UHGV virus genome: UHGV-0042229 | DNA: 64,000 nucleotides | Strand: one strand, 5' to 3' | From: a virus | Shown: positions 1 to 64,000 of the stretch, piece after piece | Layout: every line of letters starts with the position of its first letter | How positions within the stretch are numbered: position 1 is the stretch's first letter | The notes under the pieces: generated by a model | Database searches by the model: none | Seen by the model: the letters and a program-made list of their open reading frames with translations, nothing else | What the model was told of the DNA's origin: nothing | Translations under genes and position numbers: made by a program

Positions 1-35
1 CATGGAACAGGTACACCAACGGGCAGCGCCGAGCC

Positions 36-63
36 TTCCCCTAAACCAACGTTTTAGTCTTAA
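36..63. other. cix-like crossover site for Cin (TTCCCCTAAACCAACGTTTTAGTCTTAA)
   Basis: Imperfect dyad around an AAACC..GTTT core, resembling Gin/Hin/Cin crossover sites, about 50 bp upstream of cin; recalled consensus, not aligned. Confidence 0.5.
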
Positions 64-115
64 TCCCTACCTATACCAACGATGTATTTTTAACTAAACA
101 AAGAGGTTGTTTTTC

Positions 116-688
116 ATGCAAATTGGCTACATTCGTGTGTCAACAAATGACCAAAACACAGATTTACAAAGAAATGCACTGAACTGCGCAGGATGTGAAC
201 TGATTTTTGAAGATAAAATAAGCGGAACAAAGTCAGCCAGACCAGGCTTGAAAAAGCTGCTCAGAACGTTATCAGAAGGAGATACGCTGGTTGTCTGGAA
301 GCTGGATAGGCTTGGCAGAAGTATGAAACACCTTATCACGCTTATAGAGGAGTTGCGGGAAAAAGGTGTTAATTTCCGTAGTCTGACAGACAGTATTGAC
401 ACATCAACACCCATGGGGCGTTTCTTTTTTCACGTCATGGGGGCTTTAGCAGAAATGGAACGTGAATTAATTGTTGAGAGAACACTGGCCGGACTGGCAG
501 CTGCACGCGAACAGGGACGCATTGGCGGACGTCGCCCGAAGTTGACAAAAGAACAACATGAGCAAATAGCGAGGTTGATCGAAAATGGCTACAGCAGGAA
601 ACAGTTGGCAATTATTTACGATATCGGTGTATCGACGATTTATCGTTATCATCCTGTAGAGAAGCGCCAAACTCAATCTGAGCTGTAA
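116..688 (+). CDS. cin: Cin serine DNA invertase (resolvase/invertase family)
   Basis: Translation MQIGYIRVSTNDQNTDLQRNAL... has the catalytic Ser motif and a C-terminal HTH; ATG at 116 follows an AAAGAGG RBS (ORF track begins at TTG 107). Confidence 0.9.
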   Translation: MQIGYIRVSTNDQNTDLQRNALNCAGCELIFEDKISGTKSARPGLKKLLRTLSEGDTLVVWKLDRLGRSMKHLITLIEELREKGVNFRSLTDSIDTSTPMGRFFFHVMGALAEMERELIVERTLAGLAAAREQGRIGGRRPKLTKEQHEQIARLIENGYSRKQLAIIYDIGVSTIYRYHPVEKRQTQSEL

Positions 689-1123
689 TTCTAATGCCGC
701 GTCGGTGTAATTTATCTTGATAGAATAGGTACATTTATCGCGCGGCACATCAATTCGATGTATCTAGCGCCTGCTGACCGCTAATGAAAACTGTTCTCGA
801 AATGTTGTCCCTAGTCCGAGACTAGGGTATCACCTCTGGAAAGCATACGCAGAACCTTTTTTAACCCAGGGTGCCCAGCTTTTTTGCTGCTCGCCTTATT
901 CGCAAAAATTAGCTCACATCCTGCGCTTTCAAGTGCTTTTCACTGCATAGCTGTGTTTTGTTCATTTGTCTATATGCGTACATAGCCTATTAGCATATTT
1001 TCTGCCCACTATCGTTATTTATTGCAAGCTACAGGTTTTAATTAACAAAACCAGTGTGTGTGGAAATCACAAAGTGCATACCGTTCTCAAATGTTGTTCA
1101 ACTTACTGTTGTATAGGTAAAAA

Positions 1124-1387
1124 ATGACATTTTATGTACATATCGTGATGTTATCCCTTCTTGGTGGGGTGTATTCGTATTTGAGTGGGCTATGTGAAAA
1201 CCGTTACGAGTCTTCATGCAAGAAATTGCTGGCCGAATGTATTTCCGCCGTACTTGCTGGCTTTATTGGCATGTATCTCGCGGAATATAAGGACATGAAT
1301 GAAAGCCTTCAGAGCTGCATGGTTCTTATTTTCAGCGCCAATAGCAGGCTTATTATTGAAGGTTCCAAAAGTCGGTTGAATAGGTAA
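1124..1387 (+). CDS. small hydrophobic protein, possibly holin-like
   Basis: 87-aa ORF with hydrophobic segments directly upstream of lydA. Confidence 0.3.
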   Translation: MTFYVHIVMLSLLGGVYSYLSGLCENRYESSCKKLLAECISAVLAGFIGMYLAEYKDMNESLQSCMVLIFSANSRLIIEGSKSRLNR

Positions 1388-1461
1388 GTCTCTTATGCAA
1401 CATAACCGGTTGAGAAGTTACTTTGCATACCATTACCTCCTGACAACGTAGGAGGGAACTT

Positions 1462-1791
1462 GTGCTTGACACACAGGAATTAGCTCCAGTTGCTATTGCG
1501 CTCCTGCTTTCAGTAATTGGTGGGATAGGCACGTTCCTGATGGATGTCCGAGACGGTCGCCAGTCTGGCAATTTGTTGGGATTGGTTACGGAGATCTTTG
1601 TTGCAGTGACAGCTGGCGCGGTGGCGTACCTATTGGGGCAACACGAGGGCTGGGAGTTATCAATTACGTACTTAATGGTAACGATAGCCAGCAATAACGG
1701 TCATGAGGTGATTTCAGGGATGAAACGAGTGAATATCGATAGCATTCTGAATGTTCTTACAAGTTTGGTGAAAAAGGGAGGCGGGAAATGA
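1462..1791 (+). CDS. lydA: holin LydA-like membrane protein
   Basis: 109-aa protein with multiple TM segments; size and position match P1 lydA upstream of the darA operon. Confidence 0.5.
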   Translation: MLDTQELAPVAIALLLSVIGGIGTFLMDVRDGRQSGNLLGLVTEIFVAVTAGAVAYLLGQHEGWELSITYLMVTIASNNGHEVISGMKRVNIDSILNVLTSLVKKGGGK

Positions 1792-2231
1792 TTGGCTGGG
1801 GTGTATGCGTTCTTGCGTTAGCCTTAGCCGATCGCTATTTGCTAAAACGCAAGGACATCACGCATTTAGAACTTGGTGATGTGGAAATTAAACCGGGTTT
1901 CATCCGGGTGCCGTTCAAATACCGGTCTAAATTCCCGTTTTTGCGCGGCGCAACGGTCAGATATTGGATCCGCGATGTTCAGAAGCCGACGACAGTGATT
2001 GAAGGCGAACAACGTTGTTTGACGTCGGCTGAACAGGGCGAAAACAGTGAATGGTTGTACATACCCACTGAATATATGGGTAAAGGAGAGCGACTGTGGC
2101 ATTTCAACGTCATGGTTACGCATGGCGACTCGTTCATTAACCCGTTGTATCGGATTTTCCCTGTTACTCAGCAAATCCGCAGAAGTTACGTAATAAATCT
2201 CGCACAGGATGTGTCAGATGACGAAAAATAA
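1788..2231 (+). CDS. lydB: LydB-like antiholin
   Basis: 147-aa ORF overlapping the lydA stop by 4 nt; P1 gene order. Confidence 0.45.
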   Translation: MIGWGVCVLALALADRYLLKRKDITHLELGDVEIKPGFIRVPFKYRSKFPFLRGATVRYWIRDVQKPTTVIEGEQRCLTSAEQGENSEWLYIPTEYMGKGERLWHFNVMVTHGDSFINPLYRIFPVTQQIRRSYVINLAQDVSDDEK

Positions 2232-2820
2232 GTATGCAACGGTCGATTTTGACCAGGTTAATGAAAAGGGGCTGAAATCCCTTATCGCGGCGATCAATAA
2301 AACCGGTGTTACGGTAATTGAGGTTGACTCCAGCAACCGCGCAACAACGAAAGATGGCGTTAAAGTTAAAACCGCAAAGCTGGTTCTTAACGACGGACAA
2401 ATTCTTGCCATACAGGTAAACGATACTGGCGATATATCGTCTGTGAGGCTGAATGGAAAAGCTATTCCTAACGCTCAGTCGCCGGATATCAAGACGCTTG
2501 GTACCGTCATGGGGCAAGCGGCCCGCAAAAACTCCGCAAAATTCCAGAAATCACTGATCGCCAAAGCGAAACGTGTTGCCAATCCGGTAGACAAGAAACC
2601 GGCAGTAAAATCCAACTTTCAGCGCCTGCAAGAGGCAAAACAGCGGAATGCTCAGGTGGTTGCCGCTTATAAATCAGCGCAGAACTCGGTGTCTTTCAAT
2701 CAACAGCAGATCACTGATTTGCGGGCGAAGCTGGATAAGGAGACAGGCCGACTCAATAACGAAAAGGCCCGAAATGGCGAACTCAAACGCCGTCTTAAGC
2801 AACTGAAAGCAGGAAATTAA
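2209..2820 (+). CDS. darA-operon protein (Hdf-like position)
   Basis: 203-aa ORF immediately upstream of and coupled to the 639-aa DarA-like gene. Confidence 0.4.
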   Translation: MCQMTKNKYATVDFDQVNEKGLKSLIAAINKTGVTVIEVDSSNRATTKDGVKVKTAKLVLNDGQILAIQVNDTGDISSVRLNGKAIPNAQSPDIKTLGTVMGQAARKNSAKFQKSLIAKAKRVANPVDKKPAVKSNFQRLQEAKQRNAQVVAAYKSAQNSVSFNQQQITDLRAKLDKETGRLNNEKARNGELKRRLKQLKAGN

Positions 2821-2821
2821 C

Positions 2822-4741
2822 ATGGAACAGTTCAATATCAATAAAGGGGTGACGATCAAGCCTGGGCTTGACGTGCTTCCCCCGCCAGTGACTGATGATG
2901 AATATCGCGCATTAATGGCCGGTGAGGACCGCTATCTGATGACGGAATCCAACACCCTGGAGGAAATCGAGGCTACGTTCTTCTATGACACGCCGATCCA
3001 CTGGTGTGCTACGGATTTACTGGAGGCGATTAGTTCTACTCGTTTGCAGTTACACCGGACCATGCAGGCATTTGTCCGGGCATTGAACCAGAAGCTGAAT
3101 GGTACCGGAATCTCTGCGGGGAGTGATAAAACGGGGGATGTGGCCCAGAGCGGCGCGCGCGCGATCGGCGGTGCTGAAATTGGCCGGGCACGGAACGTTA
3201 ACGGGCTGCCGGTCCTGCCAGCCATTATTCCGCTCAGTGATGGTCAGACTATCAGCATTCTGTTTCATAGCCCGACAGCGGAAAACCGGATCACCAATAG
3301 CGATACGCTGGTTGCTTTCCAGTTCTTACTGAATAAAAAAGACGTTACTCACACCGTTGCTCCGATGAGTGGACGTGATATGACGCTGGCGCAGGTCACC
3401 ATGAAACTTGCCAACCTTGCAGAGAAAAACTCGGCAAAATTCCAGCGTGCGCAGAAGAAGAAAAAAGCCCTGGTTGATGAAATAACCCAACTACAGGCTG
3501 ACAGTGACCAGAAAGAGGATGCCATGAGCGACCTCGCGGATCAGGTGGCAGTGGTAGAAGGGCAGAAGGCAGATCTGGAGCAGAAAATTAACGCGGTCGC
3601 CTCGGAAGCGGATTCTCTTTATGAAGAGAATGAGCGTTTGCAGGCGGAGATTGATCAGCTCAATCGAACAGGTGGGCGCGATACCATTGCTCCAGTGGCA
3701 ATAACTGGTGGGCACTCACGCGCGTTGACGGATCGCCTTGCCAGTATCAAAAATCGCATGCATATGGACGGTGAAGCGACGCTCAGTAATGGTGCATCAA
3801 TGAAGCAATTCATTGGGGATGGCGAAGGGTATATCCAGTTAACCGATCCGGATGGCAGCGTATACATGATCAAGGCTAAATCCATACAGGGTGTGGACAT
3901 GGCAGATGCAATCGGCAAGCTGTTTAAAGCCTATAAAGCGGGTAATGTATCGGAATACCTGGTCCAACCAGAAGAACATAAACCGGAAAACGTCGAACCT
4001 GAACCAGCGGAGGATACCGGTAGCTCTTCGCCTGAACCAGAAGTCTCTGTAGGTGCATATCGATATGCCCTGCAAATGCGTCCGGCGGCCCCTGGCGCAA
4101 TACCTGAAGGTAACAAAGCAATTCTGCCGCGCCCTGATGAAGGTGACCCGTATTATGAATATGCACGCTACGGCATTGCTACTTACGATACCCCGCTTTC
4201 TGATCAGCAAATGAGTGAGTACGACCTGAAGTTATTGCCTCGCGAGGATTCTTTCGATTTCCTGGCGAAGACACTTACTAATGGTCCGTTTGGCAAATAT
4301 GCACAAAAAGCTCTGGAGCTGGCCACCAGCTCACCAGACGAGTTCCGCGTAATGCTGAAAACTCAGTTTCAAAAAACTTTCCCCAATATTGCGTTTCCTG
4401 GGGGCGCAGGCACCGAGAAAATGGTGCAGAGCATGATCAATGCATTGCAGGCCGAAGTCGGTGAGATTACTCAGCCAGAACCGGCCCCGGCACAGCCTGA
4501 TGAAACGGTTAGCGAAGCAGATGCAGAGGCTAATAAAGCCATTGAATATCTCAATAACGTGATGGATATGCAAAGCACTGACATGGCGGAGATCCGTAAC
4601 GCCCGGGGCAATGTCCGGGAAGCGATTGCAGCCCTTCAGGCTGCCGGACGTTTTGAGGAAAACGAAGAGCTGGTTAACGGCGCAGCTCGCCACCTGGCTG
4701 ATCTGTTGGTAGCAATCCAGAAAGCGGGGGTAGCGGCATGA
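2822..4741 (+). CDS. darA: DarA-like internal head antirestriction protein
   Basis: 639-aa acidic protein with coiled-coil; position and size as in the P1 darA operon. Confidence 0.55.
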   Translation: MEQFNINKGVTIKPGLDVLPPPVTDDEYRALMAGEDRYLMTESNTLEEIEATFFYDTPIHWCATDLLEAISSTRLQLHRTMQAFVRALNQKLNGTGISAGSDKTGDVAQSGARAIGGAEIGRARNVNGLPVLPAIIPLSDGQTISILFHSPTAENRITNSDTLVAFQFLLNKKDVTHTVAPMSGRDMTLAQVTMKLANLAEKNSAKFQRAQKKKKALVDEITQLQADSDQKEDAMSDLADQVAVVEGQKADLEQKINAVASEADSLYEENERLQAEIDQLNRTGGRDTIAPVAITGGHSRALTDRLASIKNRMHMDGEATLSNGASMKQFIGDGEGYIQLTDPDGSVYMIKAKSIQGVDMADAIGKLFKAYKAGNVSEYLVQPEEHKPENVEPEPAEDTGSSSPEPEVSVGAYRYALQMRPAAPGAIPEGNKAILPRPDEGDPYYEYARYGIATYDTPLSDQQMSEYDLKLLPREDSFDFLAKTLTNGPFGKYAQKALELATSSPDEFRVMLKTQFQKTFPNIAFPGGAGTEKMVQSMINALQAEVGEITQPEPAPAQPDETVSEADAEANKAIEYLNNVMDMQSTDMAEIRNARGNVREAIAALQAAGRFEENEELVNGAARHLADLLVAIQKAGVAA

Positions 4742-5103
4742 CACTATCAGCTATTGAGTTAATGGATCTCAGCGATAAGTTGGATGCTCTGATGTCCAAA
4801 GCGGCTATCGCGAGTGGTATGGAGTTGCTGGATATCAGCGATGAAATTGACCAGATCATGCAACAGATGGGGTACGGCGCGTCCGGCGGTGGTAGTGGCG
4901 AGGAAAAACAACCTTCGGAACATGATGGTGTGCCAAAACTGGTTGCTGATTTCCTGGCTGATAAATTCGTCGATCAGAGCACCGATGCATTTATCGGTAC
5001 CTTGCAGGATTTGAGTCAATATGTTGGCACATACATCGACCTGGACCAGGTTAAACAGCACACGGCGGCATGGATAGCCGCCAACATTAAAGAGGCAGCA
5101 TAA
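4738..5103 (+). CDS. small acidic darA-operon protein (DdrA-like)
   Basis: 121-aa ORF overlapping the darA stop. Confidence 0.4.
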   Translation: MTLSAIELMDLSDKLDALMSKAAIASGMELLDISDEIDQIMQQMGYGASGGGSGEEKQPSEHDGVPKLVADFLADKFVDQSTDAFIGTLQDLSQYVGTYIDLDQVKQHTAAWIAANIKEAA

Positions 5104-5115
5104 GGCGTAACAGGG

Positions 5116-8103
5116 ATGAGCTTAAGCGATCAGGTGGTAATGGCCACCAGCATAGAAACGCTGATCGAGCTGCTAAAGAACCTGCCCGATTATGGGCGGG
5201 TTTCGTATGTGGTGACAGCGAAGGGAGACGAGGTAAAAACAGCGTTTGATATCGTCGATGCCTCAGCTCTTTTGGTATCCAATACTCTGGATGGGAAAAT
5301 TAATCCTGACTATCCCCAGGAACTTCAGCCGCGCGACCGGACCCGCGCATCCAGCCTTCTTCAGGTTAACCAGATATCCAAAGATTTGCGGCCAGCTCAG
5401 CTTACTGATTCCGGTTTATCCAGCCATGGTGCGCCGATAATTGGTGAGGACAATGCCGTTGAGTCAGGTAATGGACGGACCATGGGGATCATCAAAGCCT
5501 ATCAGGACGGCAATGCGGATCGGTATCGTGAGTACCTGATTGAACATGCGACCGAATTCGGAATACGACCTGAAAAGGTTGAATCAATGACGGCTCCGGT
5601 ACTGGTGCGCCGCCGGTTAACGAAGGTTGACCGTGTTCAGTTTGCCAAGGACTCAAATATTTCTGATCTCCAGGAAATGGCAGCCAGTGAAAAGGCTTTT
5701 GTTGATGCCGACAGCATAACTCCGGCGATGATGGCGCTGTTTAACCCATCAGAAAGCGGAGATCTGCTTAGCCGCAGTAATGACGCGTTTATTCGCGGAT
5801 TCATGACGCAAGTTGGTGCCACACAGGCTGCTGGCCTTGTAACGGAAGATGGGCGACCAACACGGCAACTTGTTGACCGTATACAAAACGCGATCTTTGC
5901 CAAGGCATATAAGGATGCGCGCCTGGTAAGAATGGTTGCAGAAGAACCTGATCCGGATATGCGTAATGTTCTGACGGCGCTTAATGCGGCAGCCAATGAT
6001 TTTGTCCAGATGCAGGCTTTATCAGGAGAAGCGCACAAGCAGGCTGTGACAACTATTGTTGATGGTATTGAGACAGCGGATAGTCTCGATAAAAAGGCGC
6101 TGGCGGCATTGAAAGATGCGGTAGACCTGGTAAGGCAATCGAAGGAGTCAGGCCAACATATTACCGATGTTATTGCTCAGGGGGATATGTTCAGCGAAAC
6201 AGCCCCGGAAGTGAAAGCTCTCGCGTTGTTCATCGTCGCGAATAACCGTAGCGCGAAGCGTATGGCCACCGCCTTTAAATTGATGGCTCAACGTATCAAT
6301 GATGAGTTACAGCACCAGGGCCAGGCGCTGGGGGATATGTTTGGCGGTGGTGATGTGTCGTTACAGGATATCCTTCGCCAGGTGTCTCAGGAACTGGAAA
6401 ACGAAGGCATGCAAGGGATATCCGGCGGTCTTTTCGAGTCCGTTTCCGGCGGTAGTTACAACGGTGTTGCTCCATATACCAGTTTGCTATTACATCGGGC
6501 ATCCGGCATCAAAGACATTATTCATCTGATCAGGCTGCTTTCCCGTACAGATCCCCAGGATGAACAGCTTGTACAAGTGCTTGCGCATTTTGTTCGAATG
6601 CCTGTTGCCGACGTGAATAAATGGTGCCGATTATTCGGTATCAGCAATTCGTTACTTCGCGGATTGTTAAATCACGCATCCTCCCTTGGGCGCGACGGCT
6701 TTGATGAGATAGCGCAGGCGATAAAAAACGGAGATATGCCACCAGCTATTGACTGGTTTTCCATTCGCCCAACCAGGGTGAAAGCATTCCTTAGCGCGGC
6801 GCATTCGGCATCACCATTGGCAGAAATGGTTCAGAGGTTGTCGCTCATATTCACAGACCATACCGCGTTGGGTGATTTGACTCTGGACGAGATGAAAGAA
6901 GCCTCCATTCAGTGGGCCGATCAACAAAATGAGGTTAACTCTGACTTCTTGCCAGCATTCAGGAAGGCCGTTAGTAAAGCTGATGATGCCCGTGGAATTC
7001 TGAGGGCATTTAAGGCATTGCAAAGTCAGGTTAATAAACATGTCGGTGATATCGATGGGGTAACGGCGGAAGGCAGGGATATCCTTAAAGAGCACGGCAT
7101 AACGCCAGAGTTTATTGATGAGATCAGGACTGATATGCAGCGTGAGGTCGTATCGTCCCTGCAAATCGTAGCCAGAGCGTTGGCGGATGCTAATCCGAAG
7201 AGTGCGGCCATTGTTAACCGTGTTATTGGTGATATTGAAGCATCGGAGGGCATGGGGGCGCTGAAACTCTTCCTTTCGCGAGCGTTTAATCCTAACGGCA
7301 ATATTCTCCCCGGCATTATTGGTGAGGCTAAAAAGTATGTCAGCGAAGAAGAACTTGAGCATCTTGACCAACTACTTAAGCGATTCTCATATAACCCGCA
7401 GACACGCTGGCAAATGAATCAGCAAAGTATGGGTTCGGTCCACGAGAAAGTGTTATCTGCCATGAACAGTGCGATCGCCAACTCATCCGTATCTGAAGAA
7501 AAAGCTCTTGAGTGGGCCGACTCTTTTATCACGGAAGAAGTGGAAGAAGCCCGCGCTGGACAGAATGGTGGGATAGACCTGCGCAAGGAACTTGCTGATA
7601 TTTATCGCCTGACCGGCGGTAAAATTTCGACCTTATCAAAGGTGGTTCACCACCAGGGAAGGGCATATGCAAATATTAATGGTGTTGTTGCTGTCAATTT
7701 GAACGATGAAAATGCAAGTGCACTGTGGCACGAGCTGGGTCATCATCTTGAGTACAGTAACCCTGGTTTGTTAGAGAAAGCCCGGTCATTCCTGAAGGCC
7801 AATGTTGAAGGGGATAAGCCATCTTTCGTTAATATCGGTGGGCGTGGCAAGCCTGAATGGTGCTTCAGATCTCGATTGAGTAATATTTATATGGCGAAGG
7901 TATACCCGCCAGCCTCAGTAAGTAACACCGGGAAAATTCGGCAGAAATCACCGACTATTTCCAAAACGTCAGCAACGGAAGTATTCTCTATGGCTCTTCA
8001 GTTGTATCATGACAAAGAGGCCGCTGCCGCATCACTGATGAATGGTGACGGATTGCTGGAACTGTTATTAGGTGTGGCAAAGGAGCTAAATAATGCAGAT
8101 TAA
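5116..8103 (+). CDS. ddrB: DdrB-like large head/antirestriction protein
   Basis: 995-aa ORF following darA/ddrA; P1 operon order. Confidence 0.5.
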   Translation: MSLSDQVVMATSIETLIELLKNLPDYGRVSYVVTAKGDEVKTAFDIVDASALLVSNTLDGKINPDYPQELQPRDRTRASSLLQVNQISKDLRPAQLTDSGLSSHGAPIIGEDNAVESGNGRTMGIIKAYQDGNADRYREYLIEHATEFGIRPEKVESMTAPVLVRRRLTKVDRVQFAKDSNISDLQEMAASEKAFVDADSITPAMMALFNPSESGDLLSRSNDAFIRGFMTQVGATQAAGLVTEDGRPTRQLVDRIQNAIFAKAYKDARLVRMVAEEPDPDMRNVLTALNAAANDFVQMQALSGEAHKQAVTTIVDGIETADSLDKKALAALKDAVDLVRQSKESGQHITDVIAQGDMFSETAPEVKALALFIVANNRSAKRMATAFKLMAQRINDELQHQGQALGDMFGGGDVSLQDILRQVSQELENEGMQGISGGLFESVSGGSYNGVAPYTSLLLHRASGIKDIIHLIRLLSRTDPQDEQLVQVLAHFVRMPVADVNKWCRLFGISNSLLRGLLNHASSLGRDGFDEIAQAIKNGDMPPAIDWFSIRPTRVKAFLSAAHSASPLAEMVQRLSLIFTDHTALGDLTLDEMKEASIQWADQQNEVNSDFLPAFRKAVSKADDARGILRAFKALQSQVNKHVGDIDGVTAEGRDILKEHGITPEFIDEIRTDMQREVVSSLQIVARALADANPKSAAIVNRVIGDIEASEGMGALKLFLSRAFNPNGNILPGIIGEAKKYVSEEELEHLDQLLKRFSYNPQTRWQMNQQSMGSVHEKVLSAMNSAIANSSVSEEKALEWADSFITEEVEEARAGQNGGIDLRKELADIYRLTGGKISTLSKVVHHQGRAYANINGVVAVNLNDENASALWHELGHHLEYSNPGLLEKARSFLKANVEGDKPSFVNIGGRGKPEWCFRSRLSNIYMAKVYPPASVSNTGKIRQKSPTISKTSATEVFSMALQLYHDKEAAAASLMNGDGLLELLLGVAKELNNAD

Positions 8104-8401
8104 AATCGCAGCGCCATTAGGCGGAGATGCCATTATCGAATTTGATGATAATGAAGAAGTTTCCGGGCGTTTAAGCATTATCTCCGGTGACATTACCGAG
8201 GACATGATCGCTGAAGCCATAGCTGGGGCAAATCCCAATAGCTATATGGGATTCGTTAACACCCTTGATGCTCCCGCAAGTGATGTTCTCCGAACGCTGC
8301 ATCTTTACGCTGGCTGGTTTGTTGATTGGCCAGCAGTAGATGGTGGCGATGAGGACGACGACGATGATTTTGGTGATCATGTAGACCAGATCGTATATTG
8401 A
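8093..8401 (+). CDS. small acidic protein at end of darA operon
   Basis: 102-aa ORF with a poly-Asp tail (DEDDDDDFGDH), overlapping the ddrB stop. Confidence 0.35.
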   Translation: MQIKIAAPLGGDAIIEFDDNEEVSGRLSIISGDITEDMIAEAIAGANPNSYMGFVNTLDAPASDVLRTLHLYAGWFVDWPAVDGGDEDDDDDFGDHVDQIVY

Positions 8402-8403
8402 AG

Positions 8404-8430
8404 AAATCCCGCCAGTCGGCGGGATTTTTA
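8404..8430. terminator. intrinsic terminator hairpin between convergent operons
   Basis: AAATCCCGCC-AGTC-GGCGGGATTT followed by TTT; 10-bp perfect stem immediately after the operon stop. Confidence 0.5.
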
Positions 8431-8432
8431 CC

Positions 8433-9527
8433 TCACGAGAAGCTTTTTTCTGATGTCAGCCAACAGTGCTCGTGCAAATCTCTTGGTGGTTTTTCGACAA
8501 ATGCCTCTTCAGCCACATCCTGCCAGGGGATTTGTTTAGCCCATTCAGTTATAGCGTTATGGTTTGCCGAGAATAACGGTATTGTATAGGCCTTCAGCCA
8601 GTCTAATGTGCTGGAGTTGTGTTTTTGAGCGTGATGTTTCGCATGGTGTTTGGCGATCACGATCGTAGGCACTACCCATTTACTACCGTCAGTCATTGTG
8701 AAGTGCATATTACGGGGAACAGATGACTTTTCCATCAACTCCCGAATCCCGGGAAATTTCCCCAAGATCAATCGGCGATATTCATCGCTATTGCGCCCAC
8801 CAAACTCTTTGGCTTTGAATTCAAGATATGCTTCAGAAACGAGAGGTGAATCCTCTGTGTTTAGAGTTATCGCCGTGAAAAAACCAGCAGGATTGTTTTT
8901 ACTATGGGCCAACCGGTGATGCGAATCATAAAAGTACCCTTTCTCGCGTTCCGATGGTTTCGACAGCAACAGCAGGCGCGAGTCATAATTGGTTAAATTG
9001 CCAGTTATCACTGCATGAGCGCGATCGCTGATTTCCGCCGAGTTAATAACGATGAAAAGATCGTGCGGTCCAGTAAAACCAGCCAGAGACTCTTCGTTAT
9101 TCAGACAATAGGTTATATAGACGCATCCCCATGTTTCACTGATATGCACCAACCCTTTGTCAGGGTGTATTCTGAAATAATTGCCAAGAAAAGGGTGTTT
9201 TTGGGTAACTCGCTCCCAATAACGGAACATATAGTCAATTATTGTTTTTCGACTATCGTTAATCGCAGGAGAAACAACCACTGTACGGGAACACGAATAC
9301 AGTATTGTTTGCAGGATGCTAATCACTGCCACAATAGAGGTTTCCCCAATACCATGTGGTGTGGTGGCAGTGACTTTGGCTCCGGTGTTCTTTATCGCGT
9401 TAATAATTTTTGCCTGATGAGGTGTTAACTCAATATCAAGCAACTCTTTTGCTGCCAGTTCCCAATTGTCTTTATACCGTTCTATCAGTGCTAACCAGGC
9501 AGATTCATTCTGTATACGATTAATCAC
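8433..9527 (-). CDS. terminase large-subunit (PacB) paralog with degenerate ATPase motifs, no nuclease domain
   Basis: ITGNLTNYDSRLLLLSKPSEREKGYFYDSHHRLA... aligns by eye with Pac[34 protein letters not shown]...; Walker A GTGKS is GIGET and Walker B IIDEAS is VINSAE. Confidence 0.6.
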   Translation of the reverse strand: MINRIQNESAWLALIERYKDNWELAAKELLDIELTPHQAKIINAIKNTGAKVTATTPHGIGETSIVAVISILQTILYSCSRTVVVSPAINDSRKTIIDYMFRYWERVTQKHPFLGNYFRIHPDKGLVHISETWGCVYITYCLNNEESLAGFTGPHDLFIVINSAEISDRAHAVITGNLTNYDSRLLLLSKPSEREKGYFYDSHHRLAHSKNNPAGFFTAITLNTEDSPLVSEAYLEFKAKEFGGRNSDEYRRLILGKFPGIRELMEKSSVPRNMHFTMTDGSKWVVPTIVIAKHHAKHHAQKHNSSTLDWLKAYTIPLFSANHNAITEWAKQIPWQDVAEEAFVEKPPRDLHEHCWLTSEKSFS

Positions 9528-10308
9528 TTTCCACCTCTTCCGTGGTGTTTTCTTGCAGTTCTGTTAATGCAGCACGACATAGGTTCCGGGCATTGGCTAT
9601 AGCCACACTTTTGACTTCATCCGTCATCGTGCAGGTAATGTACTGATCGAGTTCTTCAGCGCGGATGATGCTTTTGCCAATCAGAAACTGTATTTGCCAT
9701 AGCAGATCGGCATCCATAATCAGAATTTCTGCCGGGCCTTCAGGGCCAGCCGGGAAGGAAACATAAGACTGTTTGCCCAGGCCGACAACTCGACAACTTG
9801 CTTCAAGAATTGCGCGCTTGAGGTCTGACTTTATAACGGAAACAGGTTGATTTTCACCAGTGATTACGCCGTTGACATGGAAAGGCATGTAGCTTGAAAT
9901 ACGCTCCACTTTCCACACGCCAGCAAGCGATCCTTCATGCAGCACAATGGGGGTAACCGCGAGTTTCATCTCACCATATAACTGCTGGCAGATAGCTGGA
10001 TTGCTGAATACATCTAAAGGCTCACATTCAAACAGCGGCGCAATCTGCATGAGGTCCATCATGGTCATCCCTGGGGTACGAGCAGTAATGAATTTGCGCA
10101 TACCAGTATCCATTGCGCTCCAGATTGCTACACCATGCTTTTTGCTCACTTCTTCAGTAAAGCCAAGGTGGCACATGATGGTTTTTTCGATAGCCAGATC
10201 GGAGATAGAAACCTTTTCGCCAGGTACACCATCATTATTGATGGTCACTTCGACACTCTGGCCATTACGCAGGCGGTATTGAATTGTTTTAGTATTTTGT
10301 GCTGCCAT
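9520..10308 (-). CDS. hypothetical protein
   Basis: ORF in operon with ssb; start placed at internal ATG (MAAQNTK...) to avoid overlap with the upstream small ORF. Confidence 0.45.
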   Translation of the reverse strand: MAAQNTKTIQYRLRNGQSVEVTINNDGVPGEKVSISDLAIEKTIMCHLGFTEEVSKKHGVAIWSAMDTGMRKFITARTPGMTMMDLMQIAPLFECEPLDVFSNPAICQQLYGEMKLAVTPIVLHEGSLAGVWKVERISSYMPFHVNGVITGENQPVSVIKSDLKRAILEASCRVVGLGKQSYVSFPAGPEGPAEILIMDADLLWQIQFLIGKSIIRAEELDQYITCTMTDEVKSVAIANARNLCRAALTELQENTTEEVESD

Positions 10309-10322
10309 AGTCTTTTCTCTGC

Positions 10323-10505
10323 TTAAAAACTGATGTATTGCGCCTTCAGGTGGGTCAGGAATGTTTTCCCACCAGCGAAAGCAATATCTCGGGGTGTTCT
10401 GTTCGTTAAAAACGCGTTCCATTGCCAACTTTGGCGTTTTTTAGCGAGTTCGTGCTTTTGTTGGCGTTTGGACCACCGCTTTTCTTTCAGTCGTTTTTTA
10501 CTCAT
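10323..10505 (-). CDS. small basic protein
   Basis: 60-aa Lys/Arg-rich ORF immediately downstream of ssb. Confidence 0.3.
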   Translation of the reverse strand: MSKKRLKEKRWSKRQQKHELAKKRQSWQWNAFLTNRTPRDIAFAGGKTFLTHLKAQYISF

Positions 10506-10510
10506 AAACT

Positions 10511-10999
10511 CTAAAACGGAATATCGTCTTCAAAGTCCATTGGAGGTTCGTTATTGGCGCTGCTCTGAGGTTTGCCACCACCGCTGTATTGCTGGTGGTT
10601 TTGAGGTTGGTTTGACTGCCCCCAGCCATTTGAGGACTGTGAATCGTCGCGGCGAGCGCCGATCATTTGCATGGTGCCGCCCTGGCTGACGATAATTTCC
10701 GTCGTGTAACGTTCTACACCGGCGTCATCTGTCCACTTACGGGTTTTAAGTTTCCCTTCGATGTAGACCTGAGAACCTTTTCGTAAATACTCACTCGCAA
10801 TTTCAGCAATTTTTCCGAACAAAACGACTTTATGCCATTCTGTTTGCTCTTTCTGTTGGCCTGTTTGCTTGTCGCGCCATGATTCATTCGTTGCGATGCT
10901 GAGTCTTCCGACTGCTCCGCCATTTGGTATATACCTGATATCTGGGTCTTGTCCCAGGGTACCTATCAGGATGACTTTATTTACACCGCGTTGTGCCAC
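10511..10999 (-). CDS. ssb: single-stranded DNA-binding protein
   Basis: OB-fold N-terminus ([23 protein letters not shown]...), Gly/Gln-rich linker and acidic tail DFEDDIPF. Confidence 0.9.
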
Positions 11000-11018
11000 T
11001 TATCTCACCTAATAAAAT

Positions 11019-11035
11019 AAATTAATTAGAGCAAT
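11019..11035 (-). promoter_or_regulatory. C1 operator (1 mismatch to ATTGCTCTAATAAATTT)
   Basis: AAATTAATTAGAGCAAT on the + strand, 20 bp upstream of the ssb start. Confidence 0.6.
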
Positions 11036-11168
11036 AATGTATATCTTTGAAACGTAGCTAACAAGTGATTTGCATTATCCTGTGCCTTCTAAAGGGATCG
11101 AGTCAGTCGGTATTGGCTGTGAATGAGTGTTTGTCCTGGAGCGTAAAAAATTCGCTTATGAGGTCTTT

Positions 11169-11726
11169 ATGAAGGGAAAAACAGCCGCAGGAGGCGGTGC
11201 AATTTGCGCTATCGCGGTGATGATTACCATCGTGATGGGTAATGGCAATGTGCGAACCAACCAGGCGGGGCTTGAGCTGATTGGTAACGCTGAAGGTTGC
11301 CGACGTGATCCATACATGTGCCCGGCGGGGGTATGGACTGACGGGATCGGTAATACACACGGGGTAACGCCGGGTGTGCGAAAAACCGACCAGCAAATCG
11401 CCGCTGATTGGGAAAAGAATATCCTGATCGCTGAACGCTGTATTAATCAGCACTTCCGGGGCAAAGACATGCCCGATAATGCCTTCAGTGCAATGACAAG
11501 CGCGGCATTCAATATGGGATGCAATAGCTTACGGACCTACTACAGCAAAGCGCGAGGCATGCGAGTAGAAACGTCCATCCACAAGTGGGCGCAGAAAGGG
11601 GAATGGGTGAATATGTGTAACCATCTCCCTGATTTCGTGAACAGTAACGGCGTGCCCCTGCGAGGTTTAAAGATTCGCCGTGAAAAAGAACGCCAGCTTT
11701 GCCTGACGGGGCTTGTCAATGAATAA
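11169..11726 (+). CDS. lyz: SAR endolysin (lysozyme with N-terminal signal-arrest-release TM domain)
   Basis: MKGKTAAGGGAICAIAVMITIVMG... hydrophobic N-terminus then lysozyme core (GNAEGCRRDPY...); P1 Lyz is the prototype. Confidence 0.85.
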   Translation: MKGKTAAGGGAICAIAVMITIVMGNGNVRTNQAGLELIGNAEGCRRDPYMCPAGVWTDGIGNTHGVTPGVRKTDQQIAADWEKNILIAERCINQHFRGKDMPDNAFSAMTSAAFNMGCNSLRTYYSKARGMRVETSIHKWAQKGEWVNMCNHLPDFVNSNGVPLRGLKIRREKERQLCLTGLVNE

Positions 11727-12017
11727 ACTCCGGCAGCTCCGCCGACTTTCGACAATGAAGTTATCGCTGGCGGCGATAGTTTTTGACTCGATTTTCATGG
11801 CGGTATATGTGCTCAATGAGACGTGGCCACTGGAACCGCTATTGTATGCCGGGCTTCGGCTGTGCCTGACATTTTTGAGCATGGCTGCGAGATTGATGCA
11901 GCAGAAAGAAACCGCTTCAGATTGTCCACGCCGCGCGGTGCGCAAATATATGGCACGCAGGCGAAGGCGATAATAGTTAACGAGAACCCCGGCAGCTGCC
12001 GGGGTTATTTTTGGTGG

Positions 12018-14748
<2,731 letters not shown>

Positions 14749-14815
14749 TTAATTAGAATAATTCGCATCGTGTTTGAACGGAAATTTAACACTAGTCACT
14801 TGTTAAGGATTACCA

Positions 14816-17800
14816 ATGAACAAGCTATCTATGGGGGTGTTTCGCTGTTCAAGTGTCAGCGAAATATTGAAATACATTAGGGCAATAACATCTCACCGAG
14901 CGCCGATTAAATACGGCGTGGAAAAGGTGGAAGGCAAAAGCTATGACCGACTGCGCCGTGAGGCGAATCAGAAGGCGATAGATTTGCTTAATTCGCTGGT
15001 GGACGGCGCGACACTGACAGATGAACAGCGCCAGATCCTGGCTGGGTACACCGGTGAAGGCGGCATTGGCGGGTCCGTCTCCGAATATTACACACCAAAG
15101 CCGATCGCTGAAGGTGTCTGGGAGATCATGAAGCTCTACGGCGCGGACGTAGGTAACACTCTGGAACCATCGGCGGGAACCGGCGTTTTTAATGAGACAA
15201 AACCGGTTGGTACGGTGATGACCGCGACTGAGATCAGCAGTGTTTCCGGTCGTATAAACCAGCTGTTGCACCCGGAAGACAGCGTACAGATTTCTCCGTT
15301 CGAACAACTGGCTGTAAGCACGCCTAACGATTCATTCGACCATGTTGTGGGTAACGTTCCGTTCGGTGGTCGTGATAACACACGCAACATCGATAAGCCT
15401 TACGCAGAAGAAACGGACATGGGTTCTTACTTCATGCTCCGCATGCTGGACAAGATAAAGCCAGGCGGATTCATGTGCGTGATTGTGCCGCCGTCCATTG
15501 TTTCAGGTTCAAACATGAAGCGGTTACGCCTGCGCCTATCACGGAAAGCTGAATTTCTTGGTGCCCACCGCTTGCCTACCGGTACTTTTGACGCAAACGG
15601 GACCAGTACAGTTGTTGATGTGGTGCTGATGCGCAAACATCCGGCAGAGATGGCTGAGAAAATCCCCCTGGTGGATGAAAGCACTCTCGAATCGGCAAAT
15701 GTGCTTTGGCCAACGTTTATTTCTGGCAAGTGGTTTGAAAAGGACGGCCGCCGGTTTGTTCATGGCACCCAGGAAAAGGGCTTCCAGGGGCGTATTGAGG
15801 TTCGTGCCGACGGTCAGATTGATAACCAGGCTCTTAAAGCGAAGCTGATTCATCGTTTCGAAAGCCGTATCGACTGGTCTTTGCTCGATATGGCTGAACC
15901 GTCACCGACCGCAGACGTTGTTGGTGAAGGGGAAATGCGCCTGATTAATGGCGTATGGCAAAAATATGCTGGTGGTCGCTGGATTGAAGCTGATGCCGGG
16001 AAGGAACTTAAGATCGATGCTGCCAGTTATGGCGCGGATAGCTGGGAGGCTCTTCAGCGTAACCTGACTACAACAGAAGGCCGTCTCGGCATGACATTTA
16101 CCCAGATGGCAAATGTCCGCGATAAGTACACCACATCAATCAGCGACGATATGGTGCAGCTGGTGGACTGGATTAACAGCCAGCCTGAAAAATACCGTGA
16201 ACGCTTGTATCGCGGGGCGATGATTGGCCGGATGTTAATTGAATATCAGGACATGAAGGCCGCCGGGCATAGTGCTGAACAAATCGAACAGCAGCGCCTT
16301 TCTCTGGTATCCCGTTTGCAGGCAGAGATTGACCGTTTTGGTAACCCCGGTCGCGGTCCGATAGCGAAATTGTCGGGGAGCGGTGCGCGCGCCTGGTTTG
16401 CTTTCCGTGGTGCAATTAAGCTGGATGGCACTATTTCTGACGAGCTGACAGGGAAGCTGGTTACGCATGATTCCAGCGCAAGTTATGACTCCACCAGCTA
16501 TCAGGACACCCTGCGTTATCTCTATAGCGATCTCACCCGCGATCCAATCCAGCTCGATGATTTCCGCCTTGCGTTTACCGGCGAACTGCCAGCCAGTGAT
16601 GAAGAGTTGCTTAATTTATTGGCCAGCACCCCTGGTATTGCGGTTTCACCGTATGGCGGGATTGTTCCGTTCGCCCGCGCCACCAGCGGCGACATTAACG
16701 AGATAGTGGCTCCAAAACAGGAATTCCTCGCCACACTCCCCGACGGTCCAGTAAAGAACAACGTCCTTAATCAGCTGGCAGCTATCGAAGAGAAGCGCAT
16801 CAAGACGCCAGCAGAGAATATCCGGTTTAAGCTCAATAGCCGTTGGTTCGACCGTTCCGTCATTCTGGAATTTTTGCAGGAAAACGGCTATCCGGATCTG
16901 CGCTATGTGCAGTCAGTGCAGCTGGAAGGCGACGAAATGGTTTCTGACACCTATCACGGTGGTGATGGTCTGTTCGTCGGGCACCGATACGGTGTCGTCC
17001 AGCGCAAGGATAAAGAAACAGGTGAGATTCGCTACGAGTGGGACCGTAAATCAGGTGAAAACGCGACCGGGTTCCCGGCACAGCTGGAAAAGTATCTCAA
17101 TGGTGCGCGTATCGGTGGCAAAGATAGCGCGACGGCGAACGGCTACCGCGAGCAGATGGCACTGCTTGAGGACCAGTTCAATAAGTGGATCAAGACGCAC
17201 GATCGCTACGATGAGCTGGTTGCCAAATACAACGATGTGTTCAATAGCAATATCCCGTATGAACACTCTGGCGATCCGCTTGGGTTGAAGGGATTAAGCG
17301 GTAAGCGCCAGCCATTTGATTACCAGAATAGCGAGGTGCGCCGACTGTCCGAAGATGGGCGCGGCATCCTGGGCTTCGGCACCGGGCTGGGTAAAACCAC
17401 GACCGCGCTGGCGCTTGAGGCGTTCAACTATGAGAACGGTCGCTCCACCCGTACTGCGTATGTAGTGCCTAAATCAGTGCTGGAAAACTGGTATTACGAA
17501 GCAAAAGAATTCCTGAGTGAAGAGGCATTCAGTAACTACCTGTTCGTCGGTCTTGATGTGCTGATGGATGGCGATCAGATTCGCCAGGTGCAGGTGCTCG
17601 ATGAGAACGGTAAACCTGTTCTTGGTACTGATGGCACTCCAGTTATGCGCGATGCTCTTAAGCTGGCAGATGAAGCCACTATCACGGCGCGGATGAACGC
17701 GATCCCGCACTCAAATTACCGTGCAGTCGTGTTTACCAAAGAACAATACGCCCGCATTCCGCTACGTGATGACACCGTAGATGAGCATGCACAGGATATG

Positions 17801-20800
17801 CTTTATGACTTCGTTGCCGCCGGACGCGTAGCCAGCGCAATGGACTCCGACTCCCACCGCAAAGAGGCCGCGCGTCGCCGGGTATTGTCGGAGTATTCAG
17901 ATACCGGCACCGAAAAAGCAGAGAAGTATCCGTACTTTGAGGATATGGGCTTCGATAGTGTGATCGCTGACGAAGGTCACAACTACCGCAATAGCTATAA
18001 AAATGGTCGCGAAGCGTCACAACTGGCCTATCTGCCCACCAGCGCGGTGGCGCAATCGGCGCGAGATATGGCAATTAAAAACGCGTACCTGATGAAAAAG
18101 AATGGTGGGCGCGGGCCGGTTCTCCTGACTGCAACGCCAGTCGTTAACACCCCGATCGATGCATACAACATGCTTTCTCATGTTCTGCCGAAGGAATACT
18201 GGCAGAACATGGGGATCTACGGTCCTGATGACTTCGTTAAATTCTTCGGCAAGACCAGGCTGGAAACGGTACAGAAAATTAGCGGTGAAGTTGAAGAAAA
18301 AATGGCGCTGGTGGGCTTTGAAAACCTTGATGCGCTGCGCGGTATATTCCATCGCTGGGTAACGCTTAAAACGGCGGAAGACGTTAAGGATACCGTGGAG
18401 ATCCCGGAGCTGGACGAACACCAGCAGGATGCACCACTTACTGAAGAACAACTGGCGGCGTATGAAGAATTGCGTCAGCAGGCGGAAGCGGCGGCCAAAG
18501 CCAACAATGGCGTAACGACCTCGGTCAATGAAGACGGCGTGATTGAGCACGAGAAAGCCCGTCCGATCTTCTCAATAATCAGGGATATGGACCGCGTATG
18601 TACTGACATGGACCTGTACTATCGCCGGATCACCTATCGTTTCCTGCCGGAGTACGCCGATGCGGTGCAGCAGCTGGCGGACAGTTTGCCTAAACAAGCC
18701 ACCAGCGAAGACGACGACAGTGATGATTCAATCACGCAGCAATCGCAATACTCCCTGATAGATAAGGGCGAGTTTATTCAGTTGCAGGTTCCGGAAGCGT
18801 TCGAGCAGGAAGTGAATAAGCGCCTGGCCAGGTTTGGCATTGACGAACAGACCGTAACTCACCCCGTTACGCCCAAATACGCGAAGCTGATTGCCACGCT
18901 GAAGGAGTTTTTCCCGGAAGGGAAGCAAATCATCTTCACCGACGAAAAAACGCAGCACCAGAAGCTCAAGCGCATTATCTGCAATGTTCTTAACCTTGAA
19001 CCTTCAAAGGTAGGGATCCTGAATGCTCAGACGGTTGCCGAGGCAGGTAAAACCGGTAAGAAACTGAAAGCGGTTAAACCGCCGAAAGAGTTACCGGATG
19101 AACCAACAGATGCACAGATAGCGAAATACAACGAGCAAATGGCTCTGTATGACGCCTATATCGCGCAGCAAAATGAAATGTCGTTGGGCGGTCTGGAAAA
19201 GATTGCAGCCGACTTCCAGGAGGGCCGGACTCCGATCATCATCTGCAACAAAAAGGCAGAGGTGGGTATCAACCTGCATCGAGGAACGACTGACATCCAT
19301 CATCTGACGTTGCCATGGACTCCAGCCAGTATTGCGCAACGAAACGGTCGCGGTGCCCGAGTTGGCTCCAACCGTGCAAGCGTTCGCGTTCACTACTACT
19401 GCGGCAAGGGTTCTTTCGATGAATACCGACTGAAGACGCTGAAGCGTAAAGCAGGCTGGATCTCCGATATCCTCCGTTCAGATAAGTCAGAAATGGAGAA
19501 CGCCGACGCCAACGATATGATCGAAATGCAGATGTATACCGCTAAGGATGATGGCGAACGTCTGGCAATGATGCAGGTTCAAATGGATAAGGCGAAAGCT
19601 GCGAAACGCGCTCGCCAGAAAGAACAGGCTACTATCGACCTTCAGAACTACATCAAGGCGCAGCACGCAGCTGGTGAGGATGTGGAGGTACTTACCGCTG
19701 AATTGGAGCGAAGCAAAGCGGAACTTGAAAAGACCACCGCCGACGTCGCCAAATTCAAACAGGCGGTAATGGCCAAAGCAGCTGATAACGCAGACTGGAA
19801 GGCCCGCTGGGGGAGCGTCCATCACACAGACCGTATGTTGTTAGCACAGTATCGCGCGTCGTTGAAAAACGCCATTCAGCGCAAGGCTAATATCTCTCAA
19901 GCCATCTCCCGCTATGAGAAATTATTGAACCGTACTCAGAAGGCCGCGACGGATATCAAACGCCTGCGCCCGCTGGTGGAGGATGCAATAAATAAAGGCA
20001 TTCTGGATGTTGATCCTGACCTGGTTAACCATGCGAGTGAGTTCCTTGTTATCGGCGATCGCTCATGGCGTGTAGGCCAATACTACGATTGTGCCGGTGA
20101 TATCGTTCGCATTAAGTCGCTGGACTTCGACAGCCAGCGCGCAGACGTGGAGATCATCTTTACCTTCAAAGGCACCAAATCGGGTAACTGGGATGTGAAG
20201 ACGCTGGATAAACAGGTGGATGTAACTCCCGATGAAGATGCTGTTATGCAGAAAATCAGTGGTGGCGTCTCCATCGCCGGGATTAACGACATCATTTCCT
20301 GTGACGATTTCTACCGTTTCCAGCAGCGCGGCATGATCAAAATAACTGACTCGTACGGCGTTCAGACTACAGAGTCAGGCTATAGCATTGATTTTGTTGG
20401 TACCTATACGGACCCACTGAAGCATGCGGTTTACCCGGATCGCCGTGACGGCGCGCTGAAGTCGTCAATTGCAAAATGGGTGCTTGGTATGATGTCGGAA
20501 GGGAATAACCGCCAGATCCGTTCGGCAGAAACATTCCTGGTTGAATTGTTTGGCTCCAATTATGGCGATGTAATCGCGTCATACGGAGATACGCTATCCC
20601 CTGAAGCAATTCAGGAGAAAATAGCGGATGCGATCGCCAGAATGCCGGAAAAAACAAGCCAGGGGGCTACTCGTAACGGGGATTCTGAACTTGAAGTCAC
20701 CAATGCCATTTTCGGTACCAATGAGTTCCGGGCGTCAGATTATGAGATCACCACAGCACAGTTTGGCACCATTGGCATTTACAGCAATAAAGCCGAGATC

Positions 20801-21583
20801 AAGCAGGCAATGGACGCAGCAAGCGCGCGCATCGCAGCAGAACGGGAAGCCAATCTGAATCATGCAGTCGCCGCGCTGACTCAATCGTGGGTAACAGCAA
20901 TCAGGGAGGCCGCCACCACAGGGAAAATCACACCTGCAATAGCGGATGTCGTAAACGACGGCTCTAAATTTATGGATGCCTATCAAATGGATGCGGTGAA
21001 GTTGCCATCAGCCTATGGTCAACTCAGCTATCGCATGACCTACAACCTGGTATCAATGTTTTCCGACCTTGCCATCCTTGGGCTGGTGGATCTTAACGAG
21101 GTTACGCCGGAATTGCTCAGCATGCGCAAGAATCATGTGGAGATATTGCAGAGAATTAACACGGTTCTTGCCGGGCGCACCGATGAAGAGAAACAGGCCG
21201 ACGCTGATCGGATAAACCTAGCCCTTGGCAACATCACGGAGGAAGAGATTGCCGCCAGAAACGAGAAACAAGAAGAGTTATCATCAATACAGGGTGATGC
21301 CACCAGCATAGCTCAGTCTCTTGGTCTGAATTATCGCGTATCCACCGCCGACCTGAAGATGATGTACGCACCAAAATTCGCCGCTGGCGAGGTATTTGGG
21401 CTTCAGGAAGCCTCAGGCATGAAAGGCGTTCTTTTCCGTGCGAAAGACGCAATCAAGGCGAAATTCGGCGCTCGCTGGCTGCCAGCGAAGGCGAAGAACA
21501 GCGATTTCCCGGGTAACTGGTGGATTATCGAGACAAAACACAACGTGGCGGACGTTCTGGCCGTCATCCAACAATACGCATAA
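14816..21583 (+). CDS. darB: DarB antirestriction protein (N6-adenine methyltransferase domain fused to SF2 helicase)
   Basis: 2255 aa; MTase-like motifs EPSAGTGVF and GNVPFGG; helicase motifs GFGTGLGKTT and VIADEGHNY; length equals P1 DarB. Confidence 0.8.
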   Translation: MNKLSMGVFRCSSVSEILKYIRAITSHRAPIKYGVEKVEGKSYDRLRREANQKAIDLLNSLVDGATLTDEQRQILAGYTGEGGIGGSVSEYYTPKPIAEGVWEIMKLYGADVGNTLEPSAGTGVFNETKPVGTVMTATEISSVSGRINQLLHPEDSVQISPFEQLAVSTPNDSFDHVVGNVPFGGRDNTRNIDKPYAEETDMGSYFMLRMLDKIKPGGFMCVIVPPSIVSGSNMKRLRLRLSRKAEFLGAHRLPTGTFDANGTSTVVDVVLMRKHPAEMAEKIPLVDESTLESANVLWPTFISGKWFEKDGRRFVHGTQEKGFQGRIEVRADGQIDNQALKAKLIHRFESRIDWSLLDMAEPSPTADVVGEGEMRLINGVWQKYAGGRWIEADAGKELKIDAASYGADSWEALQRNLTTTEGRLGMTFTQMANVRDKYTTSISDDMVQLVDWINSQPEKYRERLYRGAMIGRMLIEYQDMKAAGHSAEQIEQQRLSLVSRLQAEIDRFGNPGRGPIAKLSGSGARAWFAFRGAIKLDGTISDELTGKLVTHDSSASYDSTSYQDTLRYLYSDLTRDPIQLDDFRLAFTGELPASDEELLNLLASTPGIAVSPYGGIVPFARATSGDINEIVAPKQEFLATLPDGPVKNNVLNQLAAIEEKRIKTPAENIRFKLNSRWFDRSVILEFLQENGYPDLRYVQSVQLEGDEMVSDTYHGGDGLFVGHRYGVVQRKDKETGEIRYEWDRKSGENATGFPAQLEKYLNGARIGGKDSATANGYREQMALLEDQFNKWIKTHDRYDELVAKYNDVFNSNIPYEHSGDPLGLKGLSGKRQPFDYQNSEVRRLSEDGRGILGFGTGLGKTTTALALEAFNYENGRSTRTAYVVPKSVLENWYYEAKEFLSEEAFSNYLFVGLDVLMDGDQIRQVQVLDENGKPVLGTDGTPVMRDALKLADEATITARMNAIPHSNYRAVVFTKEQYARIPLRDDTVDEHAQDMLYDFVAAGRVASAMDSDSHRKEAARRRVLSEYSDTGTEKAEKYPYFEDMGFDSVIADEGHNYRNSYKNGREASQLAYLPTSAVAQSARDMAIKNAYLMKKNGGRGPVLLTATPVVNTPIDAYNMLSHVLPKEYWQNMGIYGPDDFVKFFGKTRLETVQKISGEVEEKMALVGFENLDALRGIFHRWVTLKTAEDVKDTVEIPELDEHQQDAPLTEEQLAAYEELRQQAEAAAKANNGVTTSVNEDGVIEHEKARPIFSIIRDMDRVCTDMDLYYRRITYRFLPEYADAVQQLADSLPKQATSEDDDSDDSITQQSQYSLIDKGEFIQLQVPEAFEQEVNKRLARFGIDEQTVTHPVTPKYAKLIATLKEFFPEGKQIIFTDEKTQHQKLKRIICNVLNLEPSKVGILNAQTVAEAGKTGKKLKAVKPPKELPDEPTDAQIAKYNEQMALYDAYIAQQNEMSLGGLEKIAADFQEGRTPIIICNKKAEVGINLHRGTTDIHHLTLPWTPASIAQRNGRGARVGSNRASVRVHYYCGKGSFDEYRLKTLKRKAGWISDILRSDKSEMENADANDMIEMQMYTAKDDGERLAMMQVQMDKAKAAKRARQKEQATIDLQNYIKAQHAAGEDVEVLTAELERSKAELEKTTADVAKFKQAVMAKAADNADWKARWGSVHHTDRMLLAQYRASLKNAIQRKANISQAISRYEKLLNRTQKAATDIKRLRPLVEDAINKGILDVDPDLVNHASEFLVIGDRSWRVGQYYDCAGDIVRIKSLDFDSQRADVEIIFTFKGTKSGNWDVKTLDKQVDVTPDEDAVMQKISGGVSIAGINDIISCDDFYRFQQRGMIKITDSYGVQTTESGYSIDFVGTYTDPLKHAVYPDRRDGALKSSIAKWVLGMMSEGNNRQIRSAETFLVELFGSNYGDVIASYGDTLSPEAIQEKIADAIARMPEKTSQGATRNGDSELEVTNAIFGTNEFRASDYEITTAQFGTIGIYSNKAEIKQAMDAASARIAAEREANLNHAVAALTQSWVTAIREAATTGKITPAIADVVNDGSKFMDAYQMDAVKLPSAYGQLSYRMTYNLVSMFSDLAILGLVDLNEVTPELLSMRKNHVEILQRINTVLAGRTDEEKQADADRINLALGNITEEEIAARNEKQEELSSIQGDATSIAQSLGLNYRVSTADLKMMYAPKFAAGEVFGLQEASGMKGVLFRAKDAIKAKFGARWLPAKAKNSDFPGNWWIIETKHNVADVLAVIQQYA

Positions 21584-21616
21584 CAGGAGCGCCCGGTTCG
21601 CCGGGCGTCGCATAAT

Positions 21617-22057
21617 ATGGCCACACTATCTGATACAATAAAACCGAATAAAACATATCTTGAGGCGGTACTGCGTACGGCATTGTTAGGAAAGACAGAA
21701 GACGAATACGTTGATTTCTTCCTGTCAGGGCTACGCGGGCGATTACTGAAAAATCCCCGCCTGTACCGCAGCTATGGCCCATACTGGCCGGAAATTAAAA
21801 AATTATTACTGGAGCGCGGTTATGGTAATTTCGGTCGTCTCGTTGACCGTGACGTTCGCAAAATTTACCGTTATGACCGCCCGGCGCTAACACTCATAGC
21901 CGCGACGCTCTACAGCCAGGAGCGTTTTGATAATGGTCAGATATACTCAGCCTGGCATTTACTGCCAGTGCCTGAAGAAGTTGACGACCAGGACTATGAG
22001 TTTGAGTCTTACGATTTGGAAGTTGAAGCCTTGGCACAGGCTGGAGAGAAAACTTGA
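21617..22057 (+). CDS. hypothetical protein (Ulx-like position)
   Basis: 146-aa ORF immediately downstream of darB. Confidence 0.4.
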   Translation: MATLSDTIKPNKTYLEAVLRTALLGKTEDEYVDFFLSGLRGRLLKNPRLYRSYGPYWPEIKKLLLERGYGNFGRLVDRDVRKIYRYDRPALTLIAATLYSQERFDNGQIYSAWHLLPVPEEVDDQDYEFESYDLEVEALAQAGEKT

Positions 22058-22302
22058 AAAAGCGATACTACACAGTAAAGCATGGGACGCTACGAGCATT
22101 ACAAGAGTTTGCTGATAAGCATAACGTTGAGGTGCGCAGGGAAGGGGGAAGTAAAGCTCTGCGCATGTACCGTCCGGACGGGAAATGGCGTACGGTCGTC
22201 GATTTCAAAACTAACAGTGTTCCCCAGGGCGTCCGCGACCGGGCATTCGAAGAATGGGAGCAGATCATCATAGATAATGCATTGCTTCTCAATGCTGATT
22301 GA
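22054..22302 (+). CDS. hypothetical small protein (Lxc-like position)
   Basis: 82-aa ORF overlapping the upstream stop by 4 nt. Confidence 0.4.
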   Translation: MKKRYYTVKHGTLRALQEFADKHNVEVRREGGSKALRMYRPDGKWRTVVDFKTNSVPQGVRDRAFEEWEQIIIDNALLLNAD

Positions 22303-22310
22303 GTTTTGTT

Positions 22311-22335
22311 GGCCCGGTTTGCACCGGGCGTTTCA
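22311..22335 (+). terminator. possible terminator hairpin
   Basis: GCCCGGT-TTGC-ACCGGGC followed by GTTTCAC, between convergent genes. Confidence 0.3.
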
Positions 22336-22384
22336 CAAACAATCAACTGGTTTGTAGTTCCTGCGGCGAGATGAATTATTAATA

Positions 22385-22993
22385 TTATCGTGGTGCCGAT
22401 GATGCGATAGCCTGTATGATGTTATCAATATCGTTATCGTTCAGCATGAATATAGGTACACCATTAGAGTTTGCATTTTTTTCAGTGCTCATCAAACAAA
22501 GCCCCTCATACATGCCGCGAGTTTTTTTGAAATTGGCGACTGATGGAGTGGTGTAATTTCCTTTAAAGTGCATTCCGGCTGATTCATAAAAAGGAACCAA
22601 ATCAGACTGGCAAATCAAAGCGACCTCATTTGGAAATGCAAGTATTTCTGCCAGTATATTACTTCCAAGTCCATTACCACGATATTGCTCATATACATAT
22701 ATTTTATGACAGTACAACGGAAAATTTCCCGATGGATGTCCGAAGATTAAGGCGTATCCGAACAAGTTTTCTTCATTAGTAAAGCCCATAATGCGCAAAT
22801 GACCGGCTCGGTAACACTCTTCAAAAACGTTAATTATGTAGCTTCTCGCTGCTTTCAGCTCCTCTTCTGTCGGGAACATCATCAACCCCATAAGCGATGG
22901 AGTATAGACCAGATCCTGAAGAATCCCATTAGCTTCATTTTCGAAAATTAGCGGTAAGTGCGGTACAATTTCATTTGCCGAGGTATTAGACAT
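22385..22993 (-). CDS. GNAT-family N-acetyltransferase
   Basis: Acetyl-CoA-binding motif YEQYRGNGLGSNIL; gene and flanks are conspicuously AT-rich. Confidence 0.7.
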   Translation of the reverse strand: MSNTSANEIVPHLPLIFENEANGILQDLVYTPSLMGLMMFPTEEELKAARSYIINVFEECYRAGHLRIMGFTNEENLFGYALIFGHPSGNFPLYCHKIYVYEQYRGNGLGSNILAEILAFPNEVALICQSDLVPFYESAGMHFKGNYTTPSVANFKKTRGMYEGLCLMSTEKNANSNGVPIFMLNDNDIDNIIQAIASSAPR

Positions 22994-23192
22994 AGTATGG
23001 TGAGTCCTTTGTTTTCAAAGGACTCATGTTATCAGTGATAATCGTTTGTTGTAATAGTGTTGATAAAATAATTTTCTATTATGTAAGCAAGCTCATTTTT
23101 ATGACGGGTAATGCAAAAAAAAATAGAATCAAAAAACTAAAAAATAATAATTCATGGGGTTTTACACCATCAAAAGTCCCCACTATAAATTA

Positions 23193-23834
23193 TTAGAAAT
23201 AATTATGCTTGCCTGTTAATACCCCTTTCGGCACTTTTTTTTGTTCCAGTGTCTGGGTACCCAGAATTATGTTAATAAGTGGACTTAGTAACGATGGTTC
23301 CTGGCGGGCTTCAACTTCTCCAGCCATTGCCCTGATGTAGTCGGCGCTGGCAACGTTGTTGTATTCCGTCGCAAAGCAACATAGTAACGTCAGAACATGC
23401 TCTGTCGTTATTTCGCTCCAGTTGATGTTGAAAAATTCATCGCCTTTTTTATCGTGTTCGGAATCGAAGATGCTTTGGTGGAGGATGTATTTGCCGGATT
23501 CCTTGCGCGGTAACTTGATCGCTTTCTGGCGTTCCAGCTCCTTGTAAATCTGCATTGCTTCAATCAGTACCGGCCTGCCGTTCATGAAGGGATCGCGCAA
23601 CCTTACACGCTGGCCAACTCGACCAGTAATAAAGCTGTTTTCCTCTTCCACCAGCACGATAAAACCCTTTTCCTCTTTTTCTCGCAATTCGCGCAGCAGC
23701 TGGAGTTCCATATCGCGGCGGCGTTCAGGGTAGCTGGTCCGCTCAGCCATTATCAGCTCGTTATTGATCCATGCAGCAGTCATTGACGCCGGTTTGCCGA
23801 CGCTCATCGAAACAACGCATATTTTCTTATCCAT
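23193..23834 (-). CDS. hypothetical protein (P1 mat position)
   Basis: ORF downstream of ref; start set at MDKKICVV... after an AGGGGG RBS (ORF track extends to 23981). Confidence 0.45.
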   Translation of the reverse strand: MDKKICVVSMSVGKPASMTAAWINNELIMAERTSYPERRRDMELQLLRELREKEEKGFIVLVEEENSFITGRVGQRVRLRDPFMNGRPVLIEAMQIYKELERQKAIKLPRKESGKYILHQSIFDSEHDKKGDEFFNINWSEITTEHVLTLLCCFATEYNNVASADYIRAMAGEVEARQEPSLLSPLINIILGTQTLEQKKVPKGVLTGKHNYF

Positions 23835-24023
23835 AGCGCCCCCTACAAAAAAGAAAAGCCACCAGCGGCGGCTTAGCAATACAACTGAAGGTAGCGCCCG
23901 GTACTCAGACTGTGCCGTCCATGGAATATTTGAAAAGGGATCCATCCGTACCGGGCATGTGATGATTCTGACTGAAGTCACTTGTCAGTTGTCAATCATT
24001 TATCATTAAAAATAATATATTTA

Positions 24024-24584
24024 TTAGTGCATGATGTTTGCCATCTCATAGGCGTCAGCCAGTAACTCCATCTCTGACTTGTTCAGCAGGGTGAATTCTT
24101 TCTTGCCTCCAACCACACCATCGGCATGAACAGGGACCAGCCAGGGGTATTTTGCTCTTACTTCAGCCGGTGCTGCATGCTGGTGGTGCCATCTACAAAG
24201 TGGCAATTGCTTTTTATGACAACCCGGCGCGGTACGACCGGCGATATGGTGCAGAGACACCTCATTAGATATTACTCCATGCATATAGCAGGCAATGCAG
24301 GGGAGAGTGCCAAGAGCATTGGCGATGCGCCGTTCCTCCGCCGTTGGTGTTCTCCCCTTCAAGCCACGAGATTTTATTTTTACCGCGCTTTTCCGCGTTT
24401 TGCTGGCTGGTGGGCGCTCTTTCTGTTTAGCGATACGGCGGTCGATAGTATCTCGCATTTTCTGATATTGAGATTCTCGCCAGACCGGATCAGCCAACTT
24501 CTCCCGTTGCCGAGCGATCGCTCGTTCTCTGGCTGCCTTCTGCCACTTGCGGCACTGTTCAATTTTTTGTTCGATTGTTTTCAT
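24024..24584 (-). CDS. ref: Ref recombination-enhancement HNH endonuclease
   Basis: 186 aa, MKTIEQKIEQCRKWQKAARER..., Cys/His-rich HNH-like core; matches P1 Ref as recalled. Confidence 0.85.
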   Translation of the reverse strand: MKTIEQKIEQCRKWQKAARERAIARQREKLADPVWRESQYQKMRDTIDRRIAKQKERPPASKTRKSAVKIKSRGLKGRTPTAEERRIANALGTLPCIACYMHGVISNEVSLHHIAGRTAPGCHKKQLPLCRWHHQHAAPAEVRAKYPWLVPVHADGVVGGKKEFTLLNKSEMELLADAYEMANIMH

Positions 24585-24590
24585 ATGGTC

Positions 24591-24617
24591 AAAAAAAAGG
24601 CGGCCTAATGGCCGCCT
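24591..24617 (-). terminator. intrinsic terminator or attenuator hairpin just upstream of the ref ATG
   Basis: Minus strand reads GGCGGCC-ATTA-GGCCGCC followed by T8. Confidence 0.45.
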
Positions 24618-24830
24618 ATGATGTCAAGGAGTTAAGTAATGGCACGTCTTCGTAGTTGACAAAAACTGCGGCTCAATTATAACAATCATTTAGAGCAATG
24701 GTAGCTATTTTATTTATCGCGAATCACATTTTTTCTCTTCAGTACCTGTGTGCTATACTCCTTCTTGATTGATTGGATGCGGAATACAAACCCGCTCTTT
24801 TGTGCAGCCTGGCTCCTTGCCAGGCTTTTT

Positions 24831-25142
24831 TTATTTCATCATGGAAGCTGTTAATGCTTTGGACCTTGCTGAACTGATTGAGAGGGCTTTGTCAACGTGC
24901 CCCAAAAATTCGCCAAACTCAGACATCACTTTGGCAAAACCGCGCCGTGCTTCTTCCTCGGTGGCATTCATCACGAAATGTTCAGCACTACGCATACTTT
25001 TGACAGGGAACGCAACGGATATTGAGTCAATATCAGGCATTCTATCGCTCAACTTTACAGTGACAATGACGGCTGGCGACTGAATATTAGTGCTTACAGA
25101 CAGCACTACATATTTTCCGTCGATGTTGAAATCCTTTCTCAT
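24831..25142 (-). CDS. hypothetical protein between cre and ref (cra position)
   Basis: 103-aa ORF downstream of cre on the same strand. Confidence 0.4.
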   Translation of the reverse strand: MRKDFNIDGKYVVLSVSTNIQSPAVIVTVKLSDRMPDIDSISVAFPVKSMRSAEHFVMNATEEEARRGFAKVMSEFGEFLGHVDKALSISSARSKALTASMMK

Positions 25143-25158
25143 ATATCACCATAAATAT

Positions 25159-25175
25159 CAAATAATTAGAGCAAT
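25159..25175 (-). promoter_or_regulatory. C1 operator-like site (3 mismatches)
   Basis: CAAATAATTAGAGCAAT between cre and the 103-aa ORF. Confidence 0.4.
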
Positions 25176-25192
25176 TTCTTATGCATTGACGG

Positions 25193-26224
25193 CTAATCAC
25201 CATCTTCCAGCAGGCGCACCATTGCCCCCGTTTCACTATCCAGATTACGGATATAGTTCATGACAATATTTACGTTGGTCCAGCCACCAGCTTGCATGAT
25301 CTCCGGTATTGAAACTCCGGCGCGGGCCATATCTCGCGCGGCTCCGACACGGGCACTGTGTCCAGACCAGGCCAGGTACCTCTGACCAGAGTCATCCTTA
25401 GCCCCGTAAATCAATCGGTGAGTTGCTTCAAAAATCCCTTCCAGGGCGCGAGTTGATAGCTGGCTGGTGGATGATGGCGAGGCAACACCATTTTTTCTGA
25501 CCCGGCAAAACAAGTAGTTATTCGGATCATCAGCCACACCAGAGACAGAAATCCATCGCTCGACCAGTTTAGTTACCCCCAGGCTAAGTGCCTTCTCTAC
25601 ACCTGCGGTGCTAACCAGCGTTTTCGTTCTGCCAATATGGATTAACATTCTCCCACCGTCAGTACGTGAGATATCTTTAACCCTGATCCTGGCAATTTCG
25701 GCTATACGTAACAGGGTGTTATAAGCAATCCCCAGAAATGCCAGATTACGTATATCCTGGCAGCGATCGCTATTTTCCATGAGTGAACGAACCTGGTCGA
25801 AATCAGTGCGTTCGAACGCTAGTGCCTGTTTTGCACGTTCACCGGCATCAACGTTTTCTTTTCGGATCCGCCGCATGACCAGTGAAACAGCATTGCTGTC
25901 ACTTGGTCGTGGCAGCCCGGACCGACGATGAAGCATGTTTAGCTGGCCCAAATGTTGCTGGATAGTTTTTACTGCCAGACCGCGCGCCTGAAGATATAGA
26001 AGATAATCGCGAACATCTTCAGGTTCTGCGGGAAACCATTTCCGGTTATTCAATTTGCACCATGCCGCCCATGACCGGCAAACGGACAGAAGCATTTTCC
26101 AGGTATGCTCAGAAAACGCCTGGCGATCCCTGAACATATCCATCAGGTTCTTGCGAACCTCATCACTCGTTGCATCGACCGGCAATGCAGGCAAATTTTG
26201 GTGTACGGTCAGTAAATTGGACAT
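25193..26224 (-). CDS. cre: Cre tyrosine site-specific recombinase
   Basis: 343-aa translation MSNLLTVHQNLPALPVDATSDEVRKNLMDMF...MVRLLEDGD is the P1 Cre sequence as recalled, barring a few conservative differences. Confidence 0.97.
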   Translation of the reverse strand: MSNLLTVHQNLPALPVDATSDEVRKNLMDMFRDRQAFSEHTWKMLLSVCRSWAAWCKLNNRKWFPAEPEDVRDYLLYLQARGLAVKTIQQHLGQLNMLHRRSGLPRPSDSNAVSLVMRRIRKENVDAGERAKQALAFERTDFDQVRSLMENSDRCQDIRNLAFLGIAYNTLLRIAEIARIRVKDISRTDGGRMLIHIGRTKTLVSTAGVEKALSLGVTKLVERWISVSGVADDPNNYLFCRVRKNGVASPSSTSQLSTRALEGIFEATHRLIYGAKDDSGQRYLAWSGHSARVGAARDMARAGVSIPEIMQAGGWTNVNIVMNYIRNLDSETGAMVRLLEDGD

Positions 26225-26550
26225 TTAACACTCAGATAATGGTTTTAAGTAAAGTGTACAGGATCGGCTCTGCCTTTACCTGTTTATGGTTCTCGTCATA
26301 GAAACGCCAGCGACCGCGCGTGCGTTCTATCTTTTCTTCACCGCGCGATAATGACAGTTGGCAACTATCACGATCAAACCCTTTTGCCCGCCAGTAACCA
26401 CGATTTTTCTCAAGCTCAAGATGAGTGGACACTTTAGCAGCTGAATATCCCATTTTTCACCTCTGATTGATTGGTGGTGCTAAGTGCGCTACGCGAAATC
26501 TGGAGCACTAACACTGCCAACATTTCGCAGATTTTACGTAGCGCAACCTT

Positions 26551-26623
26551 GATCAAATGATCAAGTGATCACTATTTGACCTGATAAGGTATTGAACTGT
26601 ATGGATTTACAGGTAAATTGATC
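26551..26623. promoter_or_regulatory. GATC cluster in the cre upstream region (candidate Dam-sensitive promoter)
   Basis: Four GATC sites within 73 bp (TTGATCAAATGATCAAGTGATCAC ... TTGATCATG) between loxP and cre. Confidence 0.45.
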
Positions 26624-26642
26624 ATGTTCAATAACCCTTAAG

Positions 26643-26676
26643 ATAACTTCGTATAATGTATGCTATACGAAGTTAT
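26643..26676 (+). other. loxP recombination site
   Basis: Exact ATAACTTCGTATA-ATGTATGC-TATACGAAGTTAT, 419 bp from the cre start. Confidence 0.97.
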
Positions 26677-26719
26677 CAGGTCCGAAGAGGAGTTTACGTC
26701 CAGCTGTGCACAAAAATCA

Positions 26720-26736
26720 ATAATTATTAGAGCAAT
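26720..26736 (-). promoter_or_regulatory. C1 operator (2 mismatches)
   Basis: ATAATTATTAGAGCAAT between loxP and coi. Confidence 0.6.
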
Positions 26737-26802
26737 AAATTTAGAGAGAAAAATCCCACTCCACCAGCTAAAAACTGGATTGTTTTTCATAGTTGTTTGA
26801 CA

Positions 26803-26819
26803 ATTGCTCTAATAAATTA
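26803..26819 (+). promoter_or_regulatory. C1 operator (1 mismatch)
   Basis: ATTGCTCTAATAAATTA upstream of coi-c1. Confidence 0.7.
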
Positions 26820-27057
26820 TAGTTTTGCCGTCGTTACGTAATACGACTTTGGATTCACTATTTAATGTGTCTTCAGCGTTGTAGAGCGGCTCAGAAGGAA
26901 ATGAGCAAACAGGGAAACCTTATACAACGGCATTACAGCTATGCATTGCTCATCTTACACACAGCGCAATGTTGTTAGATTACCCCAGCATGGATCATGG
27001 GTGAAACAGTAGGTCAGAGCTTCAGGCTCTGTGTTGTCAATACAGTGAGGCATAATT

Positions 27058-27267
27058 ATGGCTTTCATTCAACCAACCATCGACGACGTTAGACATTGCT
27101 CTAACGCTTTATCTGTAGACCCTGCCGAAACCGACGCTGCCCGCGCCATTGCTGAACACTACTCAAAGATATCCAATCAGGAGTACCGCATCACCCAAGA
27201 CGACCTGGATGACCTCACTGACACAATCGAATATCTCATGGCAACTAACCAGTTAGACTCACAATAA
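27058..27267 (+). CDS. coi: Coi, C1 inactivator
   Basis: 69-aa ORF immediately upstream of c1, as in P1. Confidence 0.75.
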   Translation: MAFIQPTIDDVRHCSNALSVDPAETDAARAIAEHYSKISNQEYRITQDDLDDLTDTIEYLMATNQLDSQ

Positions 27268-27283
27268 ATGCACTAATAAATCT
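27267..27283 (+). promoter_or_regulatory. C1 operator-like site between coi and c1 (3 mismatches)
   Basis: AATGCACTAATAAATCT. Confidence 0.4.
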
Positions 27284-27377
27284 ATTATTTTTGTTTGATC
27301 CCTCTATAATATAGGTCAGTAATGACCGGTTTTCTCAGCCGGGCGTTATTGACCATGTCAATTCTGGAGGAGGATCA

Positions 27378-28229
27378 ATGATAAATTATGTCTACGGCGA
27401 ACAACTGTACCAGGAGTTCGTCAGCTTCAGGGATCTCTTTCTAAAAAAAGCTGTTGCACGCGCCCAACACGTTGATACAGCCAGCGACGGTCGTCCTGTA
27501 CGCCCGGTTGTCGTTCTACCGTTCAAAGAAACTGACAGCATTCAGGCTGAAATTGATAAATGGACTTTAATGGCGCGGGAACTGGAACAGTACCCAGACC
27601 TCAATATCCCAAAGACTATTTTATATCCAGTGCCTAACATCCTTCGCGGTGTGCGTAAGGTTACAACTTATCAGACAGAGGCTGTGAACAGCGTCAACAT
27701 GACCGCTGGCCGCATTATTCATCTGATTGATAAGGACATTCGCATCCAAAAAAGCGCGGGGATCAATGAGCACAGTGCGAAATACATAGAGAACCTGGAA
27801 GCAACAAAAGAGCTAATGAAGCAGTACCCGGAGGATGAAAAATTCCGTATGCGCGTACACGGCTTTAGCGAAACAATGCTGCGCGTCCACTACATTTCCA
27901 GTAGCCCTAACTACAATGATGGTAAATCAGTTAGTTACCATGTGCCACTGTGTGGCGTGTTTATCTGCGATGAAACTCTCCGTGATGGAATTATCATCAA
28001 CGGTGAATTCGAAAAAGCAAAATTTAGCCTTTATGACTCTATAGATCCGATCATCTGCGACCGCTGGCCGCAGGCAAAAATATATCGCCTGGCAGATATT
28101 GAAAATGTAAAAAAACAAATTGCCATCACTCGCGAAGAGAAAAAGGTCAAATCAGCCGCATCAGTTACGCGCAGCCGTAAAACCAAGAAGGGGCAGCCAG
28201 TAAACGACAACCCCGAAAGCGCGCAATAA
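27378..28229 (+). CDS. c1: C1 primary immunity repressor
   Basis: 283-aa MINYVYGEQLYQEFVSFRDLFLKKAVARAQ...; GGAGGAGG RBS; target motif repeated across the window. Confidence 0.9.
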   Translation: MINYVYGEQLYQEFVSFRDLFLKKAVARAQHVDTASDGRPVRPVVVLPFKETDSIQAEIDKWTLMARELEQYPDLNIPKTILYPVPNILRGVRKVTTYQTEAVNSVNMTAGRIIHLIDKDIRIQKSAGINEHSAKYIENLEATKELMKQYPEDEKFRMRVHGFSETMLRVHYISSSPNYNDGKSVSYHVPLCGVFICDETLRDGIIINGEFEKAKFSLYDSIDPIICDRWPQAKIYRLADIENVKKQIAITREEKKVKSAASVTRSRKTKKGQPVNDNPESAQ

Positions 28230-28233
28230 ATTA

Positions 28234-28258
28234 TGCCCGGCATCAACCGGGCATTCTT
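28234..28258 (+). terminator. terminator hairpin after c1
   Basis: TGCCCGG-CATCAA-CCGGGCA followed by TTCTTCC. Confidence 0.4.
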
Positions 28259-28261
28259 CCA

Positions 28262-29377
28262 TTATTCAGCCGCCACCGGTTTTAACAAGCCAGCATCGAG
28301 CAGTTTACGCGTCAACCACTGCTGGCCTTTACCCGTTAATTGAGGCGTCAACCGTATCTGGTAGCCATCTTCATCATCCAGCACCACTTCTTTCACCGTG
28401 AAATACCCCGCGTTGATGTACTGCTGGAACGGCACATTTTTACGTCCACCGGACGCTATCAGGATGCCGTTCTCCCGTAACCAGACAAACAGCGCGTTTT
28501 GCTTAAGTCCAACAACCTTTGCAAAATTCCCAATCAGGATCCCTTTAGCTACTGATACCCGGTCGGCAAAATCGACTTTAGGAGCGGCGGCCACCAGCTG
28601 CTGATTTAGCTGGTGGGCTTTCTGTTCCAGAAGCTGCTTTTGTTCAGCCAGTTCGGCAGCCAGGCGCAGAGCTTCTGGAAGCGTCTGGGGGATTGCAACC
28701 GGTTGCTGTTCTTTTTGCCGGAAGTAGCTGTCTTCCAGTTTTTCAAAGAATGCCCATGCCTGATCGGTTTCGAGCATTTTAGCGTGGCGGGCTGCGCCGC
28801 GTTCCGTCCAGAGGATGAGTGAGCGGGCTTTAGGAGAGATAGGATTTTGTGAGTTACTTAAAGTCACCCGCAAATTGTTCAAATCATCTCCAATAACTTT
28901 ATAGAAATGCTTACCTTCACAAAAACGTTCAGCATTACGGGAAAAGTTCTTCTTGATGTTATCCGCATCTGTCCCATACCCCTTAGCAAGGATCTTAGTT
29001 GTCACTACACGCACTCCCTGCCACTCTAGAACGGGAATTTCATCCGGCTGACTTTGAACAACCACCAGTTCTGATTCCTGAACTAAAGGTGTATTAATTT
29101 TTTCAGATTTAACGTTAGTAGCTTTCATTCTGTGTGCCTCCTTGCGTGTTTCGGCTGCGACGGTTGCGTAATTCAGATGCCCCTGTTCGAGCAGGTATTC
29201 ACGGATATCAGACAGCAGGATACGGTGAACAGCGTTCTTGTCCTTTCTCCGGTAAAGTTGTTTGGTGATCATGAAGTAGTTGGCAATAACGCCAGGTATA
29301 TCCCTGGTACTGATACAGGCAGTGTGCTGTTCAATTGCCTCGATCATCTCTTCACGGGTAACTAACGATGTTCTCAT
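28262..29377 (-). CDS. ant: antirepressor (Ant-like; Bro-N/ORF6N plus KilA-C-type domains)
   Basis: 371 aa; start codon overlaps the icd stop; domain assignment from sequence features only. Confidence 0.6.
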   Translation of the reverse strand: MRTSLVTREEMIEAIEQHTACISTRDIPGVIANYFMITKQLYRRKDKNAVHRILLSDIREYLLEQGHLNYATVAAETRKEAHRMKATNVKSEKINTPLVQESELVVVQSQPDEIPVLEWQGVRVVTTKILAKGYGTDADNIKKNFSRNAERFCEGKHFYKVIGDDLNNLRVTLSNSQNPISPKARSLILWTERGAARHAKMLETDQAWAFFEKLEDSYFRQKEQQPVAIPQTLPEALRLAAELAEQKQLLEQKAHQLNQQLVAAAPKVDFADRVSVAKGILIGNFAKVVGLKQNALFVWLRENGILIASGGRKNVPFQQYINAGYFTVKEVVLDDEDGYQIRLTPQLTGKGQQWLTRKLLDAGLLKPVAAE

Positions 29378-29595
29378 AGTCCCTCCTGAGCAGAAGCGTT
29401 AACAGGGAGGCACCAGTAACTGAGAGAATTGCGTGAATCAGTGGAAAAACGGGCAGAGAAAATACATGGGGCGTCAGGAAGCTGAGAGCGGGCCTCATCT
29501 TCTGTCGGTGCAATAACGAAGTGATAGTGACGTTTTTGGCAGGAGTAAAAGCGCCAGATAAATTCAGGATGAGTTGGGGTAGGGATAGTAGCCAT
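29374..29595 (-). CDS. icd: Icd-like cell-division inhibitor (Ash family)
   Basis: 73 aa MATIPTPTHPEFIWRFYSCQKRHYHFVIAPTEDEARSQL... after an AAGGAGG RBS. Confidence 0.55.
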   Translation of the reverse strand: MATIPTPTHPEFIWRFYSCQKRHYHFVIAPTEDEARSQLPDAPCIFSARFSTDSRNSLSYWCLPVNASAQEGL

Positions 29596-29914
29596 ATTGG
29601 CAGCCTCCTTAGACGTTGGTATGTAACCACCGCAGAAGAGACCAATCTTGCTGGCGGTGGACTGTACGGAGTTGGCCTTACTGGCGTCCAAGGTAACCAG
29701 CCTACCCGAAGGTAGCCCCATACAGCCCACCATTGTAGAGGTGTGCGTGTACGCCGATACAAAAAAAAGACGCGAGCGGCGTCTGTATCGCCTTAGACTT
29801 AAGCGGGAGGCCAATCCCGGCACCCGTTTTAATGAGGTGCCTGATAAGCATAAACCGAAAATGCCTCAAGGCGCAAGAGGTCAGGTTCAATGTAACATCG
29901 GCAGTCAAAAAACA

Positions 29915-29931
29915 CAATTTATTAGAGCAAG
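29915..29931 (-). promoter_or_regulatory. C1 operator (2 mismatches) at head of the icd-ant leader
   Basis: CAATTTATTAGAGCAAG, about 320 bp upstream of icd. Confidence 0.6.
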
Positions 29932-29934
29932 ATT

Positions 29935-31419
29935 TTACTCATTAAGCCATGCCAGAGCTTCATCAACCTGCGCTTCGTCTTCGACGCTAAGCACTTCATC
30001 CTGGGGAACATAATCCGCCAGCATAGCGAAACAATATGTATCCCAATGGTCTGGTGAGTGCAGGTTGAGTTTTTTCTTCATATCCTCCTTACTCATCACC
30101 TTCCATTGACCTGCGGAGTTAATCCCTACAGGGATTTTCGACGCTTCCTCAATAGTTTCATTACCCTTATCCAGTCTCATACGACCAGATTTTACGGCCT
30201 CTGCGGCTTGAACGTTGGCATAAGCACGTTTATCAAAGTACAGGCTCTTATCTTCACGGCTATGCATCTTTTTACCCCAGCGTATACGCTGTACGGTAAT
30301 ACCATAATACTCGTACATCAGATCCGCCGTTGCTTTACCCAGGCCATCGCCGTCTATCGCTATGGTGATATTTGGGAATCGCTCAGGATTACATTCTGCG
30401 AAAATTTTGGCGGCAAGCTGCGTTTCTGTAACGTCTGTGTATTCCAGCATTCGATAGTTGATTACACGGCGTTTATTTCGCTGGCCGGACACCATCATGA
30501 TATTGATAACGGACTTATCCCGTCCCGTACCACCAGCAACGTCCACACATGCAAGCCAGCCCCATCCTTTTGCAATCTTGACTTTCCGCCGCGTTGCACG
30601 TTCAACCTCATCACGTCCAAGAAGGAAGCCATCCTGTGATTTAGGGAATAGGCCGCGTACCTTAATCATGTACATAGGGTTATCGCGCCCGCCGTACTCC
30701 GCCAGCTTCATTTTGATAAATGCTGGCGTTACCAGCGGTGATTCCTCACTGTTAAGCGTGATCGCCGTATAAACGCCATCAGGGTTACCAGGACGCTTGG
30801 CCAGTTTATGGTGTGTATCGTAGAAATAGCCGCTTGGGCGTGTAGGCTGTGACAGCAATAAGATGCGGTTATCCTGTCCGGTAAGAGCACCGGTGATGAT
30901 ACCGAAAGCTCTATCACTGACACCGGAGGCTTCATCGATAATATACAGAAGATGATCTGCGTGTTCACCGGCGAGAGCTTCTTCACTTCCCAGACGAAAG
31001 CCCTTCGGTACTACAGTCCATACACCTTTACCAGTAACCTCATAGAAAGCGGTTTCTGTCAGAACAAAATAATCAGCAAGCCATGGAAAACGGCTGGTGG
31101 CAGTAGCCCAGTTTATCTTGATGTACTTGAATATACCGGTCATTACCTGCTGAATTTTGTTCGCAACGATAATGGCTCGGGCACCGGGATACATGATTAT
31201 GAACAACATGATCATGATAGAAGTCATGTCTGATTTCCCGGTACCGTGGCCAGACGAAACAGATGTCTTGCTACCCTGTTCCTGCACAGACTCAATAATC
31301 AGATCCTGCTGCCAGGTAGGTGTTTTGCCGAACAAAACATCAGCGGCCGCAATCCAGTCATAACGATATAGCGCCACCAGCTCGCGCCAACGTGGATCCG
31401 TTACGCAACTTCTGGCCAT
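29935..31419 (-). CDS. pacB: PacB terminase large subunit
   Basis: 494 aa with Walker [11 protein letters not shown] and Walker [10 protein letters not shown]; coupled to pacA. Confidence 0.85.
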
Positions 31420-32612
31420 TAATCATCATCCCCGTATAGCTTGCGGGTAACTTCTTCGTCTTCCTCCTCGTCTTCGTCCAGGTCTTGTTCCAGCCATGGT
31501 TCGTTTGATACACCTTCAGTATCAACATCTCCATAACCGCCTGTATCAACGATATCGGCGATTTCTTCCCTACGCTGCTCAATCCACAATGCGGCATCGG
31601 CGCGGCGGTTGGCGGCCCGTTCTCGCGCAACTTTGTCCAGATCTTCAAGAGAAGGGCCACCGACGGCTGTTTGCCTTTCCTCATCATCGGTATTGGTCTT
31701 CGGAGCACGCAGATCGGCTTTGATTTGCTCCAGCATCAGGGGCGGCACTTTCCCGCCATGCGCCTCGATGAATTCAGCTGCTTCCAGCACTGACCAGTTA
31801 TTTTCACGCTTTCGTTCGTATGCCAGCTTAACAATGCCAGCTTGCCCCATAGACAAAGCGTGCTTTTCCGCCTCCCGGCTTTCTTTTCGATAGTTATTCC
31901 GGATGCTGTAAATGGTGTTGATCAGGCTGCTTATCTGCGCGGAACAGCTGTTTAGCATGCTCGCGATACGATATTCAGGCGGAGTCCCTTCATCATCGTC
32001 TTTTTGCTGATCGCGCATTTCCTGCACCAGACGAATACACGTATCCCTGGCATTCTCCAGCATAAGGAGATGAGAAAGAGACTTTTCCAGAAGAGTGGTT
32101 TCCAGAACATCGGCCCCGGACCGACGCAACATAGCGCGCGCGGCCTTCCGCGCTTCAACGTTATCTATCAGGTAATCGCCAGCTTCGAATTCAAAGCGTT
32201 CACCATCATCATCCAGGGTGTCGCGTTCCAGGCGATCACGTAAGGTCCGGTGGGCGCGGGTGATCACGTCATGATCATCAGAACGATCATTTATGCGCTT
32301 ATTTTGGCGCTTCGCATTCTCGACTGCGGCACTGACAACGGCATTAACCCTTTGTTTTTCCGCTATTTCAGCCGCAATGTGATCACCTGCATGTTGATCA
32401 TTAGAGTGATCAATGATCATGCTTTTTAGTGGCTTCCTGACTGGCTTATTTGGCTTGCGGCTGTCCGCTGTCCTGGTGTCTTCTTTGAAGGCACGGAGAT
32501 AACGACGTGCAGTATTAGGGTTAAGATTAAACTCGGCGGCATACTGTGCGATGGTGTAACCACCATCTCGCGCCAGGCGAGCAAAATTCTTCTTGTGATC
32601 GTCCCAGGTCAC
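31419..32612 (-). CDS. pacA: PacA terminase small subunit / pac recognition
   Basis: 397 aa with N-terminal HTH-like region and acidic C-terminus; contains the pac site. Confidence 0.85.
32231..32420. other. pac packaging site with two clusters of GATC-containing hexamers
   Basis: TGATCA/CGATCA hexamers at 32234, 32261, 32272, 32284 and at 32380, 32395, 32407, 32414, about 90 bp apart, inside the 5' part of pacA. Confidence 0.75.
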
Positions 32613-32697
32613 TTATGCTTCCTTTCGTAAAAACTCTTTTTGACGCGAGGGTAACGAAAGTCACATGTCAAAAGGCCCGGAACGGGCAAGCAATCAA

Positions 32698-33150
32698 TCA
32701 GATACGTGCGGATGTGGCATTACCGTAATGACGGTGCTGACGGGCCACCTTATTGAAAAGTTGACGCGCCATTACCCAAGGCTGGTGCTCCCGGCGTTCC
32801 TTTTCGTCCTGCGTCATATAGAGTTCGTTCTGGAGTTTTTCATCAAACCGGCGCGGAGCGCGGCTACGGCGAAAGAATTCAGGATTCAGAGAGTGGATCT
32901 GAAATCTACGTGGGCGTGTACTGTCATCAATCAAAACAGACGAATACTTAGACACAGCGATAGCCTTTAAGCGCAGATAAACATCGCGCTTATCGACATC
33001 CAGATGCGGGTATTCCTTTTCAAGAATTGCTGCGAGTTCTTTCGCTGATAGAAGAGATTTAGTGCGGATCATGTAATCCGCAATCTCGTACGATGTTATT
33101 CGTGAGTGATTTATTTCCATGAAGTGGCGTCCCTGCCAGTTAAGTAACAT
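32698..33150 (-). CDS. lpa: Lpa-like late promoter activator
   Basis: 150-aa basic protein between pdcB and pacA as in P1; name from position and size. Confidence 0.5.
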   Translation of the reverse strand: MLLNWQGRHFMEINHSRITSYEIADYMIRTKSLLSAKELAAILEKEYPHLDVDKRDVYLRLKAIAVSKYSSVLIDDSTRPRRFQIHSLNPEFFRRSRAPRRFDEKLQNELYMTQDEKERREHQPWVMARQLFNKVARQHRHYGNATSARI

Positions 33151-33220
33151 CCTGTCACCTACTGATTAGCCCATGTCAACTAATCAACGTGGAATATAAT
33201 ACCCTCGATTAAAGAAATAG

Positions 33221-33237
33221 CAATACATTAGAGCAAT
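33221..33237 (-). promoter_or_regulatory. C1 operator-like site upstream of lpa (3 mismatches)
   Basis: CAATACATTAGAGCAAT. Confidence 0.45.
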
Positions 33238-33238
33238 T

Positions 33239-34282
33239 TTACCTAACACTCGACGAGTGACTTGTGATAGCGCCGACTCCAAGCGCGTAATCAAAGAACA
33301 ATCGTTGATGCATCGCCAGCCTACCGTGCGTCTTCTCCCAATTATCGCGGTCACGCTCAATATCACGCTGGCATGACTGGCACAGAGGAATTGCGTAAAT
33401 GTCATGCGCGCATAATCGACTATGACGAACGATATAAGGCGTAATGTGAGCGCCAGCTCCCGCCGCTCCACACCCACAGCATGGACGGGAAGCAACAAAG
33501 TCCATGTACTCAGGTAATTTTAGCGATTGCAGTTTTGGTATTTTGAAATGCGCCATGCCAGGGTCGGAGTCAACATCCACAGGGCATACTTTTGCACGCA
33601 TCGGCGCGGCGCGTTCTTCCATCATCTGGACATATGCTGTAGCGCGATCGTCATACGGGCGAATATCCGCCTCTTTCAGAGGTCCGCTATCCTGCGTTGC
33701 GGCTTTCATCTTATTTATTGATATACGGTAAACTTCTTCCGGCATCAGGTGCATCATGTTGCGCATGAAAGCCCACCAGCACAGTTCCTGAATACTTAAA
33801 TCATGGCCATCTGAAAGCCCCATTTCCTGACGGGCGACATCCAGTATCCAGTTAACGCGATTATTATGCAGCGTTTCTTTCAGCTCATTAAAACCACGCA
33901 TCCGGTAATGGTTATCGTGATGCCAGCACAACAACACCGCGCTCTTGTCTCGTTCAGCGTGGACAATATGGTTGTCACACCAACTACGATCTGCGGCCTG
34001 GCATTGCCCCTCTTTCCTGCGCAACCACGCCACCAGCGCGTCAATTCCACCAATACGGCGAAACAGTTCATCGCTGTTAAAAAACGGCTGCAACGCCTCA
34101 TTTGTTGCCATAGTTTGCTCGGAAAAAACGAGGCCGTCGTCCATGTGCTCGATTAACTCACGCGGCACCGGCTCCATAATAAATTTACGGCCAGCCTCCA
34201 CCAGCTTTCTGACTTCCTGATCCACTTTGAATGTGGCGACGCCAAGCTCTTTTTGTACAAAGGGAGTAATTACGGCTTTCAC
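33239..34282 (-). CDS. PdcB-like protein (downstream of phd-doc)
   Basis: 347-aa Cys-rich ORF; position as P1 pdcB. Confidence 0.45.
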
Positions 34283-34309
34283 ATCACACCTTTCATCACT
34301 GATTGGGCT

Positions 34310-34510
34310 TTATCTGCTGCCCGGCATTCTCTGTTTAAGCACAACCATTTCCTGACGGCATAACACAGCAATAGCGGTCCTGGCACCAATTTGCTTACCA
34401 ACCAGGTATTGCTTTACCTCGCTGCGACTCACGCCATCAAGAAGCATCTTTAACGCTTCACGGGACAATTTGTTGTATTTGCGTGCCATTAATCTACTCC
34501 GCAGAACCAT
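34310..34510 (-). CDS. small protein downstream of doc (PdcA-like position)
   Basis: 66-aa ORF overlapping the doc stop. Confidence 0.3.
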
Positions 34511-34874
34511 ACAATCTACGTAACGTGTCGGCGACAGAAGATACAGATATCTCTCCGGTCGCAGCCCCTACGGTAAGGTCTGCCAGTTCAGGTGAATCAA
34601 ATACCTGCACCCCGTTACGGCGTAGAAATAACAGCGCACTGTTTAGCGCGGTACGCTTATTGGCATCATTGAATATATGCCCTCTCGCTGTAGCCACCAG
34701 GTAGGTGGCGGAGACTTCGAAAAGGTCGGTGATCTCTTCGTAGGCAACTCTGGCCTGAACTCTCCCGATAATGGCCTCTGCCCTACCCGGATCTGACATT
34801 CCCGGCAGGCCGCCGTAGCGGTTTATATTCGCATCATGAAGCGCAATAAGTTCTTCCGGTGATATATGCCTCAT
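34494..34874 (-). CDS. doc: Doc toxin (Fic-family kinase)
   Basis: 126 aa [22 protein letters not shown]... with Fic motif [11 protein letters not shown]. Confidence 0.9.
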
Positions 34875-35095
34875 TATCGGTTAACCAGTTCCTTGTTGGT
34901 GGAGTCCAGGGTGTCAAACAGGGATGCAAATTCAGCATCCAGCGCCGCTTTTTTGTAGGCTTCGAAAGTAGCCTTGCTGACAATTACTGCTGGCTCACGG
35001 CCTCTGCGGGTGATTTCAACCTCTTCCCCGGCTTCAACATTGTTGAGCACTTCAGAAAGGTTGCCGCGCGCGGTACGGAAGTTAATGGATTGCAT
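34874..35095 (-). CDS. phd: Phd antitoxin
   Basis: 73 aa [39 protein letters not shown]...; stop overlaps the doc start. Confidence 0.9.
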
Positions 35096-35271
35096 AAACA
35101 CCTCGTGTACTCGTTATGTGTACACAATTATAAACTTCACAGGCATAAAGCACCAGCACTTTGCGGCTTAACAAACCTCTAGGCAGATCATTCGTAGCCT
35201 AATGTCCGAACTGCTAAAGCATCCAAGTTGCTGTAGAATCACCGCCAATTACATAAGCCTGAAATAAGTGG

Positions 35272-36833
35272 ATGAAAATGACAAGTATTCAACAACGTGC
35301 AGAGCTTCATCGTCAAATCTGGCAAATTGCTAACGATGTCAGGGGTTCGGTCGATGGATGGGATTTTAAGCAATACGTTCTGGGCGCACTTTTCTACCGT
35401 TTTATCAGCGAAAATTTTTCCAGCCATATGGAAGCCGGTGATGACAGTATCTGTTATGCGAAACTGGATGACAGCGTAATTACTGATGACATTAAAGACG
35501 ATGCCATCAAAACTAAAGGCTACTTCATCTACCCCAGTCAGCTTTTCTGCAACGTAGCTGCGAAAGCAAATACCAATGACAGACTGAATGCGGATTTAAA
35601 CAGCATCTTCGTTGCTATCGAAAGTTCTGCTTACGGTTACCCTTCAGAAGCTGACATCAAAGGTTTGTTTGCTGATTTCGATACCACCAGTAACCGCCTG
35701 GGTAACACCGTTAAGGATAAAAATGCCCGCCTGGCCGCGGTTCTGAAAGGGGTTGAAGGGTTAAAGCTTGGCGACTTTAACGAACATCAGATTGACCTGT
35801 TCGGCGATGCCTATGAGTTCCTGATTTCTAACTATGCGGCAAATGCCGGTAAGTCAGGCGGTGAGTTCTTTACACCGCAGCACGTCTCCAAGCTGATTGC
35901 ACAACTGGCTATGCACGGGCAGACCAGCGTTAACAAAATCTACGACCCGGCAGCGGGTTCCGGCTCACTGTTGTTGCAGGCGAAAAAACAGTTTGATAAC
36001 CATATCATCGAAGAAGGTTTTTCGGTCAGGAAATCAACCATACGACCTATAACCTGGCGCGTATGAACATGTTTTTGCACAACATCAACTACGACAAGTT
36101 TGATATCAAGCTGGGCAATACGCTGACTGAACCGCACTTCAGAGATGAAAAACCGTTTGATGCCATCGTTTCTAACCCGCCGTATTCGGTGAAATGGATT
36201 GGCAGCGATGACCCGACGCTGATTAACGATGAGCGTTTTGCCCCGGCTGGCGTTCTGGCCCCCAAATCCAAAGCTGACTTTGCGTTTGTATTACATGCGC
36301 TGAACTATCTTTCGGCCAAAGGTCGTGCTGCGATTGTCTGCTTCCCGGGTATTTTTTACCGTGGCGGCGCAGAGCAGAAAATCCGTCAGTATCTGGTCGA
36401 TAATAACTATGTCGAAACCGTAATTTCACTGGCTCCGAACCTGTTCTTTGGCACCACCATTGCCGTAAACATTCTGGTTCTGTCCAAACATAAAACGGAT
36501 ACCAACGTTCAGTTTATTGATGCCAGCGAACTGTTCAAAAAAGAGACCAACAACAATATCCTGACCGATGCCCATATCGAACAGATTATGCAGGTATTTG
36601 CCAGCAAGGAAGATGTTGCTCATCTGGCGAAATCTGTTGCGTTTGAGACTGTTGTCGCGAATGACTATAACCTGTCGGTAAGCAGCTATGTGGAAGCCAA
36701 AGATACCCGCGAAGTTGTAGATATCACTGAACTGAATGCCGAACTGAAAACCACCGTCAGCAAAATCGACCAATTGCGCAAAGATATTGATGCGATTGTG
36801 GCTGAAATTGAAGGCTGCGAGGTGCAGAAATGA
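35272..36833 (+). pseudogene. hsdM: type IC HsdM (EcoR124-family) interrupted by a -1 frameshift
   Basis: Two ORFs (35272..36066 and 36063..36833) together cover an HsdM with FxGxG-like AAGSGSLL and NPPY; reading frame switches at the T5 run 36018..36022. Confidence 0.85.
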
Positions 36834-38104
36834 GCGAGTTGAGTTATCTGGAAAAATTGCTGGATGGGGTTGAGGTTGAGTGGAAATCTTTGGGTGAAAT
36901 TGCCACTAAAATTTACTCAGGGGGAACCCCGGATACAAAAAGAAAAGAGTATTGGGAGAATGGAACTATTCCCTGGATGAGTTCTGGCGAAGTGAACTTA
37001 AAAAATATTGAAAGGACAGAGAAATATATTACTGAGGCTGGATTAAATAACTCTAGTGCCAAATTAGTACCGAGAAACTCTGTAGTCATAGCCTTGGCTG
37101 GTCAGGGAAAAACTCGAGGTAAAGTAGCAAGAATCCGTATCGCATTAGCTACTAATCAATCACTTGCAGCACTTACATTTGATGAAAAGAAATTCAGTTC
37201 CGATTACGTATTCCATTTTTTAGAGACTCAGTATGAGAGTTTGCGTCAAATATCATCTGGAAACAGCGGACGCGGCGGACTAAATCTGCAAATGATTTCA
37301 GCATACAAAATCCCAATTCCCTGCCCGGATAATCCGGAAAAATCCCTTGCCATCCAGTCTGAAATCGTTCGGATTCTGGACAAATTCAGCGAGCTTACAG
37401 CAGAGCTTACAGCAGAGCTTAACATGCGTAAAAAACAGTACAACTACTATCGCGACCAGTTGTTGCGTTTTAAAGAGGGTGAGGTTGAGTGGAAGACTTT
37501 GGGGGAAATTGGAGATTTTACATATGGATATGCAGCCAAAGCCATGGATTCAGGAGATGCCCGTTTCGTGAGAATTACTGACATAAATAAAGACGGGAAG
37601 CTATCGAAAGAAAACCCAATGTACGTTGAATTAAATGAGGAAAATGAGAAATATACCTTAGACAAAAATGATTTACTCATGGCAAGAACTGGGGCAACCT
37701 TTGGTAAAACAATGATTTTTGAAGAAGATTATCCAGCAGTATACGCTGGTTTTTTAATAAAGTTGAACCTAAATAAAACGATTATTAATGCCAAATATTA
37801 CTGGCACTTTGCACAAAGTGATTTTTTTTGGGAACAGGCTAATAAATTAGTATCTGGTGGTGGGCAACCACAGTTTAATGCTAATGCACTGAAACAAGTC
37901 AGAGTACCTATTCCATACCCATCTCACCCTCAAAAATCTTTAGACGAACAGGGGCGTATTGTGGATATTCTGGATAAGTTTGATGCAATCGCAGCTTCCA
38001 TCACCGAAGGTCTCCCGCGTGAAATCGAGTTGCGCCAGAAACAATACGAGTACTATCGTGATTTACTGTTCAGTTTCCCGAAACCTGAAACTGTCAGTAA
38101 TTAA
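36830..38104 (+). CDS. hsdS: type IC specificity subunit HsdS
   Basis: Conserved N-terminus [24 protein letters not shown], central repeat TAELTAEL, C-terminal conserved region [27 protein letters not shown], two variable TRDs. Confidence 0.85.
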
Positions 38105-38225
38105 TTGACCATTGCTACCGACCGGACCACCTTAACATCCGGTCTGTATATAGACTATTTTTTACGTGCCGGAAGTCACCCTTAACTCCCTTCCGGCCCT
38201 TGCCAGACGGCACAAAGGATGCGCT

Positions 38226-41200
38226 ATGACTCATCAGACACACACTATTGCTGAATCCAATAACTTTATCGTCCTTGATAAGTACATCAAAGCTGAGCCA
38301 ACAGGCGACAGCTACCAGAGCGAATCGGACCTGGAACGTGAACTGATTCAGGACCTGCGGAATCAGGGCTATGAATTTATATCCGTAAAATCTCAGTCGG
38401 CTATGCTGTCCAATGTTCGGGAACAGCTTCAGAGCCTCAATGGTGTGGTGTTTAATGACAGCGAGTGGCGGCGTTTCACGGAGCAGTATCTGGACAACCC
38501 GAGCGATGGCATTCTGGATAAAACCCGTAAAATCCATATCGACTATATCTGCGACTTTATTTTTGACGACGGGCGACTTGAGAACATCTATTTGATAGAT
38601 AAAAAGAATCTCATGCGCAATAAGGTGCAGATTATCCAGCAGTTTGAACAGACGGGTTCTCATGCTAACCGTTATGACGTCACGATCCTGGTTAATGGCT
38701 TACCACTGGTACAAATCGAACTGAAAAAGCGCGGCGTGGCGATTCGTGAGGCTTTCAACCAGATACATCGTTACAGTAAAGAGAGTTTTAACAGCGAAAA
38801 TTCCCTGTTTAAGTATCTGCAACTGTTTGTCATTTCTAACGGCACCGATACCCGTTACTTTGCCAACACCACAAAGCGCGATAAAAACAGTTTTGATTTC
38901 ACCATGAACTGGGCGAAATCAGACAACACGCTGATTAAAGACCTCAAAGACTTTACCGCTACCTTTTTCCAGAAACATACTCTGCTGAATGTTCTGGTGA
39001 ACTACAGCGTGTTTGACAGTAGTCAGACGTTACTGGTGATGCGACCGTACCAGATTGCCGCCACCGAGCGCATTCTGTGGAAAATTAAGAGCTCCTTTAC
39101 AGCGAAGAACTGGTCAAAACCGGAAAGCGGTGGGTATATCTGGCACACTACCGGTTCTGGTAAAACCCTTACCAGCTTTAAAGCCGCGCGTCTGGCAACA
39201 GAGCTGGACTTTATTGATAAAGTCTTCTTTGTGGTCGACAGAAAAGACCTCGATTACCAGACCATGAAGGAATATCAGCGTTTTTCGCCAGACAGCGTCA
39301 ACGGCTCGGAAAATACCGCAGGCCTTAAACGAAATCTGGATAAGGACGATAACAAAATTATCGTCACTACTATTCAGAAACTCAATAACCTGATGAAAGC
39401 AGAAAGCGACCTGCCTGTATATAATCAGCAAGTGGTGTTCATATTTGATGAATGCCACCGCAGCCAGTTTGGAGAAGCGCAGAAAAACCTGAAGAAGAAA
39501 TTCAAACGCTATTATCAGTTTGGTTTTACCGGCACCCCTATTTTCCCGGAAAACGCCTTAGGCTCAGAAACAACCGCCAGCGTATTTGGTCGTGAATTGC
39601 ATTCGTATGTAATTACCGATGCGATTCGTGACGAAAAAGTGCTCAAATTCAAGGTGGACTACAACGATGTGCGGCCACAGTTTAAGTCTTTAGAGACAGA
39701 AACTGACGAGAAAAAACTAAGTGCGGCTGAAAATCAGCAGGCGTTTCTTCATCCCATGCGTATTCAGGAAATCACGCAATATATTCTGAATAATTTCCGC
39801 CAGAAAACTCACCGTACCTTCCCTGGCTCAAAAGGTTTTAATGCTATGTTGGCAGTGAGCAGCGTGGATGCCGCGAAAGCCTATTATGCGACGTTTAAAC
39901 GGTTACAAGAAGAAGCCGCTAATAAATCGGCTACCTATAAACCGCTGCGTATTGCGACAATCTTCTCCTTTGCCGCCAATGAAGAACAAAATGCCATTGG
40001 TGAAATTTCCGATGAAACTTTTGATACCAGCGCAATGGACAGCAGTGCTAAAGAGTTTCTGGACGCTGCAATTCGTGAATATAACAGCCATTTTAAAACT
40101 AACTTTAGCACCGACAGTAACGGTTTTCAGAACTACTATCGTGATTTAGCCCAGCGGGTTAAAAATCAGGATATCGATCTGCTAATTGTCGTGGGGATGT
40201 TTTTAACCGGCTTCGATGCTCCAACATTGAACACGCTATTCGTCGATAAAAACTTGCGTTTTCACGGCCTGATGCAGGCATTTTCCCGCACCAACCGTAT
40301 TTATGATGCAACTAAAACCTTCGGTAATATCGTCACTTTCCGGGATCTGGAACGCTCAACTATTGATGCCATAACGCTGTTTGGTGACAAAAACACCAAA
40401 AATGTGGTGTTAGAAAAGAGTTATACAGAGTATATGGAAGGCTTTACTGATGCTACTACTGGTGAAGCTAAACGCGGCTTCATGACAGTAGTTTCAGAAC
40501 TGGAACAACGGTTCCCTGACCCTACCAGTATTGAAAGTGAAAAAGAGAAGAAAGACTTCGTTAAACTGTTTGGCGAATACCTGCGTGCCGAGAACATCCT
40601 GCAAAACTATGATGAATTTGCCACGCTAAAAGCCCTGCAACAAATCGATCTTAGCGATCCTGTTGCGGTAGAAAAATTCAAAGCAGAACATTATGTGGAT
40701 GATGAAAAGTTCGCTGAATTGCAAACAATTCGTCTCCCTGCTGATCGCAAGATTCAGGATTATCGTTCTGCCTATAACGATATTCGCGACTGGCAGCGCC
40801 GTGAGAAAGAAGCTGAGAAAAAAGAGAAATCAACCACTGACTGGGATGACGTAGTTTTTGAGGTCGATTTGCTGAAGTCTCAGGAAATAAACCTGGATTA
40901 TATCCTTGGACTGATTTTCGAACACAACAGACAAAATAAAGGCAAGGGCGAAATGATCGAAGAGGTCAAACGCTTAATTCGTTCAAGCCTAGGGAACCGT
41001 GCTAAAGAGGGCCTGGTGGTCGATTTTATTCAGCAAACGAACCTGGATGATTTACCGGACAAAGCCAGCATCATTGACGCATTCTTTACGTTTGCTCAAC
41101 GCGAACAGCAACGTGAAGCAGAAGCATTGATAAAAGAAGAAAATCTCAATGAAGATGCAGCAAAACGCTATATTCGCACGTCTTTAAAACGCGAATATGC

Positions 41201-41342
41201 CACCGAAAATGGCACAGAATTAAACGAAACATTACCAAAACTTAGTCCGTTGAATCCGCAATATAAAACGAAAAAACAGGCAGTTTTCCAGAAAATCGTC
41301 TCGTTTATTGAGAAGTTTAAAGGGGTAGGCGGAAAAATATAG
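38226..41342 (+). CDS. hsdR: type IC restriction endonuclease subunit HsdR
   Basis: 1038 aa from [20 protein letters not shown]...; helicase motifs TGSGKT and DECH; ORF track start at 38166 lies upstream in frame. Confidence 0.9.
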
Positions 41343-41429
41343 CCCAATTCGTGTTTTTCTTGCGGGTTCTTTATTAAACCCGCAAGAGATCGTGGGGTTC
41401 CAAATGGCTAATATACTCCCCTTACCCAT

Positions 41430-41516
41430 GCGCGACGATGCCGCCAAAAGTGATAGAGAACAGCCAGAAATAGATCGTGGCCATAATGATTTTGAATGCC
41501 GTGTTCATATTTTCAG
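41430..41516 (-). CDS. possible 28-aa hydrophobic peptide
   Basis: MNTAFKIIMATIYFWLFSITFGGIVAHG after GGAGCTG, downstream of a C1 operator; speculative. Confidence 0.2.
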
Positions 41517-41590
41517 CTCCAGTGATTGATTGGATACATGCCGCGCCTTGCGGCATGTTTTTATTTTCACTTTCTCTGTTTTAAAAATCA

Positions 41591-41607
41591 AGATTTATTA
41601 GAGCAAT
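41591..41607 (-). promoter_or_regulatory. C1 operator (1 mismatch)
   Basis: AGATTTATTAGAGCAAT. Confidence 0.6.
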
Positions 41608-42113
41608 TATTGTTGATGGAGAAGCGCGTTTTCATACTCCCTGACCATTAACGTAAGTACGCCGTGACTCCTGAAAACACGCGCCACTTCAATCTTATCT
41701 TCCAGCGCGAACGCGATTTTACTTAGACCAATTTTCTTAAGGAGATCAATCTTTGCTGGGCCGTCATTTCTGTCATCGGTGGCAGGACGCATAGATAGCA
41801 AAGGCTCAGCCCCATTTGTTACGTGCTTACGCAACCAGGCTCGTGTTTTATCCCTGGCTATCTCACAGCGCCCGGTTACAAACCAGAGGGTGTAAATGCC
41901 GGACAACTGGCGCACCATATCAATAACTGGAGTGATGGGAGCATCAGTGTCACAGGCGAGATTAAACTCGTTCCAGTCCTTTGTTAATGCACCTTTACCT
42001 GGTGGCGGAAGCAAATGCAGTCTGTCTTCAGTTGCCTCTGATATTGTTCCATCAATATCGACTATGACGATATACGGACGTTCCTGGTGTGCGTGTTTAT
42101 TGAAAATACTCAA
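41607..42113 (-). CDS. HAD-superfamily hydrolase-like protein
   Basis: 168 aa with HAD motif I DIDGT near the N-terminus. Confidence 0.45.
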   Translation of the reverse strand: MSIFNKHAHQERPYIVIVDIDGTISEATEDRLHLLPPPGKGALTKDWNEFNLACDTDAPITPVIDMVRQLSGIYTLWFVTGRCEIARDKTRAWLRKHVTNGAEPLLSMRPATDDRNDGPAKIDLLKKIGLSKIAFALEDKIEVARVFRSHGVLTLMVREYENALLHQQ

Positions 42114-42186
42114 ATGCCCTCCTCATTGGACGAAAAAAAATGCTGGTGGGCGCACTCCACCAGCATTAAAAGTGACACTGTAACTA

Positions 42187-43449
42187 TCAGCGGACGTAAA
42201 TAGTGCCGCAGTTCTCTTTTTCCCATGCATCGCTACGTGCATAGCAAACATCGAGAAGTCTTCTTGCCGCTGTTTCCTCTAAACCCAATTCGACAACCAA
42301 CTGCTCATGACGGCGGGTAACCACATCAAACAGGGTATGCAACCCTTTAGTTGCCAGATCATCAATGAATTCCGGTTCGAACGGCAGCTCTGCATCTGCC
42401 AACATAACCTCTTGCGCCCACTCAACTCGACGGACCAATTCCGGGCGGCGGCTTTCCATCTCTTTACAGATCAATTCATGGAAGAACTCTACCCAACCTT
42501 CCGGCTGGAACTCGCGGAAAATTGCCAACGGCTGGAAGTTTGGCATCAACCATTCGTTGATTCGGATATCAATGGCATAGCCCATGTCGCAGCAGAACTG
42601 ATAAGCAAAGTCCAGCTTAGAAACGATATAAGGACGCTCGTTATTGAACTCTTTAGGCGATGAGATCCCATAAGCCAGGAGGCGCGGGAAGAAGGAGATT
42701 TGCCCTAACGTCGGATGAAGTTTGCTTGCAGGGAAACGGCGCTCAGTAATGCCATACATTTCCTTCTTGAGCGTCGCAAATTTGGCATTCTCATTAACCA
42801 GCGCGGTAACCTCTGCTTTTTTATTAGCAAATGCCACGCGCGCTTCGCTTGCATCTTTAATAGTTTTTTTGAGCTGTTGGTTAAGGTCGGCGACCTGCTT
42901 ACGCAGTTCCTGTCGCTCGCTTTTAGCTTTGTTATAGCGTTTCTCAAGGTTAAAAGGATCAAGTTTCATGATCTCTTTATATTGAGATTTTAGCGTTGAA
43001 ATCTGTGAGTTCCGCAGTTCAACCATCGCGGTCATTTCATTGAGTTTTGTTTCCAGCTCAATGCTTATACGTTCGGCATTATCAGCACGCTGGTTGGCGT
43101 CATGCGTCGCATCGTCGATCGCGTCCTGTTGCTGGCGTTTCAAATGTTCAATTTGCAGCTGAAGCTCTTCAATTTCTTTACCCTTCAGACCGAGATCCAA
43201 CTGCATATTTTCAGCTGCATCTACCAGGGAGTTATGGCTATCAGCTTCTGCGTTATAAACATCAATAAGCTGTGCGTGAAGCATCTCCGCTGACTGAACC
43301 GCATTATCAAAAAAACGCGCTGTGAGGTCATCACAACTAACGCGGCGTTGCGCGGCCCGGATGTTCTGGATAATGGCCGGGATACCGGCATTCAGGACGT
43401 CAGGGATAGATACATTTTCGATTGATTGGTTTTGTGCTGAAGTGATCAT
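42187..43449 (-). CDS. coiled-coil protein, unknown function
   Basis: 420 aa; long heptad-rich central region, Cys/Trp-containing C-terminal domain. Confidence 0.45.
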   Translation of the reverse strand: MITSAQNQSIENVSIPDVLNAGIPAIIQNIRAAQRRVSCDDLTARFFDNAVQSAEMLHAQLIDVYNAEADSHNSLVDAAENMQLDLGLKGKEIEELQLQIEHLKRQQQDAIDDATHDANQRADNAERISIELETKLNEMTAMVELRNSQISTLKSQYKEIMKLDPFNLEKRYNKAKSERQELRKQVADLNQQLKKTIKDASEARVAFANKKAEVTALVNENAKFATLKKEMYGITERRFPASKLHPTLGQISFFPRLLAYGISSPKEFNNERPYIVSKLDFAYQFCCDMGYAIDIRINEWLMPNFQPLAIFREFQPEGWVEFFHELICKEMESRRPELVRRVEWAQEVMLADAELPFEPEFIDDLATKGLHTLFDVVTRRHEQLVVELGLEETAARRLLDVCYARSDAWEKENCGTIYVR

Positions 43450-43450
43450 T

Positions 43451-43669
43451 TCAAAGTTCCGTATTAGCTTGTGCTTCGGTCATTTTTCCTAAGTATGAAG
43501 GAGGAAGGACTACGCAATTTGTATCCAGTCCCTCACCTATGGCAGCCTGTAAAATTCTGGCTAAGGTGAGTCTCTTGTTGCGATACCTGGTGATGACATG
43601 CCTGATACCGCCGGTCGGCGTAACAAAGGCGATCAGCCAGTAGTGATATTTCCGTCGGAATGGCCACAT
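43451..43669 (-). CDS. hypothetical small protein
   Basis: 72-aa ORF at head of the minus-strand operon downstream of paired operators. Confidence 0.3.
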   Translation of the reverse strand: MWPFRRKYHYWLIAFVTPTGGIRHVITRYRNKRLTLARILQAAIGEGLDTNCVVLPPSYLGKMTEAQANTEL

Positions 43670-43690
43670 AGTGCACCTTGTAGATTGCTC

Positions 43691-43707
43691 TAATAAAAAA
43701 CGTGATG
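43691..43707 (+). promoter_or_regulatory. C1 operator-like site (3 mismatches at the 3' end)
   Basis: ATTGCTCTAATAAAAAA. Confidence 0.45.
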
Positions 43708-43739
43708 AGTGTACATCACGTTTTAAAAATATGGAATTA

Positions 43740-43756
43740 TTAGAGCAATATTATTC
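43740..43756 (-). promoter_or_regulatory. C1 operator-like site (3 mismatches), inverted partner of 43691..43707
   Basis: GGAATTATTAGAGCAAT; the pair flanks the palindrome GTGATGAGTGTACATCAC. Confidence 0.4.
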
Positions 43757-44452
43757 TGATTCTCGCTCAAAAAATGAGCTGATAAGGGGAAGCCAATCCT
43801 CTGACACTTCGCGAGGTCGCGGTTTGCCGTGGAAAAAGATTATTCGGCAGTCTTTTGGTAATGCCCCATTCCCCCTGGAGTAACGCGCGCTCGCATATTT
43901 TGAACCAGGTTCCACAACATCGGCCTTGTAACTTACAAACCATCCTGGATACAGATCCTGAAATGCTGGTGTATCATCGCCCATAACCTTTCGTAAGAAC
44001 CCCTGGTCACCCCAGCACTCAGTAGTGACACAACGAGAAATCCAACCTTCCGGATCTTGCCAGAATGAACTCCAGATATGCGCTTTAACACTATTTGGTA
44101 TCCACAGGGCACCGCTGCCACGATATTGTGGATGGTAAAAATCCCTAAGCATGGTGAAGCTGGTTGGTGGATGCTCTAGGATTGGGCGTATATCACCGGC
44201 AATAACCGTGTCCAAATCCAGATAGAACAGATCATCGGTTATATCCGGTCGGAACAACTCTATTTTCGCCCACCAGCCACGGCACTTTTGCCACTGGTTG
44301 ATCAATGGGACAACTTTGACGCCAGGTACATGTAAACGCTTCAGGTCTGTCAGGCAAATAATTTCATAGCCTTTTGGCAGTTGATTAACCAGCCACTGCA
44401 CATCGGAAGCGTTATAGTCACCACCAGAGCGAAAAACTAAAGCAATCTTCAT
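43751..44452 (-). CDS. DxD-motif glycosyltransferase-like protein
   Basis: 233 aa with [12 protein letters not shown]. Confidence 0.4.
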
Positions 44453-45141
44453 GCTGCACCATCACCTTTCACTTTCATCAATGTCAGGTTTCCGCAAAAT
44501 ACGGCACCAGTGTCGATATACTGCTGATTCCAGAATGTCTTCGGGCTTTTCACCGGAGTGTGACCAAAGATAAAACGATCTGCGCCCGAAATTTCGCCAC
44601 CAATATCATCCATCGAATCACTGATACGCTCGCGCGCCCAGACAACGTTGAAAAGCGGCACCTCCTTACCGAATTGGTATTCATTATCCGGATAGTCGGC
44701 ATGGGCTATAACGATAGTTTCTTGCCCGGTGTTCAACTCAATGATATAGGGCAGACGCTTTACCAGCTCCACCAGCGCCCAGGCTAATATTTCCTGATCA
44801 GTGTCCAGCATGAAGAACCATTGTCCGCCATTCATTAGCCAGTTATTCACGTTGCCATCTGGACTTAACGCATCAATCATCAGCCGCTCATGGTTCCCCA
44901 TCACTGCCCTGAACCAGGGCATCTGCAATAGTTCCAGACATTCGACATTTTCAGTACCGCGATCGATAAGGTCGCCGACCGATATCAGTAAATCCTGCGC
45001 CGGGTCAAAATCCACACGATGGAGTTCGGACATCAGTCTGGTGTAGCAACCATGCAGATCACCAACAACCCAGACATTCCTGTATTTGGTACCGTCGATA
45101 CGGTGATAAATTGTGGGTGCCATCATGTATTCTTCAGCCAT
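44449..45141 (-). CDS. ppp: lambda-PPase-type Ser/Thr protein phosphatase (metallophosphoesterase)
   Basis: GDLHGC, GDLIDRG and GNHE motifs. Confidence 0.75.
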
Positions 45142-45749
45142 TCTTTAAGAGTCATCTGCGGAATACCTCCCATTTTCCCGCATGAAACAACGTCAATCCG
45201 TTCACGCGCAGACTGGAATAACAAAGGCAGGTGACTTAGATTTTTTGGCGTGCCGCCGGAGTGAACGCGTGGTTCTTGTGTAGCGTCAACGCCCACCAGG
45301 GCGACATGTTTGAATCCGATATGGAAAGCCAGGTTCAGAGCGCCATATGCACTATTGCCGCTGGCAATTTCATTCTCATCTTCGCAAAGTCCGAAATGTG
45401 CGGACCAGCGCCACGCCCACCACTCGGGAGAATTCGTATTTTTTGGCTCCATGCCACGTTCAGCCACACGACGGAAGCACAGAACGCCGTCTCTGACTTC
45501 ACGTTCTTTAACATCGGGTAGTGCCATGCAATAACAAACACCACGGCGACGGCGGCCACGACCAACGCGCCGCATATTGTCTGGCGATGGATCAAGTGTG
45601 AAAAAATAAGAAGCGCGGTTCAGCCAGTCGATGGCCCCATTGACCGCTATAATCGGCACTCCGCGCGGCGCAACAAAGTTTGCGGCGCTTGGGCCACTGC
45701 CGACGATAATAACGCGATCACTGCCTCTAAATTTATTCTTGGGAAACAT
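45123..45749 (-). CDS. hypothetical protein, paralog A (GSGPS..IIAVN family)
   Basis: [14 protein letters not shown]...[11 protein letters not shown]...ALVGVDAT. Confidence 0.45.
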
Positions 45750-57234: not shown

Positions 57235-60200
57235 ATACCCAAAACGTCATGAGCTACACCTCGAGTGTCCCCCTTACAAGACACAGAACGTCTGGCAAAA
57301 AGAGGTTCCACTCTGAAGCCACTGTCATGATAAAGCTCTCTGATGTTTGGCGCGCCACTGTTAGTAATGAGAACCTTTGCACCTCGACGATGAGCATCCG
57401 TCAACAGAGACACCAGGCGTTTTTGCTCTTCAAACTTAAAGTCATGACCGGAATAGTTCGTGAATCCCTCTGTATTTGGAAGCGGTTCATACGGCGGATC
57501 GCAAAAGATGACATCTCCTTCTCCGGCAGCTTCAATCACCGCTGCAAAATCACCGCATACAAACTCAGACCGCCCTTCCGCACCGAGGAAGGCTTCCATC
57601 TCCTGTAATGGGAAATACGGAGTTTTATACTTCCCATAACCGACATTGAACTCACCGGCCTGGTTGTAGCGCGTCAATCCGTTAAAACAATGTCGGTTCA
57701 GGAACAAAAACGCCGCTGCGCGATGTAAATCATCATAGACTTGTTTGTTAAACGCATTCCGTACTGCCAAGTATCCCTCCTGGGTGTTGTAGTCCAGGAA
57801 AAAACGATGTGCCAGAGTGATAAGTGAATGCTCCTCGCGTTGCAGAGTCTTGTAAAAGTTAATCAGGTCAGCATTCACATCATTTAGCAGATTTTCCTGG
57901 TATCCGGCATTCATGAAGACAGCTCCGCCACCGACGAAAGGTTCAATCAGGCGCTTCCCTTCTGGCAAATAGCGAAAGATTTGTTCCAGAACACCAAATT
58001 TTCCACCGGCCCATTTGAATATGGACCGTTCGAATTCTGCCGCTGGTTTAACTTTTCGCTCTTTTGTTTCACTTCCTTCTTTCTGCCGACATACGGCCTT
58101 AGTAATCCGATCGCCAATCCAGCGCATTACTGGTATTGCCATACTATTGCCGATCGCTTTGTAACGCGGTCCGTCAGCTGCAAGCATTGCGGCCTCTTCT
58201 TCGCTTAAATCTGGATAGTGATTGTGCAGATATGCCAGTTCATCTGAATTAACTTTTTTACGCTTTTCCGTAGGGATCAACGTATGCCAATCAGGAAAAC
58301 CTTGCAGCCTTTCACATTCGACAGGGGTAAGACGGCGCATTCTACCGTCGCCGAGCAATACAATTGGTGCTTCATGGTTACATGTCAAAGTTGGTGCCGA
58401 ATTATCGGTTTTTATCTCAGCCCCTCCTTGCCCATGTGCCATGGCAATTATGTTTGTATCATCGCAAGTTCTGATAGCGATGTTTGAAGTATATCTGGTA
58501 GTTTCCTTCCCCTCGCCTCTGCTCGGCGCAATATTCCGGCGCACGCCTTCGAACTCAAAAAGTACCGTTGCGGGATCGAGGTCTGTTCGAGCACTTGCGA
58601 CAACAAACACGCGTCGGCGTCGTTGTGCCACTCCGAAGTATTGGGCATCAAGGATTCTCCAGGCCACTTTTCGCTGCGGTCCATAAATACAACCACACTG
58701 CGGCCACTTTGGAGCATGGCAACCGGTTTTGACATCCCACCGCCAGAATGCGTTACTTTTTCCTGATTCAGGTCGATCACCTGGTTCGAATGGCGCATCT
58801 TCTCCAGCCAATCCGGCAAGGAAACATCCGAAGGCGTTATCTGCCGATGACAAGACTCCTGGGACATTTTCCCAGACGATAACGGCTGGTTTGAGAAATG
58901 ACTCAGCCCGTTTGTCGTCAATTGCATTTGCAAGCTCCACATACTTTAAAGTTAGCGCGCCACGCTCATCATCAAGCCCACCACGTAATCCAGCGATACT
59001 GAATGCCTGACAGTTATGGACCACCGCACCATTGAGGATATAGGAATGATCACCTTCGACTTCTATGTTGTATACAGTATCTAGGCCTACCGATTTAAAC
59101 TCTTTGACTGTTCGTAAAAGCATTCCATGAGCCAATCTTGATTTACGTGACAATTTCTGCGGGCAGATTGTTACCTGATAATAATTCCGTTGATTTACCA
59201 CGCGATCCTCAATCACTTTTTTGGGCTTAACTTCAATAAAGCTGACCGAAGAAACATAACCACAAGTCTGTGACAACTCCGCAACGCCCCAAGCAAGCGC
59301 AGGACTAACACTATTAATTCTAAATCCCGCTTTACCACTTGGTGTCCCATCAGTATCAAGATAGCCTTGTAAAAACACATGACGCAATGGATGCGACATA
59401 ACCCATGCAGGGATACGCTTAGCATGGCTTAACTCGCCAAAATGTTCATTAAGCCAATTGGCATAACACGTATCATTCAAGGTTACTTTGATGCTCCCTC
59501 GGATTTCGCTTGCCACGGAAAATATGTTTTCTGGTATGCGGCAATGAAACTTTCTCAATTTCTGGCAATTTATGCCAAAAACAACCGCCTTCTTAGATTT
59601 ACCTCTCCATCTCCTAATATATCCATCGCCAACATAAGCGCCCGCAAGATACATAGCCTGTTCTTCAGACAAGAACCGAGAACAAATATCTGGAGATGCA
59701 ATATTGAAATTAGTTAGAGCACACCATTGATATCCCGGCATATCACATGCTGCTCGCCATTCCGGTTCAGACAACAACTCTCTCTTAAAATATGTGCCAT
59801 TTTTCCGGGTGTTTTGGGCTTTCCACCGAACCGCCAGGAAGGGATGGTCATTGGTTGTTCTTATACCTAAAGGCTGCCCAACGGCATTAAGTAACCCCGT
59901 ATTAGCTATTTTTGAACCAACTCTTTTTACTTGTTGTAACCGCCCGAGATGACTGACTACGTAATCGCCAGGGCAAACATCTTCTATTGGTTTATAACCA
60001 TTTTTACAAAGAACCATATGCCCCGCGGTAAAACATGGTGTCCCTCCCACCAGCACATCAGGGGCTTCAATTTCTCCAGCCTGGACTTTTTGGGCGAGTT
60101 TTGTCATGTCGCCAAGGTTGGCGACATGGGGCCAGTGGTACGCAAGAACGGCAGATGGAAAAGGCTCGATTTCAGCAAACCACGCCGGACGCATACCCAA

Positions 60201-60266
60201 CGGTTCCCAGGCAATACTCGCGGCTTCAATTCCACTGCAAACAGATCCATAGCACAGCTCTTTCAC
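57225..60266 (-). CDS. dmt: Dmt-like bifunctional DNA methyltransferase (C5-cytosine domain with intein, plus Dam-like N6-adenine domain)
   Basis: N-terminal C5-MTase motifs [13 protein letters not shown]...[25 protein letters not shown]; C-terminal Dam-like [19 protein letters not shown]. Confidence 0.85.
59013..60035 (-). mobile_element. 341-aa intein with LAGLIDADG homing endonuclease inside dmt
   Basis: Insert begins CFTAGHMVL, ends GAVVHN followed by +1 Cys; [11 protein letters not shown] and [11 protein letters not shown] motifs; block B TTNDHPF; splits GGTP|CQAFSIAG. Confidence 0.8.
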
Positions 60267-61168
60267 TGCTTAGCCTCTCCGCCAAGGGCATTTACCAGAG
60301 CATCAACCAGGCACGAAATTTCACTGGTTAACAGGAAGAAATCTGCGTCCAGTCGCTGCGCAACATCTTCACTATCAATATCAGAGTTCTGCTCAAGCAA
60401 TTCATCCGCAAATTTGACGCTGGTAAGGCTGAAGTTATGGTCCAGTGTAAATTTAATGCGGTTCTGCCAGTCGAGTGCCAACTTAGTGACGAGCTTGCCA
60501 GCTTCCAGGTGTGTGGAAATTTCATCGCTTCCCAAATCCTGCTTTTTCACTCGGGCAATACCGCCATCCTCAAGCACTGCCTTAAGTTCTGCCGCATCCC
60601 CCATTTGAAATCCCTGTGGAGCACTACCATCACGTACCCAGTCGGTCAGCGTTAATTCAATGGGATTTTCAACACTCAGGGGAACAACAGGAAGAGAACC
60701 AAGAGACTTACGCATAAGCGCGAGCATATCCTCTGCCTGCCGCGCGCTGGCATTGATATAGATACGTTTAGTTGAACCGTCGTAGATCGCCTGGATAACA
60801 GAAAACTTTGAAAAAGCCCGTGGCAGAAGAGAATGCAGAACTTCGTCTTTCAGGGAGTCCTTCTCTGTTTTCTTCAGTTTACGCGCTTGTTCTTGCTCAA
60901 GTTTTTCAATTTTTTCTTGAATAGCTCGCTGGATAACCGGCGGGGGAAGAATTTTTGTTTCGCGCTTTGCTTCAACAAGGATAAAACCATTTCCATGCAT
61001 AGCGATAACTTCGGAATTATCACCAAATGGCGATACAAAACCGAACTTGGCCATATCCTGACTACCGCATGGCGTGAAAAGGATCATTTTCTTTTTATCT
61101 TCTAAGTCGGTCAGATCCGCCTCACGAGAAAGTTTATAAATAGTAATGTTTTTCCAGTGCTTAAACAT
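60263..61168 (-). CDS. hrdC: RdgC-family recombination-associated protein (HrdC-like)
   Basis: [16 protein letters not shown]...[14 protein letters not shown]...[11 protein letters not shown]...[13 protein letters not shown] close to E. coli RdgC as recalled; track ORF start 61282 is upstream in frame. Confidence 0.85.
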
Positions 61169-61517
61169 GTTGTAACCCTTGAATATCAACCACAGAAAGC
61201 TCGTCTTTGTAGAAAAAGGCCAGGTTGTGGCACCCCCTCGTTTGAGCGTATGAGCTGGGACCAATTTCGTTCTTCCAGACAAATGGCTTCAAATCCGTAC
61301 GGCGAAGCATAAAAACGCGATTTGTTCCGCTCTGATTCCCAATGAGGCAAAAGCCTTCTTTCACCTTGATAGCCTGCAAGTTGTCGAGTTCACCGCTGGT
61401 TACACGGCTATCGAACTCCTTGCGGCTTATTAGCTCCATCTGCATCTGACGACTCCAAACAAATGCCCATTGAAGGGCGATGGCTGAATGGTACCGAAAA
61501 TACGACATAAAAAACAA
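61161..61517 (-). CDS. hypothetical protein upstream of hrdC (Uhr-like position)
   Basis: 118-aa ORF; first gene after a C1 operator. Confidence 0.4.
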
Positions 61518-61533
61518 TATTTATTAGAGCAAT
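61517..61533 (-). promoter_or_regulatory. C1 operator (1 mismatch)
   Basis: ATATTTATTAGAGCAAT at the head of the uhr-hrdC-dmt operon. Confidence 0.65.
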
Positions 61534-61614
61534 TTTGCAATAGTTGAACTCCATGTAGACCACAAACAACCTGAGTTAAAATAACGAAAATCAGAGCAAA
61601 TAATTGGTGATAAC

Positions 61615-61899
61615 GTGGCAAGTATTGCAACAAAAGACAGCATTTGTTCGGGGCACGGAGGATTCCCATCCAGGCCTCCTGTAGAGAGTGAAGCACTACT
61701 TAAAGTCAACGGAGTCGAAGTGTTAGTTGATGGTAAGCAATATGCACAGCATACCGATGGAAACAGTACGCACGGTGGGCAAGCTATATCAACCAGGGCA
61801 TGGTTTACCGTCAATGGTAAAGGGATCGTATGCGTTGGTGACCCTGTTTCATGCGGATCTACCGTAGCGTCCGGAGACGGCCTGGTTCAGGTAAGTTAG
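61615..61899 (+). CDS. PAAR-domain protein
   Basis: 94 aa with CSGHGG and DPVSCGSTVASG PAAR-like motifs. Confidence 0.55.
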   Translation: MASIATKDSICSGHGGFPSRPPVESEALLKVNGVEVLVDGKQYAQHTDGNSTHGGQAISTRAWFTVNGKGIVCVGDPVSCGSTVASGDGLVQVS

Positions 61900-61907
61900 G
61901 AGATATC

Positions 61908-62696
61908 ATGCTGGAAAAAGACTACCAGTTATCCGCATATAAAAAATTGGCCGCCGCCGGTGGGATGAAAACACCTGGTGCCATAACATCGGCACGAAAC
62001 AGTGCTAACACAGCAAAACTGCTTGCAGAAGAATTGACCGGATTAATTCTGGATACAATTGTCTATCCCGACACTATTACCAGCTATGTTTCAACGATCA
62101 GAACAACCACAACCGGCTTAACGAACATTGGAGAACTGGCAACTAAGCACGCGGACCTGTTGGCTGGTTATGCAGATCTGTCAATGCTGCTTCAACTCGA
62201 TATTGGTTGGGATGTTTACTGCCGTGCTAATGAGCGAGAAGTATCAGAACTGCCGATCTCTATTGCCATTGGTGACGCGACTACAACGAAATCGCTTGAG
62301 GACGCTGTAAATGCGCTTAATGCGTCGAGTTTAGTCGCTGCTATGGGTGACGTTAACCAGACCCTTAACACAGGCTCAGGAAGCTCGTCAGGCTCTGATT
62401 CAGGTGGCGGCGCAGTCACTCCCCCACCAGCACTGACAGAACAACAAGTTGAAGCACTGAAGGAAGCTACTGAACAATTTGGTGCTTTTTTCGACCAGAC
62501 AACAGTACCGGTAGCAGCATTGCAACAGCAGTATGAACGAGCGAAGGAAAGCGCCAGCGTAGCCATAACTGCTTATAACCATGCTATCGGAACCGCGCTG
62601 GCGGAAGCATCAGCAAATAAGGCCAGCACCGCCAGCGCAGTCGCAGCTTTGGTTCCTGATTCTGTTCTTGATGAATTAAACAAGGCGACACTTTAA
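61908..62696 (+). CDS. hypothetical protein with Ser/Gly-rich linker
   Basis: Start placed at MLEKDYQ after an AGGAGA RBS; GSGSSSGSDSGGG linker. Confidence 0.4.
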   Translation: MLEKDYQLSAYKKLAAAGGMKTPGAITSARNSANTAKLLAEELTGLILDTIVYPDTITSYVSTIRTTTTGLTNIGELATKHADLLAGYADLSMLLQLDIGWDVYCRANEREVSELPISIAIGDATTTKSLEDAVNALNASSLVAAMGDVNQTLNTGSGSSSGSDSGGGAVTPPPALTEQQVEALKEATEQFGAFFDQTTVPVAALQQQYERAKESASVAITAYNHAIGTALAEASANKASTASAVAALVPDSVLDELNKATL

Positions 62697-62735
62697 CAAA
62701 GGACTTCACAGATAATTTTTCTTCAGGAGGAAGAA

Positions 62736-63158
62736 ATGTCGTTTTTTTCAACGTTAAAAACAGCTTTGTCTTTGAAGGAGAAACTTGCTGTTACTGGTGT
62801 TCTTGTCCTGATTTGCGCACTTGTTGGTGCTGGGTTTGCATGGGAACGTTATCAGTTAAAGCAAGCCTTGGAAAAAATTGGCAGCCTTGATCAGGCTGTT
62901 AAGGAGCGCGATAAGTCAATCATTGATCTTAACCAGACCATTGAGACGATGAATAAAGCGGATCAACATTTTCACAGCCAGGAAGTGAAAAATGAATCAG
63001 AACAAGCGAAGTATGCAGACAGACAAATGGAACGAAAAGCTGAAGTTCAGAAACAACTGGTTGCGTCGGGTAGTGTTCGCCAGCGCATTCCTGTTGACAC
63101 TCAGCGGTTGCTCCGGGAGTCGATCAGCGAATTTAACGCCGACGCCGACAAAGGTTAA
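62736..63158 (+). CDS. i-spanin (Rz-like)
   Basis: N-terminal TM helix then coiled-coil periplasmic domain. Confidence 0.55.
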   Translation: MSFFSTLKTALSLKEKLAVTGVLVLICALVGAGFAWERYQLKQALEKIGSLDQAVKERDKSIIDLNQTIETMNKADQHFHSQEVKNESEQAKYADRQMERKAEVQKQLVASGSVRQRIPVDTQRLLRESISEFNADADKG

Positions 63159-63324
63159 TCACCCTGCCCCCAAAAGTGCATTTATGTGCAGGATGCCAGA
63201 GTTTAGCAGTGAATATTTTGATGATCTGCCAGCCTATATCCTTGATACAGAAACGATGCTGATGGGGATTAACAGGAAGAATCGCAACGTTAATGATTAC
63301 AACCGCGCTATCAGCGGTAACTAA
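62992..63324 (+). CDS. o-spanin (Rz1-like lipoprotein), overlapping the i-spanin gene in another frame
   Basis: Lipobox FLLTLSGC then Pro/Thr-rich mature region; true start probably internal to the listed ORF. Confidence 0.5.
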   Translation: MNQNKRSMQTDKWNEKLKFRNNWLRRVVFASAFLLTLSGCSGSRSANLTPTPTKVNHPAPKSAFMCRMPEFSSEYFDDLPAYILDTETMLMGINRKNRNVNDYNRAISGN

Positions 63325-63335
63325 AAGGGATTTTT

Positions 63336-63728
63336 ATGTCTGATAAAGTAACAGTAAAGCAAACTATCAACAAAGCGACTTCAATCTACAAAATTGAGCA
63401 AATCACTGTTGGCAAGCCAGGATCTGAACAATACCGTCGTGCTTTCGAGCTTGCCGATCAGCTTGGTTTAAAACACCCGGATTGCATTGAGCATGTATTT
63501 CCGACCTATGCTGATGAGCAATGTACTCATGTTCTTACCGAAGAGGATTTTTTCTGCACTGAAGAACGAGAAGGAGTTGATCGCTGCATTGGTGTGATTT
63601 GCTCTTCAGTGAGTTATGAGTTATTCCCTAATGTCCATGAAGATGGTGGTGTTGGATACCAATTCCTGTACGAAGGCGATGAGCTTAAATGTTATGAACA
63701 TGGTCTTCTTATCGAAAGCGTAGAATAA
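63336..63728 (+). CDS. hypothetical Cys-rich protein (UpfA-like position next to repeats)
   Basis: 130-aa ORF. Confidence 0.4.
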   Translation: MSDKVTVKQTINKATSIYKIEQITVGKPGSEQYRRAFELADQLGLKHPDCIEHVFPTYADEQCTHVLTEEDFFCTEEREGVDRCIGVICSSVSYELFPNVHEDGGVGYQFLYEGDELKCYEHGLLIESVE

Positions 63729-63882
63729 TACCCTTCCTTCCAACCGGCTATGTTGGCCGGTTTATTCAACTTATCCACAGCATAGATCCAATAAACAGAT
63801 CCTAAAGAGAACCTAGGAAGATCCAAAGAAGATCCCGGATCGCTGTAAGCCGCGTCATTACTGGCCTGAAATGGGATCAACA

Positions 63883-63989
63883 TTGACTATACGCGATTTT
63901 ATGTTGACTGTGCACGATTTATTGTTGACTGCACGCGATTTATTGTTGACTATACGCGACAGAAACATTGACTGTAAGCGATTTTAGAG
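63883..63989 (+). repeat. five 21-22-bp direct repeats (iteron-like), consensus TTGACTRYRCGCGATTT
   Basis: Repeat units start at 63883, 63904, 63925, 63946, 63968 with near-helical phasing; array may continue beyond the window. Confidence 0.6.
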
Positions 63990-64000
63990 TCTGAATATTC

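Follow-up and report, generated by a model that had tools for sequence, protein, structure and literature searches.

The window, a stretch of 64,000 nucleotides of the virus genome UHGV-0042229, which is that of a P1-like phage, carries pacB, the gene for a functional terminase large subunit (TerL), and also an inactivated paralogue of pacB, whose 364-residue product is here named pT. Residues 1–262 of pT constitute a terminase-large-subunit ATPase fold derived from PacB, and the nuclease is replaced by a separate small alpha/beta module, making pT a two-domain protein. pT groups with other TerL derivatives that have a dead ATPase and no nuclease (clade phrog_5902), and within a variable accessory region its gene forms an optional cassette. 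The best explanation of pT, to which we assign a probability of roughly 40%, is that of a non-catalytic terminase mimic with a binding-based function in conflict between phage and host, or between one phage and another. Literature searches on isaA and isaB, pacB paralogues, and inactive or decoy terminases yielded no account of pT.

Terminase relationship and loss of catalytic residues

The 364-residue reading frame of the initial annotation was confirmed on the minus strand (Table 1), as was its alignment with the ATPase half of PacB. BLASTP aligns residues 11–272 of pT with residues 11–274 of PacB from the same window (94/266 identities, 35%; 58% positives; E=8e-55), and the block LLLLS.P...GYFYD.HH.LA...AITLN.E.SPLV, in which the likeness had been seen by eye, lies inside this alignment. 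The ATPase fold and sequence homology are common to pT, PacB of P1 and the P1/D6-like PacB-type TerLs; motifs shared with PacB include Q37/Q38, EE.LAG, LLS.P, GYFYDSHH, EDSPLV and GG...Y...G.FP. Profile comparison matches pT to phrog_2 (E=3.6e-9) and, at full length, to phrog_5902 (E=1.6e-186; residues 1–364 against positions 1–359 of 359), so that the similarity to terminases is significant. The predicted structure leads to the same place: when the AF2 model of pT (pLDDT 85.7) was compared with the PDB using Foldseek, the top 23 matches were all TerLs (best E=8e-9), solved ATPase domains among them, with TM-scores of 0.62–0.66 to that of P74-26, while SF1/SF2 helicase cores also resembled the fold at lower rank. 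Scans of Pfam, NCBIfam and PADLOC gave nothing significant for pT or IsaA, and among PDB sequences neither phmmer nor profile searches matched pT, its family, the C-domain family or IsaA.

Both nucleotide-binding motifs have been destroyed by substitution. Aligned with PacB, the Walker A segment of pT reads TTPHGIGET, with Glu62 in place of Lys and Pro57 in place of Gly (GTGKS to GIGET); this loss had been correctly recognised, and the motif is degenerate in each of the three alleles as well as across the wider clade. In a gapless alignment the Walker B segment reads DLFIVINSA, with Ile161 in place of Asp and Asn162 in place of the catalytic Glu (IIDE to IVIN). Here the initial annotation had chosen the right segment and rightly called the motif lost, but had placed it one residue out of register, which leaves the conclusion unchanged. 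Also missing from pT are the ASG that follows Walker B and the QPTR motif that follows the next strand. As previously stated, there is no C-terminal nuclease domain: similarity to PacB ends at about residue 272 and pT ends at 364, so where PacB has an RNase-H-like nuclease domain, pT has an unrelated domain of about 100 residues. The catalytic set is gone from all three P1/D6-type alleles through substitutions that differ in each, the other alleles having GIGRP and GIGHK at Walker A, and IIVD and IVMD at Walker B.

These losses are characteristic of a family. Among 138 representative homologues, GK[ST] and [DE]E are kept in 119 (median length 484 aa); the Walker residues are substituted, not missing, in 11, all of them 230–444 aa long and without the nuclease domain, and the remaining eight either are incomplete or retain both the Walker A Lys and the Walker B DE. 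Residues S56, G57, T60, K62, S63, D161, E162, S164, G165, Q190, T192 and R194, which vary little or not at all among PacB-type TerLs, have been lost from the pT clade, whereas Y18, Q37/38, G59, G61, E146, A149, G150, S189, P191, G197, F199, H204, S227, P228, V230, G243, Y250, G256 and F258 are kept in both groups. Members of the family are 33–49% identical to one another, and the remote short members match the phrog_5902 profile with E=1e-55 to 1e-75. A word-indexed search with the family alignment found only nine proteins, and it was the exhaustive search of representatives that revealed the family; scans of species-representative genomes and metagenome contigs with the short-form alignment yielded no relatives. 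The contexts of remote members vary, one (L075) being without IsaA and another (L094) following a gene for a Ref-like nuclease.

Phage T4 offers a partial parallel in vs.8, which, like pT, is a second, nuclease-less phage protein resembling the terminase ATPase domain. It is free-standing and of uncharacterised function, keeps Walker A and Walker B, both of which are lost in pT, and activates EcAvs2 (PMC13601566). pT has no match in T4 by tblastn, hence the two are not close relatives.

The C-terminal module

A profile search with the C-terminal domain recovered 48 proteins, mostly of 79–143 aa, and the domain also matches the C-terminal region of phrog_17928 (E=1.4e-13). Its free-standing homologues are early phage proteins of about 100 aa, forming a family of the pattern MPDGS.W.VP ... 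DWA.NNMNW.DV ... GWVNGEK. The motifs M.DGS.W.VP,.WA....W.DV and W...EK are common to the domain and this family, and NNMNW and GWVNGEK are kept by pT only in part. No clearly similar solved fold was found for the domain. The initial annotation had missed this separate domain in the last 100 or so residues, as well as the optional status of the cassette and the wider family of dead TerLs.

Operon and neighbouring genes

Table 1. Features of the pT locus and of pacB in the window
Feature	Position	Strand	Remarks
GC-rich hairpin aaatcccgcc-gact-ggcgggattt	8404..8427	.	Between convergent pT and hxr; by eye, conservation in SJ46
pT gene (inactivated PacB paralogue, phrog_5902 family)	8433..9527	-	364-aa ORF, GTG start
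pT C-terminal domain, residues 263–364	8433..8741	-	Small alpha/beta module
pT N-terminal domain, residues 1–262	8742..9527	-	TerL-type ATPase fold without catalytic residues
Degenerate Walker B, residues 157–164, LFIVINSA (PacB LYIIDEAS)	9036..9059	-	
Degenerate Walker A, residues 56–63, TPHGIGET (PacB SGHGTGKS)	9339..9362	-	
isaA-like gene, 262 aa, phrog_2326	9520..10308	-	Stop overlaps pT start
Tad2-like 5'-end remnant, fused upstream of isaA	10306..10481	-	blastn junctions, SJ46 gp048 N-terminus, PF11195 hits
ssb, first operon gene	10511..10999	-	Pfam SSB E=1e-38; P1 annotation
C1 repressor operator (Ossb/Op21 of P1)	11019..11035	-	Overlaps ssb promoters; ATTGCTCTAATTAATTT, one mismatch to consensus
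pacB, functional terminase large subunit, parent paralogue	29935..31419	-	494 aa, intact GTGKS / IIDE

The initial placement of pT was upheld: it lies in the ssb operon, with a C1 operator ahead of it, and away from the packaging genes. The window holds 15 C1-operator-like matches against 0.3 expected, and pacA and pacB, at 29.9–32.6 kb, are about 20 kb from the ssb operon at 8.4–11 kb. A Shine–Dalgarno sequence, GAGGTGG, lies just 5' of the GTG start of pT, which overlaps the isaA stop by 8 nt (GTGATTAA). Beyond the other end of the gene, the hairpin is likely to be a bidirectional terminator; it was not called by a simple terminator scanner, and in SJ46 it comes straight after the isaA stop.

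The adjacent 262-residue protein, which had already been linked to pT, is real and corresponds to IsaA of P1 (94% identity; 46–47% to the D6-type partner), with an ATG start at 10308 that is conserved in divergent homologues. In 37 of 39 pT loci (36 viral plus L004/L005) isaA is immediately 5' of pT, complete in 36, and in the other two a contig end cuts the upstream flank. CRISPRi has shown isaA to be non-essential in P1 (PMC10695390). IsaA was also considered as a paralogue of the small subunit PacA, to which it has no similarity.

A Tad2-like (PF11195) gene stands directly 5' of isaA in SJ46, Ro157c2YLVW, D6 and D6-like plasmids; the body of this gene is present in SJ46 and Ro157c2YLVW and deleted in the window and P1. 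Tad2 itself has been proven to act as a sponge against Thoeris, and genes for anti-defence occur in clusters (10.1101/2023.05.01.538930). The Tad2-like (DUF2829) sponges and pT are both accessory early genes, in the same operon region in relatives, but they are unrelated in sequence and fold and the link is positional only. The other side is flanked by the dar/ddr anti-restriction genes.

Distribution and selection

An intact pT gene occurs in 100 of 5426 complete E. coli genomes, which makes about 17% of the roughly 600 E. coli genomes that carry pacB, and at least 1000 contigs encode the identical protein. The window type of allele belongs to P1-like elements and the 49–53% types to D6-like elements, in which some 5 kb separate the cassette from pacB. 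Published work describes the locus as a variable region (PMC9603915, PMC6906374). pT is not a characterised P1 protein, and reference P1 is without its gene, having IS1 and isaB in its place; in SJ46 and D6 the gene is cleanly absent between the isaA stop and the terminator. P1 IsaB, considered as a truncated or divergent pT, proved unrelated both to pT and to PacB.

Where dS is measurable, dN/dS is 0.07–0.32 in both domains of pT, and the reading frame is intact in 37 of 37 viral loci, representing three alleles, with no frameshift or stop. Such low ratios and the integrity of the gene across loci indicate that pT is not a relic, and purifying selection likewise disfavours the plain 'remnant' reading among those first put forward. 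Since the catalytic residues have been lost while the protein is conserved under selection, pT is a real gene, whose product is probably a binder and not an enzyme. The two domains recombine independently, dS between L004 and L005 being 1.28 in the N-terminal domain and 0.075 in the C-terminal domain, and this favours a role in conflict.

Proposed role of pT

Unable to power or cut DNA, a terminase mimic would act by binding, in proportion to its amount. Candidate binding surfaces inherited from the terminase are the N-terminal helices, EE.LAG, GYFYDSHH, EDSPLV and the lid region with GG...Y...G.FP, to which the added C-terminal module would contribute. Judging from the layout of the operon, pT would be made early in lytic growth, by co-transcription with ssb from a C1-repressed promoter, and the 8-nt overlap and Shine–Dalgarno sequence suggest translational coupling to IsaA. 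The protein would have no place in the packaging motor of its own phage. In the version we favour, pT may serve as a decoy or blocker of host sensors for the terminase ATPase domain (Avs1–3, Upx); in an alternative version it may interfere with the packaging proteins of a competitor. The second version would have precedents in Ppi of SaPIs and Rpp of PICIs, satellite proteins that reportedly bind terminase subunits and interfere with packaging. These are non-enzymatic binders of packaging components and so share the kind of mechanism proposed for pT, although they are not homologous to it, are not derived from terminases, target the small subunit and are encoded by satellites.

In favour of the decoy version, Avs2 and Upx need no more of the terminase than its ATPase domain as ligand (PMC13601566). 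Against it, what EcAvs2 and SeAvs3 read is the active site of the terminase with its bound ATP (PMC13601566). Active site and bound ATP are absent in pT, hence binding by EcAvs2 and SeAvs3 may fail; furthermore, a protein that did bind these two sensors would be expected to activate and not to block them. PADLOC-DB 2.0 has no match for pT, IsaA or Hxr, and ten family members produced a single chance-level match in PADLOC (E=0.026). The argument for a conflict role from neighbouring genes is weak, because the Tad2-like gene is deleted in the window and the other neighbours (ssb, dut, a Ref-like nuclease and a cre-like recombinase) are replication and recombination genes. The differing contexts of the remote family members also speak against a conflict role.

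It is possible, though unlikely, that pT regulates the phage's own packaging, the inactive protein binding PacA, PacB or the portal and thereby tuning or delaying pac cleavage and motor assembly until late proteins accumulate, or acting as a chaperone of PacA. A resident paralogue of PacB that retains the N-terminal helices and the motifs of the lid, has an early promoter that acts ahead of late pacAB and has alleles that follow phage lineage would suit such a role, as would the proximity of the cassette to pacB in D6-like elements. However, laboratory P1, SJ46 and D6 package normally without pT, most pacB carriers do without it, no coupling to PacA came to light and IsaA bears no likeness to PacA. 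PacB is essential and its gene adjoins pacA, whereas pT is optional and sits in an accessory hotspot outside the packaging module, in an early, C1-controlled operon.

We think it quite unlikely that pT is an accessory factor in replication or recombination, its dead ASCE fold and its C-terminal module working with IsaA to bind DNA, SSB or replisome proteins. The operon common to pT and ssb would fit, as would the lower-ranking resemblance to helicase cores, the dut, cre-like recombinase and Ref-like RecA-dependent nuclease genes that neighbour pT in relatives, and the DnaB, HU-like, pol III beta and Lar genes that adjoin free-standing homologues of the module in early regions. Yet scans of pT gave no DNA-binding motif and no match to a replication family, and the gene is dispensable in P1; the early-region context is itself ambiguous, because anti-defence genes (Lar, Tad2-like) are found there too.

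An improbable reading is that the two genes form an exclusion or defence module, pT being bait for packaging proteins from rival phages or satellites, and IsaA its partner or effector. Phage-plasmids commonly carry defence cargo, the locus is a hotspot of such elements, and the overlapping isaA–pT pair is conserved across about 50% divergence. Against this, PADLOC matches neither protein, the C1 operator predicts repression in the lysogen, when defence would be needed, IsaA occurs alone and without harm in P1, SJ46, D6 and remoter phages, and knock-down of isaA is neutral in P1 (PMC10695390). That pT is a decaying, functionless pacB duplicate, a pseudogene in the evolutionary sense, would account for an optional gene stripped of catalytic motifs and nuclease domain but is most improbable, given selection on both domains, the intact reading frames, the gain of a foreign domain that is itself conserved, and a family that forms a clade at the identities given above.

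Implications

Few phage proteins are as conserved as TerLs, which at least four families of bacterial immune sensors detect directly. The pT clade consists of selected TerL ATPase domains that have lost catalysis and nuclease and gained a swappable small domain. Its conservation, and the position of pT in an accessory hotspot beside anti-defence genes, make it a natural candidate for a non-enzymatic terminase mimic. Model phage P1 is uninformative on pT, because IS1 and isaB occupy its place there. Some records label pT 'terminase large subunit' or 'DNA packaging protein', and such mislabelling can mislead phage annotation and the terminase-based typing of P1-like phage-plasmids. With considerable doubt, the proposal might be extended to phrog_5902 at large, as early, ATP-blind mimics of the TerL ATPase with exchangeable C-terminal modules, which would mislead Avs1–3 and Upx or jam the packaging of rivals, possibly with IsaA; if true, this would be the first case of a factor for anti-defence or competition that descends from the very viral protein being sensed.

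Results

A terminase ATPase domain without its active site

By its sequence the window is from a P1-like phage-plasmid (Punavirus). The 3.1 kb surrounding the pseudo-terminase gene, pT, share 99.5% identity with Escherichia phage vB_EcoM-813R1, where pT is annotated 7 codons shorter at its 3' end, and 96.5% with two 'P1' isolates. Gene order is that of P1: ddrB and hxr, then pT, isaA and ssb on the minus strand, then lyz and pro. The open reading frame reported in the initial annotation is present and is preceded by a GAGGTGG Shine-Dalgarno sequence; its start overlaps by 8 nt the stop of the gene for the adjacent 262-aa protein, which is IsaA (94% identity to that of P1). The proposed placement in the ssb operon behind a C1 operator was borne out, the operator being Ossb/Op21 of the P1 annotation, as was the siting away from the packaging genes (Table). 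C1-operator-like sites with three or fewer mismatches number 15 in the window against 0.3 expected, several as close or overlapping pairs; the C1 regulon of P1 is known to be dispersed, and these sites are consistent with such a regulon.

Table. Coordinates of features in the window and compared loci
Feature	Locus	Coordinates	Strand	Remarks
pT gene	window	8433-9527	-	ORF, 364 aa, GTG start
Segment swapped for IS1 + isaB in P1	window	8400-9503
Tad2-like gene, 5' remnant	window	~10306-10481	-	upstream of isaA; first ~57 codons, ~175 nt
C1 operator	window	11019-11035		upstream of ssb; one mismatch
C1-operator-like sites (examples)	window	26720-26819, 43684-43749, 57207-57234
pacB	window	29935-31419
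pacA	window	31419-32612
isaB	P1 (L001)	2014-2619		201 aa
Annotated isaA	P1 (L001)	3615-4577		320 aa
pT presence/absence junction	SJ46 (L090)	1380-1480
gp048	SJ46 (L090)	2224-3069
pT presence/absence junction	D6 (L092)	3770-3870
pT presence/absence junction	D6-type (L004)	3950-5125
pT allele	D6-type (L004)	3983-5077
pT allele	D6-type (L005)	3965-5065
Ref-like nuclease gene and dead TerL homologue	distant P1/D6-like phage (L094)	4327-5789
isaA with Ref-like HNH gene	L052, L056	~11950-12710

The likeness to the ATPase half of PacB, the window's own large terminase subunit (TerL), was confirmed by BLASTP (35% identity and 58% positives over 266 residues, E=8e-55) and stops at about residue 272 in both proteins. 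Walker A changes from SSGHGTGKS in PacB to TTPHGIGET in pT, with lysine replaced by Glu62, as first noticed (GxGKS to GIGET), and glycine by Pro57. Walker B changes from LLYIIDEAS to DLFIVINSA, with aspartate replaced by Ile161 and the catalytic glutamate by Asn162; the initial annotation had identified the right segment (IIDEAS to VINSAE) but in a register off by one residue. With both Walker motifs lost and the nuclease domain absent, pT is a catalytically degenerate PacB paralogue, as originally read. Pfam, NCBIfam and PADLOC scans did not recognise it, and among PHROGs it belongs over its full length to phrog_5902 ('unknown function', E=1.6e-186), with a weaker match to phrog_2, terminase large subunit (E=3.6e-9). 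Structure prediction, suggested at the outset as a check, gave an AlphaFold2 model (pLDDT 85.7, pTM 0.78) whose top-ranking PDB matches are exclusively large terminase subunits (Sf6 gp2, P74-26, D6E TerL, T4 gp17), with a target-normalised TM of 0.62-0.66 to the P74-26 ATPase domain; helicase-like cores rank lower. We hold this structural and evolutionary description with high confidence.

A set of 1.84 billion representative proteins, searched exhaustively, yielded 746 relatives, and Walker motifs were surveyed in the best 138, each of at least 200 aa. Canonical GK[ST] and [DE]E occur in 119 (median 484 aa), and a further eight are partial sequences or retain the Walker A lysine and Walker B DE. 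In the other 11 (pT, P0004, P0006, P0007, P0009, P0010, P0013, P0014, P0042, P0043 and P0060) the Walker residues are substituted, not missing; all are 230-444 aa long, so that none carries a nuclease domain. A crude neighbour-joining tree of the ATPase domain groups eight of the 11 in a clade of their own inside the PacB-type terminases, and every short form tested scores far higher against phrog_5902 than against the terminase family. Two further alleles from D6-like phage-plasmids (~53% and ~49% identity to the window protein) bear other substitutions at the same sites (Walker A, GIGRP and GIGHK; Walker B, IIVD and IVMD). Positions invariant or near-invariant in PacB-type TerLs and unconstrained in the pT clade comprise the P-loop (S56, G57, T60, K62, S63), D161, E162, S164 and G165, and, after the next strand, Q190, T192 and R194, which from their position would correspond to the coupling motif of ASCE ATPases. 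Common to both groups are Q37/Q38, EE.LAG, S189/P191, GYFYDSHH, SPLV and G.FP. Judged by alignment, the active site of the pT clade is decayed and its scaffold and lid region are intact; catalytic loss is general and old in the family.

A separate C-terminal module

The last 100 residues of pT constitute a module of their own. Searching with a profile of residues 262-364 gave 48 proteins, mostly free-standing and 79-143 aa long, in which the motifs MPDGS.W.VP, DWA.NNMNW.DV and GWVNGEK recur and which have neither Pfam domain nor name. Three were traced to contigs, and the genes around them are small early or accessory ones (immediate neighbours include DnaB, an HU-like protein, Lar, DUF2303, pol III beta and a resolvase); none of the three is in a packaging module. 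Two D6-type alleles (L004 and L005) are mosaic, with a dS of 1.28 in the N-domain and 0.075 in the C-domain, which indicates recombination at the domain boundary; on this sequence evidence the two domains can be exchanged. A different C-terminal region is present in the remote member P0010 (444 aa), and most of the remote members have none. Two free-standing homologues, P0126 and P0158, possess an N-terminal Cys-rich extension (CKGCGKCACG or CKGCGACSCG), absent in the others, that may be a metal-binding add-on.

pT is an optional partner of isaA

Both plasmid loci and 35 of the 37 viral loci have isaA directly 5' of pT, its stop overlapping the pT start (isaA is complete in 34 of the viral loci); in the remaining two viral loci the contig end cuts the upstream flank. 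All three pT alleles have this arrangement, and divergence between alleles is comparable for IsaA (46-47% identity) and pT (49-53%), suggesting a long-linked pair. pT is nevertheless optional: in both P1 and D6 lineages the interval that separates the isaA stop codon from a single conserved terminator hairpin either contains it or cleanly lacks it. In SJ46 and D6 the hairpin directly follows the isaA stop, and the same hairpin lies 3' of pT in the window and in D6-like plasmids. In pT-less SJ46 the Shine-Dalgarno sequence and GTG within the isaA 3' end are mutated (GAGGTGGAAAGTG to GAAGTGGAAAGCG). Reference P1 has IS1 and isaB in place of pT. P1 IsaB was considered as a fragment of a disrupted gene; it resembles neither pT nor PacB, lacks any Pfam domain, and appears instead to be unrelated cargo. 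The locus coincides with a published variable region of P1-like phage-plasmids (PMC9603915, PMC6906374), and isaA is dispensable in P1 by CRISPRi (PMC10695390).

IsaA homologues without pT also occur in remoter phages, and remote pT relatives follow a Ref-like RecA-dependent nuclease (L094) or lie amid unrelated genes (L075). In L094 a 263-aa dead TerL homologue directly follows and overlaps the Ref-like gene (PF16786); in L052 and L056 a Ref-like HNH gene is directly 3' of isaA. There are hints of a recurring isaA/Ref-like/pT neighbourhood downstream of a cre-like recombinase.

pT is no relic. Its ORF is intact and of expected length in all 37 viral-contig loci, and dN/dS between alleles (Nei-Gojobori), where dS is measurable, is 0.07-0.32, alike in N- and C-terminal parts. 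The exact protein sequence occurs on at least 1000 contigs; the window-type gene is found in 100 of 5426 complete E. coli genomes (99 times plasmid-borne), against 599 with P1-type pacB (~17%).

A possible anti-defence setting

A Tad2-like domain forms the end of the gene immediately 5' of isaA in SJ46, Ro157c2YLVW, D6 and D6-like plasmids; its match to PF11195 (E ~1e-22) exceeds the gathering score. Proteins of the Tad2 class act by sequestering the Thoeris signal, and genes that counter defence are often found in clusters (10.1101/2023.05.01.538930). The gene body is deleted in the window and in P1, and the 5' remnant ahead of isaA accounts for the 58-residue N-terminal extension of P1's annotated IsaA, which matches the SJ46 gp048 N-terminus nearly exactly; that annotation is probably a fusion artefact, the true IsaA being the 262-aa product from the conserved ATG. 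On its opposite flank the pT locus has hxr and the dar/ddr anti-restriction genes. The accessory hotspot of pT holds a proven class of anti-defence gene.

Discussion

What is established for ASCE ATPases and terminases implies that pT, with no P-loop lysine, Walker B acids or nuclease domain, could neither translocate nor cut DNA; it would act through binding, and what it conserves are contact, not catalytic, surfaces of the terminase ATPase domain. From the gene layout, in which pT lies behind a C1 operator and would be transcribed together with ssb, the protein is predicted to be made soon after induction or infection, ahead of late pacAB. For two immune sensors, Avs2 and Upx, the terminase ATPase domain is by itself the ligand, and terminase is also sensed by Avs1 and Avs3 (PMC13601566). 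Retained contact surfaces, an anti-defence hotspot and terminase-sensing immunity together favour a terminase mimic used in conflict, to which we assign a probability of about 0.4; it would serve, as first choice, as decoy or blocker of terminase-sensing immunity or, as second, to interfere with the packaging proteins of a rival element. Against a decoy, EcAvs2 and SeAvs3 read the terminase active site and bound ATP (PMC13601566), which pT lacks, and such sensors would normally be activated by binding.

Regulation of the phage's own packaging is a less probable role; the basic life cycle does not require pT, which is absent from P1, SJ46 and D6. Replication and recombination genes share pT neighbourhoods, which counts against a conflict role, and an accessory function there with SSB and IsaA is somewhat less likely again. 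The apparently long-linked isaA-pT pair might constitute a two-gene exclusion module, which we consider improbable, and a dead relic is scarcely credible for a gene so consistently intact.

Set against a functional large terminase, pT is homologous to TerL yet departs from it in four of five defining features, and should not be annotated as a terminase large subunit. Existing records label it 'terminase large subunit' (GenBank MH422554, MH445380), 'DNA packaging protein' (UniProt A0A193LRI7) or hypothetical (RefSeq). The nearest described analogue is T4 vs.8, which is likewise free-standing and terminase-ATPase-like but retains its Walker motifs, which pT has lost, and activates EcAvs2 (PMC13601566); tblastn detected no relationship between the two. 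In the literature searched, neither pT nor phrog_5902 nor any inactivated paralogue of a terminase is described. At the level of structure the result is solid and mildly surprising: pT is a pseudo-enzyme derived from the terminase large subunit and joined to a small module of the early-protein kind, and represents a conserved yet unstudied family whose function is directly testable.

Follow-up and report, generated by a model that had tools for sequence, protein, structure and literature searches.

An AT-rich single-gene GNAT acetyltransferase cassette, a candidate defence gene, in the lxc-mat slot of a P1-like phage-plasmid

Here we show that a 64,000-nucleotide stretch of viral DNA (UHGV-0042229, called the window below) carries a variable cassette of 890 bp at 22303..23192, in the slot between the genes lxc and mat of a P1-like backbone, and that the sole gene of this cassette encodes a 202-aa GNAT acetyltransferase. 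Relatives of the element hold other cassettes in the same slot, several of them defence systems. The protein belongs to a rare family whose members also occur in bacterial anti-phage defence islands, and for that reason it can reasonably be regarded as a candidate defence gene. Our tentative reading is that of a conflict gene expressed in the lysogen, acting in anti-phage defence or in superinfection exclusion.

P1-like phage-plasmids spread resistance genes, mcr-1 and blaCTX-M among them. A hot spot as compact and exactly bounded as the lxc-mat slot yields a small number of testable candidates for single-gene defence systems, and the cassette described here is one candidate that no defence database recognises. 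If it is protective, it would add acetylation of a protein or a small amine to the known immune chemistries, and would help to account for the barriers to host range that separate competing phages and phage-plasmids.

The lxc-mat slot and its occupants

To the left of the slot, all on the plus strand, lie darB (14816-21583), ulx (21617-22057) and the conserved flank gene lxc, or bof (22054..22302), which matches PHROG 2160 over its full length and is annotated as Lxc in P1, RCS47 and SJ46. The right conserved flank is mat (23193..23945, minus strand, stop codon at 23193-23195; PHROG 1837), beyond which follow ref (24024-24584), c8 (24831-25142) and cre (25193-26224) on the same strand; the 5' end of mat was placed by analogy with P1 mat (753 bp), and RefSeq plasmids annotate 642 bp. 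The genes lxc and mat are convergent, and the cassette is precisely the DNA that separates their stop codons. In alignments with RCS47, 673R5, JL22 and pNADC1036, similarity is lost right after the lxc stop and regained at the mat stop. The limits of the island proposed in the initial annotation, which had been drawn from the letters alone, match the variable DNA to the base when set against P1-like genomes.

The GC content of the cassette (0.380, against a window mean of 0.481) is the minimum of the 64 kb, only 0.25% of all 890-bp segments being as low. The coding sequence of the GNAT gene has a GC of 0.40 and a GC3 of 0.39, compared with GC3 values of 0.46-0.58 in neighbouring genes, and GC falls to 0.28 in the 199 bp upstream of the gene (22994-23192). 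The initial annotation had described an AT-rich island with a single GNAT gene, preceded by about 200 bp of AT-rich DNA, at the position of res-mod in P1, and all parts of this description hold. The interval from mat to lxc is occupied exactly by res and mod in P1 (NC_005856) and by a RelA/SpoT-family gene, which we take to be CapRel, in phage SJ46; in RCS47 the site is empty and measures 39 bp. The cassette thus displays the convergent stops, conserved flanks and alternative occupants in relatives that mark the P1-family lxc-mat hot spot. The GNAT gene itself is absent from P1, P7, RCS47 and SJ46, in agreement with the earlier suggestion of horizontally acquired cargo in a known variable locus.

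A survey of 72 P1-like loci in IMG/VR that have both flanks found the slot empty in 8 (39 bp in seven, 29 bp in an eighth) and otherwise filled by one of about 12 unrelated cassettes with a GC of 0.32-0.43. Among these were a SIR2 protein matching PADLOC PDC-S25/ThsA (n = 13), PDC-S31-like proteins (n = 10), a CapRel-type RelA/SpoT protein matching PDC-S33 (n = 9), EcoP1I-like res-mod (n = 7), PDC-S34-like proteins (n = 6) and JukA (n = 4). The CapRel-type gene lies on the same strand as mat, and mod and res on the opposite one. A lipoprotein cassette and an AraC/EAL-like cassette, putatively non-defence cargo, are hosted by the slot as well. A published survey of P1-like elements likewise lists type III restriction-modification and CapRel among their defence systems (10.1101/2025.09.12.675607).

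Occupants swap between backbones that are otherwise 95-99% identical. Because the mat allele co-varies with the cassette type across the IMG/VR loci, homologous recombination within the flanks is the more likely route of exchange. Transposon-like ends or direct repeats at the cassette flanks were considered and rejected, as the repeat search gave short chance repeats only.

With EcoP1I res-mod of P1 and the presumed CapRel of SJ46 the cassette shares its exact stop-to-stop position, AT-richness, expression signals of its own and exchangeability. Folds and chemistry, in contrast, are unrelated: CapRel couples tRNA pyrophosphorylation to a fused sensor and EcoP1I couples DNA cleavage to methylation, whereas the candidate described here is a single-domain acetyltransferase and, unlike CapRel, has no recognisable sensor.

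The GNAT protein and the expression signals of its gene

The gene (22385..22993, minus strand) contains the motif YEQYRGNGLGS. A profile search, proposed in the initial annotation as a way to place the protein, gave Pfam matches above the gathering score for Acetyltransf_10 (27.3 vs 23.6 bits) and Acetyltransf_1 (25.6 vs 20.7 bits), with Acetyltransf_7 slightly below its cut-off (25.3 vs 27 bits). Curated profiles, motif A and an alpha/beta fold all place the protein in the GNAT superfamily. Motif A, which follows strand beta-4 and binds the pyrophosphate of acetyl-CoA, has the form Q/R-x-x-G-x-G/A in GNAT enzymes; its counterpart here is R105-G-N-G108-L-G110, in which R105, G106, G108 and G110 are invariant in 18/18 family members. 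Further invariant residues are H96, Y136, C95, K97, E102 and C128. In a profile alignment with full-length AANAT (1kuv numbering), H96 and Y136 align with His122 and Tyr168, which are the catalytic residues of that enzyme; the position of AANAT His120 is taken by Tyr94.

The likeness to AANAT and to SSAT1/2 is confined to core residues 72-146 (E = 7e-5 for AANAT), at about 17-21% identity and TM-scores of about 0.38-0.5, whereas the N-terminal helices (residues 4-62) and the C-terminal helix (186-199) are peculiar to the cassette family. Equivalents of the catalytic His and Tyr are present, but full-length homology fails, and for this reason we claim a likeness of the catalytic core and do not file the protein as a member of the AANAT/SSAT group. 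The family is acidic throughout (pI 4.3-5.9), which would fit a cationic substrate. It evolves under purifying selection (dN/dS 0.10-0.16) and is small, with 57 clusters among 1.84 billion proteins. Judged by these sequence features, the protein looks like a catalytically intact, acetyl-CoA-dependent N-acetyltransferase of a rare gammaproteobacterial family.

PDB entry 9S30 ('GNAT family N-acetyltransferase') is identical at 201/202 residues over the full length, V29A being the sole difference and a 30-residue tag preceding the chain; by its sequence it is effectively this protein. The structure library that was searched comprised PDB entries released up to 2026-04-08 without 9S30, and a library of viral structures gave nothing above a TM-score of 0.5. 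A literature search returned no paper citing 9S30 and none on this protein, only general surveys and one report of GNAT integron cassettes.

Upstream of the gene lies a probable extended -10 promoter element, TGATAACAT (23026..23034, minus strand), within a conserved imperfect palindrome CTGAT-N3-ATSAG. This block is the sole upstream block conserved among the P1-like, other-plasmid, IncFII and lambdoid-prophage contexts, and it probably acts as the gene's own promoter; a consensus promoter scan made no call at this site. A leader hairpin on the same strand (23001..23026), found in the repeat search, has a perfect 11-bp stem and a 4-nt loop, encloses the Shine-Dalgarno sequence AAGGA and folds as RNA with -17.9 kcal/mol (z = -4.0); it is not conserved in more distant contexts. 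No RNA family was matched in an Rfam search of 22200-23300, which leaves the AT-rich leader without any known riboswitch or small-RNA antitoxin. Between the convergent lxc and GNAT genes, a GC-rich hairpin read from the sequence, GCCCGGT-TTGC-ACCGGGC (22312..22329), is likely a bidirectional terminator, and a similar hairpin lies within the 39-bp empty site of RCS47. The terminator scan missed it because its T-run is short.

Distribution and neighbourhoods of the family

The P1-like backbone is present in 699 of 5426 complete E. coli genomes (~13%), and 19 of these 699 carry the GNAT cassette. In PLSDB, the cassette is 97-99.9% identical in 19 P1-like plasmids and at least 99% identical in 17. 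Presence at this position in canonical P1-family genomes with a backbone-like composition would have spoken against acquired cargo; the gene was found in about 3% of E. coli P1-like plasmids and is AT-rich there too. In E. coli it is confined to mobile elements and never chromosomal, and among gut Enterobacterales of human and livestock origin it is borne by plasmids and prophages. None of the 50,697 deposited phage genomes contains it, as searched by tblastn with the window protein and by distant blastn with the L004 homologue.

Similarity of DNA across contexts is limited to a leader of about 45 nt upstream of the ATG and the coding sequence, and the genes adjoining the homologues differ in every context. 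This pattern shows that homologues travel as stand-alone units of probable promoter plus gene, in other plasmids and a lambdoid prophage as well. The gene is also dispensable, since an mcr-1 transposon splits it in pHYEC7-mcr1 and truncated alleles circulate, among them P0012, which lacks the last ~20 residues and is found in Klebsiella pneumoniae.

Several homologues lie in defence islands. The one in Pseudomonas orientalis sits between an AbiJ-like gene, a Septu PtuA-like ATPase and Gabija GajA/GajB, and that of P. qingdaonensis adjoins the same AbiJ-like gene together with a PemK toxin. On an integrative element the flanks of the homologue hold an SMC/MComp1/CTD2 system, a QueC-like gene and a Druantia-type pair of helicases (UvrD and DEAD/MZB), and in Enterobacter mori two large NACHT proteins adjoin the homologue. 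Together with the lxc-mat slot, these Gabija, Septu, AbiJ, Druantia-like and NACHT islands place the family in defence hot spots and islands. In a Raoultella lambdoid prophage the homologue is a moron on the opposite strand, placed after the replication genes on one side and the gene for the Q antiterminator on the other. Some contexts are uninformative: one next to repA on an IncFII plasmid, one in Methylophaga and one in a Serratia islet that adjoins an insertion sequence.

Two open reading frames were considered as partners of the acetyltransferase and rejected. The stretch that holds a 56-aa plus-strand frame (23026-23196) does not align with the 85% variant in pNADC1036 or with other contexts, and a 95-aa frame overlapping the start of the L004 homologue shares with other contexts only non-coding leader, with broken frames.

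Candidate functions

The initial annotation had listed a tRNA-acetylating toxin, an antibiotic-modifying enzyme and an anti-defence factor as possible roles. Each of these fits poorly, on evidence given below, and the data point to a role outside that list, namely a defence or conflict gene expressed in the lysogen, with a core like that of amine N-acetyltransferases. The place and limits of the cassette, its mobility, the intact motifs, the purifying selection and the defence-rich surroundings are shown; lysogen expression, protection against phage and the kind of substrate are what we infer, and the case for defence is one of guilt by association throughout: the slot, the islands and the company kept in both. 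A parallel in description is offered by Brc113 and BrcP, stand-alone GNAT-domain genes in mobile cassettes that differ in being carried by integrons and not in a phage-plasmid hot spot, and that are listed among the phage-defence integron cassettes, or BRiCs (10.1101/2024.07.02.601719). PADLOC-DB 2.0 gave no protein-model match to the GNAT at E <= 1. Hot spots and islands also bear non-defence cargo, which weighs against a defence role.

The cassette, with its probable promoter, leader and coding sequence, is a self-contained single-gene unit exchanged horizontally at the hot spot. The catalytic core most resembles small-amine acetyltransferases (AANAT, SSAT), and in the working mechanism for the conflict gene the target of acetylation would be a primary amine, on a protein of the incoming phage (a lysine or the N-terminus) or on a small cation needed by the phage, e.g. 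a polyamine. The trigger would be the appearance of the substrate on infection, and not a separate sensor or antitoxin. A more specific version, possible but doubtful, is that of a new single-gene acetylating anti-phage effector, silent in the lysogen, whose N- and C-terminal helices form a recognition or gating module and which stops replication on infection through the acetylated phage protein or amine. Such an effector would be interchangeable at the P1 hot spot with tRNA pyrophosphorylation (CapRel) and NAD depletion (SIR2).

Among characterised proteins the nearest relatives are metabolic amine acetyltransferases, and a detoxifying or metabolic role would suit the protein equally, which also counts against reading it as defence. 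Along this line, the gene could be a lysogenic-conversion trait directed at something other than phage, a detoxification or resistance enzyme acetylating an aminoglycoside-like, streptothricin-like or peptide-nucleotide antibiotic, an amino-acid antimetabolite, or a biogenic amine or polyamine of the gut. The nearest solved relatives by profile agree with this (AANAT, the integron cassette protein 3i9s, thialysine/diamine acetyltransferases and plant NATA1-like enzymes), as do the acidity of the protein, suited to cationic drugs or amines, and its carriage by plasmids and prophages in gut Enterobacterales of humans and livestock. We nonetheless consider it rather unlikely. No curated resistance model was matched: the best NCBIfam scores were 12-13 bits against cut-offs of 86-171 (ArsN1a 12.4 vs 170). 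The PLSDB resistance annotation predicts no resistance gene over the GNAT in 22 plasmids, and on pHYEC7-mcr1 its AMRFinder layer calls mcr-1 and nothing over the GNAT. Furthermore, the gene is not associated with an integron or resistance transposon, it turns up repeatedly in defence islands and in a slot whose other contents are defence systems, and the family is very rare, which would be unusual for a useful resistance gene. Were it detoxifying after all, it would represent an unrecognised resistance-like trait riding on transducing elements.

TacT, AtaT, ItaT and KacT share with the cassette protein the GNAT fold, mobile carriage and a possible link to phage defence, and an abortive-infection toxin that blocks translation by acetylating aminoacyl-tRNA, as TacT, AtaT and ItaT do, has to be weighed. 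By analogy with CapRel, its N- or C-terminal extension would then keep it silent as a fused antitoxin or sensor. The slot is the one that holds the fused toxin-antitoxin CapRel in SJ46; the N-terminal helices and the C-terminal helix ('PIFMLND.DI') are strongly conserved and lack a counterpart in minimal GNATs; and the structured leader that sequesters the ribosome-binding site suggests tight control of expression. To our knowledge, type II GNAT toxins always have an adjacent antitoxin gene. Across about 11 contexts, however, an antitoxin-like partner frame is neither present nor conserved, as the initial annotation had noted for the island. No toxin GNAT was matched at E <= 0.01, either among NCBIfam models or among PDB profile matches, and in the Foldseek ranking a 'bacterial toxin' GNAT (7byy) comes no higher than 48th. 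An acidic family would also be poorly suited to tRNA binding, and the C-terminal truncation of P0012 argues slightly against an essential cis-acting antitoxin, unless such alleles are dead. Taken together, this makes a fused toxin improbable.

AcrVA5, a GNAT anti-CRISPR of mobile elements that is much smaller than the cassette protein and without detected similarity to it, acetylates a protein lysine (in Cas12a) in the conflict between phage and host. A comparable counter-defence or establishment factor, acetylating a host immune protein for the benefit of the phage-plasmid and complementing the Dar anti-restriction operon, would agree with the place of the gene directly beside darB-ulx-lxc (Ulx being classed as anti-restriction) and with its confinement in E. 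coli to mobile elements, but is very improbable, given that the gene is convergent to the Dar operon with a putative promoter of its own, that deposited phage genomes lack it, and that defence systems, not anti-defence genes, are what can be recognised among the other cassettes of the slot and beside its chromosomal homologues.

Layout and occupants of the lxc-mat slot

In this P1-like plasmid-prophage, darB (14816-21583), ulx (21617-22057) and lxc (22054-22302) on the plus strand are followed by a 202-aa ORF (22385-22993), mat (stop at 23193), ref (24024-24584), c8 (24831-25142) and cre (25193-26224), all on the minus strand, as assigned by gene calls with profile matches or, for the ORF, Pfam. 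Phage P1 has the order cre, c8, ref, mat, res, mod, lxc, ulx; because its res and mod lie between mat and lxc, the ORF occupies exactly the EcoP1I position, as the initial annotation had proposed. The identification as a GNAT acetyltransferase was likewise correct, the ORF containing YEQYRGNGLGS and passing two Pfam GNAT cut-offs. Its AT-richness is equally evident: GC content is 0.380 across 22303-23192 versus 0.481 window-wide, a level shared by 0.25% of 890-bp windows and undercut by none in a scan of the whole window. The 199 bp upstream of the gene, described initially as about 200 bp of AT-rich DNA, has a GC content of 0.28, and GC3 is 0.39 in the gene versus 0.46-0.58 in its neighbors. 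Elsewhere in the window, GC ≤ 0.40 is reached only by hsdS (36830-38104), which lies between the 3′ part of hsdM (ending at 36833) and hsdR (38166-41342) in a type I restriction-modification gene set (36063-41342), and the element therefore carries a second defense cargo at another locus.

On alignment with four other P1-like genomes, similarity is lost at the lxc stop codon and regained at the mat stop codon, so that 22303-23192 delimits the variable DNA to the base. This slot is empty (39 bp) in phage RCS47, and contains a RelA/SpoT-family gene in SJ46 (presumably the CapRel defense protein) and vB_EcoM-673R5, an unrelated 316-aa gene in JL22, and res-mod in P1.

Of 80 IMG/VR loci fetched via Lxc (L019-L098), 72 had both flanks and could be measured; GC content was 0.32-0.43 for every cassette. 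Eight slots were empty (29 or 39 bp). The remainder held a 434/435-aa SIR2 protein (13 loci; PADLOC PDC-S25, ThsA), a 346-aa protein (10; PDC-S31), a CapRel-type protein (9; PDC-S33, E = 5e-87), an EcoP1I-like res-mod (7; assigned by sizes as in P1, Res 970 aa and Mod 653 aa), a 316-aa protein (6; PDC-S34), GNAT in two forms (6; no PADLOC match), a JukA-containing cassette (4; JukA), a two-gene cassette (4; no PADLOC match), an AraC/EAL-like cassette (4; no PADLOC match for the one ORF scanned), and a lipoprotein cassette (1; no PADLOC match). As P1 lxc-mat cargo, the GNAT cassette is nothing unusual for a type of locus already known. Occupants with weak or no defense annotation (L029, L031, L019, L030, L032 and L041) offer short, testable candidates: single genes that match PADLOC candidate families PDC-S25, S31 and S34 only, a 346-aa plus 169-aa gene pair without PADLOC match (L030), the AraC/EAL-like cassette (L032), and a 135-aa lipoprotein (L041).

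Exchange and spread of the cassette

Across the IMG/VR loci the mat allele co-varies with cassette type, Mat being, for example, 99-100% identical to the window copy alongside the 889-bp GNAT cassette, 97.2-97.7% alongside a 1402-bp cassette and 90.1% alongside a 1196-bp one. Recombination tracts carrying the cassettes therefore reach into mat, and this co-variation points to cassettes being swapped through homologous recombination between flanking sequences and not by transposition; a repeat search found no transposon-like ends at the GNAT cassette. In the P1-like plasmid pNADC1036IncYphage, a DUF4145 gene absent from that place in the window separates mat from ref (L002, 6556-7278), and these two genes may flank a further small variable site.

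The 890-bp segment is ≥99% identical in 17 P1-like plasmids of PLSDB and 97% identical in two more, from E. coli, E. fergusonii and Salmonella, while some 630 bp of it are ~85% identical in a second PLSDB group with a different leader. Among 5426 complete E. coli genomes, 699 contain the ulx-lxc backbone and 19 the GNAT cassette, on plasmids every time; a search of all 50,697 deposited phage genomes did not find it. In pHYEC7-mcr1 (NZ_KX518745.1, locus 1-5286), the gene has become a landing site for colistin resistance: an ISApl1-mcr-1-pap2-ISApl1 composite transposon splits it into two annotated fragments, and it is therefore dispensable for maintenance.

DNA similarity between contexts extends from ~45 nt before the ATG to about the stop codon. 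Upstream of the gene a single block is conserved, CTGMTAAYATSAG, which can be read as a putative extended -10 element (TGnTAAYAT) within an imperfect palindrome (CTGAT-N3-ATSAG). The mobile unit is therefore a minimal putative promoter plus the gene. The leader of the window lineage has, in addition, a perfect 11-bp hairpin in which the Shine-Dalgarno sequence is sequestered (23001-23026, minus strand; -17.9 kcal/mol, z = -4). Hairpin and putative -10 element abut (23001-23034, minus strand), the last base of the -10 being the first of the stem; RNA initiated at the gene's own promoter may therefore start without the 5′ arm, which mat read-through would include. This geometry suggests that the hairpin would form in read-through transcripts and not in own-promoter ones.

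The acetyltransferase and its family

The protein belongs to a small, discrete and uncharacterized family, for which a word-indexed search gave 23 clusters and a profile search 91, all annotated no more specifically than “GNAT family N-acetyltransferase”. When 1.84 billion representatives were searched exhaustively by profile, 57 matched at E ≤ 1e-10; every full-length member is a single-domain protein of ~190-210 aa, beyond which generic GNAT cores alone match. PHROG 10454, without known function, matches over the full length. Invariant in 18 members are the acetyl-CoA motif (R105, G106, G108, G110) and Y94, C95, H96, K97, E102, C128 and Y136, with a conserved N-terminal helix (ENEAxGILQDL) and C-terminal PIFMLND.DI. 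Against five homologues dN/dS is 0.10-0.16, and the protein is therefore under purifying selection.

In an AF2 model (pLDDT 88), the GNAT core has three helices on its N-terminal side (residues 4-62) and a C-terminal helix after it (186-199). Structure searches, in a library covering releases through April 2026 that does not include PDB 9s30_A, returned generic GNATs alone, and viral protein models gave no closer match. Entry 9s30_A is identical at 201/202 residues. Itself aside, the nearest solved relatives by sequence profile are serotonin (arylalkylamine) N-acetyltransferase (AANAT; E = 7e-5), an integron cassette protein and diamine/thialysine acetyltransferases. In an alignment to full-length AANAT, H96 and Y136 fall on the AANAT catalytic residues His122 and Tyr168, and C128 falls on Cys160. 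The protein probably works like a GNAT and resembles AANAT and spermidine/spermine acetyltransferase in its catalytic core, but it is a member of neither, homology falling short of full length. No NCBIfam model, resistance and toxin ones included, came near its cut-off and no PADLOC model matched; assignment to toxin GNATs (to which it has no similarity), known resistance acetyltransferases or catalogued defense systems was rejected.

Neighborhoods and proposed function

Homologues reside in a different group of ~80-114 kb plasmid-like contigs; in Klebsiella plasmids (71-146 kb, IncFII contigs), downstream of repA; in a Raoultella lambdoid prophage, between replication genes and Q on the strand opposite the lytic genes; with HipBA in a P. 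aeruginosa island; and, less informatively, in Serratia and Methylophaga. Residence among defense genes is repeated: between an AbiJ-like gene, a Septu PtuA-like ATPase (E = 2e-180) and Gabija GajA/GajB in P. orientalis; beside the same AbiJ-like gene and a PemK toxin in P. qingdaonensis; flanked by an SMC/MComp1/CTD2 system, a QueC-like gene and a UvrD plus DEAD/MZB helicase pair in an integrase-bearing element; and next to two NACHT proteins in Enterobacter mori. The 421-aa AbiJ-like gene (AbiJ_NTD3 + Abi_C) lies divergently upstream of the homologue in both Pseudomonas species (L099, 4819-6084; L104, 7327-8592), and could represent a conserved pair in that branch or one shared island. No neighbor is common to all the contexts listed, in agreement with the initial remark that no antitoxin is visible; the gene has no partner.

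A precisely bounded, AT-rich, exchangeable single-gene cassette encoding an intact enzyme under selection, partnerless and recurrent among defense genes, leads us to favor, tentatively, a gene that would be expressed in the lysogen and serve in conflicts with other mobile elements. Its most probable activity would be acetylation of a primary amine, carried either by a phage protein or by a small cation (a polyamine, for instance). Detoxification of, or resistance to, a cationic small molecule, the main rival, would suit the nearest relatives and the acidity of the protein (pI 4.3-5.9 across the family), but does not fit the neighborhoods and finds no resistance-model match, and we consider it rather unlikely. 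A toxin that acetylates tRNA and is gated, like CapRel, through extensions of its own gains appeal from the slot it shares with CapRel; it is improbable given the acidic family, its dissimilarity to toxin GNATs and the circulation of C-terminally truncated alleles. Counter-defense, for which the adjoining Dar operon is the sole argument, is the least probable.

The evidence here demonstrates no new mechanism; the hot-spot context makes a specific, cheap experiment worthwhile. A literature search found no paper on 9s30, but the deposition indicates that the protein has evidently been studied already, and with its structure solved the answer as to function may be in someone's hands.

Follow-up and report, generated by a model that had tools for sequence, protein, structure and literature searches.

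The c4 antisense RNA of phages P1 and P7 is processed from the operon transcript that it controls and pairs via two loops. Among the RNAs of E. coli prophages, the Hfq-dependent DicF, AgvB/AsxR, Pas sRNAs, and StxS resemble the small RNA (sRNA) predicted in the present study in their size of 60-80 nt, their own promoter, a conserved single-stranded seed, an internal hairpin, a U-rich stretch, a Rho-independent terminator with a long U-tail, and multiple targets in start regions. Lambda OOP RNA has an overlap of about 50 nt with the coding region of cII and works in cis via RNase III; like the RNA predicted here, it is short, ends in a terminator, and lies convergent and tail-to-tail with a gene linked to the establishment of lysogeny. 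In addition, the trans-encoded type I antitoxin sRNAs IstR-1 and OhsC, the counterparts of TisB and ShoB, respectively, are each complementary to a leader that precedes a very small hydrophobic ORF, as the predicted sRNA also is. As for c4, the work of Citron & Schuster (1990), as cited in PMC8201110, presents it as a small, trans-acting RNA encoded in immI of P1 and P7 that pairs with short repeated complementary boxes at the ribosome-binding region and silences a gene of the lytic pathway, properties that the sRNA of the present study would share. By analogy, the latter would in kind be an ordinary base-pairing sRNA, closest in spirit to c4 and the prophage Hfq-dependent sRNAs.

The window, i.e., the whole 64,000-nt stretch of viral DNA analysed, is a P1-type (P1-like) phage-plasmid. 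Its bases 24000-25300 were 96.6% identical to nt 1360-2661 of P1 in reverse orientation, and the 401 bases 24500-24900 matched the E. coli NCCP15648 plasmid NZ_CP009051.1 with 100% identity. All of the neighbouring genes lie on the minus strand, namely ref (24024..24584; ATG at 24584), encoding a RecA-dependent HNH nuclease of 186 aa and starting without a Shine-Dalgarno (SD) sequence, c8 (24831..25142), encoding a 'lysogeny establishment protein' of 103 aa, cre (25193-26224), and the small gene cra (26232-26453). The 103-aa gene next to the spacer, called cra-like in the preliminary description, is c8, and cra itself lies upstream of cre. In the curated P1 record, the c8-ref spacer carries the predicted promoters P1ref and P2ref and the C1 operator Oref, all on the ref strand, and nothing is annotated on the opposite (sRNA) strand. 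The spacer is best read as two back-to-back regulatory units, a control region for ref on the minus strand and an sRNA gene on the plus strand, the latter tail-to-tail with c8. What is new here is the predicted sRNA gene, as the ref attenuator is already known. We put at roughly 0.7 the probability that the plus strand encodes a functional trans-acting phage sRNA of about 67 nt with a putative regulon. The preliminary observation of a plus-strand sRNA and of a terminator before ref was in part confirmed, and the interpretation then given to it was supported in part.

For the minus strand, the terminator scan detected the previously noted hairpin before ref at 24591..24617, with an 8-bp GC stem, a 4-nt loop, and U8. 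The stem (24617..24598) reads AGGCGGCC-AUUA-GGCCGCCU and is followed by the T8 run at 24598-24591, the first T of which doubles as the last stem base. Its U-tract exists on one strand only, and it folds far better than shuffled controls (z = -5.4), which bears out the assignment as a terminator. This hairpin and U8 are the ref leader 'attenuator' that Windle, Laufer & Hays named in the title of their 1988 paper (J Bacteriol 170:4881; listed among the references of PMC4713147 and PMC10695390), and its detection is a rediscovery; the earlier proposal that ref expression depends on terminator read-through was correct in substance and corresponds to this already-described element. By mapping the P1 annotation via the alignment, P2ref was placed at 24676..24704 on the minus strand, with its -10 TATAAT at 24676-24681, overlapped by Oref at 24684-24700, which carries a private A-to-T change at 24689. 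Promoter, terminator, and start codon accordingly follow one another (-10 at 24676-24681, terminator at 24591-24617, ATG at 24584), and the order of P2ref, terminator, and ref ATG is the same in a Salmonella plasmid. On the minus strand, the C1-repressed P2ref with Oref would thus give a leader of about 85 nt that ends in a terminator 6 nt (GACCAT) before the ref ATG, and transcripts from P2ref would have to read through it. The counterpart of the other predicted promoter, P1ref, was located at 24618..24645 on the minus strand from the P1 annotation, a scan of P1, and the alignment, and in the window its -35 is weakened by a 1-nt deletion (GTGCCA instead of TTGCCA). The predicted P1ref start would fall within the 5' arm of the terminator, so that P1ref transcripts would be expected to escape termination.

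Comparison with relatives adds to what is described for this attenuator. Within the P1 type, the loop varies freely while the stem is conserved, and the stem substitutions turn G-C into G.U pairs that are valid on the minus strand only. In Cronobacter phage JK004 and in Salmonella plasmids, GACGGUC-UUCG-GACCGUC plus U8 stands at the same place before their Ref homologues, and the hairpin is also kept at loci with a replaced ref, the breakpoint there being at 24593. Position and structure are thus conserved with a different stem sequence and retained despite ref replacement, which keeps alive the old question of what lets transcription through. No direct evidence for an antiterminator in P1 has been reported so far (PMC10695390), and no conserved alternative (antiterminator) pairing in the ref leader was found in RNAalifold or suboptimal folds. 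The idea that the plus-strand sRNA acts as the ref antiterminator was rejected, as its pairing with a terminator arm was not convincing. Moreover, the H-NS motif CGATAAA lies on the minus strand at 24713..24719, where an AT-rich spacer separates the divergent promoters of ref and the sRNA, and such a motif together with H-NS binding has been reported (PMC4713147); an H-NS site in this position may affect both promoters.

Two plus-strand promoters had been proposed in this spacer, and both sequences are present, with coordinates 2-8 nt away from those first given. The first, TTGACA-16-TATAAC (24656..24683), has its -35 at 24656-24661 rather than 24654-24659 and its -10 at 24678-24683. It was judged to be non-functional and is not the near-consensus promoter it had been taken for: its -10 ends in C, reads TATAGC in P1, P7, and 42/60 distinct relatives, and was absent from the consensus scan; the string TATAAC is also what the annotated P2ref -10 gives when read from the opposite strand. 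On the same grounds, i.e., the C at the last -10 position, TATAGC in most relatives, and no report in the scan, a transcript of about 140 nt from this site was rejected. The second, an extended -10, does occur as TGcTATACT, at 24751-24759 instead of 24757-24766, and is predicted to be a sigma-70 extended -10 promoter. The whole predicted promoter spans 24731..24759, with a -35 of TTTTCT (TTTTCA in P1) and a 17-nt spacer; a scan of P1 for extended -10 promoters returned TTTTCA/17/TATACT with the upstream TG, and only 1/9 of the extended -10 columns varied among the 60 distinct sequences. A late (Lpa) promoter was rejected, as AAGTnACTT, the -22 box found at LPhot and LPmat, does not occur upstream of the sRNA -10, and C1 control of the sRNA promoter was rejected likewise, with no overlapping operator match at up to three mismatches.

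From this extended -10, transcription of the sRNA would start at G24767 and end in a U-tract over the c8 stop codon, giving an RNA of about 66-67 nt (24767..24832, plus strand; complement 1828..1894 in P1 NC_005856), as predicted from the fold, the conservation, and the relatives. Of the 60-140 nt originally allowed for, it is this form of about 67 nt that found support, and the longer one from TTGACA/TATAAC did not; the promoter-terminator interval indeed holds no ORF of meaningful length. The predicted RNA comprises a single-stranded 5' seed GAUUGAUUGG (24767-24776), stem-loop 1 (24775-24798), a terminator stem (24806-24826), and a U-tract (24827-24832). The terminator scan and the folding (z = -3.6, far better than shuffled controls) bore out the intrinsic terminator reported on this strand, the stem of which (24806..24826) reads AGCCUGGC-UCCUU-GCCAGGCU and is followed by a T7 run that overlaps the c8 stop codon (24831-24833), with a U-tract on one strand only. 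The P1 type has a UCUUUUG linker upstream of the terminator and a U7 tail, and the sRNA of JK004 has the linker AUGUGUGC and the tail UCUUUCUUUU, which may form a putative Hfq-binding module, for which a U-rich stretch before the terminator and at least 6 U at the 3' end are expected. The layout of free 5' seed, internal hairpin, U-rich linker, and terminator with a long U-tail would be of the Hfq type, which suggests a resemblance to the DicF-type prophage sRNAs; it differs from these in having no sequence or Rfam relationship with them and in that its candidate targets so far are phage genes and not host genes. A search of Rfam 15 at a permissive threshold reached no family (SorX 22.6 bits against a threshold of 46.6; STnc50 25.4 against 55). 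Neither the P1 GenBank record nor the PGAP annotation under the sampled plasmid hits has an RNA feature for the element, and full-text literature searches returned no report of such an RNA in P1. The 91-nt element was present in P1-like phage-plasmids in 615/5,426 complete E. coli genomes.

Conservation within P1-type genomes was assessed with 80 loci, which were reduced to 60 distinct sequences. The mean minor-allele fraction over 24767-24833 was 0.008, compared with 0.009, 0.044, and 0.094 at codon positions 2, 1, and 3 of c8, respectively, and 0.089 in the spacer at 24701-24730, so that the sRNA block was about 11 times more conserved than c8 third positions or the neighbouring spacer. Five of the seven columns in 24760-24766 were variable, as opposed to 1/10 in the seed, where 24767-24775 was invariant; variability ends at 24766, at the very point where the -10 places the predicted start. 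Hairpins can form on both strands, and a single stem change within the P1 type, G24794A, favours the opposite strand. The low-diversity block also covers the adjoining 48 nt or so of c8, so that a recombination joint could account for some of the conservation. Taken to its extreme, this would make the plus-strand hairpin a mere insulating terminator and the rest a chance promoter-like sequence hitch-hiking in such a joint, which would agree with the deep haplotype splits that begin only beyond the block on both sides and with the frequent coincidence of mosaic joints with conserved stretches. We regard this as highly improbable, since promoter, spacing, seed, and architecture are kept in genomes with new stem sequences and a C8 of only 49% identity. 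By estimate, breakpoints among rearranged loci showed no significant tendency to avoid the sRNA gene.

Those genomes were reached through Cre, because C8 homologues stop at 83% identity in a large protein database, none being found below it. The Cre search yielded JK004, in which Cre is 79.5% and C8 49% identical at the protein level; the Dre recombinase of phage D6 was 41% identical to Cre. In JK004, the sRNA gene again runs against cre and faces the last gene of the c8 block tail-to-tail, and its locus reads TGaTATACT-CATTCGC-GATTGATTGG-CUUGUAG-CGAAA-CUACAGCC, continued by AUGUGUGC and then by AGCCCGGC-GAAA-GCUGGGCU-UCUUUCUUUU. Furthermore, a pattern scan of a viral collection provided two IMG/VR contigs (L181 and L193). 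JK004, the Salmonella plasmids, and both contigs share TGaTATACT exactly 7 nt before a seed GATTGATTGG identical at 10/10 positions, and each has a terminator with its U-tail on the sRNA strand; with the P1 type, the seed is 10/10 identical in five lineages. TGTGC is kept in JK004, L181, and L193, and GTGC in the Salmonella type. Stem-loop 1, by comparison, consists of three unrelated sequences in the P1 type, JK004, and the Salmonella type, each of which can fold, and the three share a common fold of a 7-nt free 5' end, a hairpin, a linker, and a terminator. The terminator stems differ by U-A to C-G changes, together with G.U pairs whose opposite-strand equivalent would be A.C. An invariant seed combined with rewritten stems is the signature to be expected of an RNA gene whose 5' end would serve as the functional seed.

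The complement of the seed, CCAAUCAAUC, points to putative targets. Its exact 10-mer CCAATCAATC occurred five times in the window against 0.17 expected. One box lies in the leader of the cre operon (26465..26474, minus strand), at -21..-12 of the cra ATG and abutting the SD, within the leader of the P3cre transcript in P1; it was intact in 84/85 loci. A second, ATCCAATCAATC, which extends the pairing to 12 nt, lies at 41524..41535 (minus strand) in the leader after pap, which is C1-controlled via Op88 in P1, and stands 15 nt before the ATG of an unannotated ORF (41422..41508, minus strand; SD GGAG). This putative target encodes the 28-aa hydrophobic peptide MNTAFKIIMATIYFWLFSITFGGIVAHG, which had no match in Pfam or NCBIfam. 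A third lies inside pmgS, in the Op86 operon, at +21..+30 of the ATG (43420..43429, minus strand), beyond the usual five-codon window for a translational block. Together with an unexplained copy antisense to dbn, these make up the four non-self boxes of P1. Within the P1 type, box conservation is uninformative, as the flanks are equally conserved. Across lineages, however, three sites are orthologous despite diverged flanks: the cre-operon leader, where JK004 has the box ahead of the operon's first gene and a Salmonella plasmid has it ahead of a leader ORF; pmgS +21, with the box at the same position in the JK004 and Salmonella-plasmid orthologues between diverged flanking codons; and the small ORF, JK004 having an orthologous box and a small hydrophobic ORF after pap.

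In JK004, all six boxes are on the gene-sense strand, at -26..-17 of the first gene of the gene_62-cra-cre operon, at pmgS +21..+30, ahead of the small hydrophobic ORF that follows pap, ahead of gene_104 (a small membrane protein), at -10..-1 abutting the ATG of the Ref homologue just after its attenuator, and at the sRNA locus itself. The box ranked first of 157,736 10-mers of this genome for proximity to start codons, with an estimated binomial probability of about 1e-5 (window fraction 0.041; 4/5 non-self copies in annotated windows). The Salmonella plasmid CP053320 has 4/4 boxes on the sense strand, three of them non-self and near starts (the gene_104-like ORF, pmgS +21, and the cre-region leader). 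Across the P1 type, JK004, and this plasmid, 10/12 non-self boxes lie near start codons, the other two being one in a leader 121 nt before pmgT and the one antisense to dbn. In P1, 8/154,315 10-mers had at least three sense hits in -130..+30 of annotated starts, the box included; the other seven all belong to three of the genome's most over-represented repeat families, which we take to be the C1 operator, the Chi-like GCTGGTGG motif, and the RepA iterons. The start regions of cra and the small ORF gave predicted duplex energies of -16.6 and -17.2 kcal/mol, respectively, and among 300 shuffled seeds none had a second-best duplex energy that low. A second candidate seed, ACAAAAGAGC, complementary to sRNA nt 28-37, had five sites in P1, internal to dmt, ban, c1, and U', and was rejected as chance.

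The boxes could also be explained without any sRNA, with CCAAUCAAUC as a cis-acting element of mRNA leaders (a translational enhancer or a protein site) and the conserved block as the 3'UTR of c8 or a leader belonging to the next gene, with a further copy of the element in it. In agreement with this, all JK004 and Salmonella-plasmid boxes are on the mRNA-sense strand, and at the sRNA locus the box is followed by a strong SD-like AAGGAG on the c8 strand, lying in JK004 45-54 nt before gene_57. In P1, however, no ORF follows the SD-like motif, and such an element accounts neither for the invariant TGnTATACT that, on the opposite strand, keeps a distance of exactly 7 nt to the box complement nor for the U-tract and the G.U pairs, which are present or valid on that strand only. 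We consider this explanation distinctly unlikely; the base beside the box, moreover, changes together in all targets and matches the complementary base of the putative RNA. Specifically, base 11 of the sRNA is C in JK004, with G directly 5' of the box in 5/5 targets; in the Salmonella plasmid it is U (followed by UU), with A at that target position in 3/3 targets and the pairing extended to 13 bp. In the L193 lineage, bases 11-13 read UAU. At the orthologous sites (pmgS, the gene_104-like ORF, and the cre-region leader), the target changes from G to A as the sRNA changes from C to U; orthology is looser for the cre-region leader, where the box precedes gene_62 in JK004 and an extra upstream ORF in the Salmonella plasmid. 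In P1, base 11 is A and finds a partner in 1/3 targets, namely the U at the small-ORF site, which makes 12 bp in the window. Such intermolecular covariation is predicted by RNA-RNA pairing and not by a box bound by a protein or enhancing ribosome binding.

The role first proposed for the plus-strand RNA, antisense to read-through from cre, has a counterpart in lambda OOP opposite cII, a generally known arrangement. The RNA would then act mainly as a cis-antisense or convergent unit that neutralises cre/c8 read-through and keeps ref under C1, which would fit with the terminator scan, as no minus-strand intrinsic terminator of c8's own was found before the ref attenuator, and read-through RNA from c8 or cre toward ref would be fully complementary to the sRNA. 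As the main role this is unlikely. JK004 and the Salmonella plasmids have retained the sRNA gene, and there ref lies five genes away from it with its own operator, promoter, and attenuator, so that cis-antisense action cannot be the conserved function; it also leaves unexplained the invariant seed next to a changing body, the boxes at the starts of other genes (10/12 of the non-self copies), and the covariation of base 11. Unlike OOP, moreover, the sRNA overlaps c8 at the stop codon only, any further complementarity being to a possible 3'UTR or read-through RNA, and its conserved part is a seed matching distant genes. Cis-antisense is possible as a secondary effect of the sRNA.

With trans action as the preferred reading, the seed would pair with CCAAUCAAUC boxes located shortly before the SD or near the beginning of the coding region, the boxes ending 1-6 nt upstream of the SD, abutting the ATG, or sitting at +21. 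In the P1 type, the putative targets would be the cre-operon leader (cra), the small hydrophobic ORF after pap, and pmgS, to which ref and another small membrane protein would be added in the relatives. Translational repression is the most likely effect, as the duplexes would lie within the ribosome footprint, and the free 5' end would most probably block initiation or promote decay on reaching a box. Transcription, Hfq dependence, and this negative sign are predictions from sequence features. The sRNA would act as a second control layer over genes that are mostly also C1-repressed, such as pmgR/S and the leader after pap in P1 and ref in the JK004 lineage. The lack of an operator over the sRNA promoter favours a constitutive fail-safe repressor that would operate in lysogens and early after infection. 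Because the cra-darB region is dispensable for plaque formation (PMC10695390), any role of the sRNA would not be essential for lytic growth. What had been a coincidence of promoter and terminator can in this way be upgraded to a comparatively well-supported candidate gene with a putative regulon.

Beside the described systems, the predicted sRNA differs from c4 in having its own (predicted) promoter and terminator, a linear 5'-end seed, and several dispersed targets, with no shared sequence. Its counterparts of the TisB/ShoB-type ORF would be the 28-aa ORF in the P1 type and also the small membrane protein gene_104 in JK004, but these peptides match no toxin family, and non-toxin genes (cra, pmgS, and ref) are matched as well, in contrast to IstR-1 and OhsC. 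More speculatively, and with the odds somewhat against it, a single 10-13-nt seed may hold down the Cra/Cre operon, Ref in some lineages, PmgS, and one or two tiny, possibly toxic membrane peptides, forming a second RNA-based layer of immunity beside the C1 repressor and c4 that could underlie phenotypes mapped to the c8 region. If true, this would be an immunity layer missed by decades of P1 genetics. P1 is a classic model phage and the source of Cre-lox, many P1-like phage-plasmids with the element carry resistance genes, and the Ref nuclease underlies phage-antibiotic synergy (PMC4713147). A conserved sRNA with a box in the cre leader, and in the relatives also at ref, would add a post-transcriptional layer to prophage maintenance and to the control of the recombinase and of Ref.

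The control region of ref carries two changes in the window. A private A-to-T substitution at 24689, found in 1 of 60 sequences, lies within the C1 operator Oref (24684-24700), which now has 4 mismatches to the consensus, and a 1-nt deletion at 24643 spoils the -35 element of the predicted ref promoter P1ref. In many P1-like plasmids ref itself gives way to other cassettes, such as the icd-ant (KilAC) module that substitutes for it in E. albertii pEA4_97. The replacement junction coincides precisely with the A-run in the attenuator, the minus-strand terminator ahead of ref (breakpoint at 24593 in the window; compare positions 2400-2510 of compared locus L004). What remains is an orphan unit of operator, promoter, leader and terminator, ~80 nt long and without a downstream gene. 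In plasmid pE94-3 (locus L003, position 2500), a segment with genes for an ISApl1-family transposase and a PAP2-family protein stops at the equivalent of window position 24744; ref and the -35 of the predicted plus-strand sRNA are thus lost, yet the extended -10 and the entire sRNA body are retained.

Upstream, the 50-nt spacer from cre to c8 contains a C1-operator-like sequence, ATTGCTCTAATTATTTG (25159-25175, minus strand), with 3 mismatches to the consensus. Its counterpart in P1 and P7 is ATTGCTATAATTATTTG, which includes a perfect TATAAT, and the P1 record annotates neither an operator nor a promoter at this site. JK004, a diverged Cronobacter phage relative, and the Salmonella plasmids harbor an additional gene, missing from P1-type genomes, for a 52-aa two-helix membrane protein (positions 3924-4082 of the JK004 locus L172, gene_58; positions 3110-3268 of locus L176); it separates their c8 homologue from the sRNA gene.

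The C1-controlled (Op88) leader that separates pap from the gene after it contains an unannotated hydrophobic ORF of 28 aa, MNTAFKIIMATIYFWLFSITFGGIVAHG (41422-41508, minus strand), preceded by the Shine-Dalgarno sequence GGAG, and JK004 has a related small ORF, MHLIFKLAITAFY..., at the equivalent position. Searches of Pfam and NCBIfam returned no matches to the 28-aa ORF, which is reminiscent of type I toxins in size and hydrophobicity. Where P1 has pmgT, the window carries a large 1058-aa ORF (38166-41342, plus strand) that by eye looks like a putative type I restriction (HsdR-like) subunit, and the res/mod region differs from P1 in a 202-aa ORF (22385-22993, minus strand) resembling, again by eye, a putative acetyltransferase.

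An exact copy of the box, the 10-nt complement of the sRNA 5' seed, occurs as CCAATCAATC at 52373-52382 (plus strand; 69779-69788, minus strand, in P1), antisense to a dbn-like gene. This copy has no annotated start nearby, is missing in JK004 and in the Salmonella plasmid, and is possibly a chance occurrence. Within ref, codons 3-5, ACAAUCGAA (24570-24578, minus strand), show a weak 7-bp match, including one G.U pair, to sRNA bases 3-9. Considering that a perfect box adjoins the ATG of the Ref homologue in JK004 and that the Salmonella homologue has no box, the sequences suggest that sRNA targeting of ref may be lineage-specific.

What the first reader, a model, noticed from the sequence alone, without database searches (positions are those of the whole stretch)
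28262..29931. icd-ant antirepressor module with a long leader placed between c1 and pacB
An Icd-like 73-aa ORF is translationally coupled to a 371-aa Ant-like gene, preceded by a roughly 320-nt untranslated leader that starts at a C1 operator. This is the architecture of the P1 immI region (c4 antisense RNA, icd, ant), which I recall lying at a distant map position in P1. The leader probably encodes a c4-type antisense RNA, but I could not delimit it by eye.
Basis: partly seen in the sequence, partly recalled or inferred. Interest (0 to 1): 0.5.

Follow-up and report, generated by a model that had tools for sequence, protein, structure and literature searches.

The report
Second antisense-controlled antirepressor module in P1-like phage
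This P1-like phage-plasmid carries, between its terminase and repressor genes, a complete extra copy of the P1 "immI" switch (small antisense RNA, cell-division inhibitor, antirepressor) whose antisense RNA recognises different sequences from the usual copy; the insertion is real and widespread, and was already noted in the literature.

Summary
On the minus strand, right after the pacB stop (29935), lie:
- a C1-operator match (29931-29915);
- an IsrK-type leader RNA with its terminator (29840-29763, Rfam 60.8 bits);
- a C4 antisense RNA (29737-29650, 75.9 bits);
- icd (29595-29374, 73 aa);
- ant (29377-28262, 371 aa), overlapping icd by ATGA, with a nested Ant2-type start;
- a terminator facing c1.

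P1, P7 and SJ46 have only 24 bp between pacB and c1, and their immI lies about 44 kb away. So this is not the ordinary immI position. It is an extra module: pD72-mcr1, RCS47, JL22 and 673R5 keep the canonical immI as well.

The C4 recognition sequences here (a' GGCCAA, b' CCUUGGAC) match a1/b1 in the IsrK-like RNA and a2/b2 over the icd Shine-Dalgarno. They differ from the P1, P7 and co-resident canonical types. These sites covary across at least 26 specificity types in related loci.

The module is common: 271 PLSDB plasmids and 264 of 5426 complete E. coli genomes. The gene insertion was noted by Venturini et al. 2019.

Verdict: a real, ordinary-to-moderately interesting member of a known system. 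I found no description of its RNA layer.

The parts
29915..29931 (-). C1 operator-like site CTTGCTCTAATAAATTG. It has the same orientation and relative position as Oc4 (Op51) of P1, and starts 4 nt after the pacB stop codon (29937-29935).
   Evidence: 2 mismatches to the consensus; 15 sites in the window against 0.3 expected; alignment with P1 Oc4. C1 binding was not tested.
29889..29917 (-). Inferred C1-controlled promoter, the P51a/P2c4 analogue: -35 TTGTGT (29917-29912), 17-nt spacer, -10 TACATT (29894-29889). The -35 overlaps the 3' end of the operator.
   Evidence: Inference from hand alignment with the annotated P2c4 of P1. It is below the threshold of the consensus scan.
29847..29876 (-). 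Inferred promoter of the IsrK-like RNA, the P51b/P1c4 analogue: -35 TTGCGC (29876-29871), 18-nt spacer, -10 TATGCT (29852-29847). The -10 ends 6 nt before the RNA 5' end at 29840.
   Evidence: Inference. D6 has TTGCGC-N18-TATATT and Ss-VASD has TTGACT-N17-TATATT at the same register. The segment is 98-100% conserved in RCS47, JL22 and 673R5. It was not found by the consensus scan.
29763..29840 (-). IsrK-type leader RNA, made of two 5' hairpins and an intrinsic terminator. It carries a1 (UUGGCC, 29814-29809, in the loop of hairpin 2) and b1 (GUCUAAGG, 29798-29791). The terminator stem-loop is at 29784-29768, followed by a U-run to 29761.
   Evidence: Rfam isrK RF01394, 60.8 bits against a gathering score of 50. 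The c4-a1b1 model aligns to the same two hairpins at 20.5 bits, below threshold; terminator; a1/b1 covary with a'/b'.
29650..29737 (-). C4 antisense RNA gene. By alignment to the annotated 77-nt P1 c4, the mature RNA is predicted at about 29731-29653 (79 nt). b' is CCUUGGAC(G) at 29693-29685, in the loop of the second hairpin. a' is GGCCAA at 29677-29672.
   Evidence: RF01695, 75.9 bits against a gathering score of 45, all pairs canonical; comparison with P1 c4.
29604..29645 (-). Target region in the icd 5' UTR. a2 is UUGGUC (29645-29640; pairs with a', one G-U). b2 is CGUCUAAGG (29615-29607; pairs with b', one G-U). b2 overlaps the Shine-Dalgarno AAGGAGG (29610-29604).
   Evidence: Read directly from the sequence. 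Same layout as a2/b2 annotated in P1. Covariation.
29374..29595 (-). icd, 73 aa; its stop overlaps the ant start (ATGA).
   Evidence: 80% identity to P1 Icd. PGAP names it an Icd-like protein in pD72-mcr1.
28262..29377 (-). ant, 371 aa (Ant1-type), with a nested in-frame Ant2-type start at ATG 29128 preceded by AAGGAGG. The offset is 249 nt, as in P1. The N-terminal 84 aa and the C-terminal KilAC domain are P1-like. The central ORF6N domain (aa 116-201) is not found in P1 Ant.
   Evidence: PF03374 at 1e-31 and PF10543 at 9e-19; 55% overall identity to P1 Ant1, with the centre unalignable; ant1/ant2 coordinates in P1; sequence.
28233..28254 (-). Terminator-like hairpin ATGCCCGG-TTGA-TGCCGGGCAT between the ant stop and the convergent c1 stop (c1 = 27378-28229, + strand).
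   Evidence: junction comparison.

Best explanation
This is a complete second immI-type immunity operon, wired into the C1 regulon of a P1-like phage-plasmid. It sits in the gap between pacB and c1.

Shown by sequence:
- a C1 operator overlapping a P51a-like promoter;
- a leader that yields an IsrK-type RNA carrying decoy sites a1/b1 and ending at an intrinsic terminator;
- a C4 antisense RNA on readthrough transcripts;
- target sites a2/b2, with b2 covering the icd ribosome-binding site;
- icd translationally coupled to nested ant1/ant2.

Inferred, by analogy with P1/P7 immI and with Gifsy-1 IsrK:
1. In the lysogen, C1 shuts the operator-linked promoter, and a weaker constitutive promoter keeps C4 supplied.
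2. C4 pairs with a2/b2 and blocks icd translation, and therefore the coupled ant translation.
3. The a1/b1 sites, in cis or as the short terminated RNA in trans, compete for C4 and set the threshold.
4. When the phage enters a cell that lacks a matching C4, Icd and Ant are made, and Ant inactivates the C1 repressor.

The a'/b' sequences (GGCCAA, CCUUGGAC) differ from those of P1, P7 and the canonical immI of the closest relative. The two modules should therefore be blind to each other's C4. The phage would then hold two independent keys against resident immunity, and the lysogen two independent locks against superinfection.

The module is a mosaic: a P1-type operator/promoter, icd and Ant ends; a D6/lambdoid-type IsrK-C4 cassette; and a lambdoid-type ORF6N centre in Ant.
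For: RNA genes: C4 scores 75.9 bits and isrK 60.8 bits, both full-length.

Operator. Terminators.

Protein genes: Icd is 80% identical to P1 Icd. Ant has a KilAC domain and P1-like N- and C-termini. The ATGA overlap and the +249 nested start are as in P1.

Pairing sites: a1, a2, b1 and b2 are all complementary to a'/b' in the window. The predicted fold of the whole leader pairs a1/b1 with a'/b' in cis (z = -3.4).

Three-way covariation of a'/a1/a2 and b'/b1/b2:
- in RCS47, JL22, D6, Ss-VASD, P1, P7 and pD72;
- in 25 further distinct a'/b' types from IMG/VR, with own a sites at least 7 nt in every type and own b sites 8-12 nt in nearly all.

Orthogonality: cognate C4/target duplexes are the most stable in every row of a crude cross-table.

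Position: it is an extra module, not a moved one. pD72-mcr1 (about 98% identical to the window) has canonical c4-a1b1 + C4 + icd + ant + kilA + repL as well as this module. RCS47, JL22 and 673R5 also keep the canonical leader. P1, P7 and SJ46 have a 24-bp spacer instead.

Maintenance: intact in 271 PLSDB records and in 264 of 5426 complete E. coli genomes.

Divergence pattern: the IsrK-C4-UTR segment is the most divergent part between variants (70-88%) inside 94-100% identical flanks. This is the pattern of a specificity cassette.

Experimental analogue: in Gifsy-1, IsrK in trans activates translation of the downstream antirepressor more than 100-fold. The compensatory mutations G28A/C162U and G31A/C159U fall, by my position mapping, on the a1/a' pairing (PMC4825925). 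Gifsy-1 does have a C4 RNA directly after isrK.
Against: - No expression, processing or binding data exist for this module. Both promoters are weak by consensus and were not picked up by the scan.
- Whether this Ant acts on the phage's own C1 is unknown, and its central domain differs from P1 Ant.
- The window does not reach the canonical immI position. Co-residence is shown only in relatives, the closest being 97.8% identical over 25 kb.
- The duplex-energy table is crude. It ignores intramolecular structure, and some non-cognate values come within 1-5 kcal/mol of cognate ones, for example RCS47 C4 on the window target, -25.6 against -26.7.
- a'/a2 and b'/b1,b2 in the window type each contain one G-U pair.
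Confidence: 0.8

Rival explanations
1. The module is regulated as described, but its Ant is aimed at the repressor of other elements (lambdoid or D6-like prophages), not at the phage's own C1. It would be a cross-induction or competition weapon, or a sensor of co-resident prophages.
For: - The IsrK-C4 cassette is 81% identical to Stx and Shigella lambdoid phages, and that of variant JL22 carries the same a'/b' recognition loops as D6.
- The central ORF6N domain is absent from P1 Ant and matches Roi/Ant genes of Stx phages at about 71% DNA identity.
- In Gifsy-1 the homologous module drives prophage induction (PMC4825925).
Against: - The N-terminal 84 aa (about 65% identical) and the C-terminal 136 aa (more than 90%) are P1-Ant-like, and the Ant1/Ant2 nested arrangement is kept.
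- A C1 operator heads the operon and is conserved in all P1-like variants.
- The window's a'/b' type was seen only at the pacB/c1 locus of P1-like elements in the IMG/VR sample.
Confidence: 0.12
2. It is the only immI of this particular genome, that is, a relocated rather than an additional module.
For: - The window ends before the canonical immI position, so its presence cannot be seen directly.
- Some P1-like plasmids have lost or altered canonical immI, for example pJIE250-3 and pSvP1 (PMC6906374).
Against: All four relatives with the module that I examined keep the canonical c4-icd-ant: pD72-mcr1, RCS47, JL22 and 673R5.
Confidence: 0.05
3. It is a silent or decaying passenger left by recombination, with no current function.
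For: The promoters are weak by consensus. One related record (673R5) has indels in the leader and broken neighbouring genes, probably sequencing errors.
Against: - Both ORFs are intact, and all six pairing sites match one another.
- The sites covary across variants.
- Hundreds of independent records keep the full module.
Confidence: 0.03

Closest known systems
immI operon of phages P1 and P7 (Oc4/Op51, P51a/b, a1-b1, c4 RNA, a2-b2, icd, ant1/ant2)
   Same: - Same order of elements, with nearly the same spacing: 336 nt against 330 nt from operator to icd.
- The operator is in the same orientation and overlaps the -35.
- The C4 RNA belongs to the same Rfam family.
- b2 lies over the icd Shine-Dalgarno.
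- Icd is 73 aa and 80% identical.
- Same ATGA coupling, and the nested ant2 start is at the same +249 nt.
- The KilAC C-terminus is more than 90% identical.
   Different: - Map position: between pacB and c1 instead of between sim and kilA-repL.
- The a1/b1 element is of the IsrK type with its own terminator; the c4-a1b1 model scores only 20.5 bits against a gathering score of 46.7.
- The a'/b' recognition sequences are different.
- The central part of Ant is replaced by an ORF6N domain, making it 24 aa longer.
- It is present in addition to the canonical immI in relatives.
isrK-'orf45'-anrP locus of Salmonella prophage Gifsy-1 (Hershko-Shalev et al. 2016, PMC4825925)
   Same: - An IsrK RNA (Rfam RF01394) with a terminator, directly followed by a C4 RNA and then an antirepressor gene.
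- a1/a' pairing is supported there by compensatory mutations, by my position mapping.
- The short RNA activates downstream translation in trans.
   Different: - Gifsy-1 has no icd. The paper treats the C4 region as a 45-codon ORF and a processed RNA, STnc1160.
- There is no C1 operator.
- The antirepressor AnrP is unrelated in architecture to Ant1/Ant2.
- It is a lambdoid, integrated prophage.
IsrK-C4-icd-ant module of phage-plasmid D6 (MF356679, orf83/orf82) and the homologous leaders of Stx/Shigella lambdoid phages (e.g. Ss-VASD, P13374)
   Same: Same IsrK-type leader plus C4 plus icd (D6). The JL22 variant of the pacB/c1 module has a'/b' identical to D6.
   Different: - D6 and the lambdoid phages have no C1 operator or P51a-like promoter upstream.
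- Their genomic contexts differ.
- D6 Ant is a Rha/Roi/KilA-like protein of a different length.
The same insertion in sequenced P1-like elements (RCS47 FO818745, pTZ20_1P MN510447, JL22, vB_EcoM-673R5, pD72-mcr1)
   Same: Same locus and same gene content. RCS47 annotates 'ant' there. Venturini et al. 2019 state that an antirepressor gene and two short ORFs are inserted between pacB and c1 'as in RCS47'.
   Different: - Those records and papers annotate only proteins.
- The C4 region is annotated as hypothetical ORFs or as an 'ash family' pseudogene.
- I found no statement about a second C4 RNA, its specificity, or the IsrK-type a1/b1.

Membership tests
P1/P7-type immI operon | C4 antisense RNA encoded in the leader of the icd-ant transcript | tested here: met
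   RF01695, 75.9 bits against a gathering score of 45, full-length, at 29737-29650.
P1/P7-type immI operon | C4 loops a'/b' complementary to a2/b2 in the icd 5' UTR, with b2 over the ribosome-binding site | tested here: met
   a' GGCCAA pairs with a2 UUGGUC. b' CCUUGGACG pairs with b2 CGUCUAAGG, which overlaps AAGGAGG. The sites covary in other types.
P1/P7-type immI operon | Second pair of target sites (a1/b1) upstream of c4 | tested here: met
   a1 UUGGCC and b1 GUCUAAGG lie in the IsrK-like RNA. They are predicted to pair with a'/b' in cis.
P1/P7-type immI operon | C1-controlled operator overlapping a promoter at the head of the operon | tested here: inconclusive
   There is a 15/17 match to the consensus at the position and orientation of Oc4. 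The promoter is only inferred, and C1 binding is not testable here.
P1/P7-type immI operon | icd (73 aa) translationally coupled to ant; ant1 and ant2 from nested in-frame starts | tested here: met
   ATGA overlap. Icd is 80% identical to P1 Icd. There is an internal ATG with AAGGAGG at +249 nt, as in P1.
P1/P7-type immI operon | Ant homologous to P1 Ant1/Ant2 throughout | tested here: not met
   The ends are homologous (KilAC domain, N-terminal 84 aa). The central roughly 130 aa are replaced by an ORF6N domain.
P1/P7-type immI operon | Map position between sim and kilA-repL | tested here: not met
   It lies between pacB and c1.
P1/P7-type immI operon | C4 released from the precursor by RNase P; Ant1/Ant2 bind and inactivate C1 | not testable with these tools
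   Needs biochemistry.
IsrK RNA (Rfam RF01394) | Covariance-model score at or above the gathering score; two 5' hairpins plus an intrinsic terminator | tested here: met
   60.8 bits against a gathering score of 50, model positions 1-77 of 77. Terminator.
IsrK RNA (Rfam RF01394) | Lies upstream of a C4-type RNA and an antirepressor gene, as in Gifsy-1 | tested here: met
   Gifsy-1: isrK 34316-34240, C4 34214-34131, then anrP. The window has the same order.
IsrK RNA (Rfam RF01394) | Hfq binding; trans-activation of downstream translation | not testable with these tools
   Known only for Gifsy-1 (PMC4825925).
c4-a1b1 motif (Rfam RF03163) | Covariance-model score at or above the gathering score | tested here: not met
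   20.5 bits against a gathering score of 46.7 (E = 0.006). It aligns to the same two hairpins. The canonical copies in P1 and pD72 score 51 and 56 bits.

The most novel reading that the evidence does not exclude
P1-like phage-plasmids, including carriers of mcr-1 and ESBL genes, would have two independent antisense-RNA immunity loci. The pacB/c1 locus would be a swappable specificity cassette: at least 5 a'/b' combinations were seen there, built from independently assorting a and b types. It would decide which P1-like elements can superinfect, induce or exclude one another. The IsrK-type RNA would act as a built-in sponge for C4. On this reading, the Gifsy-1 'orf45' mechanism is a C4/anti-C4 switch of the P1 immI kind.
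Probability: 0.4. Interest if true: 0.55.

Novelty: new member of a known kind. Interest (0 to 1): 0.35.

Why it matters
P1-like phage-plasmids spread resistance genes. The closest relative of this window, pD72-mcr1, carries mcr-1, and RCS47 and JL22 carry ESBL genes. Which of these elements can coexist with, displace or induce one another depends on their immunity systems.

A second, orthogonal C4-controlled antirepressor would double the immunity code of these elements. Its polymorphism at one fixed locus gives a simple typing marker and a testable model of heteroimmunity.

The work also links two literatures that have been treated separately. IsrK of Salmonella Gifsy-1 turns out to be the a1/b1 partner of a C4 RNA of the P1 kind.

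None of this changes the basic picture of how immI works.

Tried and rejected
- The consensus promoter scan found no minus-strand promoter in the leader. Both promoters in the report therefore rest only on alignment with annotated P1 promoters and with D6 and Ss-VASD.
- I looked for the window's own genome in PLSDB to check its canonical immI. The best record is 97.8% identical (pD72-mcr1), so co-residence is shown only for relatives. One search failed because the query was one base too long.
- The isrK model did not report 673R5. The sequence shows 1-nt deletions in hairpin 2 and in the U-run of a record whose neighbouring genes are also fragmented. I treat these as sequencing errors, not as a variant.
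- My first regular expressions parsed only about half of the IMG/VR loci. A looser one parsed 95 of 118 but missed the window type, because its a' is followed by U rather than C. One search fixed this.
- The cross-type control is weak. G-U pairs were allowed and the shared CCUU/AAGG bases inflate non-cognate matches (mean 5-6 nt against 7-10 nt for own sites).
- The duplex-energy table ignores intramolecular structure and only ranks partners.
- The JL22 paper (PMC9603915) and a 2025 review of phage sRNAs (PMC12197685) say nothing about this module or about a link between IsrK and C4.
- I considered that the 149-aa ORF at 29374-29823 might be a real longer Icd. I rejected it: it is the icd frame read through the C4 gene. 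The Shine-Dalgarno and start codon align with those of P1 icd.
Full report
**What the window is**

The window is a P1-like phage-plasmid, read in the opposite orientation to the P1 map. It carries cre (25193-26224, -), coi and c1 (27378-28229, +), pacB (29935-31419, -) and pacA (31419-32612, -). Over most of its length it is colinear with plasmid pD72-mcr1 (NZ_CP035313) at about 96-99% identity. No PLSDB record is closer than 97.8% over 25 kb.

**Checking the observation**

On the minus strand, downstream of the pacB stop codon (29937-29935), the sequence reads in this order:
- A C1-operator match, CTTGCTCTAATAAATTG (29931-29915). It has 2 mismatches to the consensus. The window holds 15 sites with up to 3 mismatches, against 0.3 expected by chance.
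- About 75 nt of promoter region.
- An RNA that matches Rfam isrK over its full length (29840-29763, 60.8 bits, gathering score 50). It ends in a stem-loop and U-run terminator (29784-29761).
- A full-length C4 antisense RNA (29737-29650, 75.9 bits, gathering score 45, no non-canonical pair).
- A 54-nt untranslated stretch ending in AAGGAGG.
- icd (29595-29374, 73 aa).
- ant (29377-28262, 371 aa), which starts inside the icd stop (ATGA).
- A hairpin terminator (28254-28233) facing the end of c1.

Icd is 80% identical to P1 Icd. Ant is 55% identical to P1 Ant1 overall.

**Is this the ordinary immI position?**

No. In P1 the operator Oc4, promoters P2c4/P1c4, sites a1/b1, c4, a2/b2, icd and ant1/ant2 lie at 48140-49731, followed by kilA and repL. 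In P1, pacB and c1 end 24 bp apart at 93206/93231.

SJ46 is 98.8% identical to the window in both flanks and has the same 24-bp spacer. Homology to the window breaks exactly at the two stop codons. The 1705 bp at 28230-29934 therefore replace a 24-bp spacer.

The module is additional, not relocated:
- pD72-mcr1 has both a canonical immI (c4-a1b1 56 bits, C4 70.8 bits, then icd, ant, kilA, repL) and this module (isrK 60.8 bits, C4 75.9 bits).
- RCS47, JL22 and 673R5, which also carry the module, keep the canonical c4 leader and icd.

The window itself stops short of the canonical position, so co-residence is an inference for this genome.

**How common, and is it known?**

A query spanning the c1 end, the module and the pacB end is covered at 80% or more in 271 of 816 matching PLSDB plasmids. 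The module alone is covered in 264 of 5426 complete E. coli genomes, and most matching places lie on plasmids.

RCS47 annotates 'ant' there. Venturini et al. [quoted passage not shown] RCS47)" (PMC6906374). The gene insertion is therefore already on record.

I found no description of the RNA genes in it. Database records annotate the C4 region as hypothetical ORFs or as an 'ash family' pseudogene.

**Anatomy compared with P1 immI**

The layout matches element for element.
- The operator has the orientation of Oc4. The 30 nt after it align with P1's P2c4 (P51a), which gives a candidate -35 TTGTGT and -10 TACATT.
- A second candidate promoter (TTGCGC-N18-TATGCT) ends 6 nt before the IsrK-like 5' end. 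D6 and Ss-VASD have TTGCGC-N18-TATATT and TTGACT-N17-TATATT in the same register.
- Both promoters are inferred. The consensus scan did not report them.

In C4, the loop of the second hairpin reads CCUUGGACG (b') and the following single strand reads GGCCAA (a').
- Downstream, UUGGUC (a2) lies 5 nt after the Rfam C4 match.
- CGUCUAAGG (b2) overlaps the icd Shine-Dalgarno.
- Upstream, UUGGCC (a1) is the loop of IsrK hairpin 2, and GUCUAAGG (b1) follows it.

This is the arrangement annotated for P1. ant contains an in-frame ATG with AAGGAGG 249 nt after its start, the same offset as ant2 in P1.

**What differs from P1**

1. The a1/b1 element is of the IsrK type, with its own terminator. The c4-a1b1 model, which scores 51-56 bits on canonical copies, reaches only 20.5 bits here, although it aligns to the same two hairpins.
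2. The recognition sequences differ from P1 (a' CUGUCAA, b' UCACUAAC), from P7 (CUGCUAA, UCACAAUC) and from the canonical copy of pD72-mcr1 (CUGCUAA, CGUAAGU).
3. Ant keeps a P1-like N-terminus (aa 1-84) and KilAC C-terminus (PF03374, 6e-31). Its centre is an ORF6N domain (PF10543, 9e-19) that P1 Ant lacks. At the DNA level this centre resembles Roi/Ant genes of Stx phages.
4. The IsrK-C4 cassette resembles those of Stx and Shigella lambdoid phages (81% identity) and of D6.

**Evidence that the pairing sites are functional**

In RCS47 (a' UCUCAA, b' CCUUUGAC), JL22 and D6 (UCUCAA, CCUUUUGC) and Ss-VASD (GUAGCAA, CCUUGAUUG), a1, a2, b1 and b2 change together with a' and b'.

A scan of IMG/VR for the conserved IsrK core returned 120 stretches. 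Their analysis gave the following:
- The window type occurs in 15-16 of them.
- In 25 further distinct a'/b' combinations, every a site has a 7-8-nt perfect complement both upstream and downstream, and nearly every b site has 8-12 nt.
- The a and b types assort independently.
- One locus carries an a1 that no longer matches its a'/a2.

The minimum-free-energy fold of the 251-nt leader pairs a1/b1 with a'/b' in cis. In a crude duplex-energy table the cognate C4/target pair is the most stable in every row.

**The pacB/c1 locus is polymorphic**

In the IMG/VR sample, five a'/b' combinations occur with pacB upstream and c1 downstream. The window's combination was seen only in that context.

Between the window and RCS47 or JL22, identity is 94-100% in pacB, the promoter region, icd, the Ant ends and c1. 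It falls to 70-88% across IsrK, C4 and the target UTR, and to 78-82% in the Ant centre for JL22 and 673R5. This is the pattern expected of a specificity cassette exchanged by recombination, like the P1/P7 difference at canonical immI.

**Link to IsrK of Gifsy-1**

In Gifsy-1, isrK (34316-34240) is followed by a C4 RNA above the gathering score (34214-34131, 69 bits), then the antirepressor gene anrP and isrJ. The c4-a1b1 model overlaps the 5' half of isrK at 48.1 bits.

Hershko-Shalev et al. described this stretch as 'orf45' and as the processed RNA STnc1160. They showed two things (PMC4825925):
- Short IsrK in trans raises anrP translation more than 100-fold.
- G28/C162 and G31/C159 pair.

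By position, these residues fall on a1 and a'. This is my mapping, not a statement of the paper. It supports the idea that the IsrK-type RNA competes for C4. A 2025 review still treats IsrK and c4 as unrelated.

**Most likely mechanism**

Shown:
- the parts and their complementarity;
- their covariation;
- the extra-copy status in relatives.

Inferred from P1/P7 immI (established knowledge: C4 blocks icd translation, ant depends on icd translation, Ant1/Ant2 inactivate C1, and differences in a'/b' underlie P1/P7 heteroimmunity) and from Gifsy-1:
1. C1 represses the operator-linked promoter.
2. A constitutive promoter makes mostly the short IsrK-like RNA, plus some readthrough transcript from which C4 is released.
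3. C4 closes the icd ribosome-binding site.
4. a1/b1 buffer C4.
5. In a cell without the matching C4, Icd and Ant are made and C1 is inactivated.

Two orthogonal modules would give the phage two ways past a resident's immunity and the lysogen two barriers to superinfection.

**Rivals**

- The Ant may be aimed at foreign repressors. Its centre and the RNA cassette are lambdoid/D6-like. However, its ends, the nested starts and the C1 operator are P1-like.
- In this particular genome the module could be the only immI.
- It could be silent. Its intactness, covariation and wide conservation argue against this.

**Verdict**

It is a member of a known system, found in hundreds of sequenced elements and already noted in print as a gene insertion.

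What seems undescribed:
- its RNA content;
- its distinct C4 specificity;
- the polymorphism of that specificity at a fixed locus;
- the equivalence of IsrK with the a1/b1 element.

Interest is moderate to low for novelty, and somewhat higher as a testable model of immunity among resistance-carrying phage-plasmids.

Noticed in passing
window 29620-29721 (-); pD72-mcr1 record 75425-75526: RefSeq/PGAP annotates an incomplete 'ash family protein' pseudogene here. It lies on top of the C4 RNA gene (record 75409-75496), so an RNA gene appears to be annotated as a protein fragment. JL22 and 673R5 annotate hypothetical ORFs over the same leader.
   Followed up: partly
L133 (Gifsy-1, NC_010392) 34131-34329 (-): In Gifsy-1, isrK is followed directly by a full C4 RNA (69 bits) where the literature places 'orf45'/STnc1160. 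The c4-a1b1 model (48.1 bits) overlaps the 5' half of isrK. IsrK therefore looks like the a1/b1 partner of a C4 RNA, a link I did not find stated in the papers read.
   Followed up: partly
window 28230-28245 versus L007 (SJ46) 1086-1109 and P1 93207-93230: The 24-bp c1/pacB spacer of P1 and SJ46 shares TAT-CCGGCAT with the left arm of the terminator after ant in the window. This could be a deletion scar in P1 or the recombination point of the insertion. The direction cannot be decided.
   Followed up: no
L005 (pD72-mcr1) 27699-27960: The canonical immI of the closest relative has the P7-type a' (CUGCUAA) but a b' (CGUAAGU) unlike either P1 or P7, with matching b1/b2. The canonical locus is therefore also polymorphic beyond the classical P1/P7 pair.
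   Followed up: partly
MF356679 (D6) 20795-21177 and L010 2544-2754: Phage-plasmid D6 also carries two C4-type modules: one with a canonical-type leader (90% identical to the pD72 canonical leader) and one of the IsrK type.
   Followed up: no
IMG/VR loci L011-L130: IsrK-C4 modules fall into at least 26 a'/b' combinations in which a and b types assort independently. One locus has an a1 (UUGAGA) that does not match its own a'/a2 (UUCCAA type), presumably a recent recombinant.
   Followed up: partly
L009 (Ss-VASD) 3524-3607: An sRNA-Xcc1 match (79.6 bits) lies about 0.8 kb downstream of the IsrK-C4 pair in Shigella phage Ss-VASD, just upstream of a gene annotated as antitermination.
   Followed up: no
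window 54895-54967, 56402-56474, 56480-56552 (-): Three tRNA genes, as expected for a P1-like genome.
   Followed up: no
window 8399-10509, 22300-23195, 36885-37310: These stretches have no megablast match of 400 bp or more in pD72-mcr1. They are local differences in cargo or variable regions and were not examined.
   Followed up: no

Follow-up and report, generated by a model that had tools for sequence, protein, structure and literature searches.

The 64,000-nucleotide stretch of DNA analysed here (the window) carries pacA/pacB, lpa, pdcA/B, phd-doc, c1 and a cre-type integrase, the gene complement of a P1-like phage-plasmid (Punavirus). A 20-kb query from it matches P1, P7, RCS47 and SJ46 at 96-99% identity along 69-95% of its length, and a 25-kb query matches IncY-type P1-like plasmids at about 99% identity along 96%. 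The view of the first-pass annotation that the element is a mobile phage-plasmid is thus borne out by DNA identity. A restriction-modification cassette, hsdMSR, lies next to the phd-doc addiction module of the P1-like backbone (34494..35101, minus strand), which is located directly upstream of hsdM on the opposite strand; an hsd cassette beside phd-doc is also found in many other P1-like plasmids. The slot that holds the cassette (35101..41607) is bounded by phd and by a 168-aa HAD/PNKP-like gene. In the hsd-less P1-like plasmid NZ_CP026725.1 the same slot (14897..25773 of the fetched record, L013) is filled by humD, a theta-subunit homologue and about 10 kb of small genes, and the region appears to hold variable cargo in P1-like plasmids. 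Elsewhere on the backbone, a Dmt-like ORF of the Dam methyltransferase family (57225..60266, minus strand) encodes 1013 aa, compared with 754 and 672 aa in two relatives, and its blastp matches leave gaps that suggest inserted or replaced internal segments.

The cassette has the type IC gene set in the order hsdM-hsdS and then hsdR, with the expected Pfam domains, and only hsdM is broken. Intact hsdS (36830..38104, plus strand; 424 aa, Methylase_S domain) overlaps the end of hsdM by 4 bp and is separated by a gap of 121 bp from intact hsdR (38226..41342, plus strand; 1038 aa, HSDR_N, ResIII and EcoR124_C domains). HsdR aligns to EcoR124I HsdR (2W00_A) over residues 1-1038 with 2297 bits, and the central conserved region of HsdS, with two TAEL copies (TAELTAEL), aligns to EcoR124II HsdS; the 4-residue TAEL repeat was reportedly described by Price et al. 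in 1989, and PMC3320862 contains no mention of it. Together with the conserved regions of HsdS and the near-identity of HsdM described below, this upholds the assignment to the EcoR124 family made from the sequence at first pass. Five E. coli records (e.g., NZ_AP027602.1, 428 aa) carry a near-identical hsdS that is 12 bp longer than that of the window (6001..7287 in the fetched record L011; the central region of the window gene lies around 37370..37400). The additional 12 bp have the size of one more TAEL copy, and the difference would be a spacer-length specificity switch of the EcoR124I/EcoR124II type among close relatives.

hsdM Is Split at a Run of Five Ts

The reading frame of hsdM is divided into two overlapping ORFs. 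The 5' fragment (35272..36066, plus strand) encodes 250 native residues up to ...NHIIEEGF, after which come 14 out-of-frame residues and, at 36064..36066, a TGA. Gene callers and RefSeq start this fragment at the second ATG (35278), which yields a 262-aa product beginning MTSIQQ; the start at 35272 yields 264 aa beginning MKMT, and an exact look-up matched the 262-aa form and returned no match for the longer one. The fragment comprises HsdM_N (PF12161, residues 12-159) and the start of N6_Mtase including motif I (DPAAGSG), its PF02384 match covering profile positions 2-71 of 311. The 3' fragment (36063..36833, plus strand) encodes 256 aa, corresponding to native residues 265-520 with motif IV (NPPY), and matches PF02384 at profile positions 95-310. 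Although its frame is open further upstream, a start codon first occurs in it at 36063, where ATG and the stop codon of the 5' fragment overlap as ATGA. The break is therefore situated within N6_Mtase, after profile position 71 and before position 95.

The sequence at 36010..36066 reads GAAGAAGGTTTTTCGGTCAGGAAATCAACCATACGACCTATAACCTGGCGCGTATGA, starting with GAAGAAGGTTTTTCGGTCAGG and ending with CGTATGA. It contains a T run of exactly five, bordered by G and C, at 36018..36022, a site at which relatives have GGT TTT TTC (T6) or GGC TTT TTC; the fetched relatives read GGTTTTTTCGG and plasmid pLR-48_1 reads GGCTTTTTCGG. From this point, the out-of-frame tail and its stop codon (36022..36066) put 14 residues in the place of native residues 251-264. 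Insertion of one T restores a single HsdM ORF of 520 aa, which aligns end-to-end (residues 1-520) with the EcoR124II M protein (PDB 7BST chain D) at about 99% identity and 1154 bits. Consistently, hsdM spans 1562 bases in the window and 1563 in relatives, and the missing T is the sole indel inside the gene in comparison with three intact relatives. The first-pass annotation had located a break of hsdM in a T homopolymer, with a change of frame after ...NHIIEEGF and with T6 as the restoring state, and translation and alignment corroborate each of these points; of its term '-1 frameshift' the break stands, whereas the event is more exactly called a 1-bp deletion. As judged by its sequence, the hsdM locus is a member of the EcoR124 family by descent, but a pseudogenised copy. 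We consider it very probable that a recent T6-to-T5 deletion inactivated hsdM of this type IC operon on a human-gut P1-like phage-plasmid. The deletion would most simply have arisen by replication slippage in the short homopolymer of GGT TTT TTC.

The T5 Allele among Relatives

How widespread is the T5 allele? We searched plasmid records and complete E. coli genome records with a 71-bp stretch centred on the T run, and counted the T5 state; T7 and other lengths were given no separate count. The T5 allele was found in 0 of 649 matching plasmid records and in 0 of 1,245 matching complete E. coli genome records (1,275 places). Correspondingly, all of these records fell below 99% identity, the best match being 98.6%, which equals one gap. 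Of 5,426 complete E. coli genomes, 1,187 contained matches to the same stretch at an identity of at least 90%, at 654 places on chromosomes and 621 on plasmids, with up to five places in a single genome. The comparison with related P1-like plasmids proposed in the first-pass annotation thus found every relative examined to be in frame. Among 16 other truncated members of two HsdM-fragment clusters, none had the same out-of-frame tail, all being contig-end partials that continue with the normal sequence; 40 of 787 and 40 of 1,639 members of these clusters were read, and the tail may recur elsewhere. Neither the T5 nor the T5-T7 pattern had a match in IMG/VR, and the T5-T7 pattern had none in GTDB representative genomes, but the T6 form is likewise absent from both collections, so that these two results are uninformative.

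Apart from the window, the T5 allele was found solely on contigs from human-gut metagenomes, all with 100% identity to the window. A pattern scan of metagenome contigs detected T5 in one (UMFS01051056.1, 38 kb) and T6 in two. The exact truncated 262-aa product is found on seven contigs, drawn from ENA, NCBI and Logan and possibly all derived from one sample or run, and the exact HsdS of the window is likewise found on seven contigs, all of the same kind. One of the seven with the truncated product, k127_18803 (ERZ910759/ERR209739, 91 kb; PRJEB1220, human gut), has T5, and both this contig and UMFS01051056.1 match the window at 100% identity along 13-21 kb.

Might the missing base be a sequencing or assembly error, with T6 in the actual DNA and an intact hsdM? 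Errors are typical of homopolymers, and a private error would be expected to stand alone, as the T5 allele does among about 1,900 matching records. Such errors do occur in P1-like records: in ON470615.2 (phage vB_EcoM-673R5, L001), which looks like an error-rich record, the annotation splits each of hsdM, hsdR and pacA, and the record differs from the window by about 16 single-base indels over 12.5 kb; its hsdM is split elsewhere in the gene, and it has T6 at the site of the T5 run. However, T5 is present in two separately named assemblies, the MEGAHIT-style k127 contig (ERZ910759) and GCA_900526765.1, and for the truncated product a third source, Logan, is listed. Because two separate assemblies agree on T5, an artefact of the assembler is unlikely. 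If the T5 contigs share one sample, a read-level error or a mixed T5/T6 population would still be compatible with this agreement. The data of PRJEB1220 are short-read Illumina data, in which runs of five bases are not error-prone, and this counts against a sequencing error. Moreover, in contrast to the 673R5 record, no other gene is frameshifted in the 64 kb: of about 60 conserved ORFs that encode at least 120 aa and also occur in two complete relatives, hsdM is the sole real gene to be split, and the further 1-bp indels private to the window all fall in non-coding DNA. Taken together, a read-level error appears unlikely, yet it is the only serious alternative to a genuine lesion.

The window-private non-coding differences just mentioned comprise a run of A8 instead of A7 at 42133, about 20 bp upstream of the 168-aa gene; a single-base difference in the length of a T run in the vicinity of 24826; a single-base deletion at 56306, beside tRNA-Thr/tRNA-Asn (56399..56552); and a single-base deletion at 63733, just past a stop codon at 63728.

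Recoding and Phase Variation

Conceivably, a split gene might still give rise to an active HsdM, either by a -1 ribosomal slip on GGU UUU U or by the assembly of two fragments translated via the ATGA overlap. A slip would allow perfect re-pairing in the P site, with tRNA-Phe on UUU one base back, and would yield ...GFFGQE..., whereas the overlap of stop and start at 36063..36066 might permit translation of the second fragment. The features of a programmed -1 frameshift are nevertheless lacking at this site. The out-of-frame arrangement is kept in no homologue, there is no X XXY YYZ heptamer, which leaves a P-site slip on U UUU U as the sole option, and the 88 nt downstream fold no better than shuffled sequences (z = -0.72). 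A run of five Ts is also too short for efficient transcriptional slippage. Two separate fragments fare no better, since no Shine-Dalgarno sequence is evident before the ATG at 36063 and the resulting enzyme would be devoid of 14 conserved residues. We therefore regard both routes to an active HsdM as extremely unlikely.

The position of the frameshift in a homopolymer within hsdM also raises the possibility that the T tract is a contingency locus, which switches hsdM, and thus the whole restriction-modification system, ON and OFF. Switching of this kind, driven by simple sequence repeats (SSRs), is known in other bacteria: hsdM is phase-variable by CGAGA repeats in Haemophilus influenzae and by ACAGC repeats in Mannheimia haemolytica (PMC7383803). 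As in those genes, a change of repeat length inside hsdM would turn the methyltransferase off by a frameshift here. The tracts of SSR phase-variable hsdM genes, however, consist of at least 9 mononucleotides or at least 3 penta-repeats, vary among strains and are mostly located in the 5' region; at least 9 mononucleotides is also the calling threshold for phase-variable hsd genes, and the shortest example cited is G7 (PMC7383803). The tract in the window has five Ts, and six in relatives, which is below both values, and it is situated in the middle of the gene. Close relatives are not polymorphic for T5, which is absent from the 649 plasmid and 1,245 genome records, and the GGC TTT TTC of some relatives implies that the T run is not conserved as a tract. 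Phase variation thus has very little probability in our judgement. Among the options raised at first pass, which had considered a sequencing error, a genuine lesion and a phase-variable one, we favour a genuine lesion private to this lineage. It is an ordinary loss of function in a restriction-modification family, and on a type of mobile element, that are both well known.

Discussion

When did the deletion arise? Following repair, HsdM is residue-for-residue the same as an intact protein of 518 aa from an isolate assembly of Klebsiella quasipneumoniae (HIH9412023.1), and the HsdR protein of the window is identical to an allele present on 144 contigs. The closest relative with the same hsdS (99.5%), pLR-48_1, has an intact HsdM of 518 aa. 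Relative to the closest plasmid, there are 12 synonymous and 2 non-synonymous changes in the repaired hsdM, and hsdR has 2 of each kind. Given that hsdS and hsdR are intact, that the HsdR allele is shared so widely and that the repaired HsdM exists as an intact protein in Klebsiella, we conclude that the lesion is young. The absence of decay elsewhere in the hsd operon likewise speaks for a recent deletion, and hsdS and hsdR would still be intact because there has been too little time for their decay. At positions 35419..35424 (codons 50-51, MTSIQQ numbering), HsdM of the window has H50 and M51 instead of the Y and I found in EcoR124 and the fetched relatives. The same pair is present in the intact Klebsiella quasipneumoniae protein HIH9412023.1, and this sequence match hints that the HsdM allele may have moved between genera.

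How might the deletion affect the enzyme? Translation would end 14 codons past the shift, and the cut in HsdM, at residue 250 of 520, would separate motif I (DPAAGSG) from motif IV (NPPY) within the Rossmann-fold catalytic domain. The lost 14 residues form the FGQEIN…LAR segment, including GQE.N and ARMN, which are kept even in homologues that match no better than E=1e-99 (3LKD) and E=1e-55 (7VRU). The methyltransferase is M2S and the nuclease is R2M2S (PMC7383803), and because both assemblies need HsdM, the sequence as it stands should support neither modification nor restriction. Given this subunit requirement and the removal of a conserved segment, we predict an r- m- state for the locus as written, in which hsdR and hsdS should be stranded without HsdM.

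A type IC HsdM resident in the host could, however, complement the defect in trans. The 654 chromosomal places in complete E. coli genomes that match the hsdM stretch at an identity of at least 90% provide the basis for this scenario; hsdM of the EcoR124 family is very common in E. coli, and cells that harbour more than one type IC system must be frequent. Family assignment of type I systems is, moreover, classically based on whether their subunits are interchangeable. One might thus imagine that a host's own type IC hsdM makes the broken copy tolerated or even favoured, with intact hsdS and hsdR borrowing the resident M subunit, in which case the element would add a new specificity to the host system without paying for its own methylase. 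We judge this last scenario to be highly unlikely, and a simple loss of function is our preferred reading.

The locus illustrates the known point that type I systems can lose M without death of the host, because restriction also needs M, and knockouts of hsdM are thus easy first steps in the decay of restriction-modification cassettes on mobile elements. In annotations, the locus is best described as an hsdM pseudogene within an inactive type IC restriction-modification system, and it should be left out of any tally of active defence systems on this phage-plasmid; beyond annotation, the finding has little importance.

The cassette can be compared with two sets of known systems. Intact hsdMSR cassettes in the same position and orientation beside phd-doc are carried by the P1-like plasmids pLR-48_1 (NZ_AP027544.1), NZ_CP062860.1 and p20170604CC-1 (NZ_AP025210.2), and these are 97-99% identical in DNA to that of the window; unlike the window, all three have HsdM in frame, with 518 aa, and either T6 or GGC followed by T5 at the site. 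EcoR124I and EcoR124II, the type IC systems of plasmid R124, have the same gene order, with hsdM-hsdS, a gap and hsdR, and differ from the system described here by the 1-bp deletion in hsdM. The HsdS proteins have N-terminal, central (TAELTAEL) and C-terminal conserved regions in common, whereas the target-recognition domains are unlike those of EcoR124, and a different DNA specificity is therefore expected. Finally, EcoR124I and EcoR124II are encoded on a conjugative plasmid, whereas the present system resides on a P1-like phage-plasmid beside phd-doc.

Follow-up and report, generated by a model that had tools for sequence, protein, structure and literature searches.

A type IC hsdS gene with a two-unit TAEL repeat on a P1-like phage-plasmid and its natural one- and three-unit alleles

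Type I enzymes are grouped into families by complementation, antibody cross-reaction and sequence (PMC3874165). Within the EcoR124 family, the target is GAA N6 RTCG for EcoR124I, with two TAEL units, and GAA N7 RTCG for EcoR124II, with three; EcoDXXI and EcoprrI also carry three units each (PMC3874165). Hybrids of EcoR124I and EcoDXXI that were altered in their target recognition domains (TRDs) and in unit number recognise exactly the predicted sequences, and the change in unit number has been ascribed to unequal crossing-over at the repeat (PMC3874165). When EcoR124II loses one unit it becomes EcoR124I, and the phages that are restricted change as predicted (PMC10644984). The distance between the methylated adenines is 7 bp in EcoR124I and 8 bp in those family members that have four additional residues (PMC12707154). 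The premise of the original prediction for the locus described here, namely that two versus three TAEL copies set the spacer of the target, is therefore borne out by the literature as N6 versus N7, also in TRD hybrids (PMC3874165, PMC10644984, PMC12707154). A link between repeat copy number in hsdS and methyltransferase specificity is also known from the phase-variable type I systems that carry simple sequence repeats (SSRs) (Atack et al. 2019, PMC7383803).

The locus lies in the virus genome UHGV-0042229, of which a stretch of 64,000 nucleotides was analysed (referred to below as the window). It very probably represents an hsdS gene of the type IC EcoR124 family on a P1-like phage-plasmid, in which the TAEL repeat acts as a spacer ruler. 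The repeat is an ordinary member of a well-understood family, and its mechanism is textbook. In the proposed model, the N-terminal, central and C-terminal conserved regions of HsdS would form an antiparallel coiled coil that carries two exchangeable TRDs, each of which would read one half of a bipartite target. Each 12-bp unit would lengthen the central helix by four residues and so move the TRDs one base pair of target spacer further apart. For the TRD pair found here, we infer this spacer rule by extrapolation from the literature on EcoR124 and EcoDXXI.

The hsd operon and its P1-like surroundings

The features of the locus are the following.

35172-41417, + strand: hsd cassette of 6.2 kb, which replaces positions 84483-87969 of P1 (NC_005856)
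35272-36833, + strand: hsdM, split into the open reading frames (ORFs) 35272-36066 (264 aa) and 36063-36833 (256 aa)
36830-38104, + strand: hsdS, type IC specificity subunit of 424 aa, matching PF01420 in two stretches
36884-37309, + strand: TRD1, about aa 19-160, GC 0.39
37310-37513, + strand: central conserved region with the TAEL repeat, the helix that spaces the two TRDs, about aa 161-228, aligned to residues about 150-212 of 7bst_A
37391-37421, + strand: exact period-12 tract of 31 bp or 2.6 units (GAGCTTACAGCA twice, followed by GAGCTTA), encoding 10 residues
37514-37921, + strand: TRD2, about aa 229-364, GC 0.36
37922-38101, + strand: C-terminal conserved region, the second coiled-coil helix, placed by alignment to 7bst_A
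38226-41342, + strand: hsdR, 1038 aa, with its ATG at 38226 in an ORF that opens at GTG 38166

The operon is arranged as in type IC systems, with hsdM and hsdS overlapping and hsdR separate: the hsdM stop and the hsdS start share 4 bp (ATGA, 36830-36833), and hsdR begins 121 bp past the end of hsdS. In Pfam, HsdM_N and N6_Mtase are found on the two halves of hsdM, Methylase_S on HsdS in two stretches, and HSDR_N, ResIII, SWI2_SNF2, a T1R_D3-like domain and EcoR124_C on HsdR. HsdR is near-identical to the EcoR124 subunit (PDB 2W00/7BST) from end to end (residues 1-1038, 2297 bits), and HsdM with one base restored differs from EcoR124 HsdM at only a few of the 518 residues aligned (1-518, 1149 bits). 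This near-identity of the repaired HsdM and of HsdR to the EcoR124 subunits implies a type IC system. HsdS also has the type IC layout, in which a short N-terminal conserved region is followed by TRD1, the central helix with the TAEL repeat, TRD2 and a C-terminal conserved region. Against the EcoR124 HsdS chain 7bst_A it shows three near-identical blocks, which comprise the first ~25 residues, the central region including TAELTAEL, and the last 55 residues. The assignment to the EcoR124 family made in the original prediction is thus upheld by HsdR, by the repaired HsdM and by the conserved regions of HsdS. The alignment with EcoR124I proposed at the same time returned the same scaffold with two different TRDs and, as judged from the sequence, this type IC system combines the EcoR124 scaffold with TRDs of its own.

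The window is an hsd cassette in an otherwise P1-like phage-plasmid backbone, in which the stretch from 41400 to 64000 is about 98% identical to phage P1. The P1 genes that the cassette replaces are pmgT-pmgU-pmgV-upfM/N/O-hot-lxr-humD. The GenBank annotation of P1 notes that P1 sequence extends to these same junctions in the flanks of the EcoDXXI hsd genes and downstream of R124/3 hsdR, which implies that the classical type IC loci share this insertion site. Directly upstream of hsdM and divergent from it lies the phd-doc addiction module (34494-35095, - strand), so that the cassette is flanked by a plasmid-stabilising toxin-antitoxin pair; beyond phd and doc, a DUF968 protein and a BPP1_LPA-family protein are encoded. 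The P1-like stretch also contains tRNA genes for Met-CAT, Thr-TGT and Asn-GTT at 54892-54967, 56399-56474 and 56477-56552, all on the - strand.

Copies of the same genes are also found in E. coli chromosomes (L003, L005-L008), where the homology to the window covers only 35266-41342, that is, the three hsd genes. At the chromosomal site, the copies are bordered on one flank by a GTPase-family gene and an Ag43 adhesin gene, and on the opposite flank by an IS5-family element. The relationship between the plasmid and chromosomal lineages is a mosaic one. In comparison with the P1-like plasmid pLR-48_1, the hsdS of the window differs at one site in TRD1 and at six sites in the 3' conserved region, five of the six matching the chromosomal lineage, and the divergence from this plasmid amounts to about 4% in hsdM (35278-36833) and 0.5% in hsdS. 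This pattern suggests that recombination may have taken place within the conserved regions.

The repeat tract and its natural copy-number variants

Two copies of the 12-bp unit CTTACAGCAGAG stand head to tail on the + strand of hsdS, at 37394-37405 and 37406-37417, as found in a scan of the 64-kb window; anywhere else in the window, no further copy of CTTACAGCAGAG occurs, even with one mismatch permitted. The sequence around the repeat at 37380-37430 reads ...GACAAATTCAGCGAGCTTACAGCAGAGCTTACAGCAGAGCTTAACATGCGT..., and TRF scores the hsdS repeat as 3.0 copies at 37387-37421. Apart from the tract at 37391-37421, the 64 kb contain no exact period-12 tandem of 24 bp or longer, and 200 first-order Markov simulations give a mean chance expectation of 0.005 such tracts. 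The repeat sits in the central conserved helix of the product of hsdS (ORF 36830-38104). The two tandem TAEL repeats that had been read in this conserved region are therefore both present and in frame at 37394-37417. The interval originally given for them, 37385-37420, does hold both DNA copies but is one codon off for the 12-residue TAEL-repeat peptide quoted with it, which is coded by 37388-37423. A weak 9-bp repeat in the C-terminal conserved region (37957-37976, 2.2 copies, TRF score 33) is probably due to chance.

The same TRD pair is carried by seven complete E. coli genomes, and the number of repeat units differs among them. Of the P1-like plasmids, pLR-48_1 carries two units, against three in pLR-71-1_3 and pP377-1; apart from this, the hsdS genes agree base for base. 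In a chromosomal island, two units are found in F138 and three in MB19, PSS-08-2 and PSJ-14, again with hsdS otherwise identical. The chromosomal alleles have the unit ACCGCTGAGCTT preceded by T-A, and the allele of the window has the unit ACAGCAGAGCTT preceded by S-E. One-unit alleles of the same TRD pair exist in both unit backgrounds (P0007 on contig L008 and P0008 on contig L009, 420 aa), each from a single short-read assembly; on L008, which carries P0007, hsdM (518 aa), hsdS and hsdR (1038 aa) are all intact. Alleles with identical TRDs thus differ by whole 12-bp units only, as expected of a TAEL spacer switch: lengths at the repeat differ in exact steps of 12 bp, and the reading frame is kept in the verified full-length alleles. 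The C-terminal conserved region does not vary in length across the one-, two- and three-copy alleles.

The original prediction had held that the copy number can change and had proposed a PCR screen for variants with one or three repeats. Public E. coli sequences, in place of PCR, yielded both, so that the same TRD pair is now seen with one, two and three units. The occurrence of this series in two unit backgrounds, on plasmids and in a chromosomal island, implies that the change in repeat number is real and recurrent in nature. Taken together, the plasmid, chromosomal and one-unit alleles require at least four independent gains or losses of 12 bp on one TRD pair. The copy number would shift by slipped-strand mispairing or by unequal crossing-over inside the exact 31-bp tract. 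In the two-unit allele of the window the adenines would be methylated 7 bp apart, in the geometry of EcoR124I, and the natural alleles that carry this TRD pair with three units would read unchanged half-sites across a spacer longer by one base. To our knowledge, there is no characterised natural type IC enzyme with the activity and spacer of the one-unit form.

Variation of this kind is also found with other TRD pairs. In one case, L014 has three units and L015 has two, and the neighbouring HsdM and HsdR proteins are identical; in another, P0022 has two units against one in P0034 and P0038. The lineage of L014 and L015 lacks two residues after the repeat (KEVEWK versus KEGEVEWK). A survey of unit numbers drew records at even intervals from the 1362 E. 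coli records with a match to the central conserved region; the unit number was read from how far the query and subject spans differ, and was checked by sequence at four loci. Among the 57 informative rows, about 34 have two units, 21 have three and 2 have four (~60%, 37% and 3%). The four-unit alleles, L012 (PSJ-12) and L013 (AB_24_S34), are both hsdS pseudogenes disrupted by IS elements. EcoDXXI with four TAEL units is said to have relaxed spacer recognition. Of 5426 complete E. coli genomes, 1273 contain a match to the central region.

Roughly one complete E. coli genome in four therefore has a type IC hsdS, and the switch known from EcoR124I and EcoR124II in the laboratory is shown to operate widely in the wild. 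The two-unit form may be more common than the three-unit form. The natural series of one, two and three units on one TRD pair, together with the frequencies of the unit numbers, is the only point of modest novelty here.

Specificity of the TRD pair and state of this copy

The two TRDs are AT-rich, as had been noted from the sequence: their GC contents of 0.39 and 0.36 compare with 0.44-0.46 in the three conserved regions of hsdS and with 0.48 in the window. TRD1 aligns poorly with TRD1 of EcoR124I, and TRD2 has no detectable collinear match to TRD2 of EcoR124I. The sole cross-match between this HsdS and EcoR124 is that of TRD1 here to TRD2 of EcoR124I, at about 29% identity as counted by hand from the alignment. 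By this alignment, the enzyme lacks the homologous TRDs that would mark it as an isoschizomer of EcoR124I or EcoR124II. Half-sites derived from TRD homology were considered and rejected as unreliable, given that TRD1 is only ~29% identical to EcoR124I TRD2. Deriving the motif from site avoidance was likewise rejected, as plasmids of ~100 kb offer too little statistical power.

The two modules differ in how often they occur. TRD1 is the rarer one, with at least 99% identity in only 5 PLSDB plasmids and 80-90% in 3 more, and is joined to three TRD2 clusters among the matches listed. TRD2 is common, with at least 99% identity in 49 PLSDB plasmids, and is joined to at least 21 different TRD1 clusters among the matches listed. 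The plasmids that carry TRD2 are mostly about 85-190 kb in size and non-mobilizable, which is in line with a P1-like origin. TRD2 is thus a common shuffled module, and modular shuffling of TRDs is expected for the type IC family. The original description of the TRDs as novel-looking goes too far: they differ from those of EcoR124I, but as sequences they are not new, since the exact HsdS protein of the window is already in a public collection and both TRD modules are public many times over.

Names and published motifs were also searched for this TRD pair. The close database relatives (at least 98% identical) and the HsdS proteins that share one of the TRDs bear only generic names of the type "restriction endonuclease subunit S". 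The literature search returned no mention of the four RefSeq accessions of this HsdS or of its TRD peptides, and broader literature searches gave no lead on the specificity of the pair. Methylome studies of E. coli ST131 and ST101 contain no type IC motif that can be linked to these TRDs. A phage sequence collection contained no full-length match to this hsdS.

Three other readings of the locus have to be weighed. One takes the repeat as a fixed structural feature, with copy differences that arise by chance or as assembly artefacts and do not switch specificity. The one-copy alleles, resting as they do on single short-read assemblies, would fit such a view, but the two- and three-copy alleles come from closed genomes with hsdS otherwise identical and in two unit backgrounds, the differences in the tract are exact 12-bp multiples that leave the verified full-length alleles in frame, and an array of 12-36 bp is shorter than, or similar in length to, the k-mers of assemblers, by which reasoning collapse is not expected. 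As the conversion of EcoR124II to EcoR124I moreover alters phage restriction as predicted (PMC10644984), this reading is effectively refuted. A different question is whether the TRD pair belongs to an enzyme that has already been characterised, for example a two-repeat form of EcoDXXI (TCA N6 RTTC) or another enzyme in REBASE, in which case the specificity would not be new. The hsd cassette does have the exact P1 junctions (84482 and 87969/87970) that are annotated for the EcoDXXI and R124/3 hsd flanks, three-copy alleles of the TRD pair are found on P1-like plasmids and EcoDXXI also has three copies, and a motif assignment in REBASE is plausible given the many long-read E. coli genomes that carry these TRDs. 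However, the generic names of the proteins at least 98% identical and the lack of a literature match for the four accessions or the TRD peptides speak against it, as does, more weakly, the lack of detectable similarity between TRD2 and TRD1 of EcoR124I, which reads GAA as the C-terminal TRD of EcoDXXI also does. An enzyme that is already characterised is thus rather unlikely. With more confidence than this, though still tentatively and with somewhat less than even conviction, we propose that the TRD pair represents an uncharacterised type IC recognition sequence, for which wild E. coli hold the series of one, two and three units on P1-like phage-plasmids and in a chromosomal island, with spacer switching as a recurrent and ongoing form of diversification.

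The third reading, that of an inert remnant, does not compete with the reading of the repeat as a spacer ruler but qualifies it. As the original prediction had already supposed, hsdM needs repair. A 1-bp deletion at 36017/36018 falls between motif I (AAGSGS) and motif IV (NPPY) and splits the one from the other; the sequence is GAAGG[C/T]TTTTTCGG in the aligned intact relatives and GAAGGTTTTTCGG here. An intact hsdM of 1557 bp is present in all seven complete-genome relatives, and the same deletion is also present in ENA ERZ910759, a 91-kb human-gut metagenome contig identical to the window, and in a contig of GCA_900526765.1 to which the window is likewise identical. Not all three subunits are therefore intact, which concerns the activity of this copy and not its family membership. 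Type I enzymes depend on M2S for methylation as well as for restriction, so that with a frameshifted hsdM this element probably has no active system. Its enzyme is probably absent, or produced at trace level only, and the broken hsdM probably leaves the number of repeats phenotypically silent in this copy. On balance, the evidence leans towards a remnant that forms neither an M2S methylase nor an R2M2S nuclease and in which the TAEL repeat has no current function. Several points temper this. The genes hsdS and hsdR and both halves of hsdM are free of other lesions, which makes the break in hsdM either recent or an error. The ERZ910759 contig takes its name from run ERR209739 and the two records may share one set of reads, so that an error of sequencing or assembly in the T-run could account for the deletion. 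If tRNA-Phe slipped by -1 on GGT TTT T, the wild-type EEGFFGQ would, from the sequence, be restored exactly, and the T5 run could also allow reversion.

LR-48 versus LR-71-1 and F138 versus MB19 are ready strain pairs in which the rule that one unit equals one base pair could be examined on new half-sites.

Comparison with described systems

Among the systems to which the locus can be compared are the SSR phase-variable type I systems. They share with it an hsdS repeat that changes in copy number; they differ in that the change here concerns two to three in-frame 12-bp units and a change of spacer, not an ON/OFF switch of expression. A long hypermutable simple-sequence tract is absent from this locus, which has only 2.6 units of 12 bp, and the polymorphism is seen between strains.

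EcoprrI (CCA N7 RTGC) belongs to the same family and has the three-TAEL scaffold. The gap between hsdS and hsdR here is 121 bp, whereas the prr operon of EcoprrI contains prrC, which lies between its hsd-type genes. EcoDXXI (TCA N7 RTTC) has the same P1 flanks, with phd at one end and pap at the opposite end, and the same junctions according to the P1 annotation. It has three TAEL units against two in the window, and its hybrids with EcoR124I behave additively (PMC3874165).

The locus can further be compared with the type IC prototype EcoR124I (GAA N6 RTCG; PDB 7BST, 2W00), which has the same gene order, the same HsdS scaffold, two TAEL units and near-identical HsdM and HsdR. Because both have two units, the predicted interval between the adenines is 7 bp in either system. 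EcoR124I differs from the locus in both TRDs, in having T-A before the repeat in place of S-E, and in its unit, which is ACCGCTGAGCTT as opposed to ACAGCAGAGCTT here; hsdM, in turn, is frameshifted only in the element described here. EcoR124II (R124/3; GAA N7 RTCG) has other TRDs as well, but it stands to EcoR124I as three-copy alleles such as those of pLR-71-1_3, pP377-1 and MB19 stand to the two-copy allele of the window, with one extra 12-bp unit in an otherwise unchanged gene in each case.
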